Assembly (NCBI GenBank): GCA_963851005.1
Contig: CAWKNI010000002.1
Location: 76,253 to 140,252, forward strand
Length of the DNA: 64,000 bases
Direction of reading: 5' to 3'
Origin: an uncultured delta proteobacterium
GTDB lineage: Bacteria > Desulfobacterota > Syntrophia > Syntrophales > Smithellaceae
Shown here: positions 1-64,000 of the stretch, one piece after another
How positions within the stretch are numbered: position 1 is the stretch's first letter
How the letters are laid out: the number at the start of each line of letters is the position of its first letter
Notes under the pieces: generated by a model
The model's database searches: none
What the model saw: the letters and a program-made list of their open reading frames with translations, nothing else
What the model was told of the DNA's origin: nothing
Program-made: the position numbers and the translations under genes

Positions 1-780
1 GCATTCGACCCAGTATGGGACCGGTTGGTATTTGCTGGTGCGATTTCGGGGTTGGCGGCTGAGGCGCAGGCATATATAGCCCGTTACGGCGCAACTGACC
101 GCGACGGCGCAAGGGTCAGCGTTCGAGACAGGAAACACGCAATGAACAATCCTCACGCACAGCTCAGAAAGGAAGTAACTCTCGAGGACGTGCTTGCTTC
201 CCCGATGCTGTCTGATCCAATCCACCTCTTAGACGTTTGTCCCCGTTCCGACGGCGCATGCGCGGTCATTATGGCCAGCGAAGATGTGGCTGAGAAAATC
301 TGCCCGAAACCGGACTGGATTTGGGGTACGGCGGCGCGGCATTCGTATAGTTACATTGGTGATGCCGATTTCGGACGCCTGACCAGTATGCGCGAAGGAT
401 CGCAGGAACTATGGAAGAAGGCGGGCATCAAGGAGCCTCGCAAGGAACTAGACGTCATTGAGCTCTACCAGCCCTATTCCTTTGGCGGTCTGATTTGGAT
501 TGAGGACATGGGCCTTGTCGGTCCCGGTGAGGCGCCTCAATATATCTGGGACGGAAATACCGACATGGGCGGTGAGTTGCCCATCAACCCTTCGGGCGGA
601 GTTATTGCGACCAATCCCATCGGGGCGACCGGTCTGATCCGCTGCGCGGAAGCAGCGATGCAGGTAATGGGCAAGGCTGAAGGTCGGCAGGTTCCTGACG
701 TCAATCTCGCTTTCAGCAGTGGTTTCGGCGGTTGCTGGTGGACCGATATGATTTTGCACGGCAAGAGAAAACCGAAGTGA
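1..780 (+). CDS. Thiolase-superfamily protein, C-terminal part (SCP-x/Ltp-type thiolase); 5' end runs off the window
   Basis: The frame of the 25..780 ORF stays open back to nt 1. Thiolase C-terminal signatures are present (NPSGGVIATNPIGATGLIRCAEAAMQVMG, GFGG near the C-terminus). A DUF35 partner gene follows 19 nt downstream. Confidence 0.8.
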   Translation, partial: AFDPVWDRLVFAGAISGLAAEAQAYIARYGATDRDGARVSVRDRKHAMNNPHAQLRKEVTLEDVLASPMLSDPIHLLDVCPRSDGACAVIMASEDVAEKICPKPDWIWGTAARHSYSYIGDADFGRLTSMREGSQELWKKAGIKEPRKELDVIELYQPYSFGGLIWIEDMGLVGPGEAPQYIWDGNTDMGGELPINPSGGVIATNPIGATGLIRCAEAAMQVMGKAEGRQVPDVNLAFSSGFGGCWWTDMILHGKRKPK

Positions 781-799
781 CCTAATAGGAGTAAAGATT

Positions 800-1264
800 A
801 TGACAGAAAAAGAACAAATCATCGTTGAGTCGGGTGACGCGGTGCAACCCTTCGCATATTCAGTGGGAATGCATGGAAGCAAGTTTTTCACCGAAATAAG
901 AGATAATCAGCGCTTCATGGGTATCAGGTGTCCCAAATGCAAAAAGGTATATATTCCGCCGCGCCGCGTGTGCGGTGATTGCTTTGTTGAAATGAACGAT
1001 TGGGTCGAGGTGGGACCGAGGGGAGTCATCGGAACCTTCACCATCCTCCGTTTCGCCTTCATCGATCCGGAGACGGGACACCAGAAACCGGTTCCTTACG
1101 GCTACGGCTTCATCAAATTCGACGGAGCTGATACACTTTTTCAGCACTACATCAGCGTTGAGGACGAAACGAAAATTCGCATCGGCGCACGGGTTGAGCC
1201 TGTATTCTCCAAAGATCGCAAGGGCAGCATACGGGATATTGAGTATTTTAAAGTAATAGATTGA
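800..1264 (+). CDS. DUF35 family Zn-ribbon/OB-fold protein (thiolase partner)
   Basis: Rubredoxin-like CPKCKKVYIPPRRVCGDC motif followed by OB-fold-like sequence. AGGAG-like RBS (taggag) upstream. Adjacent to the thiolase. Confidence 0.8.
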   Translation: MTEKEQIIVESGDAVQPFAYSVGMHGSKFFTEIRDNQRFMGIRCPKCKKVYIPPRRVCGDCFVEMNDWVEVGPRGVIGTFTILRFAFIDPETGHQKPVPYGYGFIKFDGADTLFQHYISVEDETKIRIGARVEPVFSKDRKGSIRDIEYFKVID

Positions 1265-2151
1265 TTATATTTAAGGAGTCTCCGACGATTGAGATAAATC
1301 CATCAAAACGGATATTGAAATTGCCAGGGGCGTTGTGCGGAGGAATCAGTACCGGAACCGATAAGATTCGAAGCGGCTACGGCAACGGCGATTGCCTCTA
1401 CTTCGATTTTGAACACTTGGTCTTTGCTGTGGCTGACGGCTCGGAGCGCTTCCCCTGGGCGTCCCGTGATCTTTTAAATCGACTGTCGGAAAGCCTTGCG
1501 CAATACGGTGTTCCGGACACGGTTTTGGGGTGGAGAGATCTGATTAACAAGGAGATATATTCAGAACAAAAGTATCAGCACAAAACTACATTCAGTTGTG
1601 TAGCCATAAGGCGCGAAGGGGAGGATGTCAACCTGATAATTTCACACGGCGGCGACAGCGCTGTAACAGTTATGAACAGTGTCACCGGCTCTATATGTCA
1701 GCAGACCGACCGCGACATGAATTTCGCGGGAAGGAGCAAGGAGATCGTGGATGTAGCGAAGTATCGGCTGGCGGACCGCGACAGCCGAGTGCTCGTTTCG
1801 ACGGATGGGTTCAATGATGTATGGCGATTCTGCCTGCGCCAGTCGCTGCTCGGCGGTGCGAGTGATGTGTTTAAACGCTATCCGGTGGACAGTATTTGTG
1901 AAATGATTCACGGAATATTGGAGAAGAACAAGAGCAGGTTTGAATACGATGATATCGGTTTTATAATTATTGATCCGTTTCGGGCAGAAACTATAAAGGA
2001 AAAGTCAGTGCTGATGGGCGGGACGCGGCCACACGAGGAAAAGCGGTTCCAGGAGGAATACCTGTATGGATCTTATGACCAGTGGATTTCCGGCTCACGG
2101 TGGAGCGAATATGCCGATATTTTCGCAGAAGCGGGGATACAGATTAAGTGA
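1261..2151 (+). CDS. PP2C-like phosphatase-fold protein (start codon uncertain; TTG at 1261)
   Basis: PP2C-like motif series: FAVADGSE, SHGGDSAVTV, LVSTDGFNDV, YDDIGFIIID. The canonical DGMGG box is absent, so the assignment is tentative. Confidence 0.5.
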   Translation: MIIFKESPTIEINPSKRILKLPGALCGGISTGTDKIRSGYGNGDCLYFDFEHLVFAVADGSERFPWASRDLLNRLSESLAQYGVPDTVLGWRDLINKEIYSEQKYQHKTTFSCVAIRREGEDVNLIISHGGDSAVTVMNSVTGSICQQTDRDMNFAGRSKEIVDVAKYRLADRDSRVLVSTDGFNDVWRFCLRQSLLGGASDVFKRYPVDSICEMIHGILEKNKSRFEYDDIGFIIIDPFRAETIKEKSVLMGGTRPHEEKRFQEEYLYGSYDQWISGSRWSEYADIFAEAGIQIK

Positions 2152-2338
2152 GGAGGATGTCCGACGCCGGCGTCTCTACCGGAAAGTGCATCAATCCCGC
2201 GAGACTTGGAATCCCCGGGCGCCAGCCGGGGGAGGAATGCGGTATAACTCGCGGGAGGTCGCGTTGATACAGGGAGCCTCCGGCTCCTGCCGGAGGGGGC
2301 TCCACTAGGGTATATTTCATAAGGGAGTTTTCGAAGAT

Positions 2339-2947
2339 ATGAAAGAAAAAACCAAGAAGGACATCAGCAATACCAGACGGGCTCAACTGACACGGGCGGC
2401 ATACAAGGTAGTCGGGCAAAAGGGTTACTACGATTTCACGATACGGGACATCGCCCGGGAAGCAGGCCTATCAACAGGTTTAGTTCATTATTACTTCAAG
2501 AACAAGGAGGATCTCCTGCTCAATCTGTTGAAGGAGATGAACGCCAATCTCAAATATTATCTCAATAAGGCGCTCTCGGCGCTTTCGGACCCGCGGGACA
2601 AACTACTGACCTTCTGCGATCAGGCGTTTGATCTGGTGGACAAGGAAAAAGCTTATTTTCACGTGCTCATCGATTTTTGGGCGCAGATGAATCATAACAA
2701 TCGAATTCGTCAGGCGAACGTTAAGCTCTTCCAGAGCTACCGTGATGAGATTTCGGCAATTCTCAAGGAGGGGGCTGCAAGCGGTTTATTTAAAATTACA
2801 GATGTGAAACTAACGTCGGTAATCATCATATCCCTTATCCAGGGAACCATTATTCAGTATGTAATTGATAACGGGGCGTTCGATTACCGCGAGTACACGG
2901 GGAGAATTAAAGAACAGATTCTCTCCATAGTCATGAAGAACAAATAA
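2339..2947 (+). CDS. TetR/AcrR family transcriptional regulator
   Basis: N-terminal HTH TIRDIAREAGLSTGLVHYYFKNKEDLL, about 200 aa, located upstream of acyl-CoA dehydrogenase genes. Confidence 0.9.
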   Translation: MKEKTKKDISNTRRAQLTRAAYKVVGQKGYYDFTIRDIAREAGLSTGLVHYYFKNKEDLLLNLLKEMNANLKYYLNKALSALSDPRDKLLTFCDQAFDLVDKEKAYFHVLIDFWAQMNHNNRIRQANVKLFQSYRDEISAILKEGAASGLFKITDVKLTSVIIISLIQGTIIQYVIDNGAFDYREYTGRIKEQILSIVMKNK

Positions 2948-2966
2948 TCCATTTAAGGAGGCATTC

Positions 2967-4118
2967 ATGGAATTCGGTTATACTGAAGAACAATTAATGT
3001 TTAAAGATTCAGTCTATAAGTTTGCAAAAAAGGAAATTGTGCCGCTTTGTGAGGAGGCTAACCTCAAAGGCGAGTTCTCAAAAGAGGTATGGCGGAAGCT
3101 GGGAGAGATGGGGCTTCTGGGTCTGCCGTTTCCGGAAGAATTGGGTGGATCGGGCGCTAGTGTCGTGACCTGTTGTCTCGCGGGTGAGGCCTTGGGACAT
3201 GCGGGCGTCGACCAGGGACACCTATTGGCGCTGGGTGCTCATACCTATTTGTGCGCGGATACCATATTCAAACATGGGACGCCCGAACAACTTAAAAAGT
3301 ACGTCCCTAAACTCGCCAGTGGTGAATGGATAGGGTGCATGGGACTTACGGAACCGGGCGCCGGTTCAGATGCCGCTTCGATCACGACTTCAGCCGTCAA
3401 GAAAGATGGCAAGTGGATTCTCAACGGGACAAAAACATTTATCACCAACGCGCCGGTGTGTAATGTATGTGTAGTCTATGCAACCGTTGACAAAGCGTTA
3501 AAGCACAACGGGATTACCGCTTTTATTATAGAAAGAGGGTTCCCCGGATTCTCCACCGGCACGCCATTTCACAAGATGGGCGTACGGGCATCCGCCACCT
3601 CCGAGGTGATTATGGATAACTGCGAAGTTCCGGAAGAGAACCTGCTGGGTGAGGTCGGCAAGGGATTTGAATATACGCACGAGACCCTTTCCTGGGACAG
3701 AAGTTCACTTTTGTCTCCCTTCGTCGGCGGTATGCAGTTCGCCATCGAGGCGTGCACCAAGTACTCTCAGGAGCGGGTGCAATTCGGTAAACCGATTAAC
3801 AAGTTTCAGGCAATCCAGCACAAATTGGCGGATTTGAAAATTATAAAAGAGGCCGCGAAAATGGCTGTTTACCGCGTTGCTCATGATAAAGATTCAGGCA
3901 AACCTCTCAATCACATGCATACCTCCATTGCGAAAGCCATTGTAGGCGACTGGGGCATGAAGGCCGCAAGCGATGCAGTCCAGATATTCGGCGGCTACGG
4001 ATACATCCACGAATATCCGATCGAACATTTTCTCAGAGACGCGAAGCTGGGGCAGATCGGCGGGGGGACATCCGAAATGCAGCGGTTCATCATATCGCGT
4101 ATCTTGAGCTTTTTCTAA
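2967..4118 (+). CDS. Acyl-CoA dehydrogenase family protein (Gly at the MCAD-type catalytic Glu position)
   Basis: ACAD motifs GCMGLTEPGAGSDAAS and KTFITNA. The C-terminal QIGGGTSEMQ carries GGG (4062-4064) where the paralogue has GEG. AGGAG RBS upstream. Confidence 0.9.
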   Translation: MEFGYTEEQLMFKDSVYKFAKKEIVPLCEEANLKGEFSKEVWRKLGEMGLLGLPFPEELGGSGASVVTCCLAGEALGHAGVDQGHLLALGAHTYLCADTIFKHGTPEQLKKYVPKLASGEWIGCMGLTEPGAGSDAASITTSAVKKDGKWILNGTKTFITNAPVCNVCVVYATVDKALKHNGITAFIIERGFPGFSTGTPFHKMGVRASATSEVIMDNCEVPEENLLGEVGKGFEYTHETLSWDRSSLLSPFVGGMQFAIEACTKYSQERVQFGKPINKFQAIQHKLADLKIIKEAAKMAVYRVAHDKDSGKPLNHMHTSIAKAIVGDWGMKAASDAVQIFGGYGYIHEYPIEHFLRDAKLGQIGGGTSEMQRFIISRILSFF

Positions 4119-4168
4119 ATGAAGAGCCAGGGCATAGAAAAAACAGACATCAAACAGGAGAAAATATT

Positions 4169-5341
4169 ATGAACTATGATTTGACACCGGATCAATTATC
4201 GATAAAGGACAATTTTACGAAATTTTGCACCAAGGAAATAGAACCGCGCGCCTCCATGCTGGATGAAGCCTCACATGATGAAGCGGCCAAATTGATGAAA
4301 GAGAATATTAAGCTGATGGCCGGTATCGGCTATCTAGGCATCGGACATGAAGAAGCCTATGGCGGCATGAATCTTGATTTAATCAGCCAGGCGATCGCGG
4401 GGGAAGCAGTGGCCAGTGCCTGCGCCTCAACGTTTTTATCATGCGGCGCCTCCAGCGGTCTTTTCGGTATGCCGATTCGACTTTTCGGCACGGAAGAGCA
4501 AAAACAGAAATATCTTCCGCGGATCATTAAGGGTGAAATTATCGGCTGTTTCGGTCTGACCGAACCCGAAGCCGGTTCTGATGCGGCTTCCATCAAGACC
4601 ACTGCTGTTAAACAGGGAGACAAGTGGATTCTCAACGGGACAAAAACATTTATCACGAACGCGACGATCGCCGATGCGGCGCTGATTTTTGCCTATGACG
4701 ACAAAGCGAAGGGACCGGGAGCAGGCGTAACGTGTTTTTTGGTGGATAAAGGAACTAAGGGATTTTCGGCGGGCAAACCATTCGACAAGATGGGTTTTCG
4801 CGGCTCTCCCACGGCCGAACTAATCCTGCAGGACTGCGAAGTGCCCGACAGCGCCGTTCTCGGAAAAGTTGGCAACGGTTTCATCCAGGCGATGCAGACA
4901 CTGGAGTACGGCCGCGTCGGCATGGCGACTGTTTGTCTCGGAATAGCGGCTAAGTGTCTGGAACACGCGAATAAGTATTCAAAAGAGCGAAAAGTCTTCG
5001 GAAAGCCGATCAACCGTTTTCAGGACATCTCCTTCAAGCTGGCCGATATGATGATCATGTCCGATGTGGCGCGGCTCCTTATCTATCAAGCCTCATGGGC
5101 CAAAGAAACGAATCATCCCGAATCCGCCGTATTGGCATCGGTCGCTAAAGTTTGGGCTTCCGAGACGGCAAAGCAGATATCCGATATGGCGGTACAGGTC
5201 TTCGGCGGTTATGGCTATATCAAGGAATTTCCCGTGGAGCGTCTCTACCGTGATGCCAGGCTAGGTGAGATAGGCGAGGGAACATCAGAAATACAGCGTA
5301 TTTTGATCGCAAAGGATTTGATAAGGAAATACGCAGCGTAA
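4169..5341 (+). CDS. Acyl-CoA dehydrogenase (catalytic Glu present)
   Basis: GCFGLTEPEAGSDAAS, KTFITNA, and C-terminal EIGEGTSEIQ with Glu at 5276-5278. Confidence 0.9.
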   Translation: MNYDLTPDQLSIKDNFTKFCTKEIEPRASMLDEASHDEAAKLMKENIKLMAGIGYLGIGHEEAYGGMNLDLISQAIAGEAVASACASTFLSCGASSGLFGMPIRLFGTEEQKQKYLPRIIKGEIIGCFGLTEPEAGSDAASIKTTAVKQGDKWILNGTKTFITNATIADAALIFAYDDKAKGPGAGVTCFLVDKGTKGFSAGKPFDKMGFRGSPTAELILQDCEVPDSAVLGKVGNGFIQAMQTLEYGRVGMATVCLGIAAKCLEHANKYSKERKVFGKPINRFQDISFKLADMMIMSDVARLLIYQASWAKETNHPESAVLASVAKVWASETAKQISDMAVQVFGGYGYIKEFPVERLYRDARLGEIGEGTSEIQRILIAKDLIRKYAA

Positions 5342-5404
5342 ATTGTGAAACAAGGGGATCACTCCTCCTGTTTGGGGGTAATACAACATTAAGGAGAAAT
5401 ACCT

Positions 5405-5842
5405 ATGTCAATAGATACAAAATTCATCGGCAAAACATATCCATCCTCTACTTATGAGGTGGGCAGGGAAAAAATTAAGGAATACGCGAAAGCGATTAAG
5501 AATCTGGACCCACATTATGTTGACGACGATTTCGCCAAAAAATCGAAGTACGGCACGATCATCGCGCCTCCCACCTTCGCGGTTGTATTTGGCGCATACC
5601 TGATTGAGCCCGTGTTCACTGACAAAGAGTTGAACCTGAATATGGCGATGCTCGTGCACGGCGAGCAGGAGCTGGAATTCTTGGATGTTGTCAAGGCAGG
5701 CGATTCTATCACCACCAGTGCGAAAATTGTCGATATCAAAAACAAAGAAAAACTGGATGTCATTTCCGTCGAAATTAAATCAAAAAACCAGCGCGGCAAC
5801 GACGTGTGCCGTGGAATTTATACTTTTGTGGTAAGGAAATAG
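5405..5842 (+). CDS. MaoC-like hot-dog protein, N-type (non-catalytic partner of a heteromeric enoyl-CoA hydratase)
   Basis: 145-aa hot-dog-sized ORF with no hydratase-2 motif, immediately upstream of the catalytic MaoC subunit. AGGAG RBS upstream. Confidence 0.7.
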   Translation: MSIDTKFIGKTYPSSTYEVGREKIKEYAKAIKNLDPHYVDDDFAKKSKYGTIIAPPTFAVVFGAYLIEPVFTDKELNLNMAMLVHGEQELEFLDVVKAGDSITTSAKIVDIKNKEKLDVISVEIKSKNQRGNDVCRGIYTFVVRK

Positions 5843-5852
5843 GAGGTGCGCT

Positions 5853-6239
5853 ATGGCAATTGAAAAAGGACAGACATTCACCGGAAGCGAGAAAGTCGAT
5901 AAATACCGGCCGATATACTATGCCGGCGCATCAGGCGATTTTAACCCCATACATATAGATCCGGAGTTTGGAAAGATGGTGGGGCTGGGTGGAGCGATCC
6001 TCCAGGGATTATGCACACTCGCCTTCGCGGCGAAAACAGTCACCGACTGGGCAGGCGATCCCGGCAAATTGAAAAAAATAAAGTGCCGCTTCAGCGCTCC
6101 GGTTATGATGGAAGACACAATTTCGATACAGGGTGTTGTTGGCGACGTGCAGGCAGGCCAAGCCAAGATAAATCTCAAGGTCACAAACCAGAGCGGAGCC
6201 GAAGTGCTCCAGAATGTTGAGGTAGAGGTCAAGGCGTAA
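5853..6239 (+). CDS. MaoC dehydratase / (R)-specific enoyl-CoA hydratase subunit
   Basis: Hydratase-2 motif YAGASGDFNPIHIDPEFGK. Confidence 0.85.
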   Translation: MAIEKGQTFTGSEKVDKYRPIYYAGASGDFNPIHIDPEFGKMVGLGGAILQGLCTLAFAAKTVTDWAGDPGKLKKIKCRFSAPVMMEDTISIQGVVGDVQAGQAKINLKVTNQSGAEVLQNVEVEVKA

Positions 6240-6256
6240 TTGAGAGAGACCCTTTA

Positions 6257-7231
6257 TTATTTATTGCGGGAGAGAATATACTCGGCAACGGCATGAAGTT
6301 GATCTTTTTCCATACATTCGGGGAAAATATTCAGTTGTCTCTGAGCATCTCTGATAAATCTTTCAGCGCATTGAAAAGAATAATCGATTCCTTTATATTT
6401 TTCAATCAACCTGAGAATTTCTCGCGCCGCTTTCTGCGTGCCTTTTTTACGGGTTATTATTTCTTTAATTTTGTTTTTCTCTTCTTCCGTGCTTTGCCTG
6501 AGGGCGAATATTAAAGGCAGGGTTATTTTCCCTTCTTCCAGATCCTTGCCGATTGATTTGCCGAATTCCCGCTCCGTGGCCGTGAAGTCCAGAATATCAT
6601 CCGTTATCTGAAAGGCCATGCCCGCGTTAATGCCGAATCTCGCCAGCGCGTCAATTGTTTTCCGAGGCGCTGAGCCCAGAATCGCTCCGGTAGAGCAGGC
6701 AGCAGAAATCAGAACAGCGGTTTTCTTTTCAATAATGGTTAAATATTCAACTTCGGTCAGATTTATATCGCCGCATTTGGTGAGCTGAAAAACCTCGCCC
6801 TCCGACATGATATCCCCCATTTCAGAAATAAGTTTTAAAATATCAAGATTGCCGATTCCAGTCATCAGCATGTAGGATTTAAAGCAAAGAAAATCGCCGA
6901 CGAGAATGCTGATGGCGTTTCCGAAAATTTTGTTGGCGGAGGTTTTGTTGCGCCTTATTGAAGCCTGATCAATGACATCATCATGCAGTAAAGTGCCGGT
7001 ATGGATAAATTCCATCACTGTGGCCATCGGGAAACGTTGATTTCCCCGATAACCGCAGAGACGGGTGCAAATCAAAAGCAGAAGCGGCCGCAATCTTTTC
7101 CCGCCGCTGTCGATTAAATGATGCGCAACTTCGGGAATCAATTTAATTTCGGAAGTTACATGTTCATTAATGTATTTTTCGACCTGCTGGAGATCGTCTT
7201 TATATGCGGAGAAGACATCTTGAATGAGCAT
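6257..7231 (-). CDS. ispB: Polyprenyl diphosphate synthase (IspB-like, trans-type)
   Basis: First and second Asp-rich motifs LLHDDVIDQASIRR and FQITDDILDF; 324 aa. Confidence 0.85.
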   Translation of the reverse strand: MLIQDVFSAYKDDLQQVEKYINEHVTSEIKLIPEVAHHLIDSGGKRLRPLLLLICTRLCGYRGNQRFPMATVMEFIHTGTLLHDDVIDQASIRRNKTSANKIFGNAISILVGDFLCFKSYMLMTGIGNLDILKLISEMGDIMSEGEVFQLTKCGDINLTEVEYLTIIEKKTAVLISAACSTGAILGSAPRKTIDALARFGINAGMAFQITDDILDFTATEREFGKSIGKDLEEGKITLPLIFALRQSTEEEKNKIKEIITRKKGTQKAAREILRLIEKYKGIDYSFQCAERFIRDAQRQLNIFPECMEKDQLHAVAEYILSRNK

Positions 7232-7353
7232 TGTAAATTTACCTTGTAAGTGAAATAAACGCAGATGACTATATTTTAATTACCAGTCTGTTGTCAAAAG
7301 CTTTCTTGGGGTTCATATCCGTGATTCTCGTCGTCAACCGCCTTTATGAGGCA

Positions 7354-10332
7354 TTATTTCAGCTTAAAATTCACGCGGCTGTCTTTAACTTTTTCTTTCT
7401 TTTCCGGGGAAAGTGTTTTTGGTTCCACAATAAATACGCGGCCGGCATCGATATTGCCGGGTTGGAGGATCAGTTCTTTGACGTTTTGCGCGCGTCGGGC
7501 GGCTAACTGCCGCAGGTCGCTGTCAGTTACTTCGATGCTGTTCAGCAGCAATTTTTCCATCTCCGCCGTCGGAAGTGTTTTGGCGATGCCCAAAATATTA
7601 CGCGGCTTGGCGAATTTTCCTGCATCATAAACTTGCTTCAGATATTTTTCATATTCCGGAGTCGTCAGTTGAATTTGCTCCAGAGCAACCTGCTCGCCGC
7701 CTTTCGATAATATTTCTTTAAGTTTCTGCGCTTTGATCCTGCGGTTTAATTCCTCTTTTTTCGAACCCGCCTTATCGTTTACAGGATCAACATATCCTTC
7801 AATGTCCAGTTTCAGAGTCGGCCGGTCATAAAGGGCTTTTGCGATGGCCGTTATTTTTTTGCGGCTTTCATCTGTGACCACGGTGTTCCCATAATCAAAT
7901 TCAATGAAGCTCAATTCTTCACCGCCGCCGGTAAGAGAAGAGAGCAGCGCGAAGGGCGATGTGACGGCTTTAGTGATGAGGTTTACAAGTACCTGCCAGA
8001 TGATCGGCCATACTTTGAATTTGGGGTCATCGAGGCTACCTGATACGGGAACATCCAGATTGATCTGTCCGTTGCGGTCGGTTAAAAGAGACACAGCCAG
8101 CGTCACCGGCGCTTTAATTGCATCAGGACTTTCAACTTTATCTCCAAAGGTAAGTTGGTCGATAGTCACTTTATTCTGCGAGTCGAGCTTTCTTTTATCC
8201 ACCAGATAGGCCACATCGAAAGTAAGTTTTCCCTTGGTAATAGGATAACCAAGATACTTGTTCGTATATGGTGTTACCGGACTCAGCTCAATATCTTTAA
8301 AACTGATTTTAATATCGGCGAAAAAATCTTTGGCCAGCGGATTAATTTTTCCCGCAATGTCTATAGGCGATCCTTGTCCCAGGTTGCCCTTCAGGGCGAC
8401 GTCAGCGCGTGTCATGTCCTGAGAAGAAAGGCCGGTGATACTGCCGTTCAAGTTGAGCATGTTTGCCGCGTAGTTAGGTTTGATATTATTGTCACGGAAA
8501 TCAATGTTGCCGCCGCGAAATATTATTTTGCCTATTTTAATATCCGCGGGTTTTTCCGAAGGCTTTGCCTCTTGTTTCTTTTCCGCGGATTTTGCGGAAG
8601 CATCATTTTTCTCCGGCTCTTTTTTGCCCTCATCGTTGAATATGTCCTGAATGTTAGTTGTCTTGTTGGGATTAATGATGATACGCGAATAAAAGTCATC
8701 AAGAGAAATAGTCTTAATATGCAGGAAAAAAGGGTTATAGCCTGCTTGAATCTGATCGAAAGAAAGCGCTTTCCATTTCAAGAAATCATTGGATTGGGCT
8801 TTGTCAATAGTGGCAAGATTATTTACGGAAACTTTACCGGCATACTTAACAACCGGTTCTCCCTTGCTGCCAGTAGTTAGAGAGAAATTTCCCGCAGTCG
8901 AAACAGCGCCGCGTGTCACATCAATTTTAACTTTATCGGTAAAGTAGGACTGAAATGTCCGGATGCCGATATTTTTTACATTCAGCGCCAGATTGGCGTT
9001 AAATGGTTCCAGGCCTAACGGCCCTTGCGCAGATATTTCGCTTTTTTTATCCAGAGTGAGTGTAAGATCAATGTTTCCCCGAGTCTCTTTTTCCAGAGAA
9101 AGATTGACAGCCTTCAATTGCAGGGGCACGATATGAACATTAACCGGCTGATATGGTTTGGCGTCAATAAAAGTAATATCTGCTTTATCGATGATAAAAT
9201 TATCCAACCGGAATTTTAATTCATTTTTCTTTGTGGGAGTGGCAGAGGTTTCCCCGGCTACAGCCTTTTCTTTTTTATTTTGCTTCTTCACCAGATTAAG
9301 CAGATTGATTTCACCCTCTTTGTTGCGGCGGATGACTAATTCCGGTGATTGCACGGCAATCTCGGCAAGATGAATATTCGGTACGAGCGGTTCAACGGAT
9401 GTCATATTGACGCTCAAGGATGGCAGATTAATGATTTTATTATTCTGCAGATCGTTCAGAATTAGTTTTCTCAAAGTCGCGTTGCCTGACAACACAAGGG
9501 AAGGCGACTTGTCCTTATACATGACAAAATTAATTTTCATTTTCGTATCAAGGCGCGCGGAGTCAAGTTTAAAGTTCATTTTTACGGGAACGTATTTCAG
9601 ATAAAAAGGGATGTCTAAATCCTGGATATTCACGTCAAAGCTTGTGGCGCGCGATTCGAGGAAGGGCTGAGTTTTGCCTAAAAGCTCAAATTTATTATCG
9701 TTAATGATGGCGGAAAATTTCGGTTCGACGTATTCTTGAAGGTAGTATTCGATATTGGAAACAAAGGGGATAGAGAGATTCATCTCCCGCACGGTATGGT
9801 TGGTTTGATTGGGTTCATCGCTGAAATCAATTTTCCCATTGATAATTTGAATATTATTTAAAGAAAAAAGAAAAGGCTTCTCTTCCTTGACAGGCTTGGG
9901 TTTCACTTCGCCCTCACCCTTGGGGATAAGGTCGGTGAAGTTATATGAGCCATCTTTTTTGCGGGATATGCCCACGTAAGGGTTCTTGAGGCTGATTTTT
10001 TTCAGAATCAGCGCCCTGCGGTAAATTGAAGAAACAGCGTCGGCGTTCACATATAGTTCGTCAAACGCGACAAACGGTGATTTTCTGCCGGGATCTTCCA
10101 GCGAAAATCCTTTAATAGTTACGGAAAGCGCAAAAGGATTGATATTGATTTTATCGATAGATGTTTTTCTGTGCAGTATTTCTGAAATATTTTTAATGAT
10201 CAGTGGTTTGAGAACAGCGGGCGCAATAAAAAAACCGGCAACGCCAAAAATAACTAAAAAAACAACCAAACCGAAGAGAATCTTTTTGAGAGCGCGCATA
10301 ATGTCTCCTTTCTCGTTTTTACCACGGATCAA
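7354..10332 (-). CDS. Large envelope protein, AsmA-like/DUF748 family
   Basis: 992 aa with an N-terminal TM helix (ILFGLVVFLVIFGVAGFFIA) and a long beta-rich repetitive body typical of DUF748/AsmA-like proteins. Family call is by overall architecture only. Confidence 0.5.
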   Translation of the reverse strand: MIRGKNEKGDIMRALKKILFGLVVFLVIFGVAGFFIAPAVLKPLIIKNISEILHRKTSIDKININPFALSVTIKGFSLEDPGRKSPFVAFDELYVNADAVSSIYRRALILKKISLKNPYVGISRKKDGSYNFTDLIPKGEGEVKPKPVKEEKPFLFSLNNIQIINGKIDFSDEPNQTNHTVREMNLSIPFVSNIEYYLQEYVEPKFSAIINDNKFELLGKTQPFLESRATSFDVNIQDLDIPFYLKYVPVKMNFKLDSARLDTKMKINFVMYKDKSPSLVLSGNATLRKLILNDLQNNKIINLPSLSVNMTSVEPLVPNIHLAEIAVQSPELVIRRNKEGEINLLNLVKKQNKKEKAVAGETSATPTKKNELKFRLDNFIIDKADITFIDAKPYQPVNVHIVPLQLKAVNLSLEKETRGNIDLTLTLDKKSEISAQGPLGLEPFNANLALNVKNIGIRTFQSYFTDKVKIDVTRGAVSTAGNFSLTTGSKGEPVVKYAGKVSVNNLATIDKAQSNDFLKWKALSFDQIQAGYNPFFLHIKTISLDDFYSRIIINPNKTTNIQDIFNDEGKKEPEKNDASAKSAEKKQEAKPSEKPADIKIGKIIFRGGNIDFRDNNIKPNYAANMLNLNGSITGLSSQDMTRADVALKGNLGQGSPIDIAGKINPLAKDFFADIKISFKDIELSPVTPYTNKYLGYPITKGKLTFDVAYLVDKRKLDSQNKVTIDQLTFGDKVESPDAIKAPVTLAVSLLTDRNGQINLDVPVSGSLDDPKFKVWPIIWQVLVNLITKAVTSPFALLSSLTGGGEELSFIEFDYGNTVVTDESRKKITAIAKALYDRPTLKLDIEGYVDPVNDKAGSKKEELNRRIKAQKLKEILSKGGEQVALEQIQLTTPEYEKYLKQVYDAGKFAKPRNILGIAKTLPTAEMEKLLLNSIEVTDSDLRQLAARRAQNVKELILQPGNIDAGRVFIVEPKTLSPEKKEKVKDSRVNFKLK

Positions 10333-11965
10333 TGAAAGAATGACCTGCTTCCTGAGGGCGTTGGGCGGACACGGATTTTATGCCCTGCATAATCCACTTG
10401 CGGGTATCGGCTGGATCTATGACCGAATCGATTTCGAGGTATGAGGCTATATTGATGGCTTTTCCTCTTTCACGCAGTTGACCAAGCAATTGTTCGTATA
10501 ATTTCTCACGTTCCTGCGAATCTGCGATCGCCGCCAGCTCTTTTTTGAAACCGGCCTTGATTGCCCCTTCCAGCCCCATGGCGCCGAATTCTCCGGTTGG
10601 CCAGGCAGCCGTAAAGAAAGATTCATGGAAACCTCCCTTTGCCATAGCCATGGCGCCAAGGCCGTAACCTCTGCGTAAAACAACCGTAAAGTAAGGCACC
10701 GTCACATGCGAGCCATTGACAAACATTCGGCAGACGTGCCGCACCTGCGCGCGCTTTTCGATCTCCGGCCCGACCATGAATCCGGGCGTGTCGCACAAAG
10801 AGAGAATCGGCAAAACGTGCGCATTGCAAAGTTGCATCAACCGCACCGCCTTGTCCGCGCCTTCAGCTTCAATGGCTCCGGCCATGTGCATACAGTTATT
10901 GGCTATCACGCCGAAAGGCCTTCCTTCGATACGTATAAAGCCGGTGATGATACCGGGGCCGAATTTAGGCCGCAACTCAAGAAATGAATCCGTATCGGCC
11001 ATTGTTTTAATGACATTTCGCACGTTATAAGCGCGTTTGTTGTTTTCAGGAATCAGATCGCGCAGGCGAAGCTGGTCGGTGGCTTCCCACTTAGAAGTTA
11101 TTCCCTGAAAATAGGAAAGATATTTTCTGGCGACGGCAACCGCCTCCGTGTCATCGGCAACTTCAATATCGACCACGCCGTTTTGAGTTTGCACGTCTAT
11201 CGGGCCTATTTCCTCTGGTCTAAAATTACCAAGGCCGCCGCCTTCAATCATCACTGGCCCGCCCATTCCGATGTTGGAATTTTTCGTTGCAATAATCACA
11301 TCGCAGCAGCCAAGCAGAGCCGCGTTGCCTGCGAAGCAGGGCCCTGAAACAATGCCTATCAGCGGAACTCTGCCGCTTAATTTCGCGAATGAACCAAAAG
11401 TGGATAAATCCAGACCGGCCGTCATAATGCCGATGGCATCAACATCGCCCGGCCTTCCGCCGCCGCCTTCCGCGAAGAAAACCAGCGGAAGGTTCTGCTC
11501 GTAAGCGAGTTTCAGCATTCTGTCCATTTTTTTATGATTGAAATAACCCTGAGTTCCGGCTAAAACCGTATAATCATAGGCCATAACCATGCAGCGAGCT
11601 TTGTCTTCGCCAAAACGTGAGCCGTTTACTGATCCGATGCCCGCGATCAATCCGTCGGCAGGTGTTTTGCTGATAAGATCGTCCACTGACCGCCTTCCGC
11701 GCTGCGCGGCAATCGCCAGTGCGCCATATTCAATAAAAGAACCAGCGTCGCAGAGATCATCCACGTTTGCGCGAGCCGTTCGCTGGTTCTTTTGCTGGCG
11801 TTTAGCCACCGCTTCGGGACGATTTTCATCGAGGCCGAAAGAGTGCCGCTTAATCATCTCAACAAACTCGGGGCGTATAGGTTTTGTGTCTGTTTCTTTC
11901 TTAACGGAATAGGTGCTTTTTTGTTGAGCTTCTTCCTTGTCTTTTGATGTTTTCATGTGCCGCAA
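10319..11965 (-). CDS. Acyl-CoA carboxylase carboxyltransferase subunit (propionyl-/methylmalonyl-CoA type)
   Basis: Two crotonase-like carboxyltransferase halves (FFAEGGGGRPGD, GVIANN...GAI..EGADKA, LCDTPGFMVG). Its 3' end overlaps the start of the downstream gene by 14 nt. Confidence 0.85.
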   Translation of the reverse strand: MRHMKTSKDKEEAQQKSTYSVKKETDTKPIRPEFVEMIKRHSFGLDENRPEAVAKRQQKNQRTARANVDDLCDAGSFIEYGALAIAAQRGRRSVDDLISKTPADGLIAGIGSVNGSRFGEDKARCMVMAYDYTVLAGTQGYFNHKKMDRMLKLAYEQNLPLVFFAEGGGGRPGDVDAIGIMTAGLDLSTFGSFAKLSGRVPLIGIVSGPCFAGNAALLGCCDVIIATKNSNIGMGGPVMIEGGGLGNFRPEEIGPIDVQTQNGVVDIEVADDTEAVAVARKYLSYFQGITSKWEATDQLRLRDLIPENNKRAYNVRNVIKTMADTDSFLELRPKFGPGIITGFIRIEGRPFGVIANNCMHMAGAIEAEGADKAVRLMQLCNAHVLPILSLCDTPGFMVGPEIEKRAQVRHVCRMFVNGSHVTVPYFTVVLRRGYGLGAMAMAKGGFHESFFTAAWPTGEFGAMGLEGAIKAGFKKELAAIADSQEREKLYEQLLGQLRERGKAINIASYLEIDSVIDPADTRKWIMQGIKSVSAQRPQEAGHSFIDPW

Positions 11966-12090
11966 ATATCCTTATTTAGACTAGTCGTATTTCCGGTAAG
12001 TTTATACAACAATAATATGCGTATTTCAAGAAGTCCATGCTTTATGGCGGCAATATTATCGTTAATTTGAAAAGTAAATCATATCGGGAT

Positions 12091-12423
12091 TTATCCCCGG
12101 AAGAGCGCCTGCATTGGGGAAGGAATAATGTCTTAAATGATAATACGAACAAGTCATGTATCGTCAAAAATGTTTATAAATGATAATGAGCCAAGATGAG
12201 AGCAAACGAAGCGCAGCTCGAAGCGTAAGGCGAATTATCCCCGAAGCGCAGCGGAGCGGGATAGTGAACACCTTAAGAATTATCCCAAGCACGAAGTGCC
12301 GTGGGATAATGAGCACATAATGATTTGCTCGACGCGACGTGGGATTTGAAGCGCAGGCGGGAATCCAGCGCCCCTTTTGTCATTCCCCGGCTCGACCGGG
12401 GAATCCAGTTTATTTGTCATCCC
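12091..12423. repeat. Cluster of REP-like hairpin units
   Basis: The cluster contains TTATCCC-N16-GGGATA (12235-12263), TTATCCCA-N14-TGGGATAA (12280-12309), a partial unit ending GGGAATCCAG (12338-12368), and TGTCATTCCCCGG-CTCGA-CCGGGGAATCCAG (12378-12408). Confidence 0.8.
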
Positions 12424-12435
12424 TATTTGGAACAG

Positions 12436-12478
12436 TATCTTTGTAAATTGTAAGTGGTGGTGACAATATACAAAGATA
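12436..12478. repeat. Perfect 10-bp inverted repeat TATCTTTGTA-N23-TACAAAGATA
   Basis: Read directly from the sequence. It lies at the left edge of the AT-rich island, about 240 nt upstream of the operon. Confidence 0.7.
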
Positions 12479-12577
12479 AATTGACTAGCGTGTAAACTCG
12501 AACTTTATGGACATTCCGTATATGCGGACAAAGAAGCAATCTATCTTTTTAGACAGGCAAGTGTGAAAGGTTTTTTC

Positions 12578-12605
12578 TTGCATTGTTTATTTAAAGTTGT
12601 AATAT
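12578..12605 (+). promoter_or_regulatory. Candidate sigma70-type promoter for the island operon
   Basis: TTGCAT (12578-12583), 16-nt spacer, TAATAT (12600-12605), about 110 nt upstream of the ATG at 12717. By eye only. Confidence 0.35.
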
Positions 12606-12716
12606 TCTCAGCAATAAAGAAATTAAATGTCGATTGGAAGCCGGGAAACTTATTTTTAAGACGTGCCCGAGGCCACATTCAAAACTATAACTAATTATTT
12701 TTGAAGAGGTTGAATT

Positions 12717-14111
12717 ATGACTGGTAAAATATCAACTGATGAAACACGAAAAATAATAGAAGATTTTGCTAAAGAAATATCAAAAAAGAAAATATCTGGA
12801 GCTCACCCAGAGAACACAGTTATCGATTTTAGAAATGATCGTAGAGATGGGATAGAAAGAGATGTATTATATGTACCAATCGATATTTTGCGATTTAGAA
12901 AAGACAATGGTCGCATCGCTTCTGATGTGATGAGCTATGAAAAAATACATGGCATACTAAACGAATGTCATAAAGACACGCAAGAGATATTGCGTAAATT
13001 CTTAAAGGAAAAAGACGAAGAAAAGAATCAAACACTGAAAAATTCCATAAGACATTCAAAACAAATTGAACCTGCTATCATTACTTGTGATGGTTTTTTA
13101 ATTAATGGTAACCGAAGAAAAATGGTTATGGATGAATTATCCAACGATCATTCCATACCAAATAGAGACGAATTTGAAATGATGAAAGTAGTAATACTGC
13201 CAGGAGAAAATGATGAAGGCGGTACTCCTACTATTAAAGAAATTGAACGAATTGAAAACAAATATCAATTGCAGAGTGATGGTAAAGCAGAATATACGAA
13301 TTTTGATAGAGCAATAACAATACAGAGAAAAATTAAGGCAGGAATGTCTTTAGAAGAACAATTACGTGATGACCCCAATTATATTGCTCTTACTAAAAAA
13401 GAATTTGCTAGAGTTGTACAAAAATACCAAGATGAATTTTTAGGCCCACTTGAATGTATTGATAATTATCTTGAGCAATTAGGCAGACAAGGACTTTATG
13501 ACAATATTTCCGAAGGAAGAACAGATCGGGAAGGCAGATGGTATGCATTTATTGACTATTTTAAGGGAATTTATAAGCCATTAAGAAACGAAAAGACAAG
13601 AATCAACGACTTTCAAGCTGACGAAGATGAAGTAGGTGCAATAGAAGATGTCGCACACAAGATTATCAGAAAAAAGGATTTCCCTCATATAAAAACACAT
13701 GAAGTTATGAGGAAATATTCGAAGATATTGAAAGATAAAGATGCGAAAAAAGTTATAATGAAAATTAAAGATATATCACATGAACTTGATAGCAATGGAG
13801 ACGATGATTTTAAAACGACTGACAAGAAGTGGGGGCAAAAATACCATGAAGCAATAGTCGGCAAAGTTATGGAGGCTATAAGAATAGTGGATCATACGGA
13901 GGAGCTTGACGCGCCTGTCGATTTACTGAAACAAGCTCTTAAAAAACTCAAACATGAAAATATGAATCCTGATGGCATGGATATGTGTAAAGCTGAGGAA
14001 GCTTGGAAAATATGCAAGGAAATTCAGCAAAGGGCTCATGAATTAGAGAGCGAATTTTGGGAAAAAAGAGAGTCTCTTAAAAAACTAACGAATAAATATA
14101 AAAAACGATGA
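12717..14111 (+). CDS. ParB/sulfiredoxin-fold domain protein with a long helical C-terminal region
   Basis: VPIDILRFRKDNGRI and LKNSIRHSKQIEPAIITCDGFLINGNRRKMVM (ParB-type GxxR box). GAAGAGG RBS 7 nt before the ATG. The stop overlaps the next start (ATGA). Confidence 0.65.
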   Translation: MTGKISTDETRKIIEDFAKEISKKKISGAHPENTVIDFRNDRRDGIERDVLYVPIDILRFRKDNGRIASDVMSYEKIHGILNECHKDTQEILRKFLKEKDEEKNQTLKNSIRHSKQIEPAIITCDGFLINGNRRKMVMDELSNDHSIPNRDEFEMMKVVILPGENDEGGTPTIKEIERIENKYQLQSDGKAEYTNFDRAITIQRKIKAGMSLEEQLRDDPNYIALTKKEFARVVQKYQDEFLGPLECIDNYLEQLGRQGLYDNISEGRTDREGRWYAFIDYFKGIYKPLRNEKTRINDFQADEDEVGAIEDVAHKIIRKKDFPHIKTHEVMRKYSKILKDKDAKKVIMKIKDISHELDSNGDDDFKTTDKKWGQKYHEAIVGKVMEAIRIVDHTEELDAPVDLLKQALKKLKHENMNPDGMDMCKAEEAWKICKEIQQRAHELESEFWEKRESLKKLTNKYKKR

Positions 14112-15997
14112 TAATTGATTTACATAAAAACCAATTATGCATAAAAAATATTGCTCTTCAATCCTATCAAGTAAGTCAATTAAAGTTTTGGGAATTTAAG
14201 AGTACTGATGAAAATACTTTAGAGTATTCGGGTGAAGATGTAGAAAAAGTATTAGTTAAAGTTTTAAACTACTTTCAAAAAGAAAAAATAAATTTTGAAA
14301 TATCAGAAGACTGCTCAAAAATAATTAACGAAGTATTACTGAAGGAAAATGAATTTAAAAAAACAAAGAAATTAGGCTTGGACTTTAAAAATGGCATTTA
14401 TGATAAAAAATTATTCAGAGAGTTTTCTGAATTTCTAACAACTCATCTAGCAAGAAAATTAAAAAATCATCAACTAAAATCAGCATTCCATCTGTATTTA
14501 ATTCATAACGGAGCGAACTTTTCTGTGCCCGGCAGTGGAAAAACATCCGTTGTGTTAAGCGTTTATGAGAAATTAAAAGAAGAAGGCAAAGTTAATATTC
14601 TTTTTGTTGTTGGACCAGCCGCATGTTTCGGACCATGGAGAAATGAATTTTATGAAACGATAGGAAGAAAGGCAAATTATAAAATTTTGGCAGGAGGAAA
14701 TAAAAATATCCGAAAAGGAGAATATTATGCTAATAAAGAGACGAAAGCAGAATTATATCTAACAACATTCCAAACCTTAATTAATGACCAATCAGAAATA
14801 AATAAATTCTTTTCTCAGAAAGGAATAAATGCTTTTCTGGTAATTGATGAAGCACATTATATCAAACAATTAAATGGAAATTGGGCAAACGCTGTTTTAA
14901 ATATTTCAAAACATACAAAGTTTCGTTGCATATTAACTGGTACACCAATCCCCAATAGATTCAGTGATATCTATAATTTATTTGATTTCTTGTGGCCTGA
15001 GAATGAACCAATTGAGTCAAGCGCAAGAACCAAAATTGAATCACTAGAAAAGAACAATAAGATTGATGATGCAAAAGAAATTTTGGAAAATAAAGTTGGT
15101 TCGTTATTTTACAGAGTCAGGAAAAAGGACCTTGGTTTGACGAAACCAAATTTTCATGAACCAATTATTCTTTCTATGAATAAGTATGAACAAATAATTT
15201 ACAATGCTATTGATAAAAAAATCAGAAACTACGCGATGGAAGATTATTTAAAAAATATTGACTTCATCAATAAATTGAAAAGAGGAAGAATGATGCGATT
15301 GCGTCAAAGCGTTTCATATACAAGTCTCTTATATAAACCAATTGAAAATTACGATGAAGATATTCTTAAAGACGAAAAAGATTTAAGATATATTGTTAGA
15401 GACTACGATACACTTGAGAAACCATCGAAGTTTGAATATTTGGCTGAGAAAATAAAAGAATTACAGAAGAATAATGAAAAGGTTGTGGTATGGACAAATT
15501 TTGTGGGTACAATTGAAAAATTAAAAAAATTTATTACTCAAGACTTAGGTTTACATTGCAAAAGTATTTATGGGAAAACACCAATCGAACAAACAGCAAT
15601 ATTAGATGAATTGACAAGAGAACAAATAAGAGATGAGTTTGTAAATGAAAAAAGCGGATTGGATATCTTAATTGCAAACCCAGCGGCTTGTGCTGAGTCA
15701 ATATCGCTCCATAAAACTTGTCATAACGCTATTTATTATGATTTGAGTTACAACTGTGCACAATATCTTCAATCGCTAGACAGGATTCACAGAGTTGGAG
15801 GTTCTGAAACAGTTGAGGCAAACTATTACTTTCTTCAATACAAAAACGCTATTGACCAAGACATATTGCTTAGCCTGAGACGAAAAGCGAAAAAAATGTA
15901 TCAAATAATAGATAATGATTACGAGATATACTTATTAGATATGTTTGATGACGATGATGAGTTGAAAGCTTATGACAGATTATTTGGCAAAAAATGA
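14108..15997 (+). CDS. SNF2/Rad54-family ATPase (DNA translocase)
   Basis: Motif I VPGSGKT, II VIDEAHYIK, III LTGTPIPN, V ANPAACAESISL, VI QSLDRIHRVGG. ATGA overlaps at both ends. Confidence 0.9.
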   Translation: MIIDLHKNQLCIKNIALQSYQVSQLKFWEFKSTDENTLEYSGEDVEKVLVKVLNYFQKEKINFEISEDCSKIINEVLLKENEFKKTKKLGLDFKNGIYDKKLFREFSEFLTTHLARKLKNHQLKSAFHLYLIHNGANFSVPGSGKTSVVLSVYEKLKEEGKVNILFVVGPAACFGPWRNEFYETIGRKANYKILAGGNKNIRKGEYYANKETKAELYLTTFQTLINDQSEINKFFSQKGINAFLVIDEAHYIKQLNGNWANAVLNISKHTKFRCILTGTPIPNRFSDIYNLFDFLWPENEPIESSARTKIESLEKNNKIDDAKEILENKVGSLFYRVRKKDLGLTKPNFHEPIILSMNKYEQIIYNAIDKKIRNYAMEDYLKNIDFINKLKRGRMMRLRQSVSYTSLLYKPIENYDEDILKDEKDLRYIVRDYDTLEKPSKFEYLAEKIKELQKNNEKVVVWTNFVGTIEKLKKFITQDLGLHCKSIYGKTPIEQTAILDELTREQIRDEFVNEKSGLDILIANPAACAESISLHKTCHNAIYYDLSYNCAQYLQSLDRIHRVGGSETVEANYYFLQYKNAIDQDILLSLRRKAKKMYQIIDNDYEIYLLDMFDDDDELKAYDRLFGKK

Positions 15998-16938
15998 AAA
16001 ATCCATTTGAGAATATCAAGCTATCCCAATTATATTGTCTCTGTAAAATTATTGCAGAATCAGAGTTGAGAGATGAAAATTATATTAGAAGTAAATATCT
16101 AGACAGTGCTTTATTTTTTAACGAAACATCAACGCTTCTGGAAAAGCTAAATATTGTAAACATTAGTGCAGAGGGATTAAAATTTAACAAGAGCTTTGAT
16201 TTTGTAAATTCTTTTGAAGATTTTAAAAAAATATTATTGGAGAAATTATTTCAAGCTAAAGGAGAAGTTTCAAATCAATTAACTGATTTCCTATTGAACT
16301 TTAAGGTTGAATCCAATGACATAATATTCAATGCATCGCTAACGGACAAAATTAAATATAGTGATGCTAGAAATATTTTACTTGAATTAGAATTTATTTC
16401 TGTAAAACCAGATAATGATTCCTATATAATAAATAATAAATATAATGATATATTTTTTAAGAAAATTAATCATGGTGAAATGTCTCTTGAAGTATTTAGA
16501 AAAAACCAATGTGATCAGGATGAACTAGGCGTATCAGCAGAGCGAGCAATTATTGATTTTGAGATAAAACGTCTTACAAATATTTCGATAAATCCTGAAG
16601 ATATCGAACACACTTCTCAAAAAAATGTTTACGCAGGTTATGATATAAAAAGCTTTGAGAATTATTTTGATGATAATTTACTTAAAATCACAAGATACAT
16701 TGAAGTGAAAGCAGTTTCATTATCAGAGTATAATTTTTACTGGTCACGAAATGAAATAGAGAAAGCAAAAATATTTGGAGAAAGATACTATTTATATCTT
16801 ATACCGGTGAAAGTACAAAATATGTTTGATTTTGAAAATTTATTAATAATAAATAATCCTTTCAAAAATATTTATTTAAATCAAAGTGATTGGATAAAAC
16901 AAGAGGAAACTATTTCCCTGTGTAAAAGAGTTAAATGA
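15994..16938 (+). CDS. DUF3883-type PD-(D/E)xK nuclease-fold protein with an unassigned N-terminal domain
   Basis: The C-terminal third carries GVSAERAIIDFE, GYDIKSF, RYIEVKAV, FYWSRNEIEKA and YYLYLI, the DUF3883 pattern with D...E-x-K. Confidence 0.65.
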   Translation: MKNPFENIKLSQLYCLCKIIAESELRDENYIRSKYLDSALFFNETSTLLEKLNIVNISAEGLKFNKSFDFVNSFEDFKKILLEKLFQAKGEVSNQLTDFLLNFKVESNDIIFNASLTDKIKYSDARNILLELEFISVKPDNDSYIINNKYNDIFFKKINHGEMSLEVFRKNQCDQDELGVSAERAIIDFEIKRLTNISINPEDIEHTSQKNVYAGYDIKSFENYFDDNLLKITRYIEVKAVSLSEYNFYWSRNEIEKAKIFGERYYLYLIPVKVQNMFDFENLLIINNPFKNIYLNQSDWIKQEETISLCKRVK

Positions 16939-16942
16939 TTAT

Positions 16943-17854
16943 ATGAAAAAGACAAATACTTTACATATAGACAAAATATATAAAGGTGATTGTGCGAAGT
17001 TGCTTGCTGACTTAGATATCTTCCCTGATAAAAGCGTTAATTTAATAGTCACATCTCCGCCCTACGCAGATAAAAGAAAAGACGCTTATGAAGGTATGCA
17101 CCCTGACAAATATGTTGAGTGGTTTTTGCCTATAGCAAAAGAACTTTACAGAGTATTAAAGGATGATGGTTCTTTTATTTTAAATATTAAAGAACATCCT
17201 AAAAATGGCGAAAGAAGTACTTATGTTTTAGAATTAATTTTAGCATTGAAAAAGCAGGGATGGTTTTGGATTGAGGAATATTGTTGGTATAAGAAAAATT
17301 CATTTCCTGGAAAATGGCCGAACAGATTTAGAGATGCTTGGGAAAGATGTTTACACTTTACAAAGAATAGTGAATTTAAAATGTATCAGGATGAAGTAAA
17401 AGTGCCTATAGGTGATTGGTCAAAAACAAGATTTAAATCTATGAAAGAAAATGATTTTGTTCGGTACATTTCAAAAAATAATAGTCATTTAGGGCGAAAT
17501 GTTTCCAATTGGTTGGAAAAAAAGAAAGTCTATCCACATAATGTACTAGTATTCGAAGAAGAACATCATTTATATCTGAATAATGTAATTGAAACAGCAG
17601 TTGATGTATCCAAAAAGAATCACAGTGCGAAATTTCCAGTAGAGTTGCCTTCTTGGTTTATAAGATTATTTTCAAAGAAGAATGATATTATCTTAGACCC
17701 ATTTCTTGGTTCAGGCACAACGGCAGTTGCTTCAGTTTTACATAATAGAAAATATGTAGGAATAGAATTAAAAAATGAATATTATAAAGAAGCACAAAGA
17801 AATATTGAAGAAGTGCAAAAAATTATGAAAGATAAAAAGGACAAAAAAGAATAA
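16943..17854 (+). CDS. Beta-class DNA amino-methyltransferase (N4-cytosine or N6-adenine)
   Basis: Motif IV VTSPPY comes near the N-terminus and motif I LDPFLGSGTT near the C-terminus (order IV then I = beta class). Confidence 0.9.
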   Translation: MKKTNTLHIDKIYKGDCAKLLADLDIFPDKSVNLIVTSPPYADKRKDAYEGMHPDKYVEWFLPIAKELYRVLKDDGSFILNIKEHPKNGERSTYVLELILALKKQGWFWIEEYCWYKKNSFPGKWPNRFRDAWERCLHFTKNSEFKMYQDEVKVPIGDWSKTRFKSMKENDFVRYISKNNSHLGRNVSNWLEKKKVYPHNVLVFEEEHHLYLNNVIETAVDVSKKNHSAKFPVELPSWFIRLFSKKNDIILDPFLGSGTTAVASVLHNRKYVGIELKNEYYKEAQRNIEEVQKIMKDKKDKKE

Positions 17855-17927
17855 TTGGAATTGATGCAATTTCGAGTTGAAATAATCGGACACAGTTGTG
17901 ATTGAATATTTAATATTCTGGATTCCC

Positions 17928-17968
17928 GATCAACCGGCATTCGCCGGTCTGCAAGTCGGGAATGACAG
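17928..17968. repeat. REP-like hairpin CTGGATTCCCGA...TCGGGAATGACAG
   Basis: Inverted arms ATTCCCGA/TCGGGAAT with an inner CCGGC-ATTCG-CCGG hairpin. Orientation is opposite to the unit at 12378-12408. Confidence 0.8.
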
Positions 17969-18010
17969 AAGATGATTTCCGGAAAAGGATAAAACTAAGA
18001 GTTTAAAGTT

Positions 18011-18370
18011 ATGAAAGAGCCGCTTTCTTGCCTGCGATGCGGTAAGTGTTGTTTTGTTGATTTGACCGCTTATGCTGAGCAGAAAGATTTTGAACGCTGG
18101 CGCGCCGAAAACAGGCATGACATTCTGGAAATGATCGAACACCGTCATCTTATTTGGGCGGGTGATAGAATGGTTTCTTCGGAGACTGGCGATTACCCGC
18201 GTGAATGTCCTTTCCTTTACAGTTCAGGCGATTCGTGGCTTTGCTCAATATACAACACAAGGCCGTCGGTGTGCCGTGAGTATCATCCGGGTTCGTCGGA
18301 ATTGTGTCCACAATGGAAGGTAAAAGAGAGGGACGGGAAGATTATTTCGAGGAAAAATAAAAAATCTTGA
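18011..18370 (+). CDS. YkgJ-family cysteine-cluster (Zn/Fe-binding) protein
   Basis: N-terminal CLRCGKCC motif plus C-terminal Cys residues; 119 aa. Confidence 0.7.
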   Translation: MKEPLSCLRCGKCCFVDLTAYAEQKDFERWRAENRHDILEMIEHRHLIWAGDRMVSSETGDYPRECPFLYSSGDSWLCSIYNTRPSVCREYHPGSSELCPQWKVKERDGKIISRKNKKS

Positions 18371-18450
18371 TTTTAATATTGCCACGCCGATCAAGGATAG
18401 GCTCGCAATGACAATAGGGAACGATTGGAATTAATAAATAATTTTTGTTT

Positions 18451-18480
18451 CCTGGATTCCCGCCTTCGCGGGAATGACAG
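18451..18480. repeat. REP-like hairpin CCTGGATTCCCGC-CTTC-GCGGGAATGACAG
   Basis: Same flanks as the unit at 17928-17968 but a different, compensated stem. Confidence 0.8.
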
Positions 18481-18489
18481 TGGTGGTTT

Positions 18490-19818
18490 TTAATTAATTA
18501 TTTCTCCGAATAGATCATATTCATCGGTGGAGGTTATTTTGCATTTTACAATACTGCCGGTTTGGACTTTGGATTTTTTAATGTAAGTTACGCCGTCGAT
18601 TTCCGGCGCCTGCCTGCGGCATCTGCCCATATAAGCATAGTCGCCGCGGTCGCTTTCCCCTTCGATAAGCACTTCCTGTATTGATCCATTCATGGTTTTG
18701 TTAATTGCGGCTGAAATTGCCGCCTGCTCGTTCATAATTGTTTCGCGGCGGCGCTCTTTTTCCTTTTCGGATACCTGCGATTTTAAATTCGCGGCGATTG
18801 TTTTTTCTTCTTTCGAGTAGGTAAAGACGCCGAGATGGTCGAACTTTGTTTCGTTCACGAAATCAAGCAGTCTGTTGAATCTTGTTGGCGTTTCGCCCGG
18901 AAATCCGACAATGAGCGATGTTCTCAGGGCGACGCCGGGAATTATTTGGCGGGACAAAGCGATAACGTCTTTGATTTTAGCGCCGGTGACTTTGCGGTTC
19001 ATTGCTCTTAGAATATCATCGTCAACATGCTGAATAGGCAGGTCAATGTAGCGGCAGAATTTTTCATTGGCGGCAATTGTTTCCAGCAAATCAGTGGCAA
19101 CGCGCGCCGGATGGGCGTAAAGCAAGCGTATCCATTTAACGCTTTTTATTTTCGCCATATCGTTTAACAGGGCGGACAGGCGCGGACGTCCTTTCAAATC
19201 TCTGCCGTAATTTGTGCTGTCCTGCGCGGTAATAATTATTTCTTTCATTCCTCTGCCAGCCAGCATTTCAGCCTCCTGAAGAATATCATCCGGTTTCCGA
19301 CTGCGCGCGGCGCCGCGAATTGACGGGATGACGCAGTAGGAACAGCGATTGGAACAGCCGTCGGAAATTTTTAAATATGCGCTTGCAGATGTTGATGATA
19401 AAATCCGCGGGTGCTGAAAATTCATTAAAAAATCCGGTTTGGTGATTACGGCGTTCCGTTTGTGTTTTTCCTTGTCTAATTTACTTACATGGCTGACGAT
19501 GTTGCCGACTTCTCCTGTGCCGATAAATAAATCCACTTCCGGCATTTGAGCGAAAAGCTCCTTGCCGTAGCGCTGGGTGAGACAGCCGGCGACGACAATC
19601 CGCAGCCGCGGGTTGTTTTTCTTTTTTTCTTCGGAGATCGTTAGAATTTCTTCAATGGCTTCTTCCTTGGCCGGATTGATAAATGCGCAGGTATTAACGA
19701 TAACGATGTCTGCGGGATCACTGCCTTCAACGAGCTGTATGCCGGATTGATTTAATAGGCCTCCCATTACTTCCGAATCAATTAGATTCTTCGGACAGCC
19801 CAGGCTGATGATGCGCAC
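18490..19818 (-). CDS. rimO: Ribosomal protein S12 methylthiotransferase RimO
   Basis: RIISLGCPKNLIDSE N-terminus, radical-SAM CSNRCSYC, TRAM C-terminus. I place the start at GTG 19818, where the conserved core begins. The ORF is open to TTG 19953, so the start is uncertain. Confidence 0.85.
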   Translation of the reverse strand: MRIISLGCPKNLIDSEVMGGLLNQSGIQLVEGSDPADIVIVNTCAFINPAKEEAIEEILTISEEKKKNNPRLRIVVAGCLTQRYGKELFAQMPEVDLFIGTGEVGNIVSHVSKLDKEKHKRNAVITKPDFLMNFQHPRILSSTSASAYLKISDGCSNRCSYCVIPSIRGAARSRKPDDILQEAEMLAGRGMKEIIITAQDSTNYGRDLKGRPRLSALLNDMAKIKSVKWIRLLYAHPARVATDLLETIAANEKFCRYIDLPIQHVDDDILRAMNRKVTGAKIKDVIALSRQIIPGVALRTSLIVGFPGETPTRFNRLLDFVNETKFDHLGVFTYSKEEKTIAANLKSQVSEKEKERRRETIMNEQAAISAAINKTMNGSIQEVLIEGESDRGDYAYMGRCRRQAPEIDGVTYIKKSKVQTGSIVKCKITSTDEYDLFGEIIN

Positions 19819-19949
19819 TTTGTTGTGAGACTCAAATTTTGAAAACGAAGTGCATTGAAATTTGTCAGTCGAACAATCCCGCACAGCGGAGGGTATAATA
19901 CCCTGCAGCTTGCTTTGGAATTTATGCCCGTGATTTTGATTTATCTTTT

Positions 19950-22226
19950 TCAACGGGGGAGCTTTCTAATCAGGACTTTTCTGGGTTTTGCGCCGTCGGA
20001 AGGACCGACAATGCCTTCAGCTTCCATTTTTTCAATGATGCGCGCCGCGCGGTTATAACCGATTTTCATATAACGCTGGACAAGTGATATTGACGCCTGT
20101 CCCAATTCCCCGACCAGGGCCACGGCCTCATCATACTTTTCATCGAAATCATCTTCATTGTCATGTTGAGTCTGCGCGGCGGCCAACGCGAATTTATCGA
20201 TGGAGGAATCATAAGCCGGCTGGGCCTGTATTTTGATAAATTCAACAATGCGCGAAATTTCCTTGTCCGAAACATAGGCCCCGTGGATGCGGGACAGTTT
20301 GGATGTGCCCGGCGGAATAAAAAGCATGTCCCCGGCGCCGAGCAGTTTTTCCGCTCCCTGCTGGTCGATGATCGTGCGGGAATCAATTTTAGAAGATACC
20401 TGAAACGAAATGCGCGTGGGGAAATTAGCTTTAATCAAACCGGTGATGACGTCCACCGAAGGTCGCTGCGTGGCAATGATAAGATGAATTCCGGCCGCCC
20501 GCGCCATCTGTGCGAGCCGTGTCAGTGATTCTTCCACGTCCCGCGGCGCGACCATCATTAAATCGGCCAACTCGTCGATGATTACAATTATATAAGGGAG
20601 TTTTGTATGCGTTATTTCATGTTCAACTTTGTCCGACCTGGTTATTTCGGCAGTGTTCTCAATTTCCAGTTCAGAATCCGTATTCTTTTTGGGCAGCGCC
20701 AAAACTGTTTTACTCTTCAGGCCTTTTAAAAGCAGTTCATTGTAAGCGTCGATGTTTTTCGCTTTTAAATCGTTGAGGATCTGGTAACGTCTTTCCATTT
20801 CTTCCACTGTCCAGCGCAAAACTTGTGAAGCTTTTTTCGGATCGACGACTACGGGATGTATCAAGTGAGGAATGCCTTCGTAGGAAGATAGTTCCAGCCT
20901 CTTGGGATCGATCATGAGGAATTTGACGTCATCCGGCTGGGCTTTAAAAAGAATACTGCAAATCATGGCATTGAGCGCGACGCTTTTGCCGGAGCCGGTG
21001 GTGCCGGCAATAAGCAGATGCGGCATTTTTGTCAAATCGGCAACCACAGGCGTGCCCACAAAATTAACGCCTAAAGCAATAGGCAGACGAAAAGACGATT
21101 CCAGAAATGATTCGTTGTCCAGCACTTCTTTGAGAAAAACCTGTTCTCTTTTCAGATTGGGGATTTCAATGCCGATTACAGATTTGCCGGGAATCGGGGC
21201 AAGTATGCGAATGCTTGGCGCCATCAGCGCTAAAGCCAGATCATCAGAGAGATTGACTATTTTGTTGATTTTAACGCCCGGGGCGGGCTCCAGCTCATAC
21301 ATTGTGATTACCGGTCCGGGCATTACTTCCACCACGCGTCCCTCGACGCCGAAGTCAGACAATTTCTTTTCCAGAATGCGGGAATTTGTGACCAGGGAAT
21401 CCCGTTTTACGCGAACATCCTTGCGCGGAGATTCTTCCAGTAATGTAACGGGAGGCAGCTGAAACTTTTCGTTGACGTTGGTTTTAGTGAAATTGAAATT
21501 GGTTTGCTCGATTTTTTTAAGATTTACTTTTTTTACAATTGGCGGAGTGTCTTCGATTATGACCGGTTGTGGTTTTTTTTCTATTTTAACACTCTCCAGA
21601 ACATAATTTACAAAAGACACGATACGGTTTTTGCAAAGAGTGAATAAAGCAGAAAAAAATCGGGAGATTTGTTCCGTTAAAGACACAAGTGAAAATTCAA
21701 CTAGGAATGTCAGCGCCACAACAAAAATCAGAAGTAAAATAATATAAGTGCCCGCGACGTTAAAAGATATGCGGAGAAATTCGACAATAAAAACGCCTAA
21801 TAAGCCGCCTATGCCGTTTTTCAGCGACTCTCCGTAAACGGTGACGCTCCCGCTTAAAAGAATGGCCATGAGTCCGGCAAAAGAAAGAACAAAAAAGAAA
21901 AATCCCACAACCCTTCGGGCGTGGATAGAAAATGCAGGCCGCAAAAAATATTGAAAACTGCAGGCCAGAAGAATGAAAGGAAAAAGAAATGAGGAAACGC
22001 CCAAAAGACGAATTAAAGAATCGGCAGTATAAGATCCGGCCTTACCGGTAAAATTATGCGTTGCCTGACCACTGGATATTAATGGGACATGGGTAAACGA
22101 AGGATCCTGCGGATGGTAGGAGACAAGGCACAAAAGTAGAAATATGGCCAGGGAAAGACAAACTACTCCTTTAATTTCCCTGGTTCTTTTATTATCTTTT
22201 CGCTTTTCTGTTTTTTTCTCTTCCAT
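19950..22226 (-). CDS. ftsK: DNA translocase FtsK/SpoIIIE
   Basis: N-terminal TM helices, Walker A AGTTGSGKSV, IVIIDELADLMM, and a C-terminal gamma wHTH domain. ATG at 22226 is preferred over TTG at 22265. Confidence 0.9.
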   Translation of the reverse strand: MEEKKTEKRKDNKRTREIKGVVCLSLAIFLLLCLVSYHPQDPSFTHVPLISSGQATHNFTGKAGSYTADSLIRLLGVSSFLFPFILLACSFQYFLRPAFSIHARRVVGFFFFVLSFAGLMAILLSGSVTVYGESLKNGIGGLLGVFIVEFLRISFNVAGTYIILLLIFVVALTFLVEFSLVSLTEQISRFFSALFTLCKNRIVSFVNYVLESVKIEKKPQPVIIEDTPPIVKKVNLKKIEQTNFNFTKTNVNEKFQLPPVTLLEESPRKDVRVKRDSLVTNSRILEKKLSDFGVEGRVVEVMPGPVITMYELEPAPGVKINKIVNLSDDLALALMAPSIRILAPIPGKSVIGIEIPNLKREQVFLKEVLDNESFLESSFRLPIALGVNFVGTPVVADLTKMPHLLIAGTTGSGKSVALNAMICSILFKAQPDDVKFLMIDPKRLELSSYEGIPHLIHPVVVDPKKASQVLRWTVEEMERRYQILNDLKAKNIDAYNELLLKGLKSKTVLALPKKNTDSELEIENTAEITRSDKVEHEITHTKLPYIIVIIDELADLMMVAPRDVEESLTRLAQMARAAGIHLIIATQRPSVDVITGLIKANFPTRISFQVSSKIDSRTIIDQQGAEKLLGAGDMLFIPPGTSKLSRIHGAYVSDKEISRIVEFIKIQAQPAYDSSIDKFALAAAQTQHDNEDDFDEKYDEAVALVGELGQASISLVQRYMKIGYNRAARIIEKMEAEGIVGPSDGAKPRKVLIRKLPR

Positions 22227-22334
22227 ATTATTGCGCACATTAAAATAATATGTTGTCAACTGCAAGGATTATTTCAGAAAAAGGACGATTTTACAAGTAA
22301 AGTAAACAATCGGAAATTATAGCGATAGAAAGTT

Positions 22335-23087
22335 TCAAATAGTCGCACTTTTCAGATCTTTAATTTTTAAATTTTTCGGTTCCTGCCAGTCATCATAATT
22401 TTTAAGGATTGCATTTCTAACTTTTTCAGTCAGTTTATCAAGATTTTCAACATCAAAAATTTTTACATCTATTGATTCTCCGATGACCAGTTTTATTTGA
22501 CCAGGTTTTATTCTTACCGATCTTTTGGGCATGATCCGGCCGCTGCCGATAATAGAAACAGGGACAATGGGTACGCCTGATTTAATGGCGAGATGAAATA
22601 CTTCCAGCTTGAAATCGTCGATTTCTCCGTCGCGGTTTCTTGTGCTTTCAGGAAAGGCTATAATCGATTTTCCCTTCCGGATGCGCAAAGCCGCTTCATC
22701 AATGCTTTGCTGGGCTTTCTCTCGATTATGCCGGTCAATTTCAATATAGCCGGCGCTTTTCATTGCCGCGCCGAATAAAGGGATGCTAAATAACTCTTTT
22801 TTTGCAATCCAGCGGAATTGTATGGGGATGCCGGCCAGGACGATTAAGATATCAAAATCGCTTTGGTGATTAGCCATGAAAATCTGTGGTTTCCCGTGCA
22901 GAAGATTTTCTTTGCCGATTACTTTTATCTTTATGTTGCAGATTAAAAGCAAAATTTTAGCCCAGAGATTGGCTACTTTATGGATTTTGTTGTCGGCATC
23001 GGGGAAAAAGGAAAAAACCACTGACCAGAAGGACATAAACGCGGTTACAACGATACCCAATGTGACTAATAATGCTGCATGAATCAT
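22335..23087 (-). CDS. plsC: 1-acyl-sn-glycerol-3-phosphate acyltransferase
   Basis: NHQSDFDI (HX4D) and FPESTR motifs. ATG at 23087 is preferred over TTG at 23117. Confidence 0.85.
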   Translation of the reverse strand: MIHAALLVTLGIVVTAFMSFWSVVFSFFPDADNKIHKVANLWAKILLLICNIKIKVIGKENLLHGKPQIFMANHQSDFDILIVLAGIPIQFRWIAKKELFSIPLFGAAMKSAGYIEIDRHNREKAQQSIDEAALRIRKGKSIIAFPESTRNRDGEIDDFKLEVFHLAIKSGVPIVPVSIIGSGRIMPKRSVRIKPGQIKLVIGESIDVKIFDVENLDKLTEKVRNAILKNYDDWQEPKNLKIKDLKSATI

Positions 23088-23110
23088 AAACGTCCTTTTA
23101 TTCGAGTTTG

Positions 23111-23235
23111 ATACCAATTCGCATTCATTCGTCTACCTTTGTTGGTTGCGTCATCGGCTCCTCGACGTATATTAGAATACGCCTGCGTTGCCTCTTCCTT
23201 GCCGCCTCGGTATACTTTTGACTGCAAATTGGCAT
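23111..23235. repeat. Diverged 125-bp copy of the palindromic intergenic repeat family
   Basis: Starts ATACCAATT, ends AATTGGCAT, with core CTCGACGTAT-ATTAGA-ATACGCCTG. Same length and layout as the copies at 44637-44761 and 58969-59093. Confidence 0.7.
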
Positions 23236-23350
23236 GAGTCGTTTTTTGGGGACGACTTTAAAAACGCATTTGTAAACTTACCACTAAAGGATGTTAAATA
23301 TAAAATAAGGAATATTGAGTGTCAATAATTATATTGATAAATTATACTTT

Positions 23351-24052
23351 CTATTCAATAGACATCAGCGATTCCCAACGTTCCCATTCCGAGGCACAGG
23401 GAAGATTATTTTCCTTGAGAAGATTAACGATTGCCTCTTCATTGAACCTTAGATAGGGGTTTATATGACGTTCGTCAGCCATAGTTGAATAGACATGATT
23501 GGGGTCATATGAGTTAAAAAAACTGTCAATATATTTGTTGTCCGGTTCCAGATGCCTCGCGAAGGCAAGTGAATCGCGGATATAATCATGGCCGGCATAA
23601 ATTTTAGTATTATCCGGAAGGGTCATTAGACGTTTTATCGAATGATAAAAACTTTTCTGGTCGCCGGAAAAACAATTGCCCACAGTTGCGTTAAAAAGAG
23701 TATCGCCCGTGATCAGGCTATCGCCGGTGTGGAAGCAGACGGAATCGCCGGTGTGTCCCGGAGTCCGATAAACAATTATAAATTCGCCATCAATAATTAT
23801 TTTCTCATTATCGGCAAGAGAGGAAGAATTTAAAAACTTTGCTTTTGTTTTTTGCAGCAGATTTTCGTTTCCCGATGTATGATCATAATGCTGATGGGTA
23901 TTGGTGACAAATTTGAGTGTCAGGTTGTTGGAGCCAAGAAACGCAAGAATTTCCTGCCATGCGCCGCCGTCAATAGCTATTGCCTGTGTCTTTCCACTGA
24001 TTATATAGGCAAAATTATCGGTTCCGTATCGAAATTGTTCAATATTTAACAT
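23351..24052 (-). CDS. MBL-fold hydrolase, hydroxyacylglutathione hydrolase-like
   Basis: THQHYDHTSGN (HxHxDH) motif, TPGHTGDS, and a GloB-like C-terminus. Confidence 0.75.
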   Translation of the reverse strand: MLNIEQFRYGTDNFAYIISGKTQAIAIDGGAWQEILAFLGSNNLTLKFVTNTHQHYDHTSGNENLLQKTKAKFLNSSSLADNEKIIIDGEFIIVYRTPGHTGDSVCFHTGDSLITGDTLFNATVGNCFSGDQKSFYHSIKRLMTLPDNTKIYAGHDYIRDSLAFARHLEPDNKYIDSFFNSYDPNHVYSTMADERHINPYLRFNEEAIVNLLKENNLPCASEWERWESLMSIE

Positions 24053-24221
24053 GGGAAAACCTTTCGTAATGTCTTTACATAATATATTCTAAGACATTGA
24101 ATTTGATTAAGAATCGTTTTTTGATAAAATAAGTATAATTAAAGTAGTGCCCATGTGTCAAGATAATCATAAAAGATGAAAAGTCGGTTTCATACCGGCA
24201 ATTTTCATTTTGAGAAAACAT

Positions 24222-24250
24222 TTGACAAATTAAGGTCTTGGTAATAGTAT
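24222..24250 (+). promoter_or_regulatory. Candidate sigma70 promoter TTGACA-17-TAGTAT
   Basis: TTGACA at 24222-24227, exact 17-nt spacer, TAGTAT at 24245-24250. Confidence 0.45.
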
Positions 24251-24271
24251 TACGCCGCTTTTTTAACGCGG

Positions 24272-24291
24272 GCGCTATAAGCGCTTTTTTT
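24272..24291 (+). terminator. Small hairpin plus T-run directly downstream of the candidate promoter
   Basis: GCGCT-ATA-AGCGC followed by TTTTTTT (24285-24291). The stem is short, so this is weak. Confidence 0.3.
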
Positions 24292-24331
24292 AATTTTCAG
24301 TGTTATTTATTTCAGGAGTTATTTACAAACA

Positions 24332-25321
24332 GTGCATAGAATAATGACAAAAAAAAGAGCTTTGGAAATTATTGCCAATTTTCCCCGTGCTGGTGTCCTT
24401 GTGGTCGGAGATGTAATGGTTGATCATTTCATCTGGGGAAATGTCTCCCGTATTTCGCCTGAAGCTCCCGTACCTGTGGTTGATGTCCAAAAAGACAGCA
24501 TTATGCTGGGCGGCTGCGCCAATGTGCTCAACAACATTTATGCTATGGGTGGTAAAGTTTATGTTGCCGGGGTTATTGGCGCGGATAATGTAGGGAAAAA
24601 ATTGCTTACGGAACTGCACGGGCGGAAAATCGAAACAAAAGGCGTTGTTGTGGAAAAAGAAAGGCCGACTACTTTGAAAACGAGAATTGTCGCGCATGGT
24701 CAGCAAATGGTTCGGTTTGATAAGGAAAACAAAAAACCGATTCCTCAATCTAGCACTAATAAAATTCTGGAATACGCAAAATCATTGCGCGGAAAAATTG
24801 GGTCTATAGTTATTTCCGATTACAACAAGGGAGTTATTTCCAGGAAGCTTATAGAAGGAATAAAGAAAATAGCGGAGGATTCAAAAATATTCATTTGTCT
24901 TGATCCCAAGCAAAACAATTTTTCTATATATGAAGGTGTGCATGTGATTACTCCCAACCATCATGAAGCCCAGCGTGCTGCAGGTATGGAAATAACCAAT
25001 GCCGACGATATTCAGCGATTAAGCGAATCTCTTTTAAAAAAGTATGCCTTTCAAGCAATACTCATCACTCGGGGAGAAGAAGGAATGAGTCTTTTTGAAA
25101 ATGGCCGGAAAATTGTTCATACTCATTTTCCGGTTCAGGCAAAAGAAGTTTATGATGTGACCGGCGCCGGAGATACAGTTATCGGCATGCTTGCCCTAGG
25201 CTTGGCGGCGCAGGCCAATATAAAAGAGGCGACATGTCTGGCTAATCTGGCCGCAGGCATTGTGGTCGGGAAGATTGGCACTGCAACTGTCTCTCAAAAA
25301 GAACTTATAGAAGTTTTATGA
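24332..25321 (+). CDS. D-glycero-beta-D-manno-heptose-7-phosphate kinase (RfaE/HldE domain I, PfkB family)
   Basis: VLVVGDVMVDHFIWGNVSRISPEAPVPVV and C-terminal DVTGAGDT. The start is ambiguous (GTG 24332 or ATG 24344). Confidence 0.8.
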   Translation: MHRIMTKKRALEIIANFPRAGVLVVGDVMVDHFIWGNVSRISPEAPVPVVDVQKDSIMLGGCANVLNNIYAMGGKVYVAGVIGADNVGKKLLTELHGRKIETKGVVVEKERPTTLKTRIVAHGQQMVRFDKENKKPIPQSSTNKILEYAKSLRGKIGSIVISDYNKGVISRKLIEGIKKIAEDSKIFICLDPKQNNFSIYEGVHVITPNHHEAQRAAGMEITNADDIQRLSESLLKKYAFQAILITRGEEGMSLFENGRKIVHTHFPVQAKEVYDVTGAGDTVIGMLALGLAAQANIKEATCLANLAAGIVVGKIGTATVSQKELIEVL

Positions 25322-25857
25322 GCAAACCTAACACCGCTGAACCGGTAAAGTTGGTTTTCAGCATTTTTGCAACGGAGGTCGCGCGATTAAACGAGACGAT
25401 AAAAATTTTGTCTGTTGCTTACGGACAACCGGATTTTATAAGCGCGGTAATACCCTTTGATTATACGGATTATTATAGCGCCGAAATGGGAGATGGTCTT
25501 GTCCGGCGCTTTCTGGCAATGGAAAAGTTAATCCGGCCGGAGGAATTGCCCGACATTAAACTGACGACAAATAAGATTGAAAGTAAATCGGCGTTAAATT
25601 CACGGAGGCAGGTTAATATTGACCCCGGTTATATATCCAAGGCGCATTTTATATTAGCTACCGGCAAGGCTTACACTCACCGTCCCTATTTGCGGGAGGG
25701 GATTTATGCCGATTTGACATTAGTTTATCAGGGGAAAAAATTTTGTTCTCTGCCTTGGACTTATCCGGATTACGCGGATGAAAAGCAACTTTTGATGTTG
25801 AGCGAAATCAGGGCGAAATACTTATTGCAGTTAAAAATGGCTGCGCAGTTGGTATAA
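25318..25857 (+). CDS. Conserved hypothetical protein (DUF4416-like)
   Basis: ATGA overlap with the upstream gene; 179 aa. Family guess from NIDPGYIS...HRPYL..GIYADLTL only. Confidence 0.4.
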   Translation: MSKPNTAEPVKLVFSIFATEVARLNETIKILSVAYGQPDFISAVIPFDYTDYYSAEMGDGLVRRFLAMEKLIRPEELPDIKLTTNKIESKSALNSRRQVNIDPGYISKAHFILATGKAYTHRPYLREGIYADLTLVYQGKKFCSLPWTYPDYADEKQLLMLSEIRAKYLLQLKMAAQLV

Positions 25858-25866
25858 GGTGTACAA

Positions 25867-26745
25867 ATGATAAAAAGCATGACCGGTTATGGCCGGGCGG
25901 AAACAGTTCTAGATGGAAGAAATATTATTGTAGAAGCTAAATCCGTAAACCACCGTTTTTTGGAAATATTCCTGCGTACACCTTCAGCGCTTTTTCCTCT
26001 GGAAATGGAGTATAAAAAGAAAATCAGTGAAAGATTCAGACGCGGACGTATTGAAGTGTCCATCAGGTTCGAAGGGGAAGGTGCCGATCTTTCCAAAGTT
26101 AATTTAAATTTAGAAATTGCCCGCGATTATTTTGATGTCTTGAGCCGTCTTAAAGAGGAGTTTAATCTGCAGTCCCCGATCAGTCTAAAAACTTTGACCG
26201 GTTTTCGTGATATTTTTACTCCACCGGCGGAGACGCAACTGAATCCCGAATTTTTGGACATGGTGGAAAAAACATTTCTGGAATCACTGGCGATGTTGAA
26301 CAAAATGCGGCAGGATGAGGGACTCGCCATATTTAAAGACATGGATATGAGGCTTAAGGCGATAACGGGAATTCTGGAAACCATTAAATTACGTGCGCCG
26401 CAGGTGGTTATTGAGTATCAAAAACGTTTAGCGGAAAGAATAAAAGAGTTGACCGCCGGATACGAACTCGACGATGCCCGTTTAAGTCAAGAGGTTGCGA
26501 TTATGGCGGAAAGAACTGATATCACGGAAGAAATAGTACGGATGCATAGTCATATCTGTCAGTTTGAAGAATTGCTGCTGAGCGAGGGAACTGAGGGTAG
26601 AAAAATAGATTTCCTTTTACAGGAAATGAACCGCGAAATTAATACCATTGGTTCGAAGAGCAGCGATGTGGAAATAACTCGTCAGGTAATTGAAGTTAAA
26701 AGTGAATTGGGAAAATTGCGAGAACAGGCGCAAAATATCGAGTAA
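25867..26745 (+). CDS. yicC: YicC-family protein
   Basis: N-terminal MIKSMTGYGRAE, C-terminal EMNREINTIGSKS; 292 aa. Confidence 0.85.
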   Translation: MIKSMTGYGRAETVLDGRNIIVEAKSVNHRFLEIFLRTPSALFPLEMEYKKKISERFRRGRIEVSIRFEGEGADLSKVNLNLEIARDYFDVLSRLKEEFNLQSPISLKTLTGFRDIFTPPAETQLNPEFLDMVEKTFLESLAMLNKMRQDEGLAIFKDMDMRLKAITGILETIKLRAPQVVIEYQKRLAERIKELTAGYELDDARLSQEVAIMAERTDITEEIVRMHSHICQFEELLLSEGTEGRKIDFLLQEMNREINTIGSKSSDVEITRQVIEVKSELGKLREQAQNIE

Positions 26746-26749
26746 TATC

Positions 26750-27358
26750 ATGACCAAAGGATTGTTTATAGTTGTCTCCGCGCCCTCAGGAACAGGGAAA
26801 AGCAGCATTTGCCGCAGGTTTATGGAGGCTTATCCCGAAGTTAAATTTTCGATTTCTTTCACATCGAGGCCTCCGCGCCCCAATGAAGAAAACGGAAAAG
26901 ATTATTATTTTATTTCCCGTGAGGAGTTTCAGGCGCGCATTGATCAGGGTGAATTTGTCGAATGGGTTGAAAATTATGGACATTTTTACGGTTCTTCCAG
27001 AAACGTTATGGAAGAATTCCTCCAAAGTGGACAGGATTTACTTCTGGATATAGAATCGCGGGGCGCCAAAAAGATTAAACAGACTTTTAAAGGCGGTGTT
27101 TATGTTTTTGTGCTTCCTCCGTCACGTTCTGAATTGTTAACACGTTTGGAGGGACGTGGTTGCGAAACAGATGAAGTTATTCAAAACCGGTTCTATCAAG
27201 CGGAAAGTGAATTAAAAGAAATTTCGTGGTATGATTACGTGATTTTTAACAAAGATTTGGAAACGGCCGTTAATCAATTGATTTCGATTTATGTTGCCCA
27301 AAAATGTAAAAGAAGCAGATTGCAAGATGAAATTAAAGAATTTATTAAAAAAAAATAA
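26750..27358 (+). CDS. gmk: Guanylate kinase
   Basis: P-loop SAPSGTGKSS. Start at ATG 26750; the ORF-track extension overlaps yicC. Confidence 0.9.
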   Translation: MTKGLFIVVSAPSGTGKSSICRRFMEAYPEVKFSISFTSRPPRPNEENGKDYYFISREEFQARIDQGEFVEWVENYGHFYGSSRNVMEEFLQSGQDLLLDIESRGAKKIKQTFKGGVYVFVLPPSRSELLTRLEGRGCETDEVIQNRFYQAESELKEISWYDYVIFNKDLETAVNQLISIYVAQKCKRSRLQDEIKEFIKKK

Positions 27359-27380
27359 TATATAAGGAGATTTTAGAACA

Positions 27381-27650
27381 ATGGCGAGAGTTACAATAGA
27401 AGATTCTTTGCTTGTTGCCAAAACCAGGTTTGGTCTTGTATCATTGGCATCAAAACGAGCTCACCAATTACTAAAGGGATCAGCGCCTTTAGTGGAGTGT
27501 AAAAACAGAGAAATTGTGCGGGCTCTGCGCGAAATTGCCGCAGGTAATGTCGTTTACGCTAATCCCGAATACTTGAACGGAACGAAGGAAGATTTTAAAC
27601 CAGTTCCGGATAACTCTGAGTTCATCGGCGATGAAGAATATATCGAATAA
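27381..27650 (+). CDS. rpoZ: DNA-directed RNA polymerase subunit omega
   Basis: MARVTIEDSL...RFGLV..ASKRAHQL. Conserved yicC-gmk-rpoZ synteny. Confidence 0.9.
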   Translation: MARVTIEDSLLVAKTRFGLVSLASKRAHQLLKGSAPLVECKNREIVRALREIAAGNVVYANPEYLNGTKEDFKPVPDNSEFIGDEEYIE

Positions 27651-28380
27651 AGCGGCGAGTGATAAACTCATCTTTGCGCTTGATGCTGACAATTATGATG
27701 AAGCTCTATCATGGGTGGAACTTCTTTCCGGCCGTGTCGGCATGTTTAAAGTTGGCAAGGAATTGTTTACAGCCGTCGGGCCGAAAATAATTGAGAGCAT
27801 CAAAAAAAGAGGTCAGAAGGTATTTCTGGACCTTAAATTTCATGATATTCCCAACACCGTTGCCCGCGCGGCTGAAGCTGCTGTTAGATTGAATGTTGAT
27901 ATGTTTAATGTTCATGCGTCGGGTGGCAGTCAAATGATTAAAGAAGCAGTTTCCGCCGCCTGGGCTTGTGCCGATAAACTGGGTCAAAAGAGGCCGATTC
28001 TTTTGGCGGTGACAGTACTCACCAGTTTGAATAATGTTGATTTGATGGAAATTGGATTTCAAAAAGACACAAAAAGATTGGTTTTTGATCTGGCCAAATT
28101 GGCGCAGACCGCTGGCGCATCGGGTGTAGTAGCTTCAGCGCAGGATATATCCCTTTTGCGAGCTAATTTTGGCGATAAATTTCTCATCGTAACGCCGGGT
28201 ATACGCAGTGCTGGTTTAACAACAAAAGACGATCAAAAAAGAACTCTCAGCGCTTATGAGGCTGTAAAAACAGGAGCCGATTATATTGTTGTGGGCAGAC
28301 CAATTCGCACGGCCCAAGAGCCGTTGGAAACTTGCCGGAAAATTGTCCGGGAAATTGAGGATGGTTTAGCGGCAAGATGA
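27631..28380 (+). CDS. pyrF: Orotidine 5'-phosphate decarboxylase
   Basis: LIFALD, VFLDLKFHDIPNTV, VVGRPI. Confidence 0.9.
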   Translation: MKNISNKAASDKLIFALDADNYDEALSWVELLSGRVGMFKVGKELFTAVGPKIIESIKKRGQKVFLDLKFHDIPNTVARAAEAAVRLNVDMFNVHASGGSQMIKEAVSAAWACADKLGQKRPILLAVTVLTSLNNVDLMEIGFQKDTKRLVFDLAKLAQTAGASGVVASAQDISLLRANFGDKFLIVTPGIRSAGLTTKDDQKRTLSAYEAVKTGADYIVVGRPIRTAQEPLETCRKIVREIEDGLAAR

Positions 28381-28407
28381 TTCGCTGACGAAAATAGAAA
28401 GCAGAGT

Positions 28408-29160
28408 ATGGAGGTAATTTACGGTATAAATTCCATTAAGGCTCTTCTTCGGCAGCGGGAGGGCGGATGGGAAAAAATTATCATCGCCTCCGGAAGAGGT
28501 GGGTCTTCTGTAAAAGAAGTAATCGAGCTAGCCCGGCAAAAAATAATTCCCGTTGAGTTTTACCAGCGAAAATATCTGGATGAATTGGCCGGAACGAGTG
28601 ATCATCAAGGGGTTGTCGGTCTGTGCAAATCTTTTGTGTATTCAGATTTAGATGTATTAATAAAAAACCGCAATAAATCTTTTAAATTTGATCTAATTTT
28701 AGTCCTCGACAGCATTATGGATCCCCAAAATCTAGGATCAATAATTCGTACCGCCCATTGTTTAGGCGCAAATGGTATAGTGATTCCGGCAGACAGGGCT
28801 GCTCCTGTTACTGCCGCCGTTAATAAAGCGTCTGCCGGAAGCGTTCAGCAAATACCCATCGTTAGAGTGATTAACTTATCGCAAACACTTGATTATCTAA
28901 AAGATAAAGGATTTTGGGTTTTTGGAGCGGAAGCTCATGACGGAAGCGACTTAAGAAAAATGGATTTTAATTGTTCTATAGTTTTGGTATTAGGTGGAGA
29001 GGCAAAAGGTATCAGGCCATTAGTGAGGAAGAAATGTGATTTTCTGCTAACCATTCCCATGGCGGGAAGCTTTGATTCCTTGAATGTTGCTGTGGCTGCG
29101 GGCATTGTCCAATATGAAATATTTTGTCAACGCAGTCGGGCAAATGCAGTTTTAGAATAG
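28408..29160 (+). CDS. rlmB: 23S rRNA (guanosine-2'-O)-methyltransferase RlmB (SpoU/TrmH family)
   Basis: SpoU motifs DPQNLGSIIRTA, LVLGGEAKGI and SLNVAVAAGI. Confidence 0.85.
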   Translation: MEVIYGINSIKALLRQREGGWEKIIIASGRGGSSVKEVIELARQKIIPVEFYQRKYLDELAGTSDHQGVVGLCKSFVYSDLDVLIKNRNKSFKFDLILVLDSIMDPQNLGSIIRTAHCLGANGIVIPADRAAPVTAAVNKASAGSVQQIPIVRVINLSQTLDYLKDKGFWVFGAEAHDGSDLRKMDFNCSIVLVLGGEAKGIRPLVRKKCDFLLTIPMAGSFDSLNVAVAAGIVQYEIFCQRSRANAVLE

Positions 29161-29293
29161 ATAATTTGCGGTGTCCAATGTGTCTTTTTTGGTAAACCGG
29201 ATATCGCTAATTTAACTTGTTGAATTAATATAGGAGCTGGTTTAGAATAACAAAACATTAAATTATTCCAACATAAGGAAAGGATTTCCGAAT

Positions 29294-30502
29294 ATGCCAA
29301 TTTTTATTTGGGAAGGTACAACAAAAAAAAATGAGATAAGAAAAGGAGAAATAGAGGCAACTGACGAGAGCACTGTTCGTGGCCTTTTGCGCCGGCAAGG
29401 ATTTAAAACCATTGAGGTCAAAAAAAAACCCAAAGACCTTGCTGAATACCTTCCTTTTTTAAAAGGTAAAATTAAGGAAAAAAATGTTGTTGTTTTTTGC
29501 CGAATTTTTTCCACAATGATCAATGCAGGCCTTCCGCTTATTCAGTGTTTGGATCTTTTATCACAACAAGAACAAAACAAAACTTTTTCTAAAATTATTC
29601 GTTCCGTAAAAGAAGATATAGAGGGAGGGACCAGTTTAACCAATGCTTTAAAGAAATACCCTGAAATATTTGATGATCTTTTTGTGAATTTGATCGCTGC
29701 AGGTGAAGCTGGTGGTATATTGGATGTTATTTTGGAACGTCTTTCGGCTTACATGGAAAAAGCGATGAAGTTGAAAGCACGTGTTAAAGGCGCAATGACT
29801 TATCCTTTAGCTGTTCTAGTCATCTCCATTTCCGTAGTCGCTTTATTGCTTCTCAAGGTTATTCCTGTATTTCAAACGATGTTTGAAGGTATGGGCGGAC
29901 AATTGCCCGGTCCTACTGCATTCTTAATTGCGGCAAGTCAGTATACGCAACATTATTTTTTATTTATAGTAGCCATCTTAGTTGTTATTTATATAGCCTT
30001 TAACAGATTTTATAAAACGGAGAGGGGACGCTGGATAATGGATTCTCTGATGCTCAAATCTCCGGTTTTCGGAGAACTGTTGAAAAAAGTTGCTGTGGCC
30101 AAATTTTCTCGTACGCTTTCAACAATGATGAGTTCCGGCGTGCCAATTTTGGAAGGACTGTTAATTGTCAGCAAGACTTCCGGTAATGTAGTTGTCGAAA
30201 ATGCTCTCATGAAAACACGCCAAAGTATTTCCGAAGGCCGGTCTATAGCGGAACCACTTGCCGAGACAGGAATCTTTCCGCCCATGGTTATACAAATGAT
30301 TTCTGTGGGAGAGGCGACAGGCGCCCTGGATTCGATGCTCAGCAAAATAGCTTCTTTTTATGACGATGAAGTTGATTCTGCGGTGGATGCAATGACTGCG
30401 TTATTAGAGCCGATAATGATGGTTTTCTTGGGGGGAGTCGTTGGCGGTATGATTATCGCGATGTATCTGCCTATCTTTAAACTTGCTTCCGTTGTTAGCT
30501 GA
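29294..30502 (+). CDS. pilC: Type IV pilus / type II secretion platform protein (PilC/GspF family)
   Basis: Two GspF repeats (FCRIFSTMINAGLPL.., FSRTLSTMMSSGVPIL..), 3 TM helices, 402 aa. Confidence 0.9.
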   Translation: MPIFIWEGTTKKNEIRKGEIEATDESTVRGLLRRQGFKTIEVKKKPKDLAEYLPFLKGKIKEKNVVVFCRIFSTMINAGLPLIQCLDLLSQQEQNKTFSKIIRSVKEDIEGGTSLTNALKKYPEIFDDLFVNLIAAGEAGGILDVILERLSAYMEKAMKLKARVKGAMTYPLAVLVISISVVALLLLKVIPVFQTMFEGMGGQLPGPTAFLIAASQYTQHYFLFIVAILVVIYIAFNRFYKTERGRWIMDSLMLKSPVFGELLKKVAVAKFSRTLSTMMSSGVPILEGLLIVSKTSGNVVVENALMKTRQSISEGRSIAEPLAETGIFPPMVIQMISVGEATGALDSMLSKIASFYDDEVDSAVDAMTALLEPIMMVFLGGVVGGMIIAMYLPIFKLASVVS

Positions 30503-30537
30503 TATAGATATATGTTGCGAAATTGTCTGTATTAAAA

Positions 30538-30614
30538 TGGTCGGGATGGCGCGATTTGAACGCGCGACTCCTGCGTCCCGAACGCAGTGCCCTACCAAGC
30601 TGGGCCACATCCCG
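30538..30614 (-). tRNA. tRNA-Pro (anticodon CGG), CCA encoded
   Basis: Folded by hand: acceptor CGGGATG/CATCCCG, anticodon arm CTGCG-TTCGGGA-CGCAG, T arm GCGCG-TTCAAAT-CGCGC; 77 nt. Confidence 0.9.
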
Positions 30615-30786
30615 ACACGGCCAAGAACGTTATATAATTTATTTGTAATTGTCCACTTATTTATTCACAATACTAATCTTAACTATAAATATTTTGATCT
30701 TTCTTTAATTTATATAGGCAATTGTTTTTTATTTAAGGGCGTGTTATATAATAACTTAACATTATTGAAAAAAGGATGTTCTGCCG

Positions 30787-31203
30787 GTGATTATTTACGA
30801 TCTAAAGTGTGAGAAGGGACATAAGTTCGAGGGCTGGTTTAAAGACCAGCATGCATGGAATTTACAAAAATCGCAAAGGCTGGTTTCTTGTCCGGTGTGT
30901 AATAGTTCGAATATCGAAATCATTCCTTCTTCCATTACGATTATGGGAAAGGATTCACGGGCGGCAGGCAAAATTCAGGAAAAGGAAATTTCTCCCGCTG
31001 GCGCCCTGAAAATGCTACATCAGTATATTGATAAAAATTTTGAGGATGTGGGTGATAAATTTGCTGAAATTGCCTTAAGGATACATTACGGGGATGAGGA
31101 AAAGCGAAATATCAAAGGGACAAGCACGCCGCAAGAGGAAGAAAACTTAAAGGAAGAGGGTGTTCAGTTCATTAAAGTTCCTTTATTAAAAATGGATAGT
31201 TAA
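30787..31203 (+). CDS. DUF1178 family zinc-ribbon protein
   Basis: MIIYDLKCEKGHKFEGWFKD...CPVC; GTG start. Confidence 0.7.
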   Translation: MIIYDLKCEKGHKFEGWFKDQHAWNLQKSQRLVSCPVCNSSNIEIIPSSITIMGKDSRAAGKIQEKEISPAGALKMLHQYIDKNFEDVGDKFAEIALRIHYGDEEKRNIKGTSTPQEEENLKEEGVQFIKVPLLKMDS

Positions 31204-31293
31204 TCAAATATTTTTCCGGGTTCCTTTTTGCCCGCATAACTTCGTATTTCCCGACTTAAAACAGATTTTTTGTTATTTTACAGGCTTTAATCT

Positions 31294-33612
31294 ATGCATA
31301 AAATTTATAAAAGTATCATTGAGAATATTGGAAACACTCCCCTGGTGGAAATCTGCCGCCTTAATCCCAATAAAAAAGTAAAGATTTTTGCTAAACTGGA
31401 AAGTGCTAATCCCGGTGGTTCCATTAAGGATCGCACAGCATTATTCATGATTGAAAATGCGGAAAAGAGGGGCGAATTAACGCCGGCGAAAACTATTTTA
31501 GAAGCAACCAGCGGCAATACCGGAATAGGTTTGGCGATGATTGCCGCGTCTAAGGGATATAAGTTATGTTTAACTATGTCGGAAGCGGCAAGCGAGGAGA
31601 GGAAAAAGATTCTACGGGCCATGGGCGCTGAATTGCATTTTACTCCGGCTGCTCAAGGTACCGATGGCGCCATCGAAGTCGCTTACAAGATGCTGCGTGA
31701 AAATCCGGATAAATATTTCGGTACTGATCAATTCAATAATGATGATAATGTTGCCGCCCATTATTACGGCACTGCTCAGGAAATTTGGGAACAAACCGAC
31801 GGCGCAGTTACTATGGTGGTATCCAGCCTCGGTACAACAGGCACCGCTATGGGAATTTCCAAACGTCTAAAAGAACTAAATCCGGAAATTAAAATTATAG
31901 GAGTTGAACCTTATCTTCAGCATAAGATTCAAGGACTGAAGAACATGCGGGAGTCGTACCGTCCGGGAATATTTGATAAGGCCAGACTCGACGAAAAAGT
32001 AAATATTTTAGATGAAGATGCTTTTGAAATGTCCAGAAGGATCGCCCGTGAAGAAGGCATATTAGCGGGAATGAGTTCCGGTGCGGCCATGTTTGTTGCC
32101 GGTCAGAAGGCAAGGCAAATGGAAGAAGGATTAATTGTTGTCATCTTTCCGGATAGTGGGGAGCGTTATTTAAGCACGGAATTATTTTCTTTTAAGGAAG
32201 ATATTTCTACTTTTAGTCTCTACAACATTCTTAAACGCCGGAAAGATCTGTTCAAACCGATTAAGGCTGATGAAGTGAAAATGCATACCTGTGGACCGAC
32301 AGTTCATGATGCGCCTCATTTGGGAAATTACCGGCGCGTTGTAGTGTCCGATTTAATTTTACGCTATTTAATTTATAAAGGTTACAAAGTAAAGCATGTT
32401 CTGGATATTGTTGATCTCACGGACAAATCTATTAAAGGATCAGAAAGAGAGGGAATGGACCTTTCCGATTATTCCGATAAATATTTAAAAATATTTTTGG
32501 AAGATGCGCAATTTCTGAATATTCATCAGGATAATATTTATGTTAGGGCATCGGAAAACATTGAAGAGATGCTCAAAATTGTCGAGAAATTGGTCGATAA
32601 GAATTATGCATACGAAAAATTACATTCAGTCTATTATGATATTTCTAAATTAGCTGATTATGGTATTCTCTCCAATATTGATTTAGGAAAAACAAGGCTT
32701 GGGAAGACCATAGACCTTGACGAGTATGAAAAGGATCACCCGATGGATTTTGCTTTGCTGAGGCGGGCAAATCTGGGGGAACTGAAAAGAGGTATTTACT
32801 ATAAAACTAAATGGGGCAATGTCAGGCCCGGCTGGCATTTGGAATGTTCGGCAATTTCTAATAAGTACCTGGGGGCAACTTATGACATTAACGTAAGCGG
32901 GGCTGATGAAACGTTTCCCCATTGTGAAAATATTTTAGCCATTAATAAAGCGATTTCCGGTTGCAGCGGAGCTAATTACTGGATAAATGCCGAGTTGATT
33001 TTGGTTGAAGGCAAAAAAATGTCGCGTTCTCTGAATAACGCGTTGCCGTTGGTTAAATTGCGTCAAAACGGTTACAGCGGCAGGGATATACGTTTTTTTC
33101 TGTTGGCGATGCATTATCGTAAGCCGGTTAATTATTCGGAAGGCGCACTGCAGACGGCAAAAAATACGGTTAAGAAAATCCATACATTTATTTGCCGGCT
33201 CAACGCCGTTAAAGATGATAAAGAAAATGGTTTTGTGGAGATCGATCAACTAATATACGATCTTAAGCATGATTTCGTAGCCGCGTTAGACGATGATTTA
33301 AATATTGCTAGTGCGCTGGCAGCGCTTTTTAATTTTATTGGTAAAATAAATTTTCCTTTAACCCGGGGTATGATAAATAGAGGCAATGCCCGGAAAATAC
33401 TGGCGGCACTGGCAAATATCAACGAAGTGCTGGGAGTAATGGATTTTGATATGCAGGTTGCTCAAGAGGAAATAAGCGAGTTAATCAATAAAAGAGAGGC
33501 TGCCAGAGGCGCTCATAATTGGGAGAAAGCAGATTCCTATAGAGCGCAGTTAGCCGAACTTGGCGTTGATGTTTTGGACACATCCCAAGGAGTTGTCTGG
33601 CGATTTAAATAG
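31294..33612 (+). CDS. Apparent fusion: cysteine synthase (CysK/CysM-type PLP enzyme, aa 1-~298) + divergent cysteinyl-tRNA synthetase (aa ~308-772)
   Basis: N-terminal part: GGSIKDR (PLP Lys45), TSGNTGIGLA, GTTGT, SSGAA, DSGERYLSTELF. C-terminal part: CGPTVHDAPHLGN (HIGH-like), WHLECSA, FPHCENI, KMSRS, and the anticodon-binding and C-terminal CysRS tail. Confidence 0.8.
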   Translation: MHKIYKSIIENIGNTPLVEICRLNPNKKVKIFAKLESANPGGSIKDRTALFMIENAEKRGELTPAKTILEATSGNTGIGLAMIAASKGYKLCLTMSEAASEERKKILRAMGAELHFTPAAQGTDGAIEVAYKMLRENPDKYFGTDQFNNDDNVAAHYYGTAQEIWEQTDGAVTMVVSSLGTTGTAMGISKRLKELNPEIKIIGVEPYLQHKIQGLKNMRESYRPGIFDKARLDEKVNILDEDAFEMSRRIAREEGILAGMSSGAAMFVAGQKARQMEEGLIVVIFPDSGERYLSTELFSFKEDISTFSLYNILKRRKDLFKPIKADEVKMHTCGPTVHDAPHLGNYRRVVVSDLILRYLIYKGYKVKHVLDIVDLTDKSIKGSEREGMDLSDYSDKYLKIFLEDAQFLNIHQDNIYVRASENIEEMLKIVEKLVDKNYAYEKLHSVYYDISKLADYGILSNIDLGKTRLGKTIDLDEYEKDHPMDFALLRRANLGELKRGIYYKTKWGNVRPGWHLECSAISNKYLGATYDINVSGADETFPHCENILAINKAISGCSGANYWINAELILVEGKKMSRSLNNALPLVKLRQNGYSGRDIRFFLLAMHYRKPVNYSEGALQTAKNTVKKIHTFICRLNAVKDDKENGFVEIDQLIYDLKHDFVAALDDDLNIASALAALFNFIGKINFPLTRGMINRGNARKILAALANINEVLGVMDFDMQVAQEEISELINKREAARGAHNWEKADSYRAQLAELGVDVLDTSQGVVWRFK

Positions 33613-33625
33613 TAGAATAGTTGTT

Positions 33626-34447
33626 ATGAATACTTTGAGAAAATCAGTAATAGCCGGCTCCTGGTACCCCGGAGCGCCATCCATTTTGAGAAGGGATATT
33701 GAGAATTACTTTAATTCGGTATCTGACTTGGAATTGGAAGGAAAAGTTGTGGGCTTGATTGCTCCGCACGCTGGATACGTTTATTCCGGACAAATTGCGG
33801 CCAACGCCTATAATTTTATCTGCGGGAAAGAATACGATGCAGTTATTGTCGTTGGGCCGAGCCACAGAGTTGCTTTTCATGGCGTATCTATTTTCAGCAC
33901 TGGTGGTTATGAAACACCTCTGGGGATTGTGCCTGTTGCCGAAAAATTAGCAAAAAAAATTAAAATTTTAAGCAAGATAGTAGCAGATATCCCAGAAGCG
34001 CATTTGCAGGAACATTCTGTGGAAATTCAACTCCCATTTTTACAAGTTGCCCTGGGCGATTTTTCGTTTATTCCTCTGGTGATGGGGGATCAGGGTGCAA
34101 ATACTTGTCAGAAACTTGCTGCGGCAATATATGAGGCGACACGTGATAAAAAAATATTAATAGTAGGGAGTTCCGATTTATCTCATTTTTACAACTATAA
34201 CGTGGCGAAAAAAATGGATGCTGTTGTTTTGGGGTACTTAAAAGATGGAGACGCGGTTGGGCTGTTGAAAAGTTTAGAAAATGGAACTGCTGAGGCCTGT
34301 GGTGGCGGGCCAATGGTAGTGACCATGCTGGTGGCGCGCATGATGAATGCAAATAAAGCGCACCTTTTGAAATACGCCAATTCCGGAGATGTAACCGGCG
34401 ATAAAAGTTCAGTTGTCGGATATGTGGCGGCGGTTTATTGTAAATAA
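33626..34447 (+). CDS. AmmeMemoRadiSam system protein B (MEMO1 family)
   Basis: VIAGSWYPG, IAPHAGYVYSG, EHSVEIQLPFLQ, DLSH. Confidence 0.85.
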   Translation: MNTLRKSVIAGSWYPGAPSILRRDIENYFNSVSDLELEGKVVGLIAPHAGYVYSGQIAANAYNFICGKEYDAVIVVGPSHRVAFHGVSIFSTGGYETPLGIVPVAEKLAKKIKILSKIVADIPEAHLQEHSVEIQLPFLQVALGDFSFIPLVMGDQGANTCQKLAAAIYEATRDKKILIVGSSDLSHFYNYNVAKKMDAVVLGYLKDGDAVGLLKSLENGTAEACGGGPMVVTMLVARMMNANKAHLLKYANSGDVTGDKSSVVGYVAAVYCK

Positions 34448-34465
34448 AAAATAAGGGAGTATAAA

Positions 34466-35014
34466 ATGGAATTAACGGCGAATGAAAAAGATACTCTTCT
34501 GGATATAGCGAAAAAGGCAATTGCGGCTAAAGTTAATAACAACAAGATACCTGAATTATCTGTTGATTCGGAAACGCTCAAGGGAAAAAGAGGCGCGTTT
34601 GTGACTCTGAAAAAACATGGTTGCTTGCGCGGCTGTATAGGTTATATAAAGCCAGTTAAGGCGCTTGGTGAGACTGTTCAGGAAATGGCTGTCGCGGCTG
34701 CTTTTCATGATCCGCGATTTCCCTCTTTAAAAAAGGATGAAGTTCGGGATTTAACTTTTGAAATATCCGTGTTGAGCCCATTGAAACGCATTAAAGATAT
34801 TAATGAAATTGAAGTGGGAACTCACGGCTTATACATGGTCCGTGGATATAATGCCGGTTTATTATTACCGCAAGTAGCCGTTGAATACGAATGGGACAGG
34901 GAAACGTTTCTGCAAGAGACTTGCCATAAGGCTGGATTGCCGCCACAGGCATGGATGGATAAGGAAACGGAAATTTATATTTTTTCAGCAGATTATTTTG
35001 GCGATACTGACTGA
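34466..35014 (+). CDS. AmmeMemoRadiSam system protein A (AMMECR1 domain)
   Basis: GAFVTLKKHGCLRGCIG and HGL....G..GLLLPQV. Confidence 0.85.
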   Translation: MELTANEKDTLLDIAKKAIAAKVNNNKIPELSVDSETLKGKRGAFVTLKKHGCLRGCIGYIKPVKALGETVQEMAVAAAFHDPRFPSLKKDEVRDLTFEISVLSPLKRIKDINEIEVGTHGLYMVRGYNAGLLLPQVAVEYEWDRETFLQETCHKAGLPPQAWMDKETEIYIFSADYFGDTD

Positions 35015-35071
35015 CCATGTAATATTCTTTGTTCAACACTTGATACAAACAACTATTTTAAGGATATTTAT

Positions 35072-35677
35072 TTGACAAAAAGTAATAAATGCTTAGTTAT
35101 CGGGCTTTTACTTTTGGTTCTGCTGGCGGGATTTATTTTATATTCACCGCGGTTTTTACTTTACTCTTCTGAATATAAGAAGGCAAATGCGATTATACTT
35201 ATTCTCGGACCTGATTTTAAAGCGCGCCAAAAAGAAGCCTATGAATTGATAAATGAGGGAATGACGGATTATTTGATTATTCCGGCGTATCATAAGGCCT
35301 ATAGGGTTTATGATAAAGAGACGAAGAAATATTTATCACCGAATTTATATTCTTTTAAATCAAGCCAAAAGAATATTGCCGCGCCTCCCGGCTTCTATGA
35401 AGATACACATTTGGAAATAATTGAGGCTAAAAAAATAATGTCTGATTATGGGCTGAATTCCGCCATATTTGTCAGTTCGCCATATCATATGCGTCGGATT
35501 AAGTTAATTGCCATGAAAGTATTTGATACAAATAAAGGTGATTTATATTTTGTGCCGACACGTTATGAAACAGCTCCAGCCAATTATTGGGAATTATCTT
35601 TGGCAGACTGGAAGAAAGTAAGAAGAGAATACGGCAAAATATTTTGGTTTTTTCTTTACTTTTTATGGTCAGGGTAG
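35072..35677 (+). CDS. DUF218/YdcF-family protein
   Basis: N-terminal TM helix and FVSSPYHMRR motif; TTG start with AAGGA upstream. Confidence 0.65.
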   Translation: MTKSNKCLVIGLLLLVLLAGFILYSPRFLLYSSEYKKANAIILILGPDFKARQKEAYELINEGMTDYLIIPAYHKAYRVYDKETKKYLSPNLYSFKSSQKNIAAPPGFYEDTHLEIIEAKKIMSDYGLNSAIFVSSPYHMRRIKLIAMKVFDTNKGDLYFVPTRYETAPANYWELSLADWKKVRREYGKIFWFFLYFLWSG

Positions 35678-35733
35678 CTTAAAAAGAACCAAGTTTTAGA
35701 GGACTCTATTTCTGAAACATGGCGGATATTTAG

Positions 35734-35765
35734 ATTATCCCACGTCGCTTCGCTCCTGGGATAAT
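35734..35765. repeat. REP-like hairpin ATTATCCCA-N14-TGGGATAAT
   Basis: Same arms as the unit at 12280-12309, with a different loop. Confidence 0.8.
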
Positions 35766-35805
35766 TCGACTAACGCTTCCTATAGTCAGTGAGTTTCATT
35801 AAAAA

Positions 35806-38115
35806 TTATTTAATACAGACGCGGCGCACCTGTGTAATATCGGTAAGACCTTCGAAGGCCTTTAAAATGCCATCTTGTAAAAGTGTCGTCATGCCTTCGC
35901 TCATGGCTTTATTCCGCATGACTTCCACCGTTTCATGAATTTGCACCATTCTCTTAATATCCTCGGAGGCGATTAAAAGTTCATGGATAGCAGCTCTGCC
36001 GATATATCCGGTTTTGTCGCAAAAATCACAACCCTTCGGCCGGTATAGCTTGAAGTCGTCATTGTAAGGAATATTTAATTTATTGAAAGCTTCCTGACCA
36101 TAGGCTTCGGCAATATCCTCGTATTCTTCCTTTGAGGGATGGTACTGCTCCTTGCATCTCTGGCAAAGAGTTCTTACAAGGCGCTGGGCAAGAATGCCCA
36201 ATAAAGCGTCGGCAAAGTTCAGAGGGTCGATGCCCATATCCAGCAGGCGCACAATAGTTTCCGAGGCGCTGTTGGTATGCAAACTGGTGAACACGAGATG
36301 GCCGGTCAGGGAGGCCTCAACGCCTATTTTGGCTGTTTCGAAATCACGCATTTCACCGACCATGATAATGTCAGGATCAGCACGCAAAAAGGAGCGCATA
36401 GCGGCGGCAAAATCGAAGCCGATCTTATGTTGCACCTGTACTTGACGCAAACCGTATTGGGTAATTTCTACCGGGTCTTCCGCCGTCCATATTTTTCTGT
36501 TCGGTTTATTAATATGGTGCAGGGCCGCATGCAGCGTGGTTGTTTTACCGCAGCCGCTGGGGCCAACGCACAAAATCATGCCGTAAGGCTTGGAAATAAT
36601 ATTAACCATCTCTTTGTAATTGCGCGGCAATAAATCCATCTCTTCCAGTGGTATGGTTTCGCCTTCAGACAAACTTCCACCTAAAATACGCATCACCAAA
36701 TCTTCCATGCCGCCTTGAGTTGGAATTGTCGTTACACGCAATTCAAATTCATCTCCGGTGGGGCGCCTGAATTTAATCTTCCCGTCCTGCGGCAGTCTTT
36801 TAACGGTAATATCCAGATTCGACATGATTTTGATGCGCGAATTAATAGCCTCACGGTAGCTGAAAGGAAGAGTTTGATAAAGAGCGCAGACTCCGTCAAC
36901 ACGGAACCGAATCTCCACATTTTTTTTGTCTGCATGAGGTTCAACATGTATATCCGAAGCGCGGCGACCATAAGCATCATTAATAATTTTATTGACTAGC
37001 TGCATGATGATACTGTCCGATTCGGTGACTATTTCGCCGTCTTCATCTTCTTCCGGCGTCGAATCCTCACCTTCCATTTTACCCAATATTTCTGTAAAAG
37101 AATGTTCATCCGCGGGAGAACTGAAAAAGAGATTGATGTATTTAATTATATCTTCCTCTAAGGCGACATCATATTTTATCTGTTTGGTTTTTAAAAGATG
37201 TTCTATGGTGTCTTTCTTAATAAGGTTGTTCGGATCATCCATGATTACATGAATCTTGTCACCGATCGTTTCCAGAGGCACCCAGAGTTCACGGCGCAGG
37301 TAATTCTTTTTTAAATTCTTAATTAAATGGCCGGGAATAGGTATTTTTTCATTATATCTAATAAAACGGCAGTTATAAAATTCCTCGAAAGCTTTACCAA
37401 TATCATCTTTGGATATCTTGTATTTGCTTATGAGGTAATCTTCTATTACTTCTTTCTTTTCCCGTGATTCTTTCCATGCGCTTTCCAACTCCTCTTCTTT
37501 GAGCAGATCGTGGTTGATTAAATAATCAAACCGCGTTTTCCGTTGACGCACAAAACGTTGTTGGTTGTAAAAGGCAACGCCGAGAACCTCGGCAATTTCA
37601 AGCGCCAAACCTATTTCCTCTTCGGAAAATTTCCCCTCGCCAACCTTTTTGTTGAGAATTTGGATGACACCCATGAGTTGATTGCTATTGTAAATTGGAG
37701 CGGCAAGAACTTGCCTGGTTTTAAAGCCTGTTTTTTTATCCCAGTTATCATCGAAACTTAATTCAGCTTCTATATTCTTAAGTTCTTTTTGATTGTAGGC
37801 ATTTTCAATATTAATGACCGTACCCGTGTTGGCTACATAACCGGCGATACTTTTATTATTGATTGGCAATCTGATTTCTTTGAGTTGTGTGCCGGCCAGA
37901 AGCAAGGAATAAATTTCATTGCGTAATTTATCGACCACGTAAATGGTTATGGAATGGGCGTTAAAAAGATTGAGAATGCCGTTTTTTAAATCGACAAGGA
38001 TTTGTTTGATATTCTGCGCAGCATGAATACGGTTGGTTATATCCAATAAATCCTTGCGTATCTGGGGATTACCATTCATGGCTGTTGAAGATGATGGTTT
38101 TAACTGACCGTTCAT
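35806..38115 (-). CDS. GAF-domain GspE/PilB-family secretion ATPase, paralogue 1 (variant Walker A GPSGCGKTT)
   Basis: N-terminal GAF (ITIYVVDKLRNEIY..AGYVANTGTVINIENAY..GVIQILNKK), T2SSE_N-like region, Walker A, DPDIIMVGEMRD, TGHLVFTSLHTNSA, and a tetra-Cys cluster CQRC...CDFC. Confidence 0.9.
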   Translation of the reverse strand: MNGQLKPSSSTAMNGNPQIRKDLLDITNRIHAAQNIKQILVDLKNGILNLFNAHSITIYVVDKLRNEIYSLLLAGTQLKEIRLPINNKSIAGYVANTGTVINIENAYNQKELKNIEAELSFDDNWDKKTGFKTRQVLAAPIYNSNQLMGVIQILNKKVGEGKFSEEEIGLALEIAEVLGVAFYNQQRFVRQRKTRFDYLINHDLLKEEELESAWKESREKKEVIEDYLISKYKISKDDIGKAFEEFYNCRFIRYNEKIPIPGHLIKNLKKNYLRRELWVPLETIGDKIHVIMDDPNNLIKKDTIEHLLKTKQIKYDVALEEDIIKYINLFFSSPADEHSFTEILGKMEGEDSTPEEDEDGEIVTESDSIIMQLVNKIINDAYGRRASDIHVEPHADKKNVEIRFRVDGVCALYQTLPFSYREAINSRIKIMSNLDITVKRLPQDGKIKFRRPTGDEFELRVTTIPTQGGMEDLVMRILGGSLSEGETIPLEEMDLLPRNYKEMVNIISKPYGMILCVGPSGCGKTTTLHAALHHINKPNRKIWTAEDPVEITQYGLRQVQVQHKIGFDFAAAMRSFLRADPDIIMVGEMRDFETAKIGVEASLTGHLVFTSLHTNSASETIVRLLDMGIDPLNFADALLGILAQRLVRTLCQRCKEQYHPSKEEYEDIAEAYGQEAFNKLNIPYNDDFKLYRPKGCDFCDKTGYIGRAAIHELLIASEDIKRMVQIHETVEVMRNKAMSEGMTTLLQDGILKAFEGLTDITQVRRVCIK

Positions 38116-38125
38116 GAAGTAATTT
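36938..38125. repeat. 1188-bp segment identical to 39314-40501 in every stretch I compared (5' part of paralogue 1 plus 10 nt upstream)
   Basis: Constant offset of 2376 nt. The encoded first ~392 aa are identical, and antisense ORFs 36992-37252/39368-39628 and 37543-37761/39919-40137 translate identically. Confidence 0.9.
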
Positions 38126-38193
38126 TACCCTTAATATATTGAATTAAATTCTTTCACTATATGAATAGAACCAAGGAATTAGGGAAAATAAAG

Positions 38194-40491
38194 TTATCTA
38201 ATACAAACGCGGTACACCTGAGTAACATCGGTAAGACCTTTGATGGTCTTTAGAAGACCGTCTTGTAAAAGTGTCGTCATGCCCTCGCTCATGGCTTTAT
38301 TCCGTATGACTTCCACAGTCTCATGTTTTTGCACCATTCTCTTAATAGCATCGGTGCCGATTAACAATTCATGGATAGCGACTCTGCCTCTATATCCGGT
38401 ATTGTCGCAGTCATCACAACCCTTCGGCCGGTATAGCTTGAAGTCGTCATTGTAAGGAATATTTAATTTATTGAAAGCTTCCTGACCGTAGCCTTCAGCG
38501 ATGTCGTCGTATTCTTTCTTCGGAGGATGATATTGTTCCTTGCATTTTTTGCAAAGAGTTCTTACAAGACGCTGGGCAAGAATGCCCAATAAAGCGTCGG
38601 CAAAATTAAAAGGGTCAATGCCCATATCCAGTAGGCGCACAACAGTTTCCGGGGCGCTGTTGGTATGCAGAGTGCTGAACACCAGATGACCGGTCAGGGA
38701 TGCCTCAACGCCTATTTTGGCTGTTTCGAAATCACGCATTTCACCGACCATAATAACGTCAGGATCAGCACGCAAAAAGGAGCGCATAGCGGCGGCAAAA
38801 TCAAAACCGATCTTAGATTGCACCTGTACTTGACGCAAACCGTGTTGGGTAATTTCTACCGGGTCTTCCGCCGTCCATATTTTTCTGTCCGGTTTATTAA
38901 TATGGTGCAGGGCTGCATGCAACGTGGTTGTTTTACCGGAACCTGTAGGGCCGACGCACAAAATAATGCCGTAAGGCTTGGAAATAATATTAACCATCTC
39001 TTTGTAAGTATTCGGCGATAAAGCCATCTCTTCCAGTGGCATGGTGTCGCCTTTAGCCAAAATACGCATCACCACATCTTCCACCTCTCCCTGGGTGGGA
39101 ATTGTAGCTACACGCAATTCAATTTCATTTCCGGTGGGGCGCCTGAATTTAATCTTCCCGTCCTGCGGCAGTCTTTTAACGGTAATATCCAGATTCGACA
39201 TGATTTTGATGCGCGAAATAAGGGCGGCGCGGTAACTGAAAGGAAGAGTTTGATAAAGAGCGCAGTCTCCGTCAACACGGAACCGAATCTCCACATTTTT
39301 TTTACCTACATTGGGTTCAACATGTATATCCGAAGCGCGGCGACCATAAGCATCATTAATAATTTTATTGACTAGCTGCATGATGATACTGTCCGATTCG
39401 GTGACTATTTCGCCGTCTTCATCTTCTTCCGGCGTCGAATCCTCACCTTCCATTTTACCCAATATTTCTGTAAAAGAATGTTCATCCGCGGGAGAACTGA
39501 AAAAGAGATTGATGTATTTAATTATATCTTCCTCTAAGGCGACATCATATTTTATCTGTTTGGTTTTTAAAAGATGTTCTATGGTGTCTTTCTTAATAAG
39601 GTTGTTCGGATCATCCATGATTACATGAATCTTGTCACCGATCGTTTCCAGAGGCACCCAGAGTTCACGGCGCAGGTAATTCTTTTTTAAATTCTTAATT
39701 AAATGGCCGGGAATAGGTATTTTTTCATTATATCTAATAAAACGGCAGTTATAAAATTCCTCGAAAGCTTTACCAATATCATCTTTGGATATCTTGTATT
39801 TGCTTATGAGGTAATCTTCTATTACTTCTTTCTTTTCCCGTGATTCTTTCCATGCGCTTTCCAACTCCTCTTCTTTGAGCAGATCGTGGTTGATTAAATA
39901 ATCAAACCGCGTTTTCCGTTGACGCACAAAACGTTGTTGGTTGTAAAAGGCAACGCCGAGAACCTCGGCAATTTCAAGCGCCAAACCTATTTCCTCTTCG
40001 GAAAATTTCCCCTCGCCAACCTTTTTGTTGAGAATTTGGATGACACCCATGAGTTGATTGCTATTGTAAATTGGAGCGGCAAGAACTTGCCTGGTTTTAA
40101 AGCCTGTTTTTTTATCCCAGTTATCATCGAAACTTAATTCAGCTTCTATATTCTTAAGTTCTTTTTGATTGTAGGCATTTTCAATATTAATGACCGTACC
40201 CGTGTTGGCTACATAACCGGCGATACTTTTATTATTGATTGGCAATCTGATTTCTTTGAGTTGTGTGCCGGCCAGAAGCAAGGAATAAATTTCATTGCGT
40301 AATTTATCGACCACGTAAATGGTTATGGAATGGGCGTTAAAAAGATTGAGAATGCCGTTTTTTAAATCGACAAGGATTTGTTTGATATTCTGCGCAGCAT
40401 GAATACGGTTGGTTATATCCAATAAATCCTTGCGTATCTGGGGATTACCATTCATGGCTGTTGAAGATGATGGTTTTAACTGACCGTTCAT
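38194..40491 (-). CDS. GAF-domain GspE/PilB-family secretion ATPase, paralogue 2 (canonical Walker A GPTGSGKTT)
   Basis: Same architecture as paralogue 1. I place the start at ATG 40491, the same MNGQLKP start as paralogue 1, rather than TTG 40518. Confidence 0.9.
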   Translation of the reverse strand: MNGQLKPSSSTAMNGNPQIRKDLLDITNRIHAAQNIKQILVDLKNGILNLFNAHSITIYVVDKLRNEIYSLLLAGTQLKEIRLPINNKSIAGYVANTGTVINIENAYNQKELKNIEAELSFDDNWDKKTGFKTRQVLAAPIYNSNQLMGVIQILNKKVGEGKFSEEEIGLALEIAEVLGVAFYNQQRFVRQRKTRFDYLINHDLLKEEELESAWKESREKKEVIEDYLISKYKISKDDIGKAFEEFYNCRFIRYNEKIPIPGHLIKNLKKNYLRRELWVPLETIGDKIHVIMDDPNNLIKKDTIEHLLKTKQIKYDVALEEDIIKYINLFFSSPADEHSFTEILGKMEGEDSTPEEDEDGEIVTESDSIIMQLVNKIINDAYGRRASDIHVEPNVGKKNVEIRFRVDGDCALYQTLPFSYRAALISRIKIMSNLDITVKRLPQDGKIKFRRPTGNEIELRVATIPTQGEVEDVVMRILAKGDTMPLEEMALSPNTYKEMVNIISKPYGIILCVGPTGSGKTTTLHAALHHINKPDRKIWTAEDPVEITQHGLRQVQVQSKIGFDFAAAMRSFLRADPDVIMVGEMRDFETAKIGVEASLTGHLVFSTLHTNSAPETVVRLLDMGIDPFNFADALLGILAQRLVRTLCKKCKEQYHPPKKEYDDIAEGYGQEAFNKLNIPYNDDFKLYRPKGCDDCDNTGYRGRVAIHELLIGTDAIKRMVQKHETVEVIRNKAMSEGMTTLLQDGLLKTIKGLTDVTQVYRVCIR

Positions 40492-40501
40492 GAAGTAATT
40501 T
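39314..40501. repeat. Second copy of the 1188-bp identical segment
   Basis: See the entry for 36938-38125. Confidence 0.9.
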
Positions 40502-40598
40502 CCCCTTAATATCTTCAAACTAATGTTATATTATAGCAGTGATTTATATTAATGTCAATGTGTTTGGTATTGAACGTCTGCTGCGATAAATAAAAAAA

Positions 40599-42671
40599 TT
40601 AACCTGCAGTAACAATTTTAGAAAAGTCGGCAATTTTATGGAAGAGGTCTGATATTTCAGAGAGCAAAGATAAACGGTTGATGCGGATTTTCTCGTCATT
40701 GTCCATAACCATAACGCCATTAAAAAAGGCGTCCACCGGTGGACGCAGCTTAGCAAGCTCACCTAGCGCGAAATTGAAATCTTTTTCAGCGATGCCTTTT
40801 TCTACGCGACTTTTAATATTTTCAAAAGATGAAAATAGATTGATTTCCGCATCATTGGAGAGCAAGTTGACATCGACTTGTCCATTTTTGAAGTCCTTCA
40901 GAATATTGTCTACTCGCTTGAAGGCTATGGAAATCGGTTCAAATTCGGGATTTTGCCGGAATGTTTGCAGTGCTTTGATTTTTTCCAGAGCTAAAACTAC
41001 ATCATTTGCGCCTTCTGCAAGAACTGCATCCACCGTATCGTAGGCAAACCCTTGACTGATAAGTTGATTTTGCAGGCGTCCCTTGAAAAACTCCAGAACA
41101 TCTTTCTTAATTTCGTCTGCCGGTTTTTTCAGAGTTCCCTTAAATAAGGCAATGCTTTCATCAATGAGAAAGTCAAGGGTCAGAGGATAGCGCTTGTCCA
41201 AAATGATATTGATTATCCCCAGAGACTGGCGGCGCAGGGCGTAAGGATCAGCTGTGCCTGACGGCGGCAATCCAACACCGAAAAAACCGACGATGGTATC
41301 GATTTTATCGGCAATGCCGACAATCGCCCCTTCATAAGTCTGAGGCAGATCTCCGCCGGCTACGATAGGAAGGTAATGCTCGTAGATCGCATCGGCAATA
41401 ACTGGATTTTCTCCGGCCAAAAGCGCATATTCGCGTCCCATAATTCCCTGCAGTTCGGAAAACTCTCCCACCATCAGCGATTCCAGATCAGCCTTGGCCA
41501 GGAGCGCCGCCCGGTCAACATTTTTCTTAACGGCCGGTTTCACTTTTTGCGCAATTTTTACGGCAAGCTTTCGGAAGCGCATAACTTTTTGATGGGATGT
41601 GCCCAGTAGCGTATGAAAGACCACTTTTTTGAGCGATTCGATACGGTTCTCTAACGGGACTTTCTGGTCTTCATCAAAGAAGAATGACGCATCAGCCAGA
41701 CGTGCCCGCAGCACTCTTTCATTTCCACGTGCTACAATGGCCAGATCGCGCGCTTTTGTGTTGCTCACTGCAATGAAGTAGGGTAGCAGCTTTCCCTCGT
41801 CATTGATGACAGGGAAGTATTTCTGGTGAGAAATCATTGTGGTGGTGAGGACGTCTTTAGGAATTTTTAAATAGTCCTCGTCAAAGCTTCCGCGGACAAT
41901 GACCGGATATTCTACGATAAAGCTGACCGTATCGAGCAAATCTTCCGTATACAATATTTTGCCGCCGACCTCTGCCGCGGCTCTTTGCGCTTCTTCAAGA
42001 ATCATGTTCTTTCTTTCCGCCGGATCGGCAATGACAGAATTTTGTCTGGTTTTATTCAAATAGTCATTAAAATTAGAAATAGCAAAAGGCTCCGGGCTCA
42101 TGAACCTATGCCCGCGGGAAGTATTGCCGCTGGCGATGTCTTCAATTTTAAGGGGGACGACGTTGCCGTCGTAAAGAGCAAGCAACCAGTGAATTGGCCG
42201 GGCAAATCGCAAATCATAATCAGCCCAGCGCATTGATTTTCTAAAAGGGATAGCCATGAGGAAGCTGATAAGAATTTCCGGTAGAAGAGTTATCGTCGGC
42301 TGTCCGGCAATTGTCTTGTGTGCGCCCAAATACTCGCCTTTTTCAGTGACAATGGTTTCCAGATCGGCGATTTCTATTCCCTGTCCCTTGGCAAAGCCCA
42401 AAGCCGCTTTGGTCGGGTTGCCTTGTTCATCAAAGGCGGCTTTTTGGGCCGGTCCCATTTTTTCTATGGTCTGGTCTTCCTGTTTTTGAGCGATTTCTGC
42501 AATGTAGAGAACCAGGCGGCGCGGCGTGGCCATGCATTTTATGCCGGCAAAGGGAATCCTTTTTTCTGTAAGAGACTTGCGGATGATATCTTCCATATCG
42601 CCTATGGCTTTGGATAAAAACCCGGCGGGAATTTCTTCTGTTCCAATTTCAAAAAGCAGTTTGTTGCTCAT
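40599..42671 (-). CDS. glyS: Glycine--tRNA ligase beta subunit
   Basis: MSNKLLFEIGTEEIPAGF N-terminus, 690 aa, directly downstream of glyQ. Confidence 0.9.
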   Translation of the reverse strand: MSNKLLFEIGTEEIPAGFLSKAIGDMEDIIRKSLTEKRIPFAGIKCMATPRRLVLYIAEIAQKQEDQTIEKMGPAQKAAFDEQGNPTKAALGFAKGQGIEIADLETIVTEKGEYLGAHKTIAGQPTITLLPEILISFLMAIPFRKSMRWADYDLRFARPIHWLLALYDGNVVPLKIEDIASGNTSRGHRFMSPEPFAISNFNDYLNKTRQNSVIADPAERKNMILEEAQRAAAEVGGKILYTEDLLDTVSFIVEYPVIVRGSFDEDYLKIPKDVLTTTMISHQKYFPVINDEGKLLPYFIAVSNTKARDLAIVARGNERVLRARLADASFFFDEDQKVPLENRIESLKKVVFHTLLGTSHQKVMRFRKLAVKIAQKVKPAVKKNVDRAALLAKADLESLMVGEFSELQGIMGREYALLAGENPVIADAIYEHYLPIVAGGDLPQTYEGAIVGIADKIDTIVGFFGVGLPPSGTADPYALRRQSLGIINIILDKRYPLTLDFLIDESIALFKGTLKKPADEIKKDVLEFFKGRLQNQLISQGFAYDTVDAVLAEGANDVVLALEKIKALQTFRQNPEFEPISIAFKRVDNILKDFKNGQVDVNLLSNDAEINLFSSFENIKSRVEKGIAEKDFNFALGELAKLRPPVDAFFNGVMVMDNDEKIRINRLSLLSEISDLFHKIADFSKIVTAG

Positions 42672-42683
42672 TTTTTCTCCACA

Positions 42684-43556
42684 TTAACTATTCTTTAAGA
42701 GAGGATAACCCATTTCTTCACGTTGCTTTAAGTAAAGCTCAGCGCTTAGGCGCGCGAGATTCCTGACTCGGCCGATGTAACTGGTGCGTTCGGCCACGCT
42801 GATAGCTCCGCGGGCATTGAGCAGATTGAATGTATGGGAGCATTTCAAACAATAATCGTAGGCGGGCAGGGCTAAATTCTTTTCAGCAATGCGCAGGGCC
42901 TCCTGTTCGTAAGTGTCAAAGAGTTTACGGAGCATCGGTATGTCGGCAATTTCAAAATTATAAGTGGAAAATTCCACTTCACTCTTATGATGGACATCAC
43001 CGTATTTAACCTTATCTGTCCATTGCAGATCATACACATTGTTGATGCCTTGAATATACATGGCGATGCGTTCGGTGCCGTAAGTCAGTTCGGCACAAAC
43101 GGGTTTGCAGTCCAAACCACCCACTTGCTGGAAATAAGTGAACTGGGATATCTCCATGCCGTCGAGCCATACCTCCCAGCCCAAGCCCCAGGCCCCCAGT
43201 GTCGGAGATTCCCAGTCATCCTCCACAAAGCGGATGTCGTGATCAAGGGGATCAATGCCGAAACTTTTCAGAGAATTAAGATAGAGTTCCTGAATATTAA
43301 CCGGCGATGGTTTAATGATTACCTGATATTGGTAGTAATGCTGGAGCCTATTGGGATTCTCACCATAGCGGCCATCAGTGGGACGGCGTGAAGGTTGGAC
43401 ATAAGCCACTTTCCATGGTTCCGGCCCCAGCGCGCGCAGGCAGGTTGCCGGGTGAAAAGTGCCCGCTCCGACTTCCATATCATAGGGCTGTTGAATAACG
43501 CATCCTTGAGAATGCCAGTATTGTTCGAGGGCAAAAATTAATTCCTGAAAAGTCAC
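42684..43556 (-). CDS. glyQ: Glycine--tRNA ligase alpha subunit
   Basis: [18 protein letters not shown]... The start is set at GTG 43556, 6 nt after the AAGGAG RBS at 43563-43568. The ORF-track extension to 43655 has no homology-like sequence. Confidence 0.9.
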
Positions 43557-43912
43557 AATTTTCTCCTTGTTTTTAACGAAAAAGTGGTCAATGTTGCCAT
43601 ATTTATCTCGATACAAACACGCGGCTAAGTAGCATGTCCGGTTGTATGTTGTCAATATAAAAAGGGTAAAATTGTATTTATTAATTGTTGAAAGCCACTG
43701 AATCGTGAACTCTTGGACGGGGTGATCAAATTATATCATAAAAGATATTAATTCAGCATAGGTTTACGATTCGTTAAGCAATTAATAGTTGACATTCTGT
43801 GAATACTACTTTATGCGTATACAAGACTGTGTGTTTTAAGCGGTAGCGTTTTCTGAGGATTGAGTCTCGCCGATGGCACGACGGCAAAACGAATATTAGC
43901 GGGAGGTGGAGC

Positions 43913-44623
43913 ATGATCAAACTGGCCGTAGTTACTCGTAATGAAAAGTATCTGCAGCAACTTACAAATCGCCTGCGAGGGGAGAAAGATATCAGCATCC
44001 TCAATACCATCATCATCAAAAATCTCGAGAGCGAAGTGGAACAAGTCATTTTCTACATAAAGCAAATGACCGGACAGAGGCCGGATATTTTCCTCTTTGA
44101 TCAGGGCATTTTACGAGATGCGGCGGCCCTGAATTTAGAAATAATCCTTAATTATAGGAATAAATTGCCTAACATGAAGACCATTATCGTCGGCATACGC
44201 TTCAACGAGGAAAATGTTATGGCGATGATGCAGGGAGGCGTGCGGGGATTTTTCCGATTCGAACAGGGCGAAGAGCAACTTGTTAAATGCATTCGAGTGG
44301 TCGCTCGGGGAGAGATATGGCTCGAAGCTGAGCTGATCACACGGGTTTTCGATGAATTTATCAAGGAACTTACGAAGAGAAGAGATCTTCTTAATTCTCT
44401 CACCGAACTGAATTATGAAAAACTTAACATTCTCTCCCCGCGGGAGATGGAGATTATGGGACTGATCAGCAGAAGTATGACTAATGAAGAGATCGCCAAA
44501 AGTCTTTTCATAAGCCCCAAGACCGTCAAGACCCATCTGCGCAATATCTTCGAGAAGGCCGGCATACGGAATCGGGTCGAGGCTGCGCTTTTGTATGCGC
44601 GTCGTACCTTAATGTCGCATTAG
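43913..44623 (+). CDS. LuxR-type HTH regulator with an atypical receiver-like N-terminal domain
   Basis: C-terminal LSPREMEIMGLISRSMTNEEIAKSLFISPKTVKTHLRNIFEKAG. The N-terminus lacks the usual DD acidic pair. Confidence 0.75.
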   Translation: MIKLAVVTRNEKYLQQLTNRLRGEKDISILNTIIIKNLESEVEQVIFYIKQMTGQRPDIFLFDQGILRDAAALNLEIILNYRNKLPNMKTIIVGIRFNEENVMAMMQGGVRGFFRFEQGEEQLVKCIRVVARGEIWLEAELITRVFDEFIKELTKRRDLLNSLTELNYEKLNILSPREMEIMGLISRSMTNEEIAKSLFISPKTVKTHLRNIFEKAGIRNRVEAALLYARRTLMSH

Positions 44624-44636
44624 TTGTTTTCTTCTA

Positions 44637-44761
44637 ATACCAATTCTAAATCAAAGCGCTATTTTTGTTGGCGTCGTTGTCGGCTTCCTCAACGTATGTA
44701 CAATACGCCTCGTCGCCTCCGCCTAGCCGCCTCAATATCACCTTTGATTTAGAAATGGTAT
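44637..44761. repeat. 125-bp palindromic intergenic repeat (MITE/REP-like), reference copy
   Basis: Terminal inverted repeats ATACCAATTCTAAATCAAAG / CTTTGATTTAGAAATGGTAT (1 mismatch) and central hairpin CGTAT-GTACA-ATACG. Confidence 0.85.
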
Positions 44762-44853
44762 AACTCATAAATAAGTCAAGAGGATGACTGATTATGATTT
44801 GATCAGGAAATATTCTCATTTATATTTTTTTACTTCCGTTGATAAAGATAGGG

Positions 44854-46068
44854 CTACTTTACTTTTTGGCGCAGTAAAGCGCCGGTAGGCACTTTCCGCT
44901 TCAGAGGCAGATAAATCTGATTATCATTGTTGGCTTCTTGAAGCGTTTTTCCATTGGCATCAATTATAATGCGCGTATCTATTGAGACTGTATCATCAGG
45001 CAATAGCAGCTCCACTTCATCGCCTGCCGCCAGGTGATTGCGGACACCTATAAGCATCATTTTTTTGACGGGATCATATTGCAACACTGTCCCCACCGGT
45101 TCGTGAGTCTGGATATATTTAATGTCCGGATTCGTTTCGTTTATCCTTTCCTCGGCAAAAGCAAAGCCGGTGGTATAGCCGCGGTTGGAAATTTTTATAA
45201 GTTCGTCTGTCCCTTCCGGACGACATTTGTATTTTTCTTTTTGCTTCATCAGAGCGTCCAGCGCCTGCCGGTATGTCCGGGTAACAACTGCTACATAATA
45301 TGCTGATTTCATCCGGCCTTCGATCTTGAGACTTTTAACACCGGATGCCAGGATTTCCGGCAGATATTCAATAAGACATAAATCTTTGGAGCTAAGCAGA
45401 TAACTGTATCGTTCATCTTCCAGCAAAATCAGCGGGTCGTTTGGCCTCGTTGATTCGTGAAGTAAATATTCCCAGCGGCAGGGTTGGCTGCAATCGCCCT
45501 CGTTAGCGCTGCGCCTGTTGCGGAATGCCGACAAATAACAGCGTCCGGAGTAGGCCATGCACATAGCGCCGTGGATAAAAATTTCGAACTCCATTTCGGG
45601 GACAGATGCGGCAATTTCTCCGATTTCTTTCAAACTCAATTCCCGCGCCAGAATAATTCGCTTCACCCCCTGGTTTTGCCAGAACCTTACTGCTTCGATA
45701 TTCGTAGTATTGGCTTGCGTGCTCAAGTGGATGGGAAGGTTCGGCGTTAGAGTGCGAATCAAGCGGATCATTCCCGGATCGCTGACGATTATCGCGTCAA
45801 TGCCGATGGCGGCAAACTTTGGAATGATTTCTGCTGCACGCTCCAGATCGGCATTACGGGCAAATGTATTGGCTGCCGCGTAAACATTAACGCCCTTGGC
45901 GTGCGCTTCATTTACACCTGCTGCTAAATCGGCAATAGTCATTTCCGCCGAATCCGCTCTCAAGCTCAGGCCTTCGATACCTACATAGACAGCATCAGCT
46001 CCATAGAGCAACGCAGTTCTTAATTTTTCCAGGTTGCCTGCGGGGATAAGTAATTCCGGTTTTTCCAT
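44854..46068 (-). CDS. Peptidase U32 family protein
   Basis: MEKPELLIPAGNLEKLRTALLYGADAVYVG and E..IHGAMCMAYSGRC. ATG at 46068 is preferred over TTG at 46077. Confidence 0.85.
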   Translation of the reverse strand: MEKPELLIPAGNLEKLRTALLYGADAVYVGIEGLSLRADSAEMTIADLAAGVNEAHAKGVNVYAAANTFARNADLERAAEIIPKFAAIGIDAIIVSDPGMIRLIRTLTPNLPIHLSTQANTTNIEAVRFWQNQGVKRIILARELSLKEIGEIAASVPEMEFEIFIHGAMCMAYSGRCYLSAFRNRRSANEGDCSQPCRWEYLLHESTRPNDPLILLEDERYSYLLSSKDLCLIEYLPEILASGVKSLKIEGRMKSAYYVAVVTRTYRQALDALMKQKEKYKCRPEGTDELIKISNRGYTTGFAFAEERINETNPDIKYIQTHEPVGTVLQYDPVKKMMLIGVRNHLAAGDEVELLLPDDTVSIDTRIIIDANGKTLQEANNDNQIYLPLKRKVPTGALLRQKVK

Positions 46069-46095
46069 TTCCTTCAAAATATAGCAATTAATTTA

Positions 46096-46893
46096 TCATA
46101 TATTTCTTTTGGGAACGTTAGCCAACATATCGCTTAATTTTATTTCCGGATGGTGGTAACGTTTTTTCTTTGCGGTACCTTTACCATATTGAATCGCTTC
46201 TTCAGGGCACCATTGGAGACAAGCGAAACATTGTTCGCAATGATGCTGCCATGTCGGTTTGCCATGAATGGTCAAAATGTTTTGCGCCGGACAAATTTTT
46301 TCGCAGATTCCGCAGCTTGTGCATTTTTCGTCAACAAAAAAAGATTTATCCATTTTGGGAACTTGAGTAAAGGATGAGCGATAAATCGCCGAAAAGAAAA
46401 TATTTTGCCAGGCGGGCCCTTTTTCCGGCGCTTTTTCTTCTTTTGCACGAATAGATGCTGCAATCCGGCTGATTTTATCCAACGCTTCGTTGAATTTTTT
46501 CTGCTGCTTTTCTTGGGCAATAGCGCCGCCCCAGGGAATGTAGTTGCTGGGTAGACAGACGGAAAATCCCGCAGAGAGATTAATGTCCTTTTTTTGCAGC
46601 AGCGTTTTTAATTGAATCAGGGTAGCGGCAACCTGACCGGCATTAACGGCAACAGCGAAGTAGTTTTTGGCAAAGTCAGTTCCCAGACGATTTAAAAATT
46701 CGATGACGCGAAAAGGTATTCCCCAGATGTGAACGGGGAAAATAAGACCAATGTTTTCTGAATTAGAATTAATCAGGCCTTCACCGGAAAGCATCATGGG
46801 AATAAGTTCAGTATATCCCAATATCTCCGACAATTTTTTTGCTGTCCACAGGGAGTTCCCTGTTCCTGTATAGAAATAAATTGTAGTTTTCAT
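46096..46893 (-). CDS. EFR1-family flavodoxin-like / 2x[4Fe-4S] ferredoxin protein
   Basis: N-terminal YFYTGTGNS, plus CTSCGICEKICP and CEQCFACLQWCP clusters. Confidence 0.75.
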   Translation of the reverse strand: MKTTIYFYTGTGNSLWTAKKLSEILGYTELIPMMLSGEGLINSNSENIGLIFPVHIWGIPFRVIEFLNRLGTDFAKNYFAVAVNAGQVAATLIQLKTLLQKKDINLSAGFSVCLPSNYIPWGGAIAQEKQQKKFNEALDKISRIAASIRAKEEKAPEKGPAWQNIFFSAIYRSSFTQVPKMDKSFFVDEKCTSCGICEKICPAQNILTIHGKPTWQHHCEQCFACLQWCPEEAIQYGKGTAKKKRYHHPEIKLSDMLANVPKRNI

Positions 46894-47384
46894 TTGTTAG
46901 AATCAGGGGTAGGTTTTAAAACTTTATTATAAACGCTTTCCGAAAATCCATATACGTGATTTTTGTTGATGATTGCAAAAGGGACGTCGTCACTATTGTC
47001 GATTTCTTTTCTTCGCGCGGCAGAGGTCTTATCATTATCCATATTGTATTCACTAAAAGGAATATTTTTTGATTTCAAAAATTCCCGCGCCTTGTCGCAA
47101 TCGATGCAATCGTTCTTGGTATAAAGGACGACCTCAGGGTTTTTTTGAGATTTCGATTTGTTGTCTTTGAATGCTGATTTCTGCTCCTCCTCACTTTGCG
47201 AGTCTGTTAAATTATCAGATTCATATTTATGAACTTGAACATCCTTTGCCGATTTGTCCTGCGGAGGCGGATAATCCGTTATTTGCGTGACTCCGTTTTC
47301 ATCTTCCCATGTATAAAAATTGGCATTTGCCGTTCCATAGAGGAATAAAAATATCAGCATCAACATCAATAGATATTTCTTCAT
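46890..47384 (-). CDS. Exported DUF4124 + glutaredoxin-like domain protein
   Basis: Signal-peptide-like MKKYLLMLMLIFLFLYGTANA, FYTWEDENGVTQITDYPPP, and VVLYTKNDCIDCDKAREFL. Start at ATG 47384. Confidence 0.7.
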   Translation of the reverse strand: MKKYLLMLMLIFLFLYGTANANFYTWEDENGVTQITDYPPPQDKSAKDVQVHKYESDNLTDSQSEEEQKSAFKDNKSKSQKNPEVVLYTKNDCIDCDKAREFLKSKNIPFSEYNMDNDKTSAARRKEIDNSDDVPFAIINKNHVYGFSESVYNKVLKPTPDSNK

Positions 47385-47560
47385 GAATGCCCCACCTATA
47401 TAGTAAAAGTAACTTAAAATATTTATAGTTGTCAATTTTTTTTTGTAATATAGAATACTTTATTTTAGTAAACTTTTTTTACATAAAGTGTTATTTAAAA
47501 CATTAATTTTCATCAGGCAACGATTATCTTATTAAGGAACACCGTAACTAGGAGTTTTTT

Positions 47561-48700
47561 ATGTTCGGCCGTCCGGTACCTCTTTTTAAAATTTGGGGGT
47601 TTGAAGTAAAACTTGATATAAGTTGGTTGTTTTTAGGGGCTTTGATCACCTGGTCATTGGCCAGAGGCCTTTTTCCTGAATATTACAAAGGTCTACCCAG
47701 TGCTGCTTATTGGTGGATGGGAGCAGCCGGTGCGGTCGGACTTTTTTTATCTATAGTCATTCACGAATTAACTCATTCCCTTGTAGCAAGATATTATGGG
47801 ATATCCATTAAGGGAATAACTCTGTTTATTTTTGGCGGTGTTGCCCAGATGGAGGATGATCCTCCTAATCCCAAAGCTGAGTTTATGATGGCTATTGTGG
47901 GTCCGCTTTCCAGCTGTTTAATCGGTTTTTTTTCGTTTTTACTCTACACTTTTGGAGAAAAAAACGGCTGGCCGGTGACAATCAATGGCGTTTTAACTTA
48001 CTTGACTTGGTTAAACATAGTCTTGGCGGTTTTTAATTTGATCCCCGCTTTTCCTCTGGACGGCGGAAGAGTATTGCGTTCGGCCCTTTGGAGTTGGAAA
48101 AAAGATATACGCTGGGCAACGGGCATTGCCGCGCAAATAGGGTCCGGGTTCGGAATTTTATTAATTATTATGGGAGTCGTTTACATAGTCAATGGTAATT
48201 TTGTAGGCGGTTTGTGGTGGTCTTTAATCGGCCTGTTTCTCCGTTCGACAGCGCAAATGTCCTACCAGCAGCTTTTAGCGCGCAACATTTTTAACGCAAA
48301 AAAAGTAAATGAACTGATGGTTAAAAATCCCGTGACCGTGTCGCGTTCTATATCATTGGAAGAATTTATTCGTGATTATGTGTATAAGCACCATTTTCAG
48401 ATGTATCCTGTACTTTCTTCTGGCAAGTTGACGGGCTGCATTTCCGTAAAACAAGTAGCGTCAATTCCGCGCGATGAGTGGGCCCAGTACACGGTAGGAG
48501 CAATTGCACTGCCCTGCAATGAAGAAACAACAGTAAGTCCGGAGGAAGATGTCAATAAAGCACTGGCGATAATGAATCGTACAGGGAATAGCCGATTGCT
48601 GGTTGTCAAAGGAGATCAGTTGGAAGGCATTATTGCTTTGAAGGATATGCTTGCGCTGTTATCTCTAAAAATGGAATTGAATGATTTGGAAAAAAATTAA
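47561..48700 (+). CDS. Site-2 (M50) metalloprotease with a C-terminal CBS pair
   Basis: HELTHS (HExxH) and NLIPAFPLDGGR, followed by two CBS-like repeats. Confidence 0.85.
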   Translation: MFGRPVPLFKIWGFEVKLDISWLFLGALITWSLARGLFPEYYKGLPSAAYWWMGAAGAVGLFLSIVIHELTHSLVARYYGISIKGITLFIFGGVAQMEDDPPNPKAEFMMAIVGPLSSCLIGFFSFLLYTFGEKNGWPVTINGVLTYLTWLNIVLAVFNLIPAFPLDGGRVLRSALWSWKKDIRWATGIAAQIGSGFGILLIIMGVVYIVNGNFVGGLWWSLIGLFLRSTAQMSYQQLLARNIFNAKKVNELMVKNPVTVSRSISLEEFIRDYVYKHHFQMYPVLSSGKLTGCISVKQVASIPRDEWAQYTVGAIALPCNEETTVSPEEDVNKALAIMNRTGNSRLLVVKGDQLEGIIALKDMLALLSLKMELNDLEKN

Positions 48701-48856
48701 GAACTGCGAATGAAAGGAAATATGGGCAGGCGAAGATTTCTATTTCATAAATCTTGACAATTGTTGTGCAATCCATTAGCCTACCGCATCAAATTTGAGA
48801 GCATAATGAACGCAGGGTTGCTTAATTTTTTAGACGCGTTTTAAGGGGAGGTAATA

Positions 48857-49267
48857 ATGATTGGTGCGCTTATTATTACACATGGTAATTTTGGAAATGA
48901 GTTGATAAAAGCCGCTGAATTAATCAAAGGGCCGATAGGCGATATATTACATGTTTGCGTCGAGCAGACAAAAAATGTCGAGGATTTAAAAAAAGAAATC
49001 AGCAATGCCATAAAAAAACTGGATAAAGGTAAGGGCGTGTTGATTCTTACCGATCTTTTTGGCGGTACGCCTTCCAACATTTCTCTTTCTTTTATCAAAG
49101 AAGGAAAAGTTGAAGTTCTTACCGGAGTTAATTTACCCATGGTGCTCAAATTGTCTGAAGTTAAAGAAGATATGACTTTACAGGACTATGCCTGCCTCAT
49201 TAAAAATTACGGGGAAAAAAATATTATGTTGGCCAGTGAAATTTTGAGCAAGAAAGCTAACAGGTAA
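48857..49267 (+). CDS. PTS mannose-family EIIA component
   Basis: MIGALIITHGNFG.. with the phospho-His context, and LILTDLFGGTPSN. Confidence 0.85.
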   Translation: MIGALIITHGNFGNELIKAAELIKGPIGDILHVCVEQTKNVEDLKKEISNAIKKLDKGKGVLILTDLFGGTPSNISLSFIKEGKVEVLTGVNLPMVLKLSEVKEDMTLQDYACLIKNYGEKNIMLASEILSKKANR

Positions 49268-49386
49268 TGATCCTGCGATTATTAACCGTGGGATAATTTG
49301 ACTTACAAATTTCAGTTCACTTTGTTTCTGAAACTTGAGTCTCATTATAATAGGGAGTCTTTGGCTCCTGCCAGAGGGGGCTCCAT

Positions 49387-49884
49387 TTGGCGAAAGATTT
49401 TAACATAGTTTTGGTTCGAGTTGACAGCAGGCTTGTCCACGGTCAAATATTGGAAGCATGGGTCCCCCACGTCAGGGCGAAATGTATTATTGTAGTTGAC
49501 AATAAAGTAGCCGGCGATTCCTTTTTTGAAACCATAATCAGAATGGCCGTGCCCAGCGAAATCGAAGTGATTATCTGCTCTGTAAATGATTTTGTGAAAA
49601 ATTATACTTTCACCCACAGTGAAGGGAAAAAAACAATCGTGTTATTTAGCAATATTGCTGACGCGTACGATGCTTTTAATCAGGGTTTTCATTTTGATAA
49701 GTTAAATATCGGTAATGTCTACAATAATGAATATAAGATTTGTTGTTCCCCCTCAGTCTTTTTATGTGATAAAGAAATCAAATGTATTAAAAATCTATTG
49801 GAAGGTTCCCGGGTTGTTGTTGAATTAAAAAGGATACCGAAGGGGAAAACTATCGATATTAAGGAAGCTTTGAAGGATTGTTAA
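49387..49884 (+). CDS. PTS mannose-family EIIB component
   Basis: VLVRVDSRLVHGQI motif; TTG start with a purine-rich RBS. Confidence 0.8.
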   Translation: MAKDFNIVLVRVDSRLVHGQILEAWVPHVRAKCIIVVDNKVAGDSFFETIIRMAVPSEIEVIICSVNDFVKNYTFTHSEGKKTIVLFSNIADAYDAFNQGFHFDKLNIGNVYNNEYKICCSPSVFLCDKEIKCIKNLLEGSRVVVELKRIPKGKTIDIKEALKDC

Positions 49885-49911
49885 AATACAAAACCATAAA
49901 GGTATTTAGAA

Positions 49912-50610
49912 TTGTTTACGGAAATTATTTTAGCATCTTTTTGCGGCGGCTTGTTATGTCTTGATCGAGTTTTTATTCAAGCCATGATTTCCCGGCCGGT
50001 TATCATAGCTCCTATTATCGGACTGATTTTGCATAATCCTTACGCAGGACTGGTCATCGGAGCATTTGTTGAACTTATCTGGATTGATCGCATTCCCATA
50101 GGAACTTATATTCCTCCCAACAACTCCATAACGGCTGTTGTGGCAACTTCAACTGCTGTGATTGCCGGCCAAAAAATGGGAGGCATATCCCGACCGGAAT
50201 TAATTGCGCTTTCGATACTTATAGCTATTCCTTGCGGAATATTAGCCAAGCAGATGGATGTCATGATTATTAAATCCAACAACACTCTTTCCGATCTGGC
50301 GCTGGCGGATGCAAAAAAAAATAATATCCGGGAAATAGAACGAAAAAATTATTTAGGGTTAATTAAAGTATTCTTATTTGATGTAGCTTATGTTTTAGTA
50401 ATTCTATGGATCTTTATTCCTTCTGTAATCTGGCTGTATCCTAAATTAAATGCAACGATCCTATCAACTCTTTCTTTTACCTATTATTTTCTACCGCTGC
50501 TGGGGATTGCCGTGGCCATTAATATGCTAAAACTTCAGAGAGCAATTCCCGTTTTTTGCGCGATATTTTTAGTTGTGGCCGTACTTTTGGAATTATTTCA
50601 TGTCCTATGA
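49912..50610 (+). CDS. PTS mannose-family EIIC-like membrane protein
   Basis: Multi-TM protein with LDRVFIQAMISRPVI..G...G similar to ManY/AgaW N-termini. TTG start is uncertain. Confidence 0.6.
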   Translation: MFTEIILASFCGGLLCLDRVFIQAMISRPVIIAPIIGLILHNPYAGLVIGAFVELIWIDRIPIGTYIPPNNSITAVVATSTAVIAGQKMGGISRPELIALSILIAIPCGILAKQMDVMIIKSNNTLSDLALADAKKNNIREIERKNYLGLIKVFLFDVAYVLVILWIFIPSVIWLYPKLNATILSTLSFTYYFLPLLGIAVAINMLKLQRAIPVFCAIFLVVAVLLELFHVL

Positions 50611-51079
50611 AAAAAATGCCCATCAGGTGACACTTAATCTGATGAACAAGACTGACCTGCCGGAGGTGCTGGCAATTGAGCGAGAATCGTTTCCATCACC
50701 CTGGACGGAGGGAATGTTTACAAGAGAACTGGCCGGCACTCATTCTGTGTGTCTTGCTGCGCGGGTAAATGTTGAGGAGAAAAGTGTCATTGTAGCCTAT
50801 ATTATTTTCTGGCTTGTTGCCGATGAAGTTCATCTGCACAATCTGGCTGTAAAAAAAGAGTATAGAAGACAAGGTCTTGCTTTTAATCTTATGGAAGCGA
50901 TGGCGGAAATCGCGGGGAAAAATGAAATTACAGAGCAGACACTGGAAGTCAGAAAATCAAATATTGAAGCAATAAAGCTTTACGAGAAACGCGGTTTTGT
51001 AGTAAAAGGAATCAGGCCACTTTATTACACAGATACTCATGAAGACGCCTTAATCATGTGGGCGGACATAAAAAAATGA
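50600..51079 (+). CDS. rimI: Ribosomal-protein-alanine N-acetyltransferase
   Basis: GNAT motif A LAVKKEYRRQGLAFNLM, about 160 aa. Start at ATG 50600. Confidence 0.8.
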   Translation: MSYEKNAHQVTLNLMNKTDLPEVLAIERESFPSPWTEGMFTRELAGTHSVCLAARVNVEEKSVIVAYIIFWLVADEVHLHNLAVKKEYRRQGLAFNLMEAMAEIAGKNEITEQTLEVRKSNIEAIKLYEKRGFVVKGIRPLYYTDTHEDALIMWADIKK

Positions 51080-51903
51080 TCAAAGACATTTATATCGGGG
51101 AAATTTCAAAAAACGAAGAAATTCAGGAAGACTGCTTTCTGATGAAAGTGAAAGTTGCCTCTTCCTTTGAAAATCCGCTGCCGGGTCAGTTTGTCATGAT
51201 TCGCATCGCCGGATTGAATGATCCTTTCTTGTCGCGTCCCATCAGTATTTATTCCTTTTCCCGCAGTAAGAATTACTGCTTTATAGAATTGCTGTACCGT
51301 GTGGTGGGTAAGGGAACGCAAATTCTGGCGGGGTTGATTAAAGGTTCGCAGGTGGAAATCAACGGGCCGCTGGGTAACGGCTTTGAAATTCCTGACGTTA
51401 AAAAAAATATTGTTTTTATTGCCGGCGGAATCGGCATAGCTCCTCTGTCATTATTGATCGAACATTTATCAGGGAGATCTGATCTTTCTCCATCGGTGAT
51501 GACTTTATATATAGGTGCTCAGAGCGCCACCGCGATGGTCGGGTTGGATAAACTGCAAAAGCTTTGTCGCAACATCAATGTGTGCACTAATGATGGAACT
51601 ATCGGGATCAAAAGTTTAGTAACGCAATCATTTCAAAAAGACATAAAAAAATTTACGCCGGCAAACACCTTCATTTATGCCTGTGGTCCCAAAGAAATGC
51701 TCAAGTCGCTGGCGAAAATATTGAAAACAAGTAAATTCAACTGTCAGGTGTCGCTGGAAGAGCGAATGGCCTGCGGTACCGGGGCCTGCATGGGGTGCGC
51801 GGTAGCCATAAAAAATCAAAAAGGTGTTCTCGATTATAAGCGGGTTTGCGCTGATGGCCCGGTATTTAATCTGCAAAATATTATTTGGGAATCACGGGTA
51901 TGA
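51076..51903 (+). CDS. pyrK: Dihydroorotate dehydrogenase electron-transfer subunit
   Basis: FNR-like fold and C-terminal [2Fe-2S] motif CGTGACMGC...C. ATGA overlap with rimI. Confidence 0.85.
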   Translation: MIKDIYIGEISKNEEIQEDCFLMKVKVASSFENPLPGQFVMIRIAGLNDPFLSRPISIYSFSRSKNYCFIELLYRVVGKGTQILAGLIKGSQVEINGPLGNGFEIPDVKKNIVFIAGGIGIAPLSLLIEHLSGRSDLSPSVMTLYIGAQSATAMVGLDKLQKLCRNINVCTNDGTIGIKSLVTQSFQKDIKKFTPANTFIYACGPKEMLKSLAKILKTSKFNCQVSLEERMACGTGACMGCAVAIKNQKGVLDYKRVCADGPVFNLQNIIWESRV

Positions 51904-51904
51904 A

Positions 51905-52834
51905 ATGAAAACAAAGACATCTCCGCGAATGGCTGTAAATCTGGGGCTACTGAAATTGAAAAATCCGGTAATGACGGCGTCGGGCACTTTCGGTTATGGC
52001 GAGGAATATGCCGATTATGTTGATTTAAACAGATTGGGCGCCATTGTTGTCAAAGGTTTGTCATTGAAACCAAAATTGGGAAATCCGCCGCCGCGCATAA
52101 TGGAAACAACAGGCGGCATGCTCAACTCGGTGGGTTTGCAAAATATCGGAGTTGATGTTTTTATCGAGCAAAAACTTCCAACCCTACGTAAATATGATTT
52201 AGCGGTTATTGCCAACATCTACGGTGAGACCTATGATGAATATAAAAAAGTTGCCAAAAAACTGAGTTCGGCAAAAGGTGTGCACGCGCTGGAAGTAAAT
52301 ATCTCCTGTCCCAATGTAAAGAATGGCGGGGTACTTTTCGGCTCCGATCCGAAAATTGCCGCCAGAGTAACGCGCACAGTAAAAGATGAAACCGGTCTGC
52401 CTGTTATTGTTAAGCTTACTCCCAATGTCACAGATATTGCGGCAATCGCCCAAGCCGTAGAAAAAGCGGGAGCAGACGCTATATCATTAATCAACACTCT
52501 GACTGGAATGTCCGTTGATTTAAAAACAAGACGGTCTCATCTCAAAAATATTACCGGCGGCTTATCCGGCCCGGCAATAAAACCGGTGGCTCTGCGAATG
52601 GTCTGGCAGGTTGTCCAGAGAGTTTCTGTACCGGTTATCGGCATCGGCGGCATAATGACGGCTCAAGACGCGCTGGAGTTTCTGGTTGTGGGTGCGAAAG
52701 CGGTGCAAATTGGCACGGCTAATTTTATCAATCCCCATGTCACACTGGATGTTATCGAAGGAATAAAAAATTATCTGGCCGCTAATAAGATAAAAAACAT
52801 TAACGAAATCATTGGCACTTTCCAACCTAAATAA
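51905..52834 (+). CDS. pyrD: Dihydroorotate dehydrogenase catalytic subunit (class 1B)
   Basis: NPVMTASGTFGYG, NISCPNV, GGLSGPAIKP, IGIGGI. Start at ATG 51905. Confidence 0.9.
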   Translation: MKTKTSPRMAVNLGLLKLKNPVMTASGTFGYGEEYADYVDLNRLGAIVVKGLSLKPKLGNPPPRIMETTGGMLNSVGLQNIGVDVFIEQKLPTLRKYDLAVIANIYGETYDEYKKVAKKLSSAKGVHALEVNISCPNVKNGGVLFGSDPKIAARVTRTVKDETGLPVIVKLTPNVTDIAAIAQAVEKAGADAISLINTLTGMSVDLKTRRSHLKNITGGLSGPAIKPVALRMVWQVVQRVSVPVIGIGGIMTAQDALEFLVVGAKAVQIGTANFINPHVTLDVIEGIKNYLAANKIKNINEIIGTFQPK

Positions 52835-52839
52835 ATCTC

Positions 52840-53526
52840 ATGAGAACAAACACCGAAGAAATAATAAGCGGCGTTTATTTAATCGGTGGTTCCGGAATAA
52901 CATCGGCCGATGACGCGGCGATTTACCTAGTCGATTTTGCCGGCGATCTGGTTTTGATTGACGCGGGAGCCGGCAGAAGCGCTTCTCAGATTATTCGCAA
53001 TATTGAAATGCTGGGGCTTAATCCAGCCGATATTTCCAATCTGATTTTAACGCATTGCCATATAGACCATATCGGTTCAGCGCCTTTCTTTAGAAAACAA
53101 TACGGCACGAAAATACTGATTCACGAGTTGGACGCTAAAGCCTTGGAAAATGGCGATTCTTTCAAAACGGCGGCAAACTGGTATGGCACAACTTTTCCAT
53201 CGATGGCGGTAGACCAGAAACTGAAGGGCGTTCATGAAATATTAAAATTCGGCCAGGAAGAATTGCATTGTTTGCACACACCCGGACACACACCAGGTTC
53301 AATTTCTCTTTATCTGGACAGGGCAGGGAAGAGGGTTCTTTTCGGACAGGATATTCACGGGCCATTTCACGCGGCATTCGGCTCCGATATAAAAGCTTGG
53401 AAAAAATCAATGCAGATATTAATTGCTCTCAACGCCGATATTCTTTGCGAAGGTCATTTCGGAATATTTCAGCCAAAAGAAAGAGTGCGCGGTTATATCG
53501 AGAGGTATCTGGAAGAATACGAATAG
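52840..53526 (+). CDS. MBL-fold metallo-hydrolase
   Basis: THCHIDHIG, TPGHTPGS. Confidence 0.8.
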   Translation: MRTNTEEIISGVYLIGGSGITSADDAAIYLVDFAGDLVLIDAGAGRSASQIIRNIEMLGLNPADISNLILTHCHIDHIGSAPFFRKQYGTKILIHELDAKALENGDSFKTAANWYGTTFPSMAVDQKLKGVHEILKFGQEELHCLHTPGHTPGSISLYLDRAGKRVLFGQDIHGPFHAAFGSDIKAWKKSMQILIALNADILCEGHFGIFQPKERVRGYIERYLEEYE

Positions 53527-53567
53527 TCTGGCTGTTGAAAAACGCTCATCTGCCGTGTTGCGCTGCG

Positions 53568-53617
53568 AACCGCACCGCTCGACGTATGTCTATATACGTC
53601 TCGCGGTGCGGTTTTTT
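53568..53617 (+). terminator. Strong rho-independent terminator
   Basis: Stem AACCGCACCGC..GACGTAT-loop-ATACGTC..GCGGTGCGGTT followed by TTTTTT, 42 nt after the MBL stop. It sits inside a 117-bp element with inverted ends (53532-53648). Confidence 0.75.
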
Positions 53618-53788
53618 GCGCGCCTTGCATCTGAACATTTTTGAACAGCCCCCGAACATGGGGTTTTTCAATAACTCCATAGCAACTGATTACTTTTTAT
53701 GTCATTTCGGACCATCTCTCAGGTCATGATGACCTTTAGGTTATGGCAGGGAACCCCGGCGCATGAGATTATGTCGTAATTATTTTTT

Positions 53789-53868
53789 TGTCATTCCGTG
53801 CAAGCGGAGCGCGACACGGAATCCAGTATATTCAGTAACTTCTGGATGCCGGTTTTCACCGGCATGAC
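53789..53868. repeat. Two oppositely oriented REP-like hairpins
   Basis: TGTCATTCCGTG-loop-CACGGAATCCAG (53789-53826) and CTGGATGCCGGT-TTTC-ACCGGCATGAC (53842-53868). Confidence 0.8.
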
Positions 53869-53999
53869 GACTTTAATAACACTTTTTGCTATTGTGACGC
53901 AGTCTCGCATGCCGGGTAGCAATCTTATTTGCATTTCATTCTTGACAAATAATTCTATTTACAGTACTATTAACAGCACTAAAATAAGGATTATTTAAA

Positions 54000-54257
54000 A
54001 TGGCACAAACCATTACGGCAAATGAATTGAAAACAAAGGGTGTGACTATCCTTAATGATGAGACCGCCGATGGGATGGAAGTTATCATTACTGTCAGAGG
54101 GAAGAACAAGTTTGTCGTTTTACCTATAGCAAAATATAATTATTTGAGAGAATGCGAACTGGAAGCGGCTTTACTGGAATCAAAAAGAGACATTAAAGAA
54201 GGAAAATTTATTAAAGAGACCGTAGAAAAACACGTCAAGAGAATAACTCGTGGCTGA
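54000..54257 (+). CDS. Type II antitoxin (Phd/YefM-like)
   Basis: 85 aa, overlapping the downstream RelE/ParE-like toxin gene by 8 nt; VIITVRGKNKFVVLPI pattern. Confidence 0.65.
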   Translation: MAQTITANELKTKGVTILNDETADGMEVIITVRGKNKFVVLPIAKYNYLRECELEAALLESKRDIKEGKFIKETVEKHVKRITRG

Positions 54258-54522
54258 AATCTTATATACTGACAGTTATTTAAAACGAGCCGGAAAATTT
54301 ATCAAAAGACATCCCGATTTAGTATCTCAATATGAAAAAACGTTAAAGCTATTAGAAATCAATCCATACCATCCTTCGTTGCGCTTACATAAACTGCACG
54401 GTAAATTATCTGAACCATATTCAGTTTCCATAAACATTTCTTATCGCATTTTCATTATTTTTTTAATCGAAGATGAAAAAATAATTCCAATTGATCTTGG
54501 CAGTCATGATGAAGTCTATTAA
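54250..54522 (+). CDS. Type II toxin, RelE/ParE superfamily
   Basis: 90 aa with HKLHGKLSEPYSVSINISYRIFIIF...IDLGSHDEVY, typical of RelE/YafQ-like toxins. GTG start. Confidence 0.7.
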   Translation: MAEILYTDSYLKRAGKFIKRHPDLVSQYEKTLKLLEINPYHPSLRLHKLHGKLSEPYSVSINISYRIFIIFLIEDEKIIPIDLGSHDEVY

Positions 54523-54888
54523 CAATATTATTTTTAAGACGGGTTTAAATTTGCATCATGGACCAGCTTTTTAAATATCTTTACTAATATCGGCATATTC
54601 ATGATAGCGGAACAATCTTTTGTAGGGATTGTTCCCCGAACAATCCGATGTAAAGCAAATTTTTACGATAAGGTATTGCCGGTGCAAATTATTTTTCTTT
54701 GACATTTACTTGAAATTACGCTAATTATTTTTTCATAAACATCAAATCGTAGTTCGGGTCTTTAGACCCGCAAGGCAAACGAACCTGAAGGTTCGGACTG
54801 CGTTGTAGCAACACCAAGTCATAAGAAAAGTTGTCTGTATTAAAAATCTGAAAAGGATTGCATCAACAAATGATGGCATACAGCATGC

Positions 54889-54916
54889 ACAGACAGATAG
54901 ACAGACAGACAGACAG
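54889..54916. repeat. Tetranucleotide microsatellite (ACAG)n, 7 units with one ATAG variant
   Basis: Read directly: ACAG ACAG ATAG ACAG ACAG ACAG ACAG. Confidence 0.9.
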
Positions 54917-55109
54917 ATTTAAACTTTTCAAAACTTTTTATATTAATACATCAATCATAAAACCCATGTGTCTTTAGCGGATGCATGGGTTGCTTTTTAT
55001 TGGCGAAGGGATAGGGTGACAATAAAAAATTACATAAATCATAGTCTGGGTCACGCGATGTTCGGACTACATCTGAAAAAAGAAACCTTGCCTGAAGATA
55101 GGCGAGAAA

Positions 55110-56663
55110 CTACCGCCAGCCAAAATCAATATTCATATCACTCGGCGCCTCCAGTTCAATATTATTCTGAATAGTTTTTTTCTGTCCTGCGGGCACATCC
55201 AGAAGCCAGACAAATTTGGCGTGGTCTTTTTCCGCCGGTTCCGGATTCTGCCGGAAATTCAGTTTTATCCTTTTATCACGCGCTTGAGGCACCGGCTCTT
55301 CAATACGTAGCTTAATATCGGCATTGCCGGAATTTTTTGCCTCAATAAGCCATTGCCAGCTTCTGGTTTGTTTATCCTGAAAAATAGTTTTCTCGCCGGA
55401 CTGATTAGATATCGTCGAAGAGGTGACGGAAATCAGCGGACTTATTCCGAAGAAAAGCTCTTCCTCGAAACCAGCAAAAGAAAATTCGCGTTTGCCCAAT
55501 ATGGCTCCATCAATAACGAAGATCGCCTGCCCGGGAGGTATATCGGCGGGCCGTTCCAATTTAACCTTGGCGCGAACAAAAGCCTGCGGATTAATAACGG
55601 GACGCGCCAGAAAAAGAAATTCAGCAGGCCAGGATTCATCTTTGATTTTCAGACGCTGACGGGTACCGGCCTGGATATTCTTTTTGCCCAGTGACCAGGC
55701 GGAATAAGTAGTGTTTTGTGTTTCCGCGGGAGCGGCGCCCAGAGCTTCATCATCTGATGTCGCGTCTTTCTCCATTAACGGTACGGCGGCATTATTTTTG
55801 CTTCGTGATGCTTTATAAATCTTAAGGGGTTTAATAACCCATTCCGGTAATGCGGGAGGAGCAATATTTATTAACGGTTGGAGAGTGGCTAAATTTAACT
55901 GCACCTGTTTCCAATCTTCACCGGAGGATTGCCATATTTCCACTTCCCAGGAAAAAGAAACGCTTTTATCGGCGGGCAAAGCCTCAATGCGATAAAGAGG
56001 AAGCCAGCCGCAACCGGCGAGAAAGTAGGTGTAGGAAAAAAAGATTTCATTCTGGCCGGAGTCGGATGTTGTTAAAGTTATTTCCCACGCGGTTTCTTTA
56101 CGGCCTGCGGCCTGGTTTAATTCTTCCTGAAGTTTCTTGATGTTTTTTTCGATTTTCTCCAACTGAATATCGGCGGCGAATTTATCCTGATAAGATTTCC
56201 GGACATTTTTTCCGATGGCGTCGGCTAATTTAGAGGAATCGGCGACATTTTTTGTTTTTGCTTTTGTTTGCGCCTGCCAGAATTGAAGCTGTGCATCAAG
56301 GGCCTGCAACTTTGACTGCGTCTCCCTTTTTTCTCCTTCCAGTCCGGATATCTGCTTGCGCAATTCTGCGATTTTGGACTCATCTTTAACCTGAATTGGT
56401 TTTGTCTGCACGTCTTCTATTTTTGCGTGGCTCTGCGGCGGAAGTGAAACAACAAGCGATTCCGGATCAGCCTGTGAGGGCAGAGTAATAACAGAAAGGC
56501 ACTTTCCTTTATCACATTGAGGATTAATTTTTGCCGTTTCCGATACTTTCGCGGAATTAGGAAAGAGAGTGACTTCCTTGACTGCCGCCGTGGAGCTTAA
56601 AGGGAATAGCAATATTAAAGCAATAATCAACATGCTGTGAATGTAGCATTTGTAAGCTTTCAT
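55110..56663 (-). CDS. DUF4139 (MuiA-like) exported protein
   Basis: Signal peptide, then an N-terminal DUF4140-like VTLFPNSAKVSE, a coiled-coil segment, and a long beta-rich C-terminus. Confidence 0.65.
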   Translation of the reverse strand: MKAYKCYIHSMLIIALILLFPLSSTAAVKEVTLFPNSAKVSETAKINPQCDKGKCLSVITLPSQADPESLVVSLPPQSHAKIEDVQTKPIQVKDESKIAELRKQISGLEGEKRETQSKLQALDAQLQFWQAQTKAKTKNVADSSKLADAIGKNVRKSYQDKFAADIQLEKIEKNIKKLQEELNQAAGRKETAWEITLTTSDSGQNEIFFSYTYFLAGCGWLPLYRIEALPADKSVSFSWEVEIWQSSGEDWKQVQLNLATLQPLINIAPPALPEWVIKPLKIYKASRSKNNAAVPLMEKDATSDDEALGAAPAETQNTTYSAWSLGKKNIQAGTRQRLKIKDESWPAEFLFLARPVINPQAFVRAKVKLERPADIPPGQAIFVIDGAILGKREFSFAGFEEELFFGISPLISVTSSTISNQSGEKTIFQDKQTRSWQWLIEAKNSGNADIKLRIEEPVPQARDKRIKLNFRQNPEPAEKDHAKFVWLLDVPAGQKKTIQNNIELEAPSDMNIDFGWR

Positions 56664-56677
56664 GAATTTTGTCTCCT

Positions 56678-58003
56678 TTATTTTCGCAGGCTATTTTTTA
56701 CCTTTACGGCAATTTCTCTTACCTTCTGCATCACTTCCTCTTCATTGATAGTCAGCAGTTGGCGGTTTTCCATGACAACCTTGCCGTTGATTAAAACAGT
56801 ATCAACGTCAGCGCCGCTCATCGCGTAAACAAGATGCGAATATTCATTATAAAGCGGCGTCAAATGGGGCTCGTTCAGGCCAATGATGATAATATCGGCT
56901 TTTTTGCCAACCTCCAGAGAACCGGTTATCTTTTCCATGCCGAGAGCTTTCGCGCCTTCGATAGTCGCCATGCGCACGACAGTTTGCGCGTCCATAACCG
57001 TAGGATCAAGTCGGGCGACTTTGTGGAGCTTAGCGGCCGTGGACATCTCTTTTATCACATCCAGATTATTATTGCTGGCGCAGCCATCGGTTCCCAAGCC
57101 AACGGTAATTCCGGCCTTGAGCATTTCCGGCACGGGAGCTACACCGCTAGCCAGTTTCATATTGCTGGCCGGATTGTGAGAAACTTTACAGCCGTTATCG
57201 GCAAACAATTTAATATCTTCTTCTGACATACAAACGCAGTGAAACGCGATAAGATGTTCGTCAAGATAACCTATGTCTTTGAGAAAAGAGACAGCGCCTT
57301 TCCCTAACTTTTCTTCAAGCTGTTTCTTCTCGGCAGCATTTTCCAGAAGATGCAGTCCTATAGGCAGATGATAATTTTCGGCAAGTTCTTTTACCTCTGT
57401 AAGAAGGGGAGTGGAGCAGGTGTAAAGCGCGTGCGGCTCAATAATTATATTGACCAGTGGATCGTTTTTCCATTTTTCGATAAGCATCTTTGTGTAGTCA
57501 ATGCCTTCCCCGACAGTTTTGAAGTTGGGCGAGGGAAAATCAAAAAGAACTTCGCCGATGAGACAGCGCATGCCGGCGTCTTTTGCCGCGCGCGCGGTTT
57601 CATCTTCAAATATATACATATCGCAAAAAGTTGTGATGCCGGACTTGATCATTTCGGCGGCGGCAAGAAGCGATCCCCAGTAGGCAAGCTCTTTGTTCAC
57701 ATTCCTGGCTTCGGCGGGGAAAATGTAATTATTGAGCCAGTCCATCAGTTCCAGATCATCAGCAATGCCGCGGAAGCACGTCATTGCCGCATGCGTATGA
57801 CAATTGACAAAGCCGGGCATAATCAGAGAGTCTTTGGCAATTATATTTTTTTTAGCGCGATATTGTTTTTCTATGTTCTCAGTATAACCAACAGCAATTA
57901 TATCGCCCGTATTGATCACTACAGAAGCGTGATCAATACACGTATTTTCAGAATCTAGTAAAAGTGCTTTTCCGCCACTGATGATGAGATCAATTTCCTG
58001 CAT
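56678..58003 (-). CDS. mtaD: 5-methylthioadenosine/S-adenosylhomocysteine deaminase-type amidohydrolase
   Basis: PGFVNCHTHAAMTCFRGIADDLELMDWL, HLLE, GTDGCASNN. Confidence 0.8.
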   Translation of the reverse strand: MQEIDLIISGGKALLLDSENTCIDHASVVINTGDIIAVGYTENIEKQYRAKKNIIAKDSLIMPGFVNCHTHAAMTCFRGIADDLELMDWLNNYIFPAEARNVNKELAYWGSLLAAAEMIKSGITTFCDMYIFEDETARAAKDAGMRCLIGEVLFDFPSPNFKTVGEGIDYTKMLIEKWKNDPLVNIIIEPHALYTCSTPLLTEVKELAENYHLPIGLHLLENAAEKKQLEEKLGKGAVSFLKDIGYLDEHLIAFHCVCMSEEDIKLFADNGCKVSHNPASNMKLASGVAPVPEMLKAGITVGLGTDGCASNNNLDVIKEMSTAAKLHKVARLDPTVMDAQTVVRMATIEGAKALGMEKITGSLEVGKKADIIIIGLNEPHLTPLYNEYSHLVYAMSGADVDTVLINGKVVMENRQLLTINEEEVMQKVREIAVKVKNSLRK

Positions 58004-58162
58004 ATAGAAAACCTTTCCGAACAGGGCTTTTGTTTATCATATAAGTTAGCAAATCTTCAAGAAACAAAAAAACTTGTACAAAAAGTTAATTAGTAAGACC
58101 TTGACAGTACAATGCAAAAATAATATAAGCGCAAAACGTTTCTAATACCTGAAGATTCGTAT

Positions 58163-58250
58163 GCCTGGGTGGCGGAATTGGTAGACGCAAGGGACTTAAA
58201 ATCCCTCGGTCCTTGAGGCTGTGCGGGTTCAATTCCCGCCCCAGGCACCA
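58163..58250 (+). tRNA. tRNA-Leu (anticodon TAA), CCA encoded, long variable arm
   Basis: Folded by hand: acceptor GCCTGGG/CCCAGGC, anticodon arm AGGGA-CTTAAAA-TCCCT, T arm GCGGG-TTCAATT-CCCGC. Confidence 0.9.
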
Positions 58251-58341
58251 ATAAATACCTGAGATATCAATTACTTACCTTTTTTACCTTGCAACTTTTT
58301 TTGGCACTGCGTCTATATAAAGTTCCCGCGAATCATCATCG

Positions 58342-58560
58342 TCAATATGTGAAGTAACGATCAAACGCTTTGTTGGTTTTGTGACCAGACCCTTTCTTTT
58401 TTATTTCTTCCGGTGAATATTTTTTCCGCAGAGCTGTTATGGTGCTGTGCTTTGTTCCACCGTAAAGGTCAACACCTTCAATCCCTAAATTAGCGCAAGC
58501 TTTTTTCCACCAATTGTAAAGAATGTTTTTGCTAATAGGTAGAAATGTTTTATTGATTAT
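58342..58560 (-). pseudogene. C-terminal fragment of a tyrosine recombinase/phage integrase
   Basis: The minus-strand frame, open only from a TAA at 58561-58563, reads ...NWWKKACANLGIEGVDLYGGTKHSTITALRKKYSPEEIKKKGSGHKTNKAFDRYFTY*. It has box I/II-like motifs with the terminal catalytic Tyr context but no start codon and no N-terminal domains. Confidence 0.55.
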
Positions 58561-58710
58561 TTATTGGTATAAGTAAACTCAACAAGCGTTTATTCCCACA
58601 CTCAATGAAGCTGGTATTTCTCTCTTTTAAAATAAATAAATTATGATATTATGTATTCAATTAATCGGAAAGAGCATTAGTAAACATAAACACAAAAGGG
58701 AGTTATTACA

Positions 58711-58926
58711 ATGTATATTAGTGATTTAGATAAAGTTCTTGCCCTGAGCAAGAAACTTACTCAGCAAGAAGAGTTATTAAACAAGATACATAATGGAGAA
58801 ATATCCCAGGAAGAATTTGATATCAGCAACAGAAGGCTAGAAGAAGAAATAGCTGATGAAAAAAAACACCTTATAGAGAGTTGGACTAAGGGAACTAATC
58901 TATCAAAGGATGAAGGTGAATTATAG
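58711..58926 (+). CDS. Hypothetical small coiled-coil protein
   Basis: 71-aa ORF with a GGGAG RBS 8 nt upstream. No recognisable motif. Confidence 0.35.
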   Translation: MYISDLDKVLALSKKLTQQEELLNKIHNGEISQEEFDISNRRLEEEIADEKKHLIESWTKGTNLSKDEGEL

Positions 58927-58968
58927 TAATGGGGGAAAGTAACGCGGCTGTTGATTGAAGCCAGTGTT

Positions 58969-59093
58969 ATACCAATGCTAAATCAAAGCGCTATTTTTGT
59001 TGTCGTCGTTGTCGGCTTCCTCAACGTATGTACAATACGCCTCGTCGCCTCCACCTAGCCGCCTCAATATCATCTTTGATTTAGAAATGGTAT
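58969..59093. repeat. 125-bp palindromic intergenic repeat, second near-identical copy
   Basis: Aligns end to end with 44637-44761 with only a handful of substitutions. It abuts the stop codon of the GGDEF gene. Confidence 0.85.
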
Positions 59094-59938
59094 TAGTTCG
59101 TGCAAGTTGCGTATTTGATATCATTCTTGTTGCCACGTTTTACTGAGTACATCAAATTATCGACCATTTTAACTACTTCTTCTGCTACGTACGGCACATC
59201 AATGCACGTCAATACACCAATGCTAAGTGTCACCCGCCAGTTGTTTTGCTGCATTCCCGCTAAAATATCGCATTGAAGTTTAGGAATGACTATTTGTGCG
59301 GATTCCTGATTTGTTTCTGGCAAGAGCAACGCAAATTCGTCGCCGCCAAGCCTTGCAATTACATCTGTTTTCCGTAAATGCTTTTTAACTTGATTAACCA
59401 CAAAACGGAGAACTTGGTCACCTATGTTATGTCCAAAGTCGTCATTCAAGGTCTTGAAGTTGTCAAGATCAATATAGGCTATAGTAAACTGATTTTTATT
59501 TCTCTGGGAGCGGTTAATTTCCGTCTGCAGCAAATCATAGAAGACACGTGAATTCATGGCACCTGTCAAATAGTCTGTGCTCGCTAATTCTTTTTCGTGT
59601 TCCAGTGAGCTTCTTATTAATGACAACAGATACGTGACTATAACAAAAAAACCTAATATAATGATGGTGTTCCAAGCATAGATGAGAGGATGCGAATACG
59701 AAGCCCCTGCCGCCACATCCGAAATAAACCAAACTATGGCGCTGACAACAGACATCATCATTCCAAGTCGTCGATTCGTAAGCCAAGTGACTAGAGAAAT
59801 AGGAATCAAGTAGAACAGCGAAAATGCTATTTCATAACCTGTAAGGTAGTCGATGATGCCTACTATACCGAGGAGCACAAATCCTATTGCTATTACAAAG
59901 AATTTGTTAAGTTTTTCAAAGCTAGCTAAAAAGTTCAA
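59093..59938 (-). CDS. Membrane-anchored GGDEF diguanylate cyclase
   Basis: About 4 N-terminal TM helices, then DYLTGAMNSR, the RSQR I-site-like sequence, and ARLGGDEFALLL. TTG start. Confidence 0.85.
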   Translation of the reverse strand: MNFLASFEKLNKFFVIAIGFVLLGIVGIIDYLTGYEIAFSLFYLIPISLVTWLTNRRLGMMMSVVSAIVWFISDVAAGASYSHPLIYAWNTIIILGFFVIVTYLLSLIRSSLEHEKELASTDYLTGAMNSRVFYDLLQTEINRSQRNKNQFTIAYIDLDNFKTLNDDFGHNIGDQVLRFVVNQVKKHLRKTDVIARLGGDEFALLLPETNQESAQIVIPKLQCDILAGMQQNNWRVTLSIGVLTCIDVPYVAEEVVKMVDNLMYSVKRGNKNDIKYATCTN

Positions 59939-60459
59939 GGTTCACCTTTATTTGTATTTATCAATAGAATTTAAATGCTCCTGATCTGCCCCGGTTACTT
60001 GTACCATATGTTAGATTAAAGTTCAGCCATTTTTTGATTCCGATTGAAACCCCCATGCCGACTTGTCGGCACAAATATGAATATAAATTTATATGGGAAA
60101 GGATTGTATGAATTGGAAAATAAGAAAAACAACCTCACAGGAAGAAAAAAATTCGATTCCCGAAACAGTAGAAATATTTCTTTCACCAACCTAAGTCTTA
60201 ACCTGTTTTGGCCGGCAAGATCGAAGATTACCGCACAATATATATTTTGTGGCCAAAATTTAATTGACTTACAGTATCGGACTTCCTATACTTTCTCCCA
60301 CAAAAAGAATTTTCTCATCAAAAAATGGATTAATCTTTAATTTTATAAACTATAAATAGAAGGAAGGGAAACCACATTAGAGATGCGTAAGGATGTGATT
60401 AAGACCGTAATTGTTGTGTTCATTGCCAAAACATTGAAGGAAATCAGCCTCTAAATCCA

Positions 60460-61809
60460 ATGGCTATGCAAACCGATGAATACAAACAAATAGATAGCGA
60501 TATTATTGTTATTGGCGGCGGGGCAGCGGGACTTATGGCTGCAGGAAGAGCCGCCCAACTCGGCGCAAGGGTTTTGCTTTTGGAAAAAACCGATAGCTGC
60601 GGGAAAAAAATTCTGATCAGTGGCAAGACACGCTGCAATTTAACCAATTCGGCGGAATTGAAGGATTTTATTTCCATGTATGGGAATAACGGCCGTTTTC
60701 TTTTCAGCGCTTTTCATAATTTTTTCCGTCCGGAGTTGCTTGATTTTTTGAATAATCATGGCCTTGCCACCAAGGTGGAGCGCGGCGGAAGAATTTTTCC
60801 TGTTTCCGATGACGCTCATGATGTTGTGAGCGTTTTTAAAAAATATCTTGCCGCAAATAAAGTGCAGATAAAACTGAATACCAAAGTAACTGAAATCGTC
60901 ATAAAAGATAATACGGTTTGCGGCGTTAAAACATCAGAAGGAAATTATCGCTCTACCGCGGTGATTTTGGCGACGGGCGGCGCCACCTGGCCATCTACCG
61001 GTTCTACCGGAGACGGTTATAAAATCAGCGCCGCGCTCGGACATAAAATAGTAAAACTCAAACCGGCATTAGTGCCGTTGATTGTAAAAGAACAGAAACT
61101 TGCTCAATCCATGCAGGGTGTGAGTCTGCGCAATGTCCGCGCCACGTCCTTTCAGGGTGAAGCGGCCTTGATTGATTCCACAATCACGCCTGATTGCAAC
61201 TATGGAAGAGGAGAAAAAAAGTCGCCACGACCTCCGTTAATCGAAAGCCGTTTCGGAGAAATGCTGTTCACTCATTTCGGATTGGGCGGTCCGATTATTT
61301 TGTTGATGAGCCTGGCCGTTGTTGAAGCTCTTGAGAAAGGGCCGGTCTCCGTATTGATTGATTTAAAACCGGCGTTAATCAGACAACAACTCCATAAGCG
61401 CCTGCAACGGGATATGGATAAATCGAGCAAAAAAAAGATCAGCAGCATTATGAAAGAATACCTGCCGGCCAAGATGATCGAACCATTGATAGGACTTACA
61501 GGAATTGACAAAGAAAAACTGGCACACCAGATCACCGCAAACGAAAGAGAAAAAATTGTAGATTTATTCAAAGCTCTTCGTTTTAATATTAAATCAACTT
61601 TGCCTCTGGAAAAGGCAATAGTAACGGCGGGTGGTGTTTCACTGGATGAAATTGATCAGCGCACCATGGCTTCCAAACTAATCAGAGGATTGTATTTCTG
61701 CGGCGAGGTTATGGATATTGATGCCGATACCGGCGGTTATAATTTGCAGGCTGCCTTTTCCACCGGATACCTGGCGGGTGAAAAAGCCGCCGAATATGTA
61801 AACAAGTAA
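60460..61809 (+). CDS. HI0933/BaiN-family FAD-dependent oxidoreductase
   Basis: IIVIGGGAAGLMAAG..LLLEK....GKKILISGKTRCNLTN and C-terminal GLYFCGEVMDIDADTGGYNLQAAFSTG. Confidence 0.8.
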   Translation: MAMQTDEYKQIDSDIIVIGGGAAGLMAAGRAAQLGARVLLLEKTDSCGKKILISGKTRCNLTNSAELKDFISMYGNNGRFLFSAFHNFFRPELLDFLNNHGLATKVERGGRIFPVSDDAHDVVSVFKKYLAANKVQIKLNTKVTEIVIKDNTVCGVKTSEGNYRSTAVILATGGATWPSTGSTGDGYKISAALGHKIVKLKPALVPLIVKEQKLAQSMQGVSLRNVRATSFQGEAALIDSTITPDCNYGRGEKKSPRPPLIESRFGEMLFTHFGLGGPIILLMSLAVVEALEKGPVSVLIDLKPALIRQQLHKRLQRDMDKSSKKKISSIMKEYLPAKMIEPLIGLTGIDKEKLAHQITANEREKIVDLFKALRFNIKSTLPLEKAIVTAGGVSLDEIDQRTMASKLIRGLYFCGEVMDIDADTGGYNLQAAFSTGYLAGEKAAEYVNK

Positions 61810-61918
61810 GAGATAACATAAAATTTATACCACGTTTATGGAATCTGCCGCCTGATAGGCATCAATTCCCGGCAAGGTAAAGGCTGTTTTTGTTGCGCTC
61901 CTTTCAGTCATGCCCCCA

Positions 61919-62094
61919 GTCAAAGGATAACGAGGCGGCAGTGAAACTCGAATGACAGTTACGCAGTAAAGTGAAATTCGTTAGTTGTAATGAGATTCAA
62001 AATTCAGGAGCAACGTAAACTGAATTTTGTAAATCGAATTGAGGAAGCCGACAACAACGCCAACAAAAATAGCGCTTTGATTTAGAATTGGTAT
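61919..62094. repeat. Rearranged/expanded copy of the palindromic repeat family (reverse orientation)
   Basis: 62041-62094 is the reverse complement of the left arm of the 44637 copy (1 mismatch). 61920-61939 resembles the other arm (TCAAAGG-ATAACGAGGCGGC). The core is replaced by a different hairpin, CAAAATTCAG..CTGAATTTTG. Confidence 0.6.
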
Positions 62095-62214
62095 TATACC
62101 CTCCTTTCCCAAAGGAGGGTTAGGGAGGATTTTTTAATGTTGAGAAAGCCGACGACCCCGGCCTGCGCCGCGGCAGGCTGTGCCAACAAAGTTAGCCGAA
62201 GAAAAAACGTGATA

Positions 62215-62565
62215 TTATAATTCAGGGGCAACTGATGGTACAAGGCAGGCCAGAATTAATTGCCCTTTACCTGTATTTCTAACCTGATGTTCTTCATCGG
62301 GCGGCATGAAAATAACATTGCCCGGCTCGATCTGATTCCACTTGCCGTTGCCGTAAATCTCCCCAACACCTGAGTGAATAAACATTTCATGTTCCCAGGG
62401 ATGAGCGTGTTTCGGCGTATAACCACCCGGCGCAATCTCAAAAATCCGCATACAAAAATTATTCGCGCCGTCAGCCTTGCCCGCCACCACGCGACCCGCA
62501 ACTCCCTTGGCTGCATCACTGTTAAAATGGGTAGGCGTTACAGATGTATAATTTATTAACTTCAT
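62215..62565 (-). CDS. Cupin domain protein
   Basis: GGYTPKHAHPWEHEMFIHSG and GNVIFMPPDEEHQVRN cupin motifs. Confidence 0.8.
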   Translation of the reverse strand: MKLINYTSVTPTHFNSDAAKGVAGRVVAGKADGANNFCMRIFEIAPGGYTPKHAHPWEHEMFIHSGVGEIYGNGKWNQIEPGNVIFMPPDEEHQVRNTGKGQLILACLVPSVAPEL

Positions 62566-62579
62566 AATGAACTCCTGTT

Positions 62580-63938
62580 TTAACTAGTTATAGATACAAA
62601 TATTTCGCTCAATGTCGGATGCGGTATCACCCAATTACGCAATTGCTTTTTGGTTAACTCATTGGATACAGCCAGAGCAAGAGGCGCGATCAAATCCGCG
62701 GCTTCTTCACCGACAATCGTTGCTCCAATAATTTTTTCATCATGTAAAATAGTTTTGACAAAACCATGTCCCATCAATTCAGCGCGGGCGATAATGTTGG
62801 CGCTGTATGAAGATTTAACAACTTCGACGGAAAGGCCTTCATCCCCCGCCCGCTTCTGCGTGTAGCCGACACGCGCTATTTGCGGATGGCTGTATACAAC
62901 AGAAGGTATGAAATTTTCGTTATAAATAAAATTGCTGTCTCCACAGATATGTCCAGCCGCGATTTTCGCCTGCTGTGCTGCCCGGTGCGCCAGCATCATG
63001 CCGCCGGTGACATCGCCCACCGCGTAAATACCGGCAACATTTGTCATCATGTTTTTATCTGTCTTGATTCCGGCTTTTGTATATTCAATGCCCAGCTTTT
63101 CTAATTCTTCCGCATTCAACAAAGGTTTTCTGCCTGTGCAAAGAAGGGCATAATCGGCGCTTACATCCAGTTGTTTGCCATTTTTTTTGGCTAACATTAC
63201 AACGTCACTGCCTGTGTCTTTCATGCTCTCTAGTTTCGTTGAAGTGTTAACAGCAACGCCCGTACGGGTCAATTCCTGACTCAGCATTTCAGCGCATTCC
63301 TGATCCTCAACAGGAATTATTGTGTCCAGAATTTCAATTATGGTTACTTTCACGCCCAGTTCGGCAAAGAAAGTGGCGAATTCCACGCCGATTACACTGC
63401 CGCCGACAATTATAATGCTTGATGGAAGTGAATTTAAATTCAGGATACCATCCGACGTCAAAACACGATCGGAGAGATTTATTCCCGGAAGCATTTGCGG
63501 CACAGAGCCCCAGGCAATGATGATATTTTGAGCAAAATAATTTTCACTTTTCCCTGATGAATCGGTAAAACGAACTTCCTGAGGAGAAACGATTTCGCCA
63601 ATACCCTGTTTAGTTTTCACCCCTGCTTCAGCAAGAACTTTTTGCGCGCCGAGAGCGGAAACTTTCACTATCTGCTGCTGATGTTTTTTGATCGCGGAAA
63701 AATCGACGGATGCTTCCGCTATATTAATTCCCATCCTTTTAAGTTTTTTCAAATCAGCATAATACTTGCTGCAACTAAGTAGCGCTTTGGTTGGAATACA
63801 ACCTCGGTGAGTGCAGGTGCCGCCCCAACCGTCTTTTTCGATAATGAGGACTCTTTTTTTCTTTGCTGCGGAAATCTCAGCCGCCGCCAGTCCTCCCGGC
63901 CCTCCGCCGATAATAATCAAATCATATTTTTCTGACAT
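62580..63938 (-). CDS. Dihydrolipoyl dehydrogenase-like pyridine nucleotide-disulfide oxidoreductase
   Basis: IIIGGGPGG, redox-active GGTCTHRGCIPTK, a second GGSVIGVEFA fold, and a C-terminal HPTLSE dimerisation motif. Start at ATG 63938. Confidence 0.85.
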   Translation of the reverse strand: MSEKYDLIIIGGGPGGLAAAEISAAKKKRVLIIEKDGWGGTCTHRGCIPTKALLSCSKYYADLKKLKRMGINIAEASVDFSAIKKHQQQIVKVSALGAQKVLAEAGVKTKQGIGEIVSPQEVRFTDSSGKSENYFAQNIIIAWGSVPQMLPGINLSDRVLTSDGILNLNSLPSSIIIVGGSVIGVEFATFFAELGVKVTIIEILDTIIPVEDQECAEMLSQELTRTGVAVNTSTKLESMKDTGSDVVMLAKKNGKQLDVSADYALLCTGRKPLLNAEELEKLGIEYTKAGIKTDKNMMTNVAGIYAVGDVTGGMMLAHRAAQQAKIAAGHICGDSNFIYNENFIPSVVYSHPQIARVGYTQKRAGDEGLSVEVVKSSYSANIIARAELMGHGFVKTILHDEKIIGATIVGEEAADLIAPLALAVSNELTKKQLRNWVIPHPTLSEIFVSITS

Positions 63939-64000
63939 CCATGCACCTCTTATTTTTCGCAACTTCCAGCTAGATTGCCACGTCGCGCAAAGCGCTCCTC

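Follow-up and report, generated by a model that had tools for sequence, protein, structure and literature searches.

Cysteinyl-tRNA synthetase (CysRS) owes its specificity to zinc-thiol recognition (PMC7373986), and CysRS* and MshC are the only entries in the table of CysRS paralogues of a 2022 review. CysRS* of Desulfobacterales, a second CysRS that serves the selC*-type tRNA-Cys(UCA), lacks the anticodon-binding domain and is encoded beside selB*/selC* (Mukai et al. 2017, PMC5389517), and MshC is also a CysRS paralogue (PMC2922099). The formation of cysteine on tRNA is known from SepRS/SepCysS, the tRNA-dependent synthesis route of methanogens and some bacteria, with the fusions and scaffolds SepCysE and SepCysSN (PMC5424206), and LysX is a fusion of LysRS with MprF (PMC9437257). 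The aaRS literature searched contained no covalent fusion of a biosynthetic enzyme with the synthetase for the same amino acid, and the accessible literature contained no description of a CysM-CysRS fusion family.

The protein examined here is of this kind. Like CysRS*, it is a CysRS homologue of non-canonical type that comes from the former delta-proteobacteria, but it has an anticodon-binding domain and a CysM module, and no selB/selC-like gene is among its neighbours. With SepRS/SepCysS it has in common the functional idea of cysteine formation by a PLP enzyme physically coupled to tRNA-Cys, although the families are unrelated (class II SepRS; SepCysS) and there is no sign here of an amino acid being made on the tRNA. 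LysX and the HisRS-like domain of GCN2 also join an aaRS module to a metabolic or signalling enzyme, with other partners and other chemistry.

Modules of the fused ORF

The window (the whole stretch of DNA analysed, 64,000 nt) contains a single ORF of 772 codons plus stop (31294..33612, plus strand, as are all features within it), starting with ATG and ending with TAG. Pfam and NCBIfam domains, together with full-length homologues, divide it into a CysM-like module, a linker and a CysRS module. The ORF and the motifs listed in the initial annotation are confirmed at the coordinates stated there. DSGERYLSTELF lies at residues 287–298, LYNILKRRKDLFKPI at 309–323, CGPTVHDAPHLGN at 333–345, WHLECSA at 514–520, DINVSGADETFPHCENI at 531–547 and KMSRS at 575–579. 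Pfam places PALP at residues 10–287 (3.9e-71), tRNA-synt_1e at 320–623 (5e-79), DALR_2 at 661–715 and CysS_C at 725–770, and the protein scores above the NCBIfam cutoffs for both cysKM (TIGR01136, 367.2 bits; cutoff 344.15) and cysS (TIGR00435, 363.6 bits over model positions 2–464 of 466; cutoff 340). AlphaFold folds both modules confidently (mean pLDDT 87.7), and in Foldseek superpositions they match CysM and tRNA-bound CysRS. The geometry between the modules is predicted without confidence (pTM 0.67, linker pLDDT <50), so that the model gives no structural support for a channel.

The N-terminal module (residues 1–298, 31294..32187) resembles a PLP-dependent cysteine synthase and is 45–46 % identical to E. 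coli/Salmonella CysM (2bhs/2jc3; TMt 0.94–0.95). Its PLP Schiff-base lysine, Lys45 in NPGGSIKDR (31426..31428), is invariant in 118 + 119 + 120 fused clusters and in 62/62 aligned genomic copies. Equally invariant in the alignment is the TSGNTG "asparagine loop" (T72–G77, 31507..31524), which binds the substrate carboxylate; with G180–T184 of the glycine-rich phosphate loop and S261–G263, these residues make up the motifs of the CysK/CysM subfamily. The PLP lysine, TSGNTG, GTTGT, SSG and a selectivity loop of CysM length, three residues longer than in CysK, are shared with CysM (PDB 2BHS, 2JC3). That loop, QGLKNMRESYRPGI (residues 213–226, 31930..31971), is family-specific, reading GLKNMRESY where CysM has GIRRWPAEY; Q213, G214, K216, N217, E220, Y222, P224, G225 and I226 are invariant in it, and pLDDT falls below 50 at residues 215–225. 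The module differs from both CysM and CysK in carrying a CysRS module and in scoring below the equivalog cutoffs of either (CysM: TIGR01138, 364.9 vs 394.2, and NF008735, 350.3 vs 413; CysK: TIGR01139, 323.3 vs 350.95).

In the C-terminal half, a catalytic module with a Rossmann fold and CP1 insertion (residues 309–623, 32218..33162) aligns to 8qhp, 3tqo and 1li5 (Foldseek TMt 0.85–0.92). It is followed by a helical bundle and a C-terminal anticodon-binding domain (residues 624–772, 33163..33609; DALR_2 3.5e-08, CysS_C 1.5e-06), whose alignment reaches the C-terminus of E. coli CysRS and, with tRNA-bound 1u0b, covers 485 columns, and which contain the anticodon-tail invariants R734, A737, R738, D747, R750, D762 and W769. 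The likeness to E. coli CysS (PDB 1LI5, 1LI7, 1U0B; TIGR00435) thus extends over a full-length collinear alignment of residues 308–772, in which C28, W205, C209, H234, HIGH/KMSKS-type motifs, DALR_2 and CysS_C are all present. The two differ in the 298-residue N-terminal CysM module, in a CP1 signature (...DFxLLKR...LKRG...KTxWGNVRPxW) common to the whole fused clade, and in pocket residues described below.

Junction, distribution and selection

The modules are joined by a 10-residue linker, SFKEDISTFS (residues 299–308, 32188..32217; pLDDT <50 at 300–303), whose length is 10 in 118/118 Smithella-type clusters and varies, always in frame, from 9 to 17 in the Desulfobulbia type. A TTTT run at 32185–32188 adjoins the junction, and one conceivable artefact is that a sequencing error in this homopolymer, as the initial annotation had allowed for, or an assembly error merged adjacent cysK/M and cysS genes; a split two-gene form is indeed real in one lineage, L083. 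However, the unbroken full-length fusion is found in 61 copies from independent species-level genomes, at 44–94 % identity, and in over 350 protein clusters, and these data stem from various projects and sequencing platforms. Every cluster listed in each of three protein searches (120 per search) has the same architecture, and among the nearest homologues 120/120 clusters listed are full or near-full length, with PALP and tRNA-synt_1e, and 76–94 % identical. Only two copies are interrupted (L047 and L051), near residues 410–420 and 470 and not at the junction. Where the window has the T run, TTC GCG is found in many relatives, and dN/dS at the junction (<=0.14) indicates purifying selection. 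The first in-frame ATG/GTG/TTG past the junction is the GTG of residue 328 (32275); a stand-alone CysRS starting there would be without its conserved N-terminus, so there is no usable start for a separate CysRS before that residue. These comparative data refute a sequencing error, for which we see practically no probability left, and make read pile-ups unnecessary.

The fusion had alternatively been ascribed to a recent 1-nt frameshift, with TAAGGAAG, out of frame at 32193..32200 (+2 frame), as the relic of a cysK stop and a cysS Shine-Dalgarno sequence. The string is present as described, but it results from the codons TTT-AAG-GAA-G (Phe-Lys-Glu) and occurs in the window at chance frequency (2 observed vs 1.95 expected; two or more in 57/100 shuffles). 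TAAGGA itself occurs 31 times on both strands of the window, and one of these occurrences is a second out-of-frame copy in the same ORF, at 31425. Of the 62 homologous junctions compared only six contain it, namely the one in the window and those of the five relatives nearest to it, which share 84 % identity or more with the window; the older and deeper branches of the fusion all lack it. Nor does the true unfused junction in L083 (...LFTA-TGA-tccc-ATG-IRLYN), where cysM is followed by TGA, 4 nt and the ATG of a cysS from the fused clade, contain a TAAGGA-type string. This phylogenetic distribution refutes a recent frameshift as the origin of the gene, which we consider hardly credible, and TAAGGAAG is a coincidental by-product of codon choice and no relic.

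The fusion is genuine, old and widespread in sulfate-reducer-type bacteria. It ranges over the phylum Thermodesulfobacteriota, and is conserved across a whole bacterial phylum living on sulfur chemistry. The initial annotation had held that interest would fade if fused homologues were already widespread and annotated; for the fusion as such this is so, cultured isolates included. The family consists of a CysM-like synthase joined to, or occasionally 4 nt upstream of, a distinct CysRS clade. It has no curated entry, and we define it by four successive parts: a CysM module carrying the HKIQGLKN loop, a linker of few residues, a module of the CysRS clade that bears the signatures ...RR / DFxLLKR / WGNVRPxW, and a C-terminal anticodon tail. 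The window protein belongs to this Thermodesulfobacteriota CysM-CysRS fusion family, in an alignment of 237 live and 120 dead-module members, with 54 % identity to P0121 and 42 % to P0125. Another protein, P0123, has CysM joined to an ordinary CysRS and is apparently a second, independent fusion. In the Smithellaceae version both halves are under strong purifying selection, with dN/dS of 0.04–0.10 in the CysM module and 0.09–0.15 in the CysRS module.

Upstream of the ORF lie a DUF1178 zinc-ribbon gene (Pfam; 30787..31203, plus strand), a conserved neighbour in Smithellaceae found in the same order in L080–L082, and tRNA-Pro(CGG) (30538..30614, minus strand), which most of the Smithellaceae loci scanned have ca. 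0.6–1 kb ahead of the fusion. The order tRNA-Pro / DUF1178 / fusion is kept down to 63 % identity; Memo and AMMECR1 are further neighbours in the window. The fusion gene is placed in a core translation neighbourhood, often beside a Thr-Tyr-Gly-Thr-Trp tRNA cluster, and no cysE, sulfur-assimilation gene or tRNA-Cys was found near it.

The amino acid pocket of the CysRS module

Residue equivalences were derived by aligning the protein residue by residue with E. coli CysRS 1li5, and conservation was compared with 98 diverse stand-alone CysRS. The class I signatures HIGH and KMSKS are represented by HLGN (residues 342–345, 32317..32328; H37 in 118/118 and N40 in 116/118 of the Smithella type) and KMSRS (residues 575–579, 33016..33030; K266 and R269 both 118/118). 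Asn as the fourth residue of the HIGH-type motif is the majority form in ordinary CysRS (68/98), and Arg at the variant position of KMSRS occurs in 7/98.

The zinc ligands of the E. coli enzyme we take to be Cys28, Cys209, His234 and Glu238; the last was reportedly identified as a ligand by Newberry and colleagues in 2002. Cys333, equivalent to Cys28 (32290..32292), is invariant in the Smithella and Desulfobulbia types and present in 97/98 stand-alone CysRS. WHLEC (residues 514–518, 32833..32847), which aligns to E. coli GWHIEC and contains Trp205 and the ligand Cys209 (Cys518), is invariant in live fusions, and His234 is kept as His543. The fourth ligand is missing: within DINVSGADETFPHCENI (residues 531–547, 32884..32934), Glu238 corresponds to Ile547, and the site is I, V or M throughout Smithellaceae. 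Here the initial annotation, which had reported the loss of this glutamate and the appearance of a Cys, was right about the former; several relatives have Gly, Ser or Ala in place of the Cys in question, Cys544 at the position of H235, which rules it out as an obligatory substitute ligand.

Pocket changes beyond those first described are H224 to Asn533, N66 to Asp371 and T68 to Val373, the last two within Asp371-Ile-Val373 (32404..32412), where the NITD strand reads DIVD. Asp is found at the first of these sites in 118/118 and Val at the third in 116/118 Smithella-type clusters, compared with N66 in 97/98 and T68 in 96/98 stand-alone CysRS. For the other sites, stand-alone CysRS have E238 in 96/98, H235 in 92/98 and H224 in 96/98, and the Smithella type (n = 118) has I 94/V 24, C 114/G 4 and H 111/N 5, respectively. 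The pocket is therefore remodelled with respect to almost all other CysRS at Asn66 (Asp), Thr68 (Val), Glu238 (Ile/Val) and His235 (Cys/Gly), with H224 additionally Asn in the window protein. As judged from the alignment, the main oddity is N66D, T68V and E238I/V, at residues 97–99 % conserved in ordinary CysRS, and not Cys544. Cysteine selection by zinc normally makes editing unnecessary, and a Smithellaceae pocket without Glu238, Thr68 and Asn66 bears on how much change such selection tolerates; its rebuilding seems unstudied so far.

The zinc site of MshC has three protein ligands, which the loss of Glu238 recalls, and the two proteins share a CysRS-derived catalytic core (PDB 3C8Z, 8HFM; TIGR03447; PDB matches 4.7e-35). 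An MshC-like, tRNA-independent ligase would adenylate cysteine and join it to a small-molecule amine, yielding a low-molecular-weight thiol. The PDB matches, however, stop at query residue 318/467 and so exclude the C-terminal domains retained here; the anticodon-binding domain and CP1 are kept and conserved, the TIGR03447 score is 192.3 bits (cutoff 485.1), and no glycosyltransferase or other thiol-pathway gene is found nearby. We regard an MshC-like activity as quite improbable.

By their residues, both halves of the Smithellaceae version keep their catalytic apparatus, and on balance we lean towards reading this old fused gene as coding for a bifunctional protein, cysteine synthase and CysRS in one, whose zinc pocket is remodelled. 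The N-terminal module would use PLP to form cysteine from sulfide and a serine activated as O-acetyl- or O-phospho-serine. The C-terminal module would bind the thiol amino acid on a zinc held by Cys333, Cys518 and His543, use HLGN and KMSRS for its activation with ATP, and pass it on to a tRNA-Cys that the retained CP1 and anticodon-binding domains keep in place. The sequence data show that the fusion is real and old, how it is distributed, what state its motifs are in and that selection acts on both halves; we infer that both modules are catalytically active, that cysteine passes from one to the other and that tRNA-Cys accepts it. That new cysteine may be channelled into tRNA charging is a reasonable expectation. 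Against the bifunctional reading count the replacement of N66, T68 and E238, unusual for an essential housekeeping enzyme, a TIGR00435 score only 24 bits over the cutoff, the unconfident geometry between the modules, the lack of cysE, sulfur-assimilation genes or tRNA-Cys nearby, and the loss of catalytic motifs in sister lineages (below). The TIGR00435 score is the lowest among the live subgroups tested (P0123, 517; P0121, 451; P0368, 395; P0408, 391). If both halves work, a single polypeptide would lead from sulfide to Cys-tRNA. It would be a direct-pathway counterpart of the tRNA-dependent SepRS/SepCysS route, and a natural system in which to test the channelling of an amino acid that is toxic and oxidisable.

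Sister lineages and possible roles

The Desulfobulbia-type module lacks HIGH/KMSKS, and the Desulfovibrionales type lacks any catalytic residues: in its 120 clusters C28 and C209 are both 0/120 and KMSKS is deleted. The latter nevertheless retains the invariants of live fusions to 80 % in CP1, 86 % in the anticodon tail and 93 % in the CysM module, and these dead modules with conserved tRNA contacts resemble pseudo-synthetase sensors of the GCN2 type. The copy of Desulfofustis limnaeus has SLSL at HIGH and KMSPE at KMSKS. Having lost these motifs, the sister lineages must charge tRNA-Cys another way, so that the family could represent a line of paralogues and not the housekeeping enzyme.

It is possible, though we would not call it probable, that Smithellaceae also have an ordinary CysRS and that the fused module is a specialised paralogue not used for routine Cys-tRNA-Cys synthesis. 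The module might bind tRNA-Cys as a sensor or scaffold through which cysteine synthesis follows the charging state, in the manner of GCN2 with its HisRS-like domain, or an enlarged, more hydrophobic pocket might load a modified CysM product such as cysteine persulfide, S-sulfocysteine or selenocysteine. A specialised role would suit a pocket changed at N66, T68, E238 and H235 with strictly kept ATP motifs, as well as the stripped Desulfovibrionales modules with largely kept tRNA-contact regions and the SLSL and KMSPE of D. limnaeus. In addition, delta-proteobacteria have extra tRNA-Cys species and a dedicated CysRS paralogue (PMC5389517), so that several CysRS homologues in one genome would not be without precedent in this group. 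On the other hand, the PLP Lys, C28, W205, C209, H234, H37, K266 and R269 are 100 % conserved in the Smithella type (n = 118), and for the CysRS residues this speaks in favour of a genuine adenylation of some thiol substrate. The core translation neighbourhood and the tRNA cluster often adjacent to the gene also count against a specialised role, and no neighbouring gene points to an alternative substrate. Moreover, no second CysRS-like gene was found in the window or in ca. 0.9 Mb of flanks (scanned up to 10 kb), the one exception being a degraded duplicate in L003.

A phylum-wide version of this idea, in which the CysRS-derived module is mainly a tRNA-Cys-binding sensor or scaffold tying cysteine synthesis to the state of tRNA-Cys, and the Smithellaceae form, its ATP motifs intact and its three-ligand zinc pocket rebuilt and more hydrophobic, activates beside an ordinary CysRS, and loads, a non-cysteine product made by CysM (persulfide, S-sulfocysteine or selenocysteine, for example) onto tRNA, seems to us rather doubtful. 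Whichever role applies, the family contains an evolutionary series of modules that are fully canonical, have lost the ATP motifs, have a remodelled pocket, or are dead with conserved tRNA-contact regions, and this series could reveal a path from synthetase to pseudo-enzyme or sensor. In public databases the fused proteins are annotated as "cysteine--tRNA ligase" or "cysteine synthase" according to a score threshold, and in some lineages this annotation is probably wrong.

A single reading frame with two modules

The ORF situated at positions 31294–33612 of the + strand runs from ATG to TAG through 772 codons, as the initial annotation had proposed, and all the peptides quoted there were located in it: DSGERYLSTELF (residues 287–298), which closes the CysM-like module, LYNILKRRKDLFKPI (309–323), CGPTVHDAPHLGN (333–345), WHLECSA (514–520), DINVSGADETFPHCENI (531–547) and KMSRS (575–579). 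Pfam assigns PALP to residues 10–287, tRNA-synt_1e to 320–623, DALR_2 to 661–715 and CysS_C to 725–770. With NCBIfam, the N-terminal part passes the CysK/CysM subfamily model TIGR01136 (367 bits, cutoff 344) and the C-terminal part the cysS model TIGR00435 (363.6, cutoff 340), and the scores on the equivalog models of cysM, cysK and MshC all stay below their cutoffs. The score test for a CysRS is thus passed, whereas the residue hallmarks fail at the Glu238 ligand (E. coli numbering throughout for CysRS residues) and the NITD strand. The N-terminal half aligns end to end with the CysM structures 2jc3/2bhs and the C-terminal half with the CysRS structures 8qhp/3tqo/1li5; no PDB chain spanning both modules was found by sequence or structure comparison, and an exact-sequence look-up returned no existing record of the protein.

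An AlphaFold2 model from a 74-sequence alignment (mean pLDDT 87.7, pTM 0.67) places both modules on their solved counterparts, with TMt 0.94–0.95 for CysM structures, 0.92 for CysRS 8qhp and 0.85 (485 columns) for the tRNA-bound 1u0b. A rigid inter-domain interface is unsupported at this pTM, and the prediction gives no sign of a fixed interface or channel. Values of pLDDT below 50 occur in linker residues 300–303 and the CysM selectivity loop, residues 215–225. This loop (LKNMRESYRPG, window positions 31936–31968) is strictly conserved and is also the stretch modeled with the lowest confidence, which is consistent with a mobile, substrate-gating element. A likeness to the loop of the O-phosphoserine/CysO-dependent CysM of M. 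tuberculosis was considered and dropped, because this enzyme was absent among the 60 PDB matches listed for residues 200–300.

Reality of the fusion and its gene context

Searching with the window protein retrieved at least 120 fused clusters, mostly from Smithella, Smithellaceae and Syntrophaceae; those listed are all full or near-full length, with 76–94 % identity and both Pfam domains. A scan taking one genome per species matched 78 loci, and in 61 of these the fused ORF was unbroken and full length (44–94 % identity). Other copies are truncated solely where a contig ends, and two interrupted ones (L047 and L051) have their breaks near residues 410–420 and 470, away from the junction. The anatomy of the junction is constant, ...ERYLSTxLF being followed by a short linker and then by (L/F)YNxLxRxK...; the linker has 10 residues in all 118 clusters of the Smithella type and 9–17 in the Desulfobulbia type, two subgroups of the fused proteins, and its length varies in frame throughout. 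Comparison of the window with its closer relatives gave a dN/dS of 0.04–0.10 for the CysM half, 0.09–0.15 for the CysRS half and, where dS could be estimated, at most 0.14 across residues 290–320. Additionally, Smithellaceae retain the gene order tRNA-Pro(CGG), DUF1178, fusion even at 63 % identity. The widespread unbroken copies, constant junction, low dN/dS and shared gene order therefore exclude a sequencing or assembly error, making read pile-ups unnecessary; the fusion is genuine, ancient and frequent. Of the two options first offered for this ORF, the genuine fusion is thus borne out by 61 full-length loci, and the homopolymer error is discarded, since the same frame recurs in all of them and neither of the two breaks falls at the junction.

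The proposed origin by a frameshift, with a fossil stop codon and Shine-Dalgarno sequence left in the linker, did not hold. It was based on the out-of-frame string TAAGGAAG at 32193–32200, next to the TTTT run at 32185–32188. DNA comparison found TAAGGA in only six of 62 homologous junctions (the window and five loci, L001–L004 and L006), all with 84 % identity or more to the window sequence, where it is part of TTT-AAG-GAA, coding for Phe-Lys-Glu. Linkers of other Smithellaceae have, for instance, TTT-AAA-AAA-GAA or GTC-AAA-GAA at this place, and those of the deep branches are unrelated. The frequency of the string is that of chance, TAAGGAAG occurring twice in the window (1.95 expected) and TAAGGA 31 times on both strands, including one more out-of-frame instance within the fused ORF. 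The TAAGGA-containing string is a lineage-specific codon coincidence, far younger than the fusion. The remark that no regular start codon follows the junction closely was right: the first in-frame ATG, GTG or TTG is at residue 328, already within the conserved CysRS N-terminus. What survives of the earlier account is therefore the observation itself and the fusion, and not the frameshift or the sequencing error.

An unfused pair does exist in metagenome contig JGI Ga0452215_034788 (L083:4209–7293, including a third gene). It consists of a cysM-like gene (4209–5126; 305 residues, 62 % identical to the window module), whose product has the HKIQGLK loop of the window protein and ends in ...ERYLSTDLFTA-TGA, and, 4 nt after this TGA, of a cysS of the fused clade (5131–6537; 468 residues, ATG start) beginning with MIRLYNTLTRRK; the domain borders are identical in the split pair and in the fusion. 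Directly 3′ of this cysS is a ThiF/MoeB-family gene (6553–7293), possibly pointing to a sulfur-carrier route, and no convincing candidate for a small carrier ORF ending in GG was found at this locus.

In the window, the fusion is preceded by pyrF, a SpoU methyltransferase gene, pilC, tRNA-Pro and the DUF1178 zinc-ribbon gene (30787–31203), and followed by Memo, AMMECR1 and DUF218. The DUF1178 gene ends 90 nt before the fusion both here and in the three closest relatives compared, L080–L082; the conserved position of tRNA-Pro suggests this arrangement across Smithellaceae, and the gene is absent from the locus of Desulfofustis limnaeus. The Memo-like gene (33626–34447) starts 14 nt past the fusion stop codon, with AMMECR1 (34466–35014) directly downstream. 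This pair also adjoins the fusion in L080–L082, whereas many other Smithellaceae have instead a Thr-Tyr-Gly-Thr-Trp tRNA cluster, often found downstream in this family and in many cases ca. 1.5 kb past the fusion. Two ORFs on the − strand (40599–43655), ca. 7 kb from the fusion, are candidates for glyS (690 aa) and glyQ and, by synteny and length match to L080, are probably a second aminoacyl-tRNA synthetase locus. There is no cysE or sulfur-assimilation gene near the fusion in the window, no tRNA-Cys or selC-like gene adjoining it in the window or in 35 loci, and no riboswitch or T-box upstream, the only Rfam match being tRNA-Pro. Likewise, the neighbors of distant fusions (MurJ, GlmS, histidine kinase, ARMT1, DUF3786 and GDPD) include no SepRS, cysE or sulfur genes; these fusions sit among unrelated housekeeping genes, and their context is uninformative.

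A remodeled pocket in the CysRS module

We compared the CysRS module with 98 ordinary stand-alone CysRS, one per 50 %-identity cluster. In this reference set, Asn66 is present in 97, Thr68, His224 and Glu238 in 96 each, His234 in 98 and His235 in 92; since the fourth residue of HIGH is Asn in 68 and the second lysine of KMSKS is Arg in 7, HLGN is normal and KMSRS a minority form. All 118 Smithella-type clusters keep Cys28, His37, Trp205, Cys209, His234, Lys266 and Arg269. Nevertheless, Glu238 is replaced by Ile (94) or Val (24), so that the Glu-to-Ile change noticed initially is genuine and a fixed trait of the lineage, and, beyond it, two more near-universal pocket residues are altered, Asn66 to Asp in all 118 clusters and Thr68 to Val in 116. 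The window protein is also among the five clusters with Asn at His224. The new cysteine (Cys544, at His235) is present in the window and in 114 clusters; it is not a conserved ligand, with Gly in the other four and Ser or Ala in more distant Smithellaceae genomes, and because of these residues a role as zinc-ligand substitute for Glu238 (Ile547) was rejected as a general explanation.

Cys28, Cys209, His234 and Glu238 reportedly hold the zinc that selects the thiol, and Thr68 is said to contact the substrate amino group. In MshC, the zinc is bound by three residues of the protein and by the thiolate of the substrate. The roles given to Glu238 and Thr68 come from this background together with their conservation in the 98 CysRS, and the principle of thiol selection by zinc is confirmed in a review (PMC7373986).

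The best-supported reading of these sequences is a bifunctional enzyme, a cysteine synthase joined to a CysRS with a remodeled pocket. The CysM-like module would make cysteine, and the CysRS module would activate a thiol amino acid, most likely for charging tRNA-Cys, as suggested by the intact ATP motifs, three zinc ligands, Trp205, CP1, anticodon domain and purifying selection.

Spread of the family and decay of the synthetase module in related lineages

When 50 %-identity representatives were searched exhaustively, fused-length proteins with 41–54 % identity came up (P0121, P0122, P0123, P0125, P0128 and P0129), and several seemingly stand-alone relatives were N-truncated fusions. With P0121 as query, at least 120 more fused clusters appeared, named "cysteine--tRNA ligase", from Thermodesulfobacteriota, Desulfobulbia, Desulfocapsaceae, Desulfurivibrionaceae and Ca. 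Desulfofervidaceae, including the cultured isolate D. limnaeus (AP025516.1, 3,120,068–3,122,407). P0125 retrieved at least 120 further clusters, named "cysteine synthase", from cultured Desulfovibrionales (Desulfovibrio ferrophilus, Desulfocurvus, Desulfobaculum, Maridesulfovibrio, Salidesulfovibrio, Desulfoplanes and Desulfocurvibacter). The MAG labels "Rickettsiales" and "Myxococcales", from the genome scan, and "Aminicenantes", from the P0121 search, should be taken with caution. Many annotated copies of this architecture thus exist, under two names. Taken singly, the gene is unexceptional within a large family, a case in which its interest was to be lower. P0123 (768 aa) has a fully canonical CysRS half (HIGN, NITD, PHHQNE, KMSKS), with 50–55 % identity to ordinary stand-alone CysRS versus 41 % to the clade of the window; this suggests an independent second fusion, and therefore that CysM-CysRS fusions arose at least twice.

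In 119 Desulfobulbia-type clusters the cysteine pocket is canonical (N66, T68, H224 and H234 in all, E238 in 116), but only 32 have His at the first position of HIGH, which is Asn in 67, and the second KMSKS lysine is A/R/S/T/Q/P, with Lys in only 5, a pattern opposite to that of the Smithella type. The D. limnaeus protein (P0368, L079:10001–12340) reaches 395 bits on TIGR00435 despite having SLSL at HIGH and KMSPE at KMSKS, and its annotation as cysteine--tRNA ligase may overstate its function. Among the 120 Desulfovibrionales-type clusters listed, neither Cys28 nor Cys209 is found in any, HIGH is gone and KMSKS deleted, whereas the PLP lysine and Asn loop of the CysM module are conserved in 100 % and R734, D747 and R750 in 120/120. 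These proteins (P0125 and P0416–P0534) are "cysteine synthases" of ca. 770 residues, as in D. ferrophilus and Maridesulfovibrio hydrothermalis. Of the positions invariant in fusions with catalytic residues, proteins that have lost these keep 93 % in the CysM module, 86 % in the C-terminal anticodon tail and 80 % in the CP1 insertion, versus 43 % in the catalytic C-half of the Rossmann fold; the regions contacting tRNA in E. coli therefore stay constrained. By homology to 1u0b these regions may still contact tRNA, and the Desulfovibrionales module is possibly a pseudo-synthetase serving as a putative tRNA-binding domain, in which case Cys-tRNA would have to come from another enzyme.

This decay in sister lineages, together with the exchange in Smithellaceae of three pocket residues that are otherwise near-universal, leaves room for the main alternative, in which all the fused proteins form a line of paralogues with tRNA-Cys binding as their shared, conserved role, the Smithellaceae form having a specialized chemistry and acting beside an ordinary CysRS; we regard this as possible, though less likely. 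The bifunctional enzyme remains the preferred reading. Both the lineage-fixed remodeling of the pocket and the family-wide series from live to dead synthetase modules lend themselves to experiment. CysRS*, the additional CysRS already described in Desulfobacterales, is a different enzyme from the window protein; it lacks the anticodon domain and occurs beside selB*/selC* (PMC5389517). A 2022 review of duplicated synthetases gives as CysRS paralogues only CysRS* and MshC, and no description of a CysK/M-CysRS fusion was found in the literature searched on the fusion and its genomic background, so that the architecture appears uncharacterized though abundant in databases.

A second cysS was sought by tblastn, the queries being the CysRS module of the fusion and three stand-alone CysRS (two canonical and one belonging to the fused-type clade); apart from a degraded inverted duplicate in L003, neither the window nor the flanks of the 78 loci yielded one. 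This second fused copy (L003:1086–3388, − strand, CAVQCU010000217.1) is frame-broken and 73–82 % identical. It shares a contig with the intact copy, ca. 2.6 kb upstream of it, and represents a duplicate in decay or else a misassembly of the MAG. Two distinct fused paralogues occur in one Desulfarculaceae MAG (L050, JAMOVV010000171.1, and L053, JAMOVV010000022.1), with 47 and 46 % identity to the window protein, respectively; both have DLGL for HIGH and a degenerate KMSKS, and retain Cys28, Cys209, His234 and Glu238.

What the first reader, a model, noticed from the sequence alone, without database searches (positions are those of the whole stretch)
35806..40501. Tandem GAF-GspE ATPase paralogues with identical sensor halves and diverged motor halves
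Seen: two co-oriented genes (35806-38115 and 38194-40491, minus strand) encode GAF + T2SSE_N + ATPase proteins.
- From 10 nt upstream of the ATG through codon ~392, the DNA (36938-38125 versus 39314-40501, 1188 bp at a constant 2376-nt offset) is identical in every stretch I compared. Even the antisense ORF translations are identical.
- In the remaining ~375 codons I count roughly 55-60 amino-acid substitutions plus one 4-residue indel.
- The promoter-proximal and downstream flanks differ between the two genes.
- Both ATPase halves keep Walker A/B, the His box and the tetra-Cys cluster.

Inference: this reflects either very recent gene conversion homogenising the sensory/regulatory N-terminus, or a recent duplication of only the 5' half onto an older paralogue. 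The result is two motors under an identical input domain. One possibility is an extension/retraction-like or substrate-specialised pair controlled by one ligand via GAF. No other pilus or T2SS genes are adjacent; pilC lies 6 kb away.
Basis: partly seen in the sequence, partly recalled or inferred. Interest (0 to 1): 0.72.

Follow-up and report, generated by a model that had tools for sequence, protein, structure and literature searches.

The report
Tandem motor genes, shared sensor half
Two neighbouring copies of a pilus/secretion motor ATPase gene in a Smithella-like genome are identical across their sensor half, apparently through repeated gene conversion, while their motor halves have stayed distinct across at least two species; this is a clear example of a known evolutionary process, not a new kind of system.

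Summary
Window 36938-38125 and 39314-40501 are 1188 nt of exact identity at offset 2376. The remaining 3' ~1.12 kb differs at 115 sites plus one 12-nt indel (56 amino-acid substitutions and a 4-residue insertion). Both genes encode GAF + MshEN + T2SSE (PilB/GspE-type) ATPases with intact catalytic motifs.

It is not an assembly artefact. The same B-then-A tandem between glyS and a DUF218 gene occurs in an independent ENA contig and in two JGI contigs from a second Smithella species. All share the same B-A junction spacer.

In that second species the 5' halves are also identical to each other, but they differ from the window's 5' half (dS ~0.23). Their tract ends also differ (-27..+1004 and +29..+991, against -10..+1178 here). 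The motor halves group A-with-A and B-with-B across species and are under purifying selection.

So this is an older whole-gene duplication whose sensor half undergoes recurrent gene conversion, while the two motor types are maintained. The extension/retraction idea is not supported, because both are assembly-type ATPases. What the pair does remains unknown. I rate it a new member of a known kind, of moderate interest.

The parts
38194..40491 (-). Gene B. A GAF-MshEN-T2SSE ATPase of 765 aa, promoter-proximal, directly downstream of glyS. Its Walker A is the canonical GPTGSGKT.
   Evidence: ORF, translation, Pfam and motifs. Orthologous B copies occur in L167 and L168.
35806..38115 (-). Gene A. 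A GAF-MshEN-T2SSE ATPase of 769 aa, promoter-distal. It is the derived 'A-type' motor: Walker A GPSGCGKT, His box TS instead of ST, and a 4-residue longer N2D-CTD linker.
   Evidence: A-type orthologues are P0005, P0243 and P0244.
36938..38125 (-). Identical tract, copy in A. It covers 10 nt of 5' UTR plus codons 1-392 and two bases of codon 393: GAF, MshEN, the acidic linker and the first ~28 residues of the T2SSE match.
   Evidence: The exact run was found.
39314..40501 (-). Identical tract, copy in B.
35806..36937 (-). Diverged motor half of A (N2D, linker and CTD). It is 10.3% different from B at the nucleotide level.
38194..39313 (-). Diverged motor half of B.
36671..36684 (-). Approximate site of the 12-nt insertion in A (residues ~478-481, 'LGGS'). 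It lies in the linker between the last N2D strand (VMRIL) and the CTD.
   Evidence: The offset changes from 2376 to 2388 here. The column analysis is and the alignment to PilF/PilB. The segment is coil in a low-confidence AF2 model.
38116..38193 (-). The 78-nt B-A spacer, which is the duplication junction. Its last ~28 nt are diverged homologues of the RBS-proximal 5' UTR of B. No promoter-like -35/-10 pair and no terminator were found in it.
   Evidence: It is homologous over its whole length to the B-A spacers of L167 and L168.
40530..40558 (-). Consensus sigma-70-type promoter (TTGACA-17-TATAAT, 12/12, with TG before the -10) upstream of B. It is conserved upstream of the single-copy orthologues and probably drives both B and A.
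   Evidence: with the alignment of upstream regions.
29294..30502 (+). T2SSF/PilC-like platform gene, the only other pilus/T2SS component found in the window. A copy within 10 kb of the ATPase gene was found only in Smithella and related Syntrophales loci.
   Evidence: Pfam and tblastn across 166 loci.

Best explanation
**What is shown**
The locus carries two adjacent paralogous genes on the chromosome of a Smithella-like bacterium (Syntrophales). Each encodes a GAF-MshEN-PilB/GspE-type ATPase.

A whole-gene tandem duplication arose once, before at least two Smithella species split. It spans roughly the RBS region to the stop codon. Since then the 5' ~1.0-1.2 kb (GAF sensor, MshEN/N1 domain, acidic linker) has been homogenised repeatedly. 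I attribute this to homologous-recombination gene conversion between the two copies, with independent tracts in each lineage.

The 3' ~1.1 kb (N2D, hinge and CTD motor) has remained two distinct, orthologously conserved types, A and B. Each type carries fixed substitutions at positions invariant in 118 single-copy orthologues, and each is under purifying selection.

**What is inferred**
- B and A are co-transcribed from the single conserved promoter upstream of B.
- Both products share one N-terminal input/docking module, so they see the same signal and the same partner. Their motor properties differ, through the P-loop, His box and hinge length in A and several CTD sites in B.
- The domain limit of homogenisation arises because conversion persists where the copies are still similar. 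Selection against converted motor halves, together with the 10% divergence itself, keeps conversion out of the 3' half.
- Whether the two motors act as separate homohexamers or as mixed hexamers is unknown.
For: **Anatomy**
The 1188-nt exact tract lies against a 10.3% diverged remainder. Diverged homology continues upstream of the tract into the RBS region.

**Independent occurrences of the tandem**
- ENA contig L001 is identical across both genes. Over 12,022 aligned nt it has one SNP, at window 42662, and its other end does not match the window.
- JGI contigs L167 (304 kb) and L168 (24 kb) carry B (765 aa) then A (769 aa) between glyS and DUF218.
- The B-A spacers of all three are homologous over their whole length, which indicates a single origin.

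**Concerted evolution**
- In L167 the two copies are identical from -27 to nt 1004. In L168 they are identical from nt 29 to 991, with 9 mismatches at nt 7-28.
- For the N part, dS within a genome is 0 (window, L167) to 0.012 (L168), against 0.23-0.24 between species.

**Orthology of the motor halves**
- In the NJ tree the A clade has 84% support and the B clade 90%. A+B together separate from the single-copy L084/L085 with 84-100% support.
- dS is 0.237 for A-A, 0.257 for B-B and 0.30 across paralogue types.
- Both species share the A insertion and GPSGCGKT. Both also share the B-specific E482D, N495T, Y550H, L628F, R760Y and K765R.

**Selection**
- omega is 0.20 for A-A and 0.13 for B-B, against 0.09 between single-copy orthologues.
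- Post-duplication branches are enriched in nonsynonymous changes: stem A has S8/N18 and winB S12/N19, against S39/N15 on the branch shared by winA, winB and the L083 A-type gene.
- Of 205 C-half columns invariant in 118 orthologues, 11 are changed in A and 6 in B. Only 1 of 103 invariant N-half columns is changed.

**Expression signals and motifs**
- There is a 12/12 promoter upstream of B only, and no terminator in the spacer.
- All catalytic motifs are intact.

**Distribution**
Of the 146 loci fetched from GTDB species representatives and JGI metagenome contigs that were tested and found to encode a relative, only two carry a second full-length copy, and both are Nitrospina.
Against: - Third-codon-position trees do not resolve A-A/B-B orthology (supports of 24-46%). 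Within-genome A-B dS (0.23-0.24) is about the same as ortholog dS, so orthology rests mainly on nonsynonymous sites, the shared indel and the shared junction.
- Twelve sites, ten of them synonymous, are shared derived states of winA and winB but not of the other species' A. This suggests some exchange in the motor half too.
- Exact identity could be slightly overstated by assembly or polishing.
- Co-transcription, partner sharing and functional divergence are inferred and were not measured.
- Three ENA contigs of the second species show a single A-type gene. The tandem is therefore either unstable in nature or collapsed by assemblers.
Confidence: 0.8

Rival explanations
1. The identity of the sensor halves is itself selected. 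The two motors may need the same N-terminal module to co-assemble into mixed hexamers or to dock on one platform protein. On this view conversion is favoured rather than merely tolerated.
For: - Homogenisation occurred independently in two species, and in every case it covers the GAF and MshEN domains, though with different 5' and 3' ends.
- Both paralogues carry fixed changes at otherwise invariant motor sites. A's changes are concentrated in the N2D and hinge, and B's mostly in the CTD, which is compatible with co-adapted N2D-CTD contacts.
- The genes appear to form a single operon.
Against: - The same pattern is expected without such selection. Conversion is self-sustaining where copies are identical and is blocked where they have diverged.
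- There are too few substitutions to test co-evolution, and no structural or biochemical data exist.
- L168 tolerates 9 differences at the extreme 5' end.
Confidence: 0.25
2. The tandem, or the exact identity, is an assembly artefact. Either two strain alleles (A-type and B-type) were chained together, or a repeat consensus was copied into both positions.
For: - Single-gene versions of the locus exist in related contigs: A-type in L083/L169/L170 and single-copy ancestral-type (B-like) in L084/L085.
- Several A-type genes are cut by contig ends (L086, P0209, P0242, P0247, P0248), which shows that assemblers struggle here.
Against: - The 78-nt B-A spacer is a unique sequence that joins the two genes. 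It is conserved, at roughly 80% identity by eye from the alignment, in a second species.
- The tandem is seen in four contigs from three assemblies and two species.
- L083 equals L168 minus exactly one repeat unit, with 35 mismatches in 13.9 kb. The single form is therefore the derived or collapsed one.
- The window's B has species-level divergence from L084/L085, so it is not a strain allele.
Confidence: 0.03
3. Gene A is a redundant duplicate drifting towards loss. Its unusual P-loop and hinge reflect relaxed constraint, not a maintained function.
For: - The nonsynonymous/synonymous ratio is elevated on the A stem (S8/N18).
- A has changes at 11 columns invariant in 118 orthologues, including two in Walker A.
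- A-type genes are rare: 10 sequences in one 90% cluster plus two partial ones.
Against: - A-A omega between species is 0.20, the reading frames are intact, and all catalytic motifs are kept in the five full-length A-type sequences checked, from two species.
- A-specific residues are conserved between species.
- GxxGxGKT is still a valid P-loop.
- In the pop-out/collapsed form it is the A motor that remains.
Confidence: 0.07
4. A was not born by local duplication. It was imported by recombination from another Smithella lineage (a xenologue inserted next to the resident gene), and conversion of the 5' half followed.
For: - Gene segments around this locus give conflicting trees among closely related lineages. 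The N part and DUF218 place the L083/L167 species next to L084, whereas the motor halves place it with the window.
- L086, from a much more distant genome (flank dS 1.4-1.8), carries an A-like gene whose motor half is closer to the window's (dS 0.8-0.9).
Against: - The A and B motor halves are each other's closest relatives relative to all single-copy orthologues sampled (100% support at third positions; 54 shared derived sites).
- The spacer keeps homology to the gene's own 5' UTR.
- Transfer of the finished pair between lineages remains possible, and it is compatible with the main explanation.
Confidence: 0.1

Closest known systems
Type IV pilus assembly ATPases PilB/PilF (M. xanthus PilB 3jc8; Geobacter PilB 5tsg/5tsh; Thermus PilF 6f8l) and T2SS GspE/EpsE (4pht, 1p9r)
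   Same: They share an N1/MshEN-like domain, N2D, a hinge, a CTD with Walker A/B and His box, and a tetracysteine cluster. These are the best PDB sequence matches, at E 1e-105 to 1e-87 over residues ~190-768. The best NCBIfam models are PilB and GspE.
   Different: - These proteins have an extra N-terminal GAF domain.
- Their scores are below both equivalog cut-offs (483-508 against 675.65 for PilB; 455-484 against 630.25 for GspE).
- The gene is not embedded in a pilus or T2SS operon.
- There are two tandem copies, and A has a variant P-loop (GPSGCGKT) and a hinge 4 residues longer.
MshE/MshEN c-di-GMP receptor ATPases (Wang et al. 2016, PMC5013675)
   Same: The Pfam MshEN domain lies directly upstream of the ATPase.
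   Different: Neither the strict 24-residue motif RLGxx(L/V/I)(L/V/I)xxG(L/V/I)(L/V/I)xxxxLxxxLxxQ nor the authors' relaxed motif is present. The hydrophobic skeleton is kept but the glycines are not. This resembles the non-binding XpsE/GspE N-domains. The sensory role is more likely taken by the GAF domain.
Concerted evolution of bacterial paralogues by gene conversion, for example tufA/tufB in Salmonella and rRNA operons (my own knowledge, not checked here)
   Same: Within the tract, paralogues in one genome are identical while orthologues between genomes differ. Tract boundaries are sharp and events in separate lineages are independent.
   Different: Homogenisation here is confined to the regulatory half of a multidomain gene. 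The half left diverged is the catalytic half, which in this family is normally the more conserved one (83.9% against 76.8% mean identity to orthologues).
Tandem GAF-GspE pairs in Nitrospina (loci L047, L054)
   Same: They belong to the same protein family and have two adjacent co-oriented copies.
   Different: The pattern is the opposite and the ordinary one. The N-terminal parts are 19-50% identical and the C-terminal ATPase 77-98% identical at protein level. The nucleotide identity there is only ~80%, so this is old divergence with no recent conversion.
PilT/PilU retraction-type ATPase pairs
   Same: Two adjacent paralogous motors of the same superfamily.
   Different: PilT-type proteins lack the N1 domain and the tetracysteine cluster. 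A and B score 164-179 bits against the PilT subfamily cut-off of 319. Neither is a retraction-type motor.

Membership tests
PilB/GspE-type (T2SSE) assembly ATPase superfamily | T2SSE domain (PF00437) above the gathering score | tested here: met
   A scores 371 bits and B 397 bits, against a cut-off of 24.9.
PilB/GspE-type (T2SSE) assembly ATPase superfamily | Walker A, Walker B-type acidic box and His box | tested here: met
   A has GPSGCGKT and B has GPTGSGKT. Both have DPD(I/V)IMVGEMRD. The His box is TGHLVF(TS/ST)LHT.
PilB/GspE-type (T2SSE) assembly ATPase superfamily | Tetracysteine (two CxxC) cluster, typical of assembly rather than retraction ATPases | tested here: met
   A has CQRC and CDFC. 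B has CKKC and CDDC.
Type IVa pilus PilB (TIGR02538 equivalog) | Score at or above the curated equivalog cut-off | tested here: not met
   Scores are 483 and 508 bits against a cut-off of 675.65.
T2SS GspE (TIGR02533 equivalog) | Score at or above the curated equivalog cut-off | tested here: not met
   Scores are 455 and 484 bits against a cut-off of 630.25.
Pilus/T2SS machinery locus | ATPase gene clustered with platform, pilin/pseudopilin and secretin genes | tested here: inconclusive
   Only a T2SSF/PilC-like gene lies nearby, 5.3 kb away among housekeeping genes. In the other phyla sampled no PilC lies within 10 kb. The rest of the genome was not available.
PilT/PilU retraction ATPases (TIGR01420) | Subfamily score cut-off | tested here: not met
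   Scores are 164 and 179 bits against a cut-off of 319.1. In addition, an N1/MshEN domain and a tetracysteine cluster are present, which from my own knowledge PilT-type proteins lack.
MshEN c-di-GMP receptors | Tandem 24-residue c-di-GMP-binding motifs (strict, or the relaxed form of PMC5013675) | tested here: not met
   A regex search for both forms finds nothing in A or B. One skeleton match (TRFDYLINHDLL...) lacks the conserved Gly residues.
GAF-domain sensors | GAF domain above the Pfam gathering score | tested here: met
   PF01590 scores 33.3 and 33.2 bits against 22.4, over residues 50-181.
GAF-domain sensors | An identified small-molecule ligand | not testable with these tools
   - There is a weak similarity to the PtsP GAF region (E 5e-5).
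- A class III cyclase gene lies next to the homologue in Geotalea (L075), and cyclase-like genes lie within the fetched flanks of about 10 other loci. That frequency could be chance.
Concerted evolution by gene conversion | Paralogues within a genome more alike than orthologues between genomes, within the tract only | tested here: met
   For the N part, dS is 0-0.012 within a genome against 0.23-0.24 between species. For the C part, orthologues show 0.24-0.26 and cross-type pairs 0.30, with an A clade at 84% and a B clade at 90%.
Concerted evolution by gene conversion | Independent tracts with different end points in different lineages | tested here: met
   The tract is -10..+1178 in the window, -27..+1004 in L167 and +29..+991 in L168.

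The most novel reading that the evidence does not exclude
The pair may be a two-state or heteromeric motor system built on one shared sensor/docking module. A and B subunits, with co-adapted N2D, hinge and CTD changes, would assemble into mixed hexamers.

Alternatively, the ~1-kb identical direct repeat may act as a recombination switch. RecA-mediated pop-out leaves a single promoter-N-half-A-motor gene, which is exactly the form seen in L083, L169 and L170. Populations would then toggle between a two-motor and an A-only state.
Probability: 0.12. Interest if true: 0.6.

Novelty: new member of a known kind. Interest (0 to 1): 0.4.

Why it matters
- **A natural domain-swap experiment.** The pair has the same GAF-MshEN input on two different PilB/GspE-type motors that have been kept apart by selection in at least two species. 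It marks a small set of motor residues as candidates for what distinguishes them: P-loop T->S and S->C, His-box ST->TS, a hinge 4 residues longer, and several otherwise invariant CTD sites in B.
- **An uncharacterised family.** GAF-fused 'orphan' assembly ATPases are widespread in Desulfobacterota/Syntrophales, Nitrospirota, Nitrospinota and Acidobacteriota. My four full-text searches found no study of them.
- **A practical warning.** This ~1-kb exact repeat appears to collapse or break metagenome assemblies, so copy number at this locus is probably under-reported.

Tried and rejected
- **Homologue search with A's motor half alone.** It returned mostly truncated proteins and did not even list A or P0005. 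A-type relatives were found by signature grep and by exact cluster look-up.
- **Metagenome-contig scan with an A-specific 174-aa query.** The 80 loci kept contained no A-type gene and no tandem.
- **AlphaFold2 on a 42-sequence alignment.** Mean pLDDT was 52 and pTM 0.31, too poor for fold search or for mapping substitutions. I used only the coil assignment of the hinge, and with caution.
- **Spacer homology to the gene's 3' flank.** Only short AT-rich matches of 10-21 aligned nt appeared, so I do not claim it. Only the RBS-proximal ~28 nt are convincingly homologous to B's 5' UTR.
- **Nitrospina tandem pairs as a second example of partial conversion.** Rejected, because their 3' halves are only ~80% identical in DNA.
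- **Cyclase adjacency as evidence for a cyclic-nucleotide ligand.** About 11-13 of 166 loci show it, which is not clearly above chance.
- **Extra short conversion tracts in the motor half.** Two identical runs of 75 and 88 nt exceed the 95th and 99th percentiles of random placement. They lie in very conserved coding segments, so this is only suggestive.
- **Literature.** Four full-text searches found no study of GAF-fused PilB/GspE ATPases.
- **My first reading of L083.** I first took the single A-type gene to mean that A and B are alternative alleles. I abandoned this once L167 and L168 showed the tandem in the same species.
Full report
**1. The observation**

Two co-oriented minus-strand ORFs, A (35806-38115, 769 aa) and B (38194-40491, 765 aa), are present.

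- At a constant offset of 2376 nt the DNA is identical from 36938 to 38125 versus 39314 to 40501. That is 1188 nt, running from 10 nt upstream of the ATG to the second base of codon 393.
- Beyond that point the copies align at offset 2388, which implies one 12-nt indel. They differ at 115 of about 1120 sites.
- No third copy exists in the window.
- With 10.3% background divergence, an 1188-nt run of identity has a probability of about 1e-56 (my arithmetic).
- The proteins differ in 56 substitutions plus a 4-residue insertion in A.

Both proteins exceed the Pfam thresholds for GAF (residues 50-181), MshEN (258-334) and T2SSE (365-765). Both keep Walker A, the acidic Walker B-type box, the His box and two CxxC pairs.

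**2. Organism and context**

The nearest homologues, at 82-88% identity, are named Smithella sp. or Smithellaceae by their sources.

The neighbourhood is housekeeping: glyQ and glyS upstream of B. Downstream of A lie DUF218, AMMECR1, Memo, a PALP-CysRS fusion, DUF1178 and a T2SSF/PilC-like gene at 29294-30502. No other pilus or T2SS gene is in the window.

A perfect sigma-70-type promoter (TTGACA-17-TATAAT with TG) lies upstream of B, at 40558-40530. It is conserved upstream of single-copy orthologues. The 78-nt B-A spacer has neither a promoter-like pair nor a terminator. I therefore infer a B-A operon.

**3. It is not an artefact**

An ENA contig (L001, 12.3 kb) carries both genes with the same sequence. 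Over 12,022 aligned nt it differs from the window by one SNP, at window 42662, and its other end does not match the window. It is therefore a separate assembly.

An exact look-up of A's 90% cluster gave ten members. Two of them lie on JGI contigs from different samples: L167 (304 kb) and L168 (24 kb). Both show B (765 aa) followed by A (769 aa) between glyS and DUF218.

The B-A spacers of the window, L167 and L168 align over their full length. The duplication junction is therefore shared, and the duplication arose once.

**4. Concerted evolution limited to the sensor half**

L167 and L168 belong to a second species. The dS of flanking genes against the window is about 0.35-0.46, measured on its conspecific L083.

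- In L167, A and B are identical from -27 to nt 1004.
- In L168 they are identical from nt 29 to 991, with nine mismatches at nt 7-28.
- These tract ends differ from the window's (-10..+1178).

For codons 1-330, dS is 0 between paralogues in the window and in L167, and 0.012 in L168. It is 0.23-0.24 between species.

For codons 401-end, dS is 0.237 for A-A, 0.257 for B-B, 0.23-0.24 for A-B within a genome and 0.30 for A-B across genomes. An NJ tree gives an A clade at 84% and a B clade at 90%. Both together separate from the single-copy orthologues L084 and L085 with 84-100% support.

Both species share A's insertion and GPSGCGKT. Both also share B's six derived residues at sites invariant in 118 single-copy orthologues: E482D, N495T, Y550H, L628F, R760Y and K765R.

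Diverged homology also continues upstream of the identical tract into the RBS region, with 24 of 28 positions matching.

Together these results show an older whole-gene duplication with recurrent, lineage-independent gene conversion of the 5' half.

One caveat applies. Third-position trees do not resolve A-A/B-B orthology. In addition, twelve mostly synonymous sites are shared by winA and winB only. Some exchange in the motor half has probably occurred.

**5. Selection**

Both motor types are constrained. omega is 0.20 for A-A and 0.13 for B-B, against 0.09 for the single-copy pair L084-L085.

Post-duplication branches are enriched in replacements. The A stem has S8/N18 and winB has S12/N19, against S39/N15 on the branch shared by winA, winB and the L083 A-type gene.

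Of 205 C-half columns invariant in 118 orthologues, A has changed 11 and B has changed 6. In the N-half only 1 of 103 invariant columns has changed.

In this family the ATPase half is normally the more conserved one: 83.9% against 76.8% mean identity, with C above N in 97 of 118 orthologues. The pair therefore shows the reverse of the usual pattern.

A's changes cluster in the N2D and the N2D-CTD hinge: positions 394, 395, 409, 422, 425, 457, 470, 473, the insertion at 478-481, and 483-496. Further changes lie in the P-loop (T520S, S522C), the His box (T611S) and P618S. In alignments to PilF and PilB the insertion falls in the linker after the VMRIL strand.

**6. Single-gene forms**

The ENA contigs L083, L169 and L170 show one A-type gene behind the ancestral promoter. 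L083 equals L168 minus exactly one repeat unit, with 35 mismatches in 13.9 kb. This is the expected product of recombination between the identical 5' halves, whether in the cell or in the assembler.

Other A-type genes are cut by contig ends on the DUF218 side (L086, P0209). Cluster members P0242, P0247 and P0248 are also shorter than full length, but I did not examine their contigs.

Loci L084 and L085, and 78 of the 80 loci fetched from GTDB species representatives, carry a single copy. Of the 80 JGI metagenome loci, the 66 that could be tested also carry one copy. Only Nitrospina has tandem pairs. Those are old and show the ordinary pattern of diverged N-termini and a conserved ATPase at about 80% DNA identity.

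**7. What it does**

Membership in the PilB/GspE assembly-ATPase superfamily is clear. The equivalog cut-offs for PilB and GspE are not met, and the PilT cut-off is missed by a wide margin.

The closest solved relatives are the T4P assembly motors PilF and PilB, followed by GspE.

The MshEN domain lacks both the strict and the relaxed c-di-GMP motif of PMC5013675. The GAF domain is therefore the likelier sensor, and its ligand is unknown. The hints are a weak resemblance to the PtsP GAF region and a cyclase gene next to the Geotalea homologue.

I infer that both motors share one input/docking module and differ in motor properties. Whether they work separately or as mixed hexamers cannot be decided here.

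An extension/retraction division of labour is not supported.

**8. Verdict**

The finding is real, robustly replicated and explained by a known mechanism: tandem duplication followed by domain-limited concerted evolution. The protein family is annotated but unstudied in the literature I could search.

I rate it a new member of a known kind. It is of moderate interest as a natural domain-swap pair and as a warning about assemblies.

Noticed in passing
window 12717-17854: A low-GC island (29-36% GC, against 40-52% around it) encodes four proteins: an unknown 464-aa protein, an SNF2/ZorD-like helicase, a NOV_C-domain protein and a type II N6/N4 DNA methyltransferase. It looks like an acquired defence or restriction-modification island.
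   Followed up: partly
window 31294-33612 (+): A single 772-aa ORF fuses a PALP (cysteine-synthase-like) domain to a complete cysteinyl-tRNA synthetase. The fusion is conserved at 772 aa in L083, L086, L167 and L168.
   Followed up: no
window 44637-44761, 58969-59093 and 62039-62096: A ~125-nt interspersed repeat occurs three times at 92-98% identity, once in inverted orientation. The first copy lies in an intergenic region. It may be a small mobile or REP-like element.
   Followed up: no
L083, L169, L170 versus L168: Three ENA contigs of the second species carry the exact 'one repeat unit deleted' form of the locus: promoter, N-half, then the A motor. This is either natural pop-out variants or systematic assembly collapse at the 1-kb repeat.
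   Followed up: partly
L047 6907-12820; L054 6812-12844 (Nitrospina): An independent, old tandem pair of longer (~950-1000 aa) GAF-GspE genes has very different N-terminal regions and a conserved ATPase. An extra GAF-like match lies upstream.
   Followed up: partly
L075 12325-14319 (Geotalea); also L066, L072, L137, L142, L031, L046, L009: A CHASE2 or other class III nucleotidyl cyclase gene lies next to or near the GAF-GspE homologue in several unrelated lineages. This is a possible hint to a cyclic-nucleotide input, but it is not clearly above chance.
   Followed up: partly
L086 1-1378 (NCBI MAG GCA_016927935.1, Syntrophaceae): An A-like gene (GPSGCGKT and a 4-residue hinge insertion) occurs in a much more distant genome (flank dS 1.4-1.8). 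Its motor half is closer to the window's (dS 0.8-0.9). This suggests lateral spread of the A type or of the pair.
   Followed up: partly
window 46968 onward versus L001 1-269: The otherwise identical ENA contig stops matching the window at 46968. This is a strain-level rearrangement or a contig-end artefact.
   Followed up: no
window 48857-50610 (+): A mannose/sorbose-family PTS gene set (EIIA, EIIB, EIIC) lies in this syntroph-like genome, followed by a GNAT acetyltransferase.
   Followed up: no
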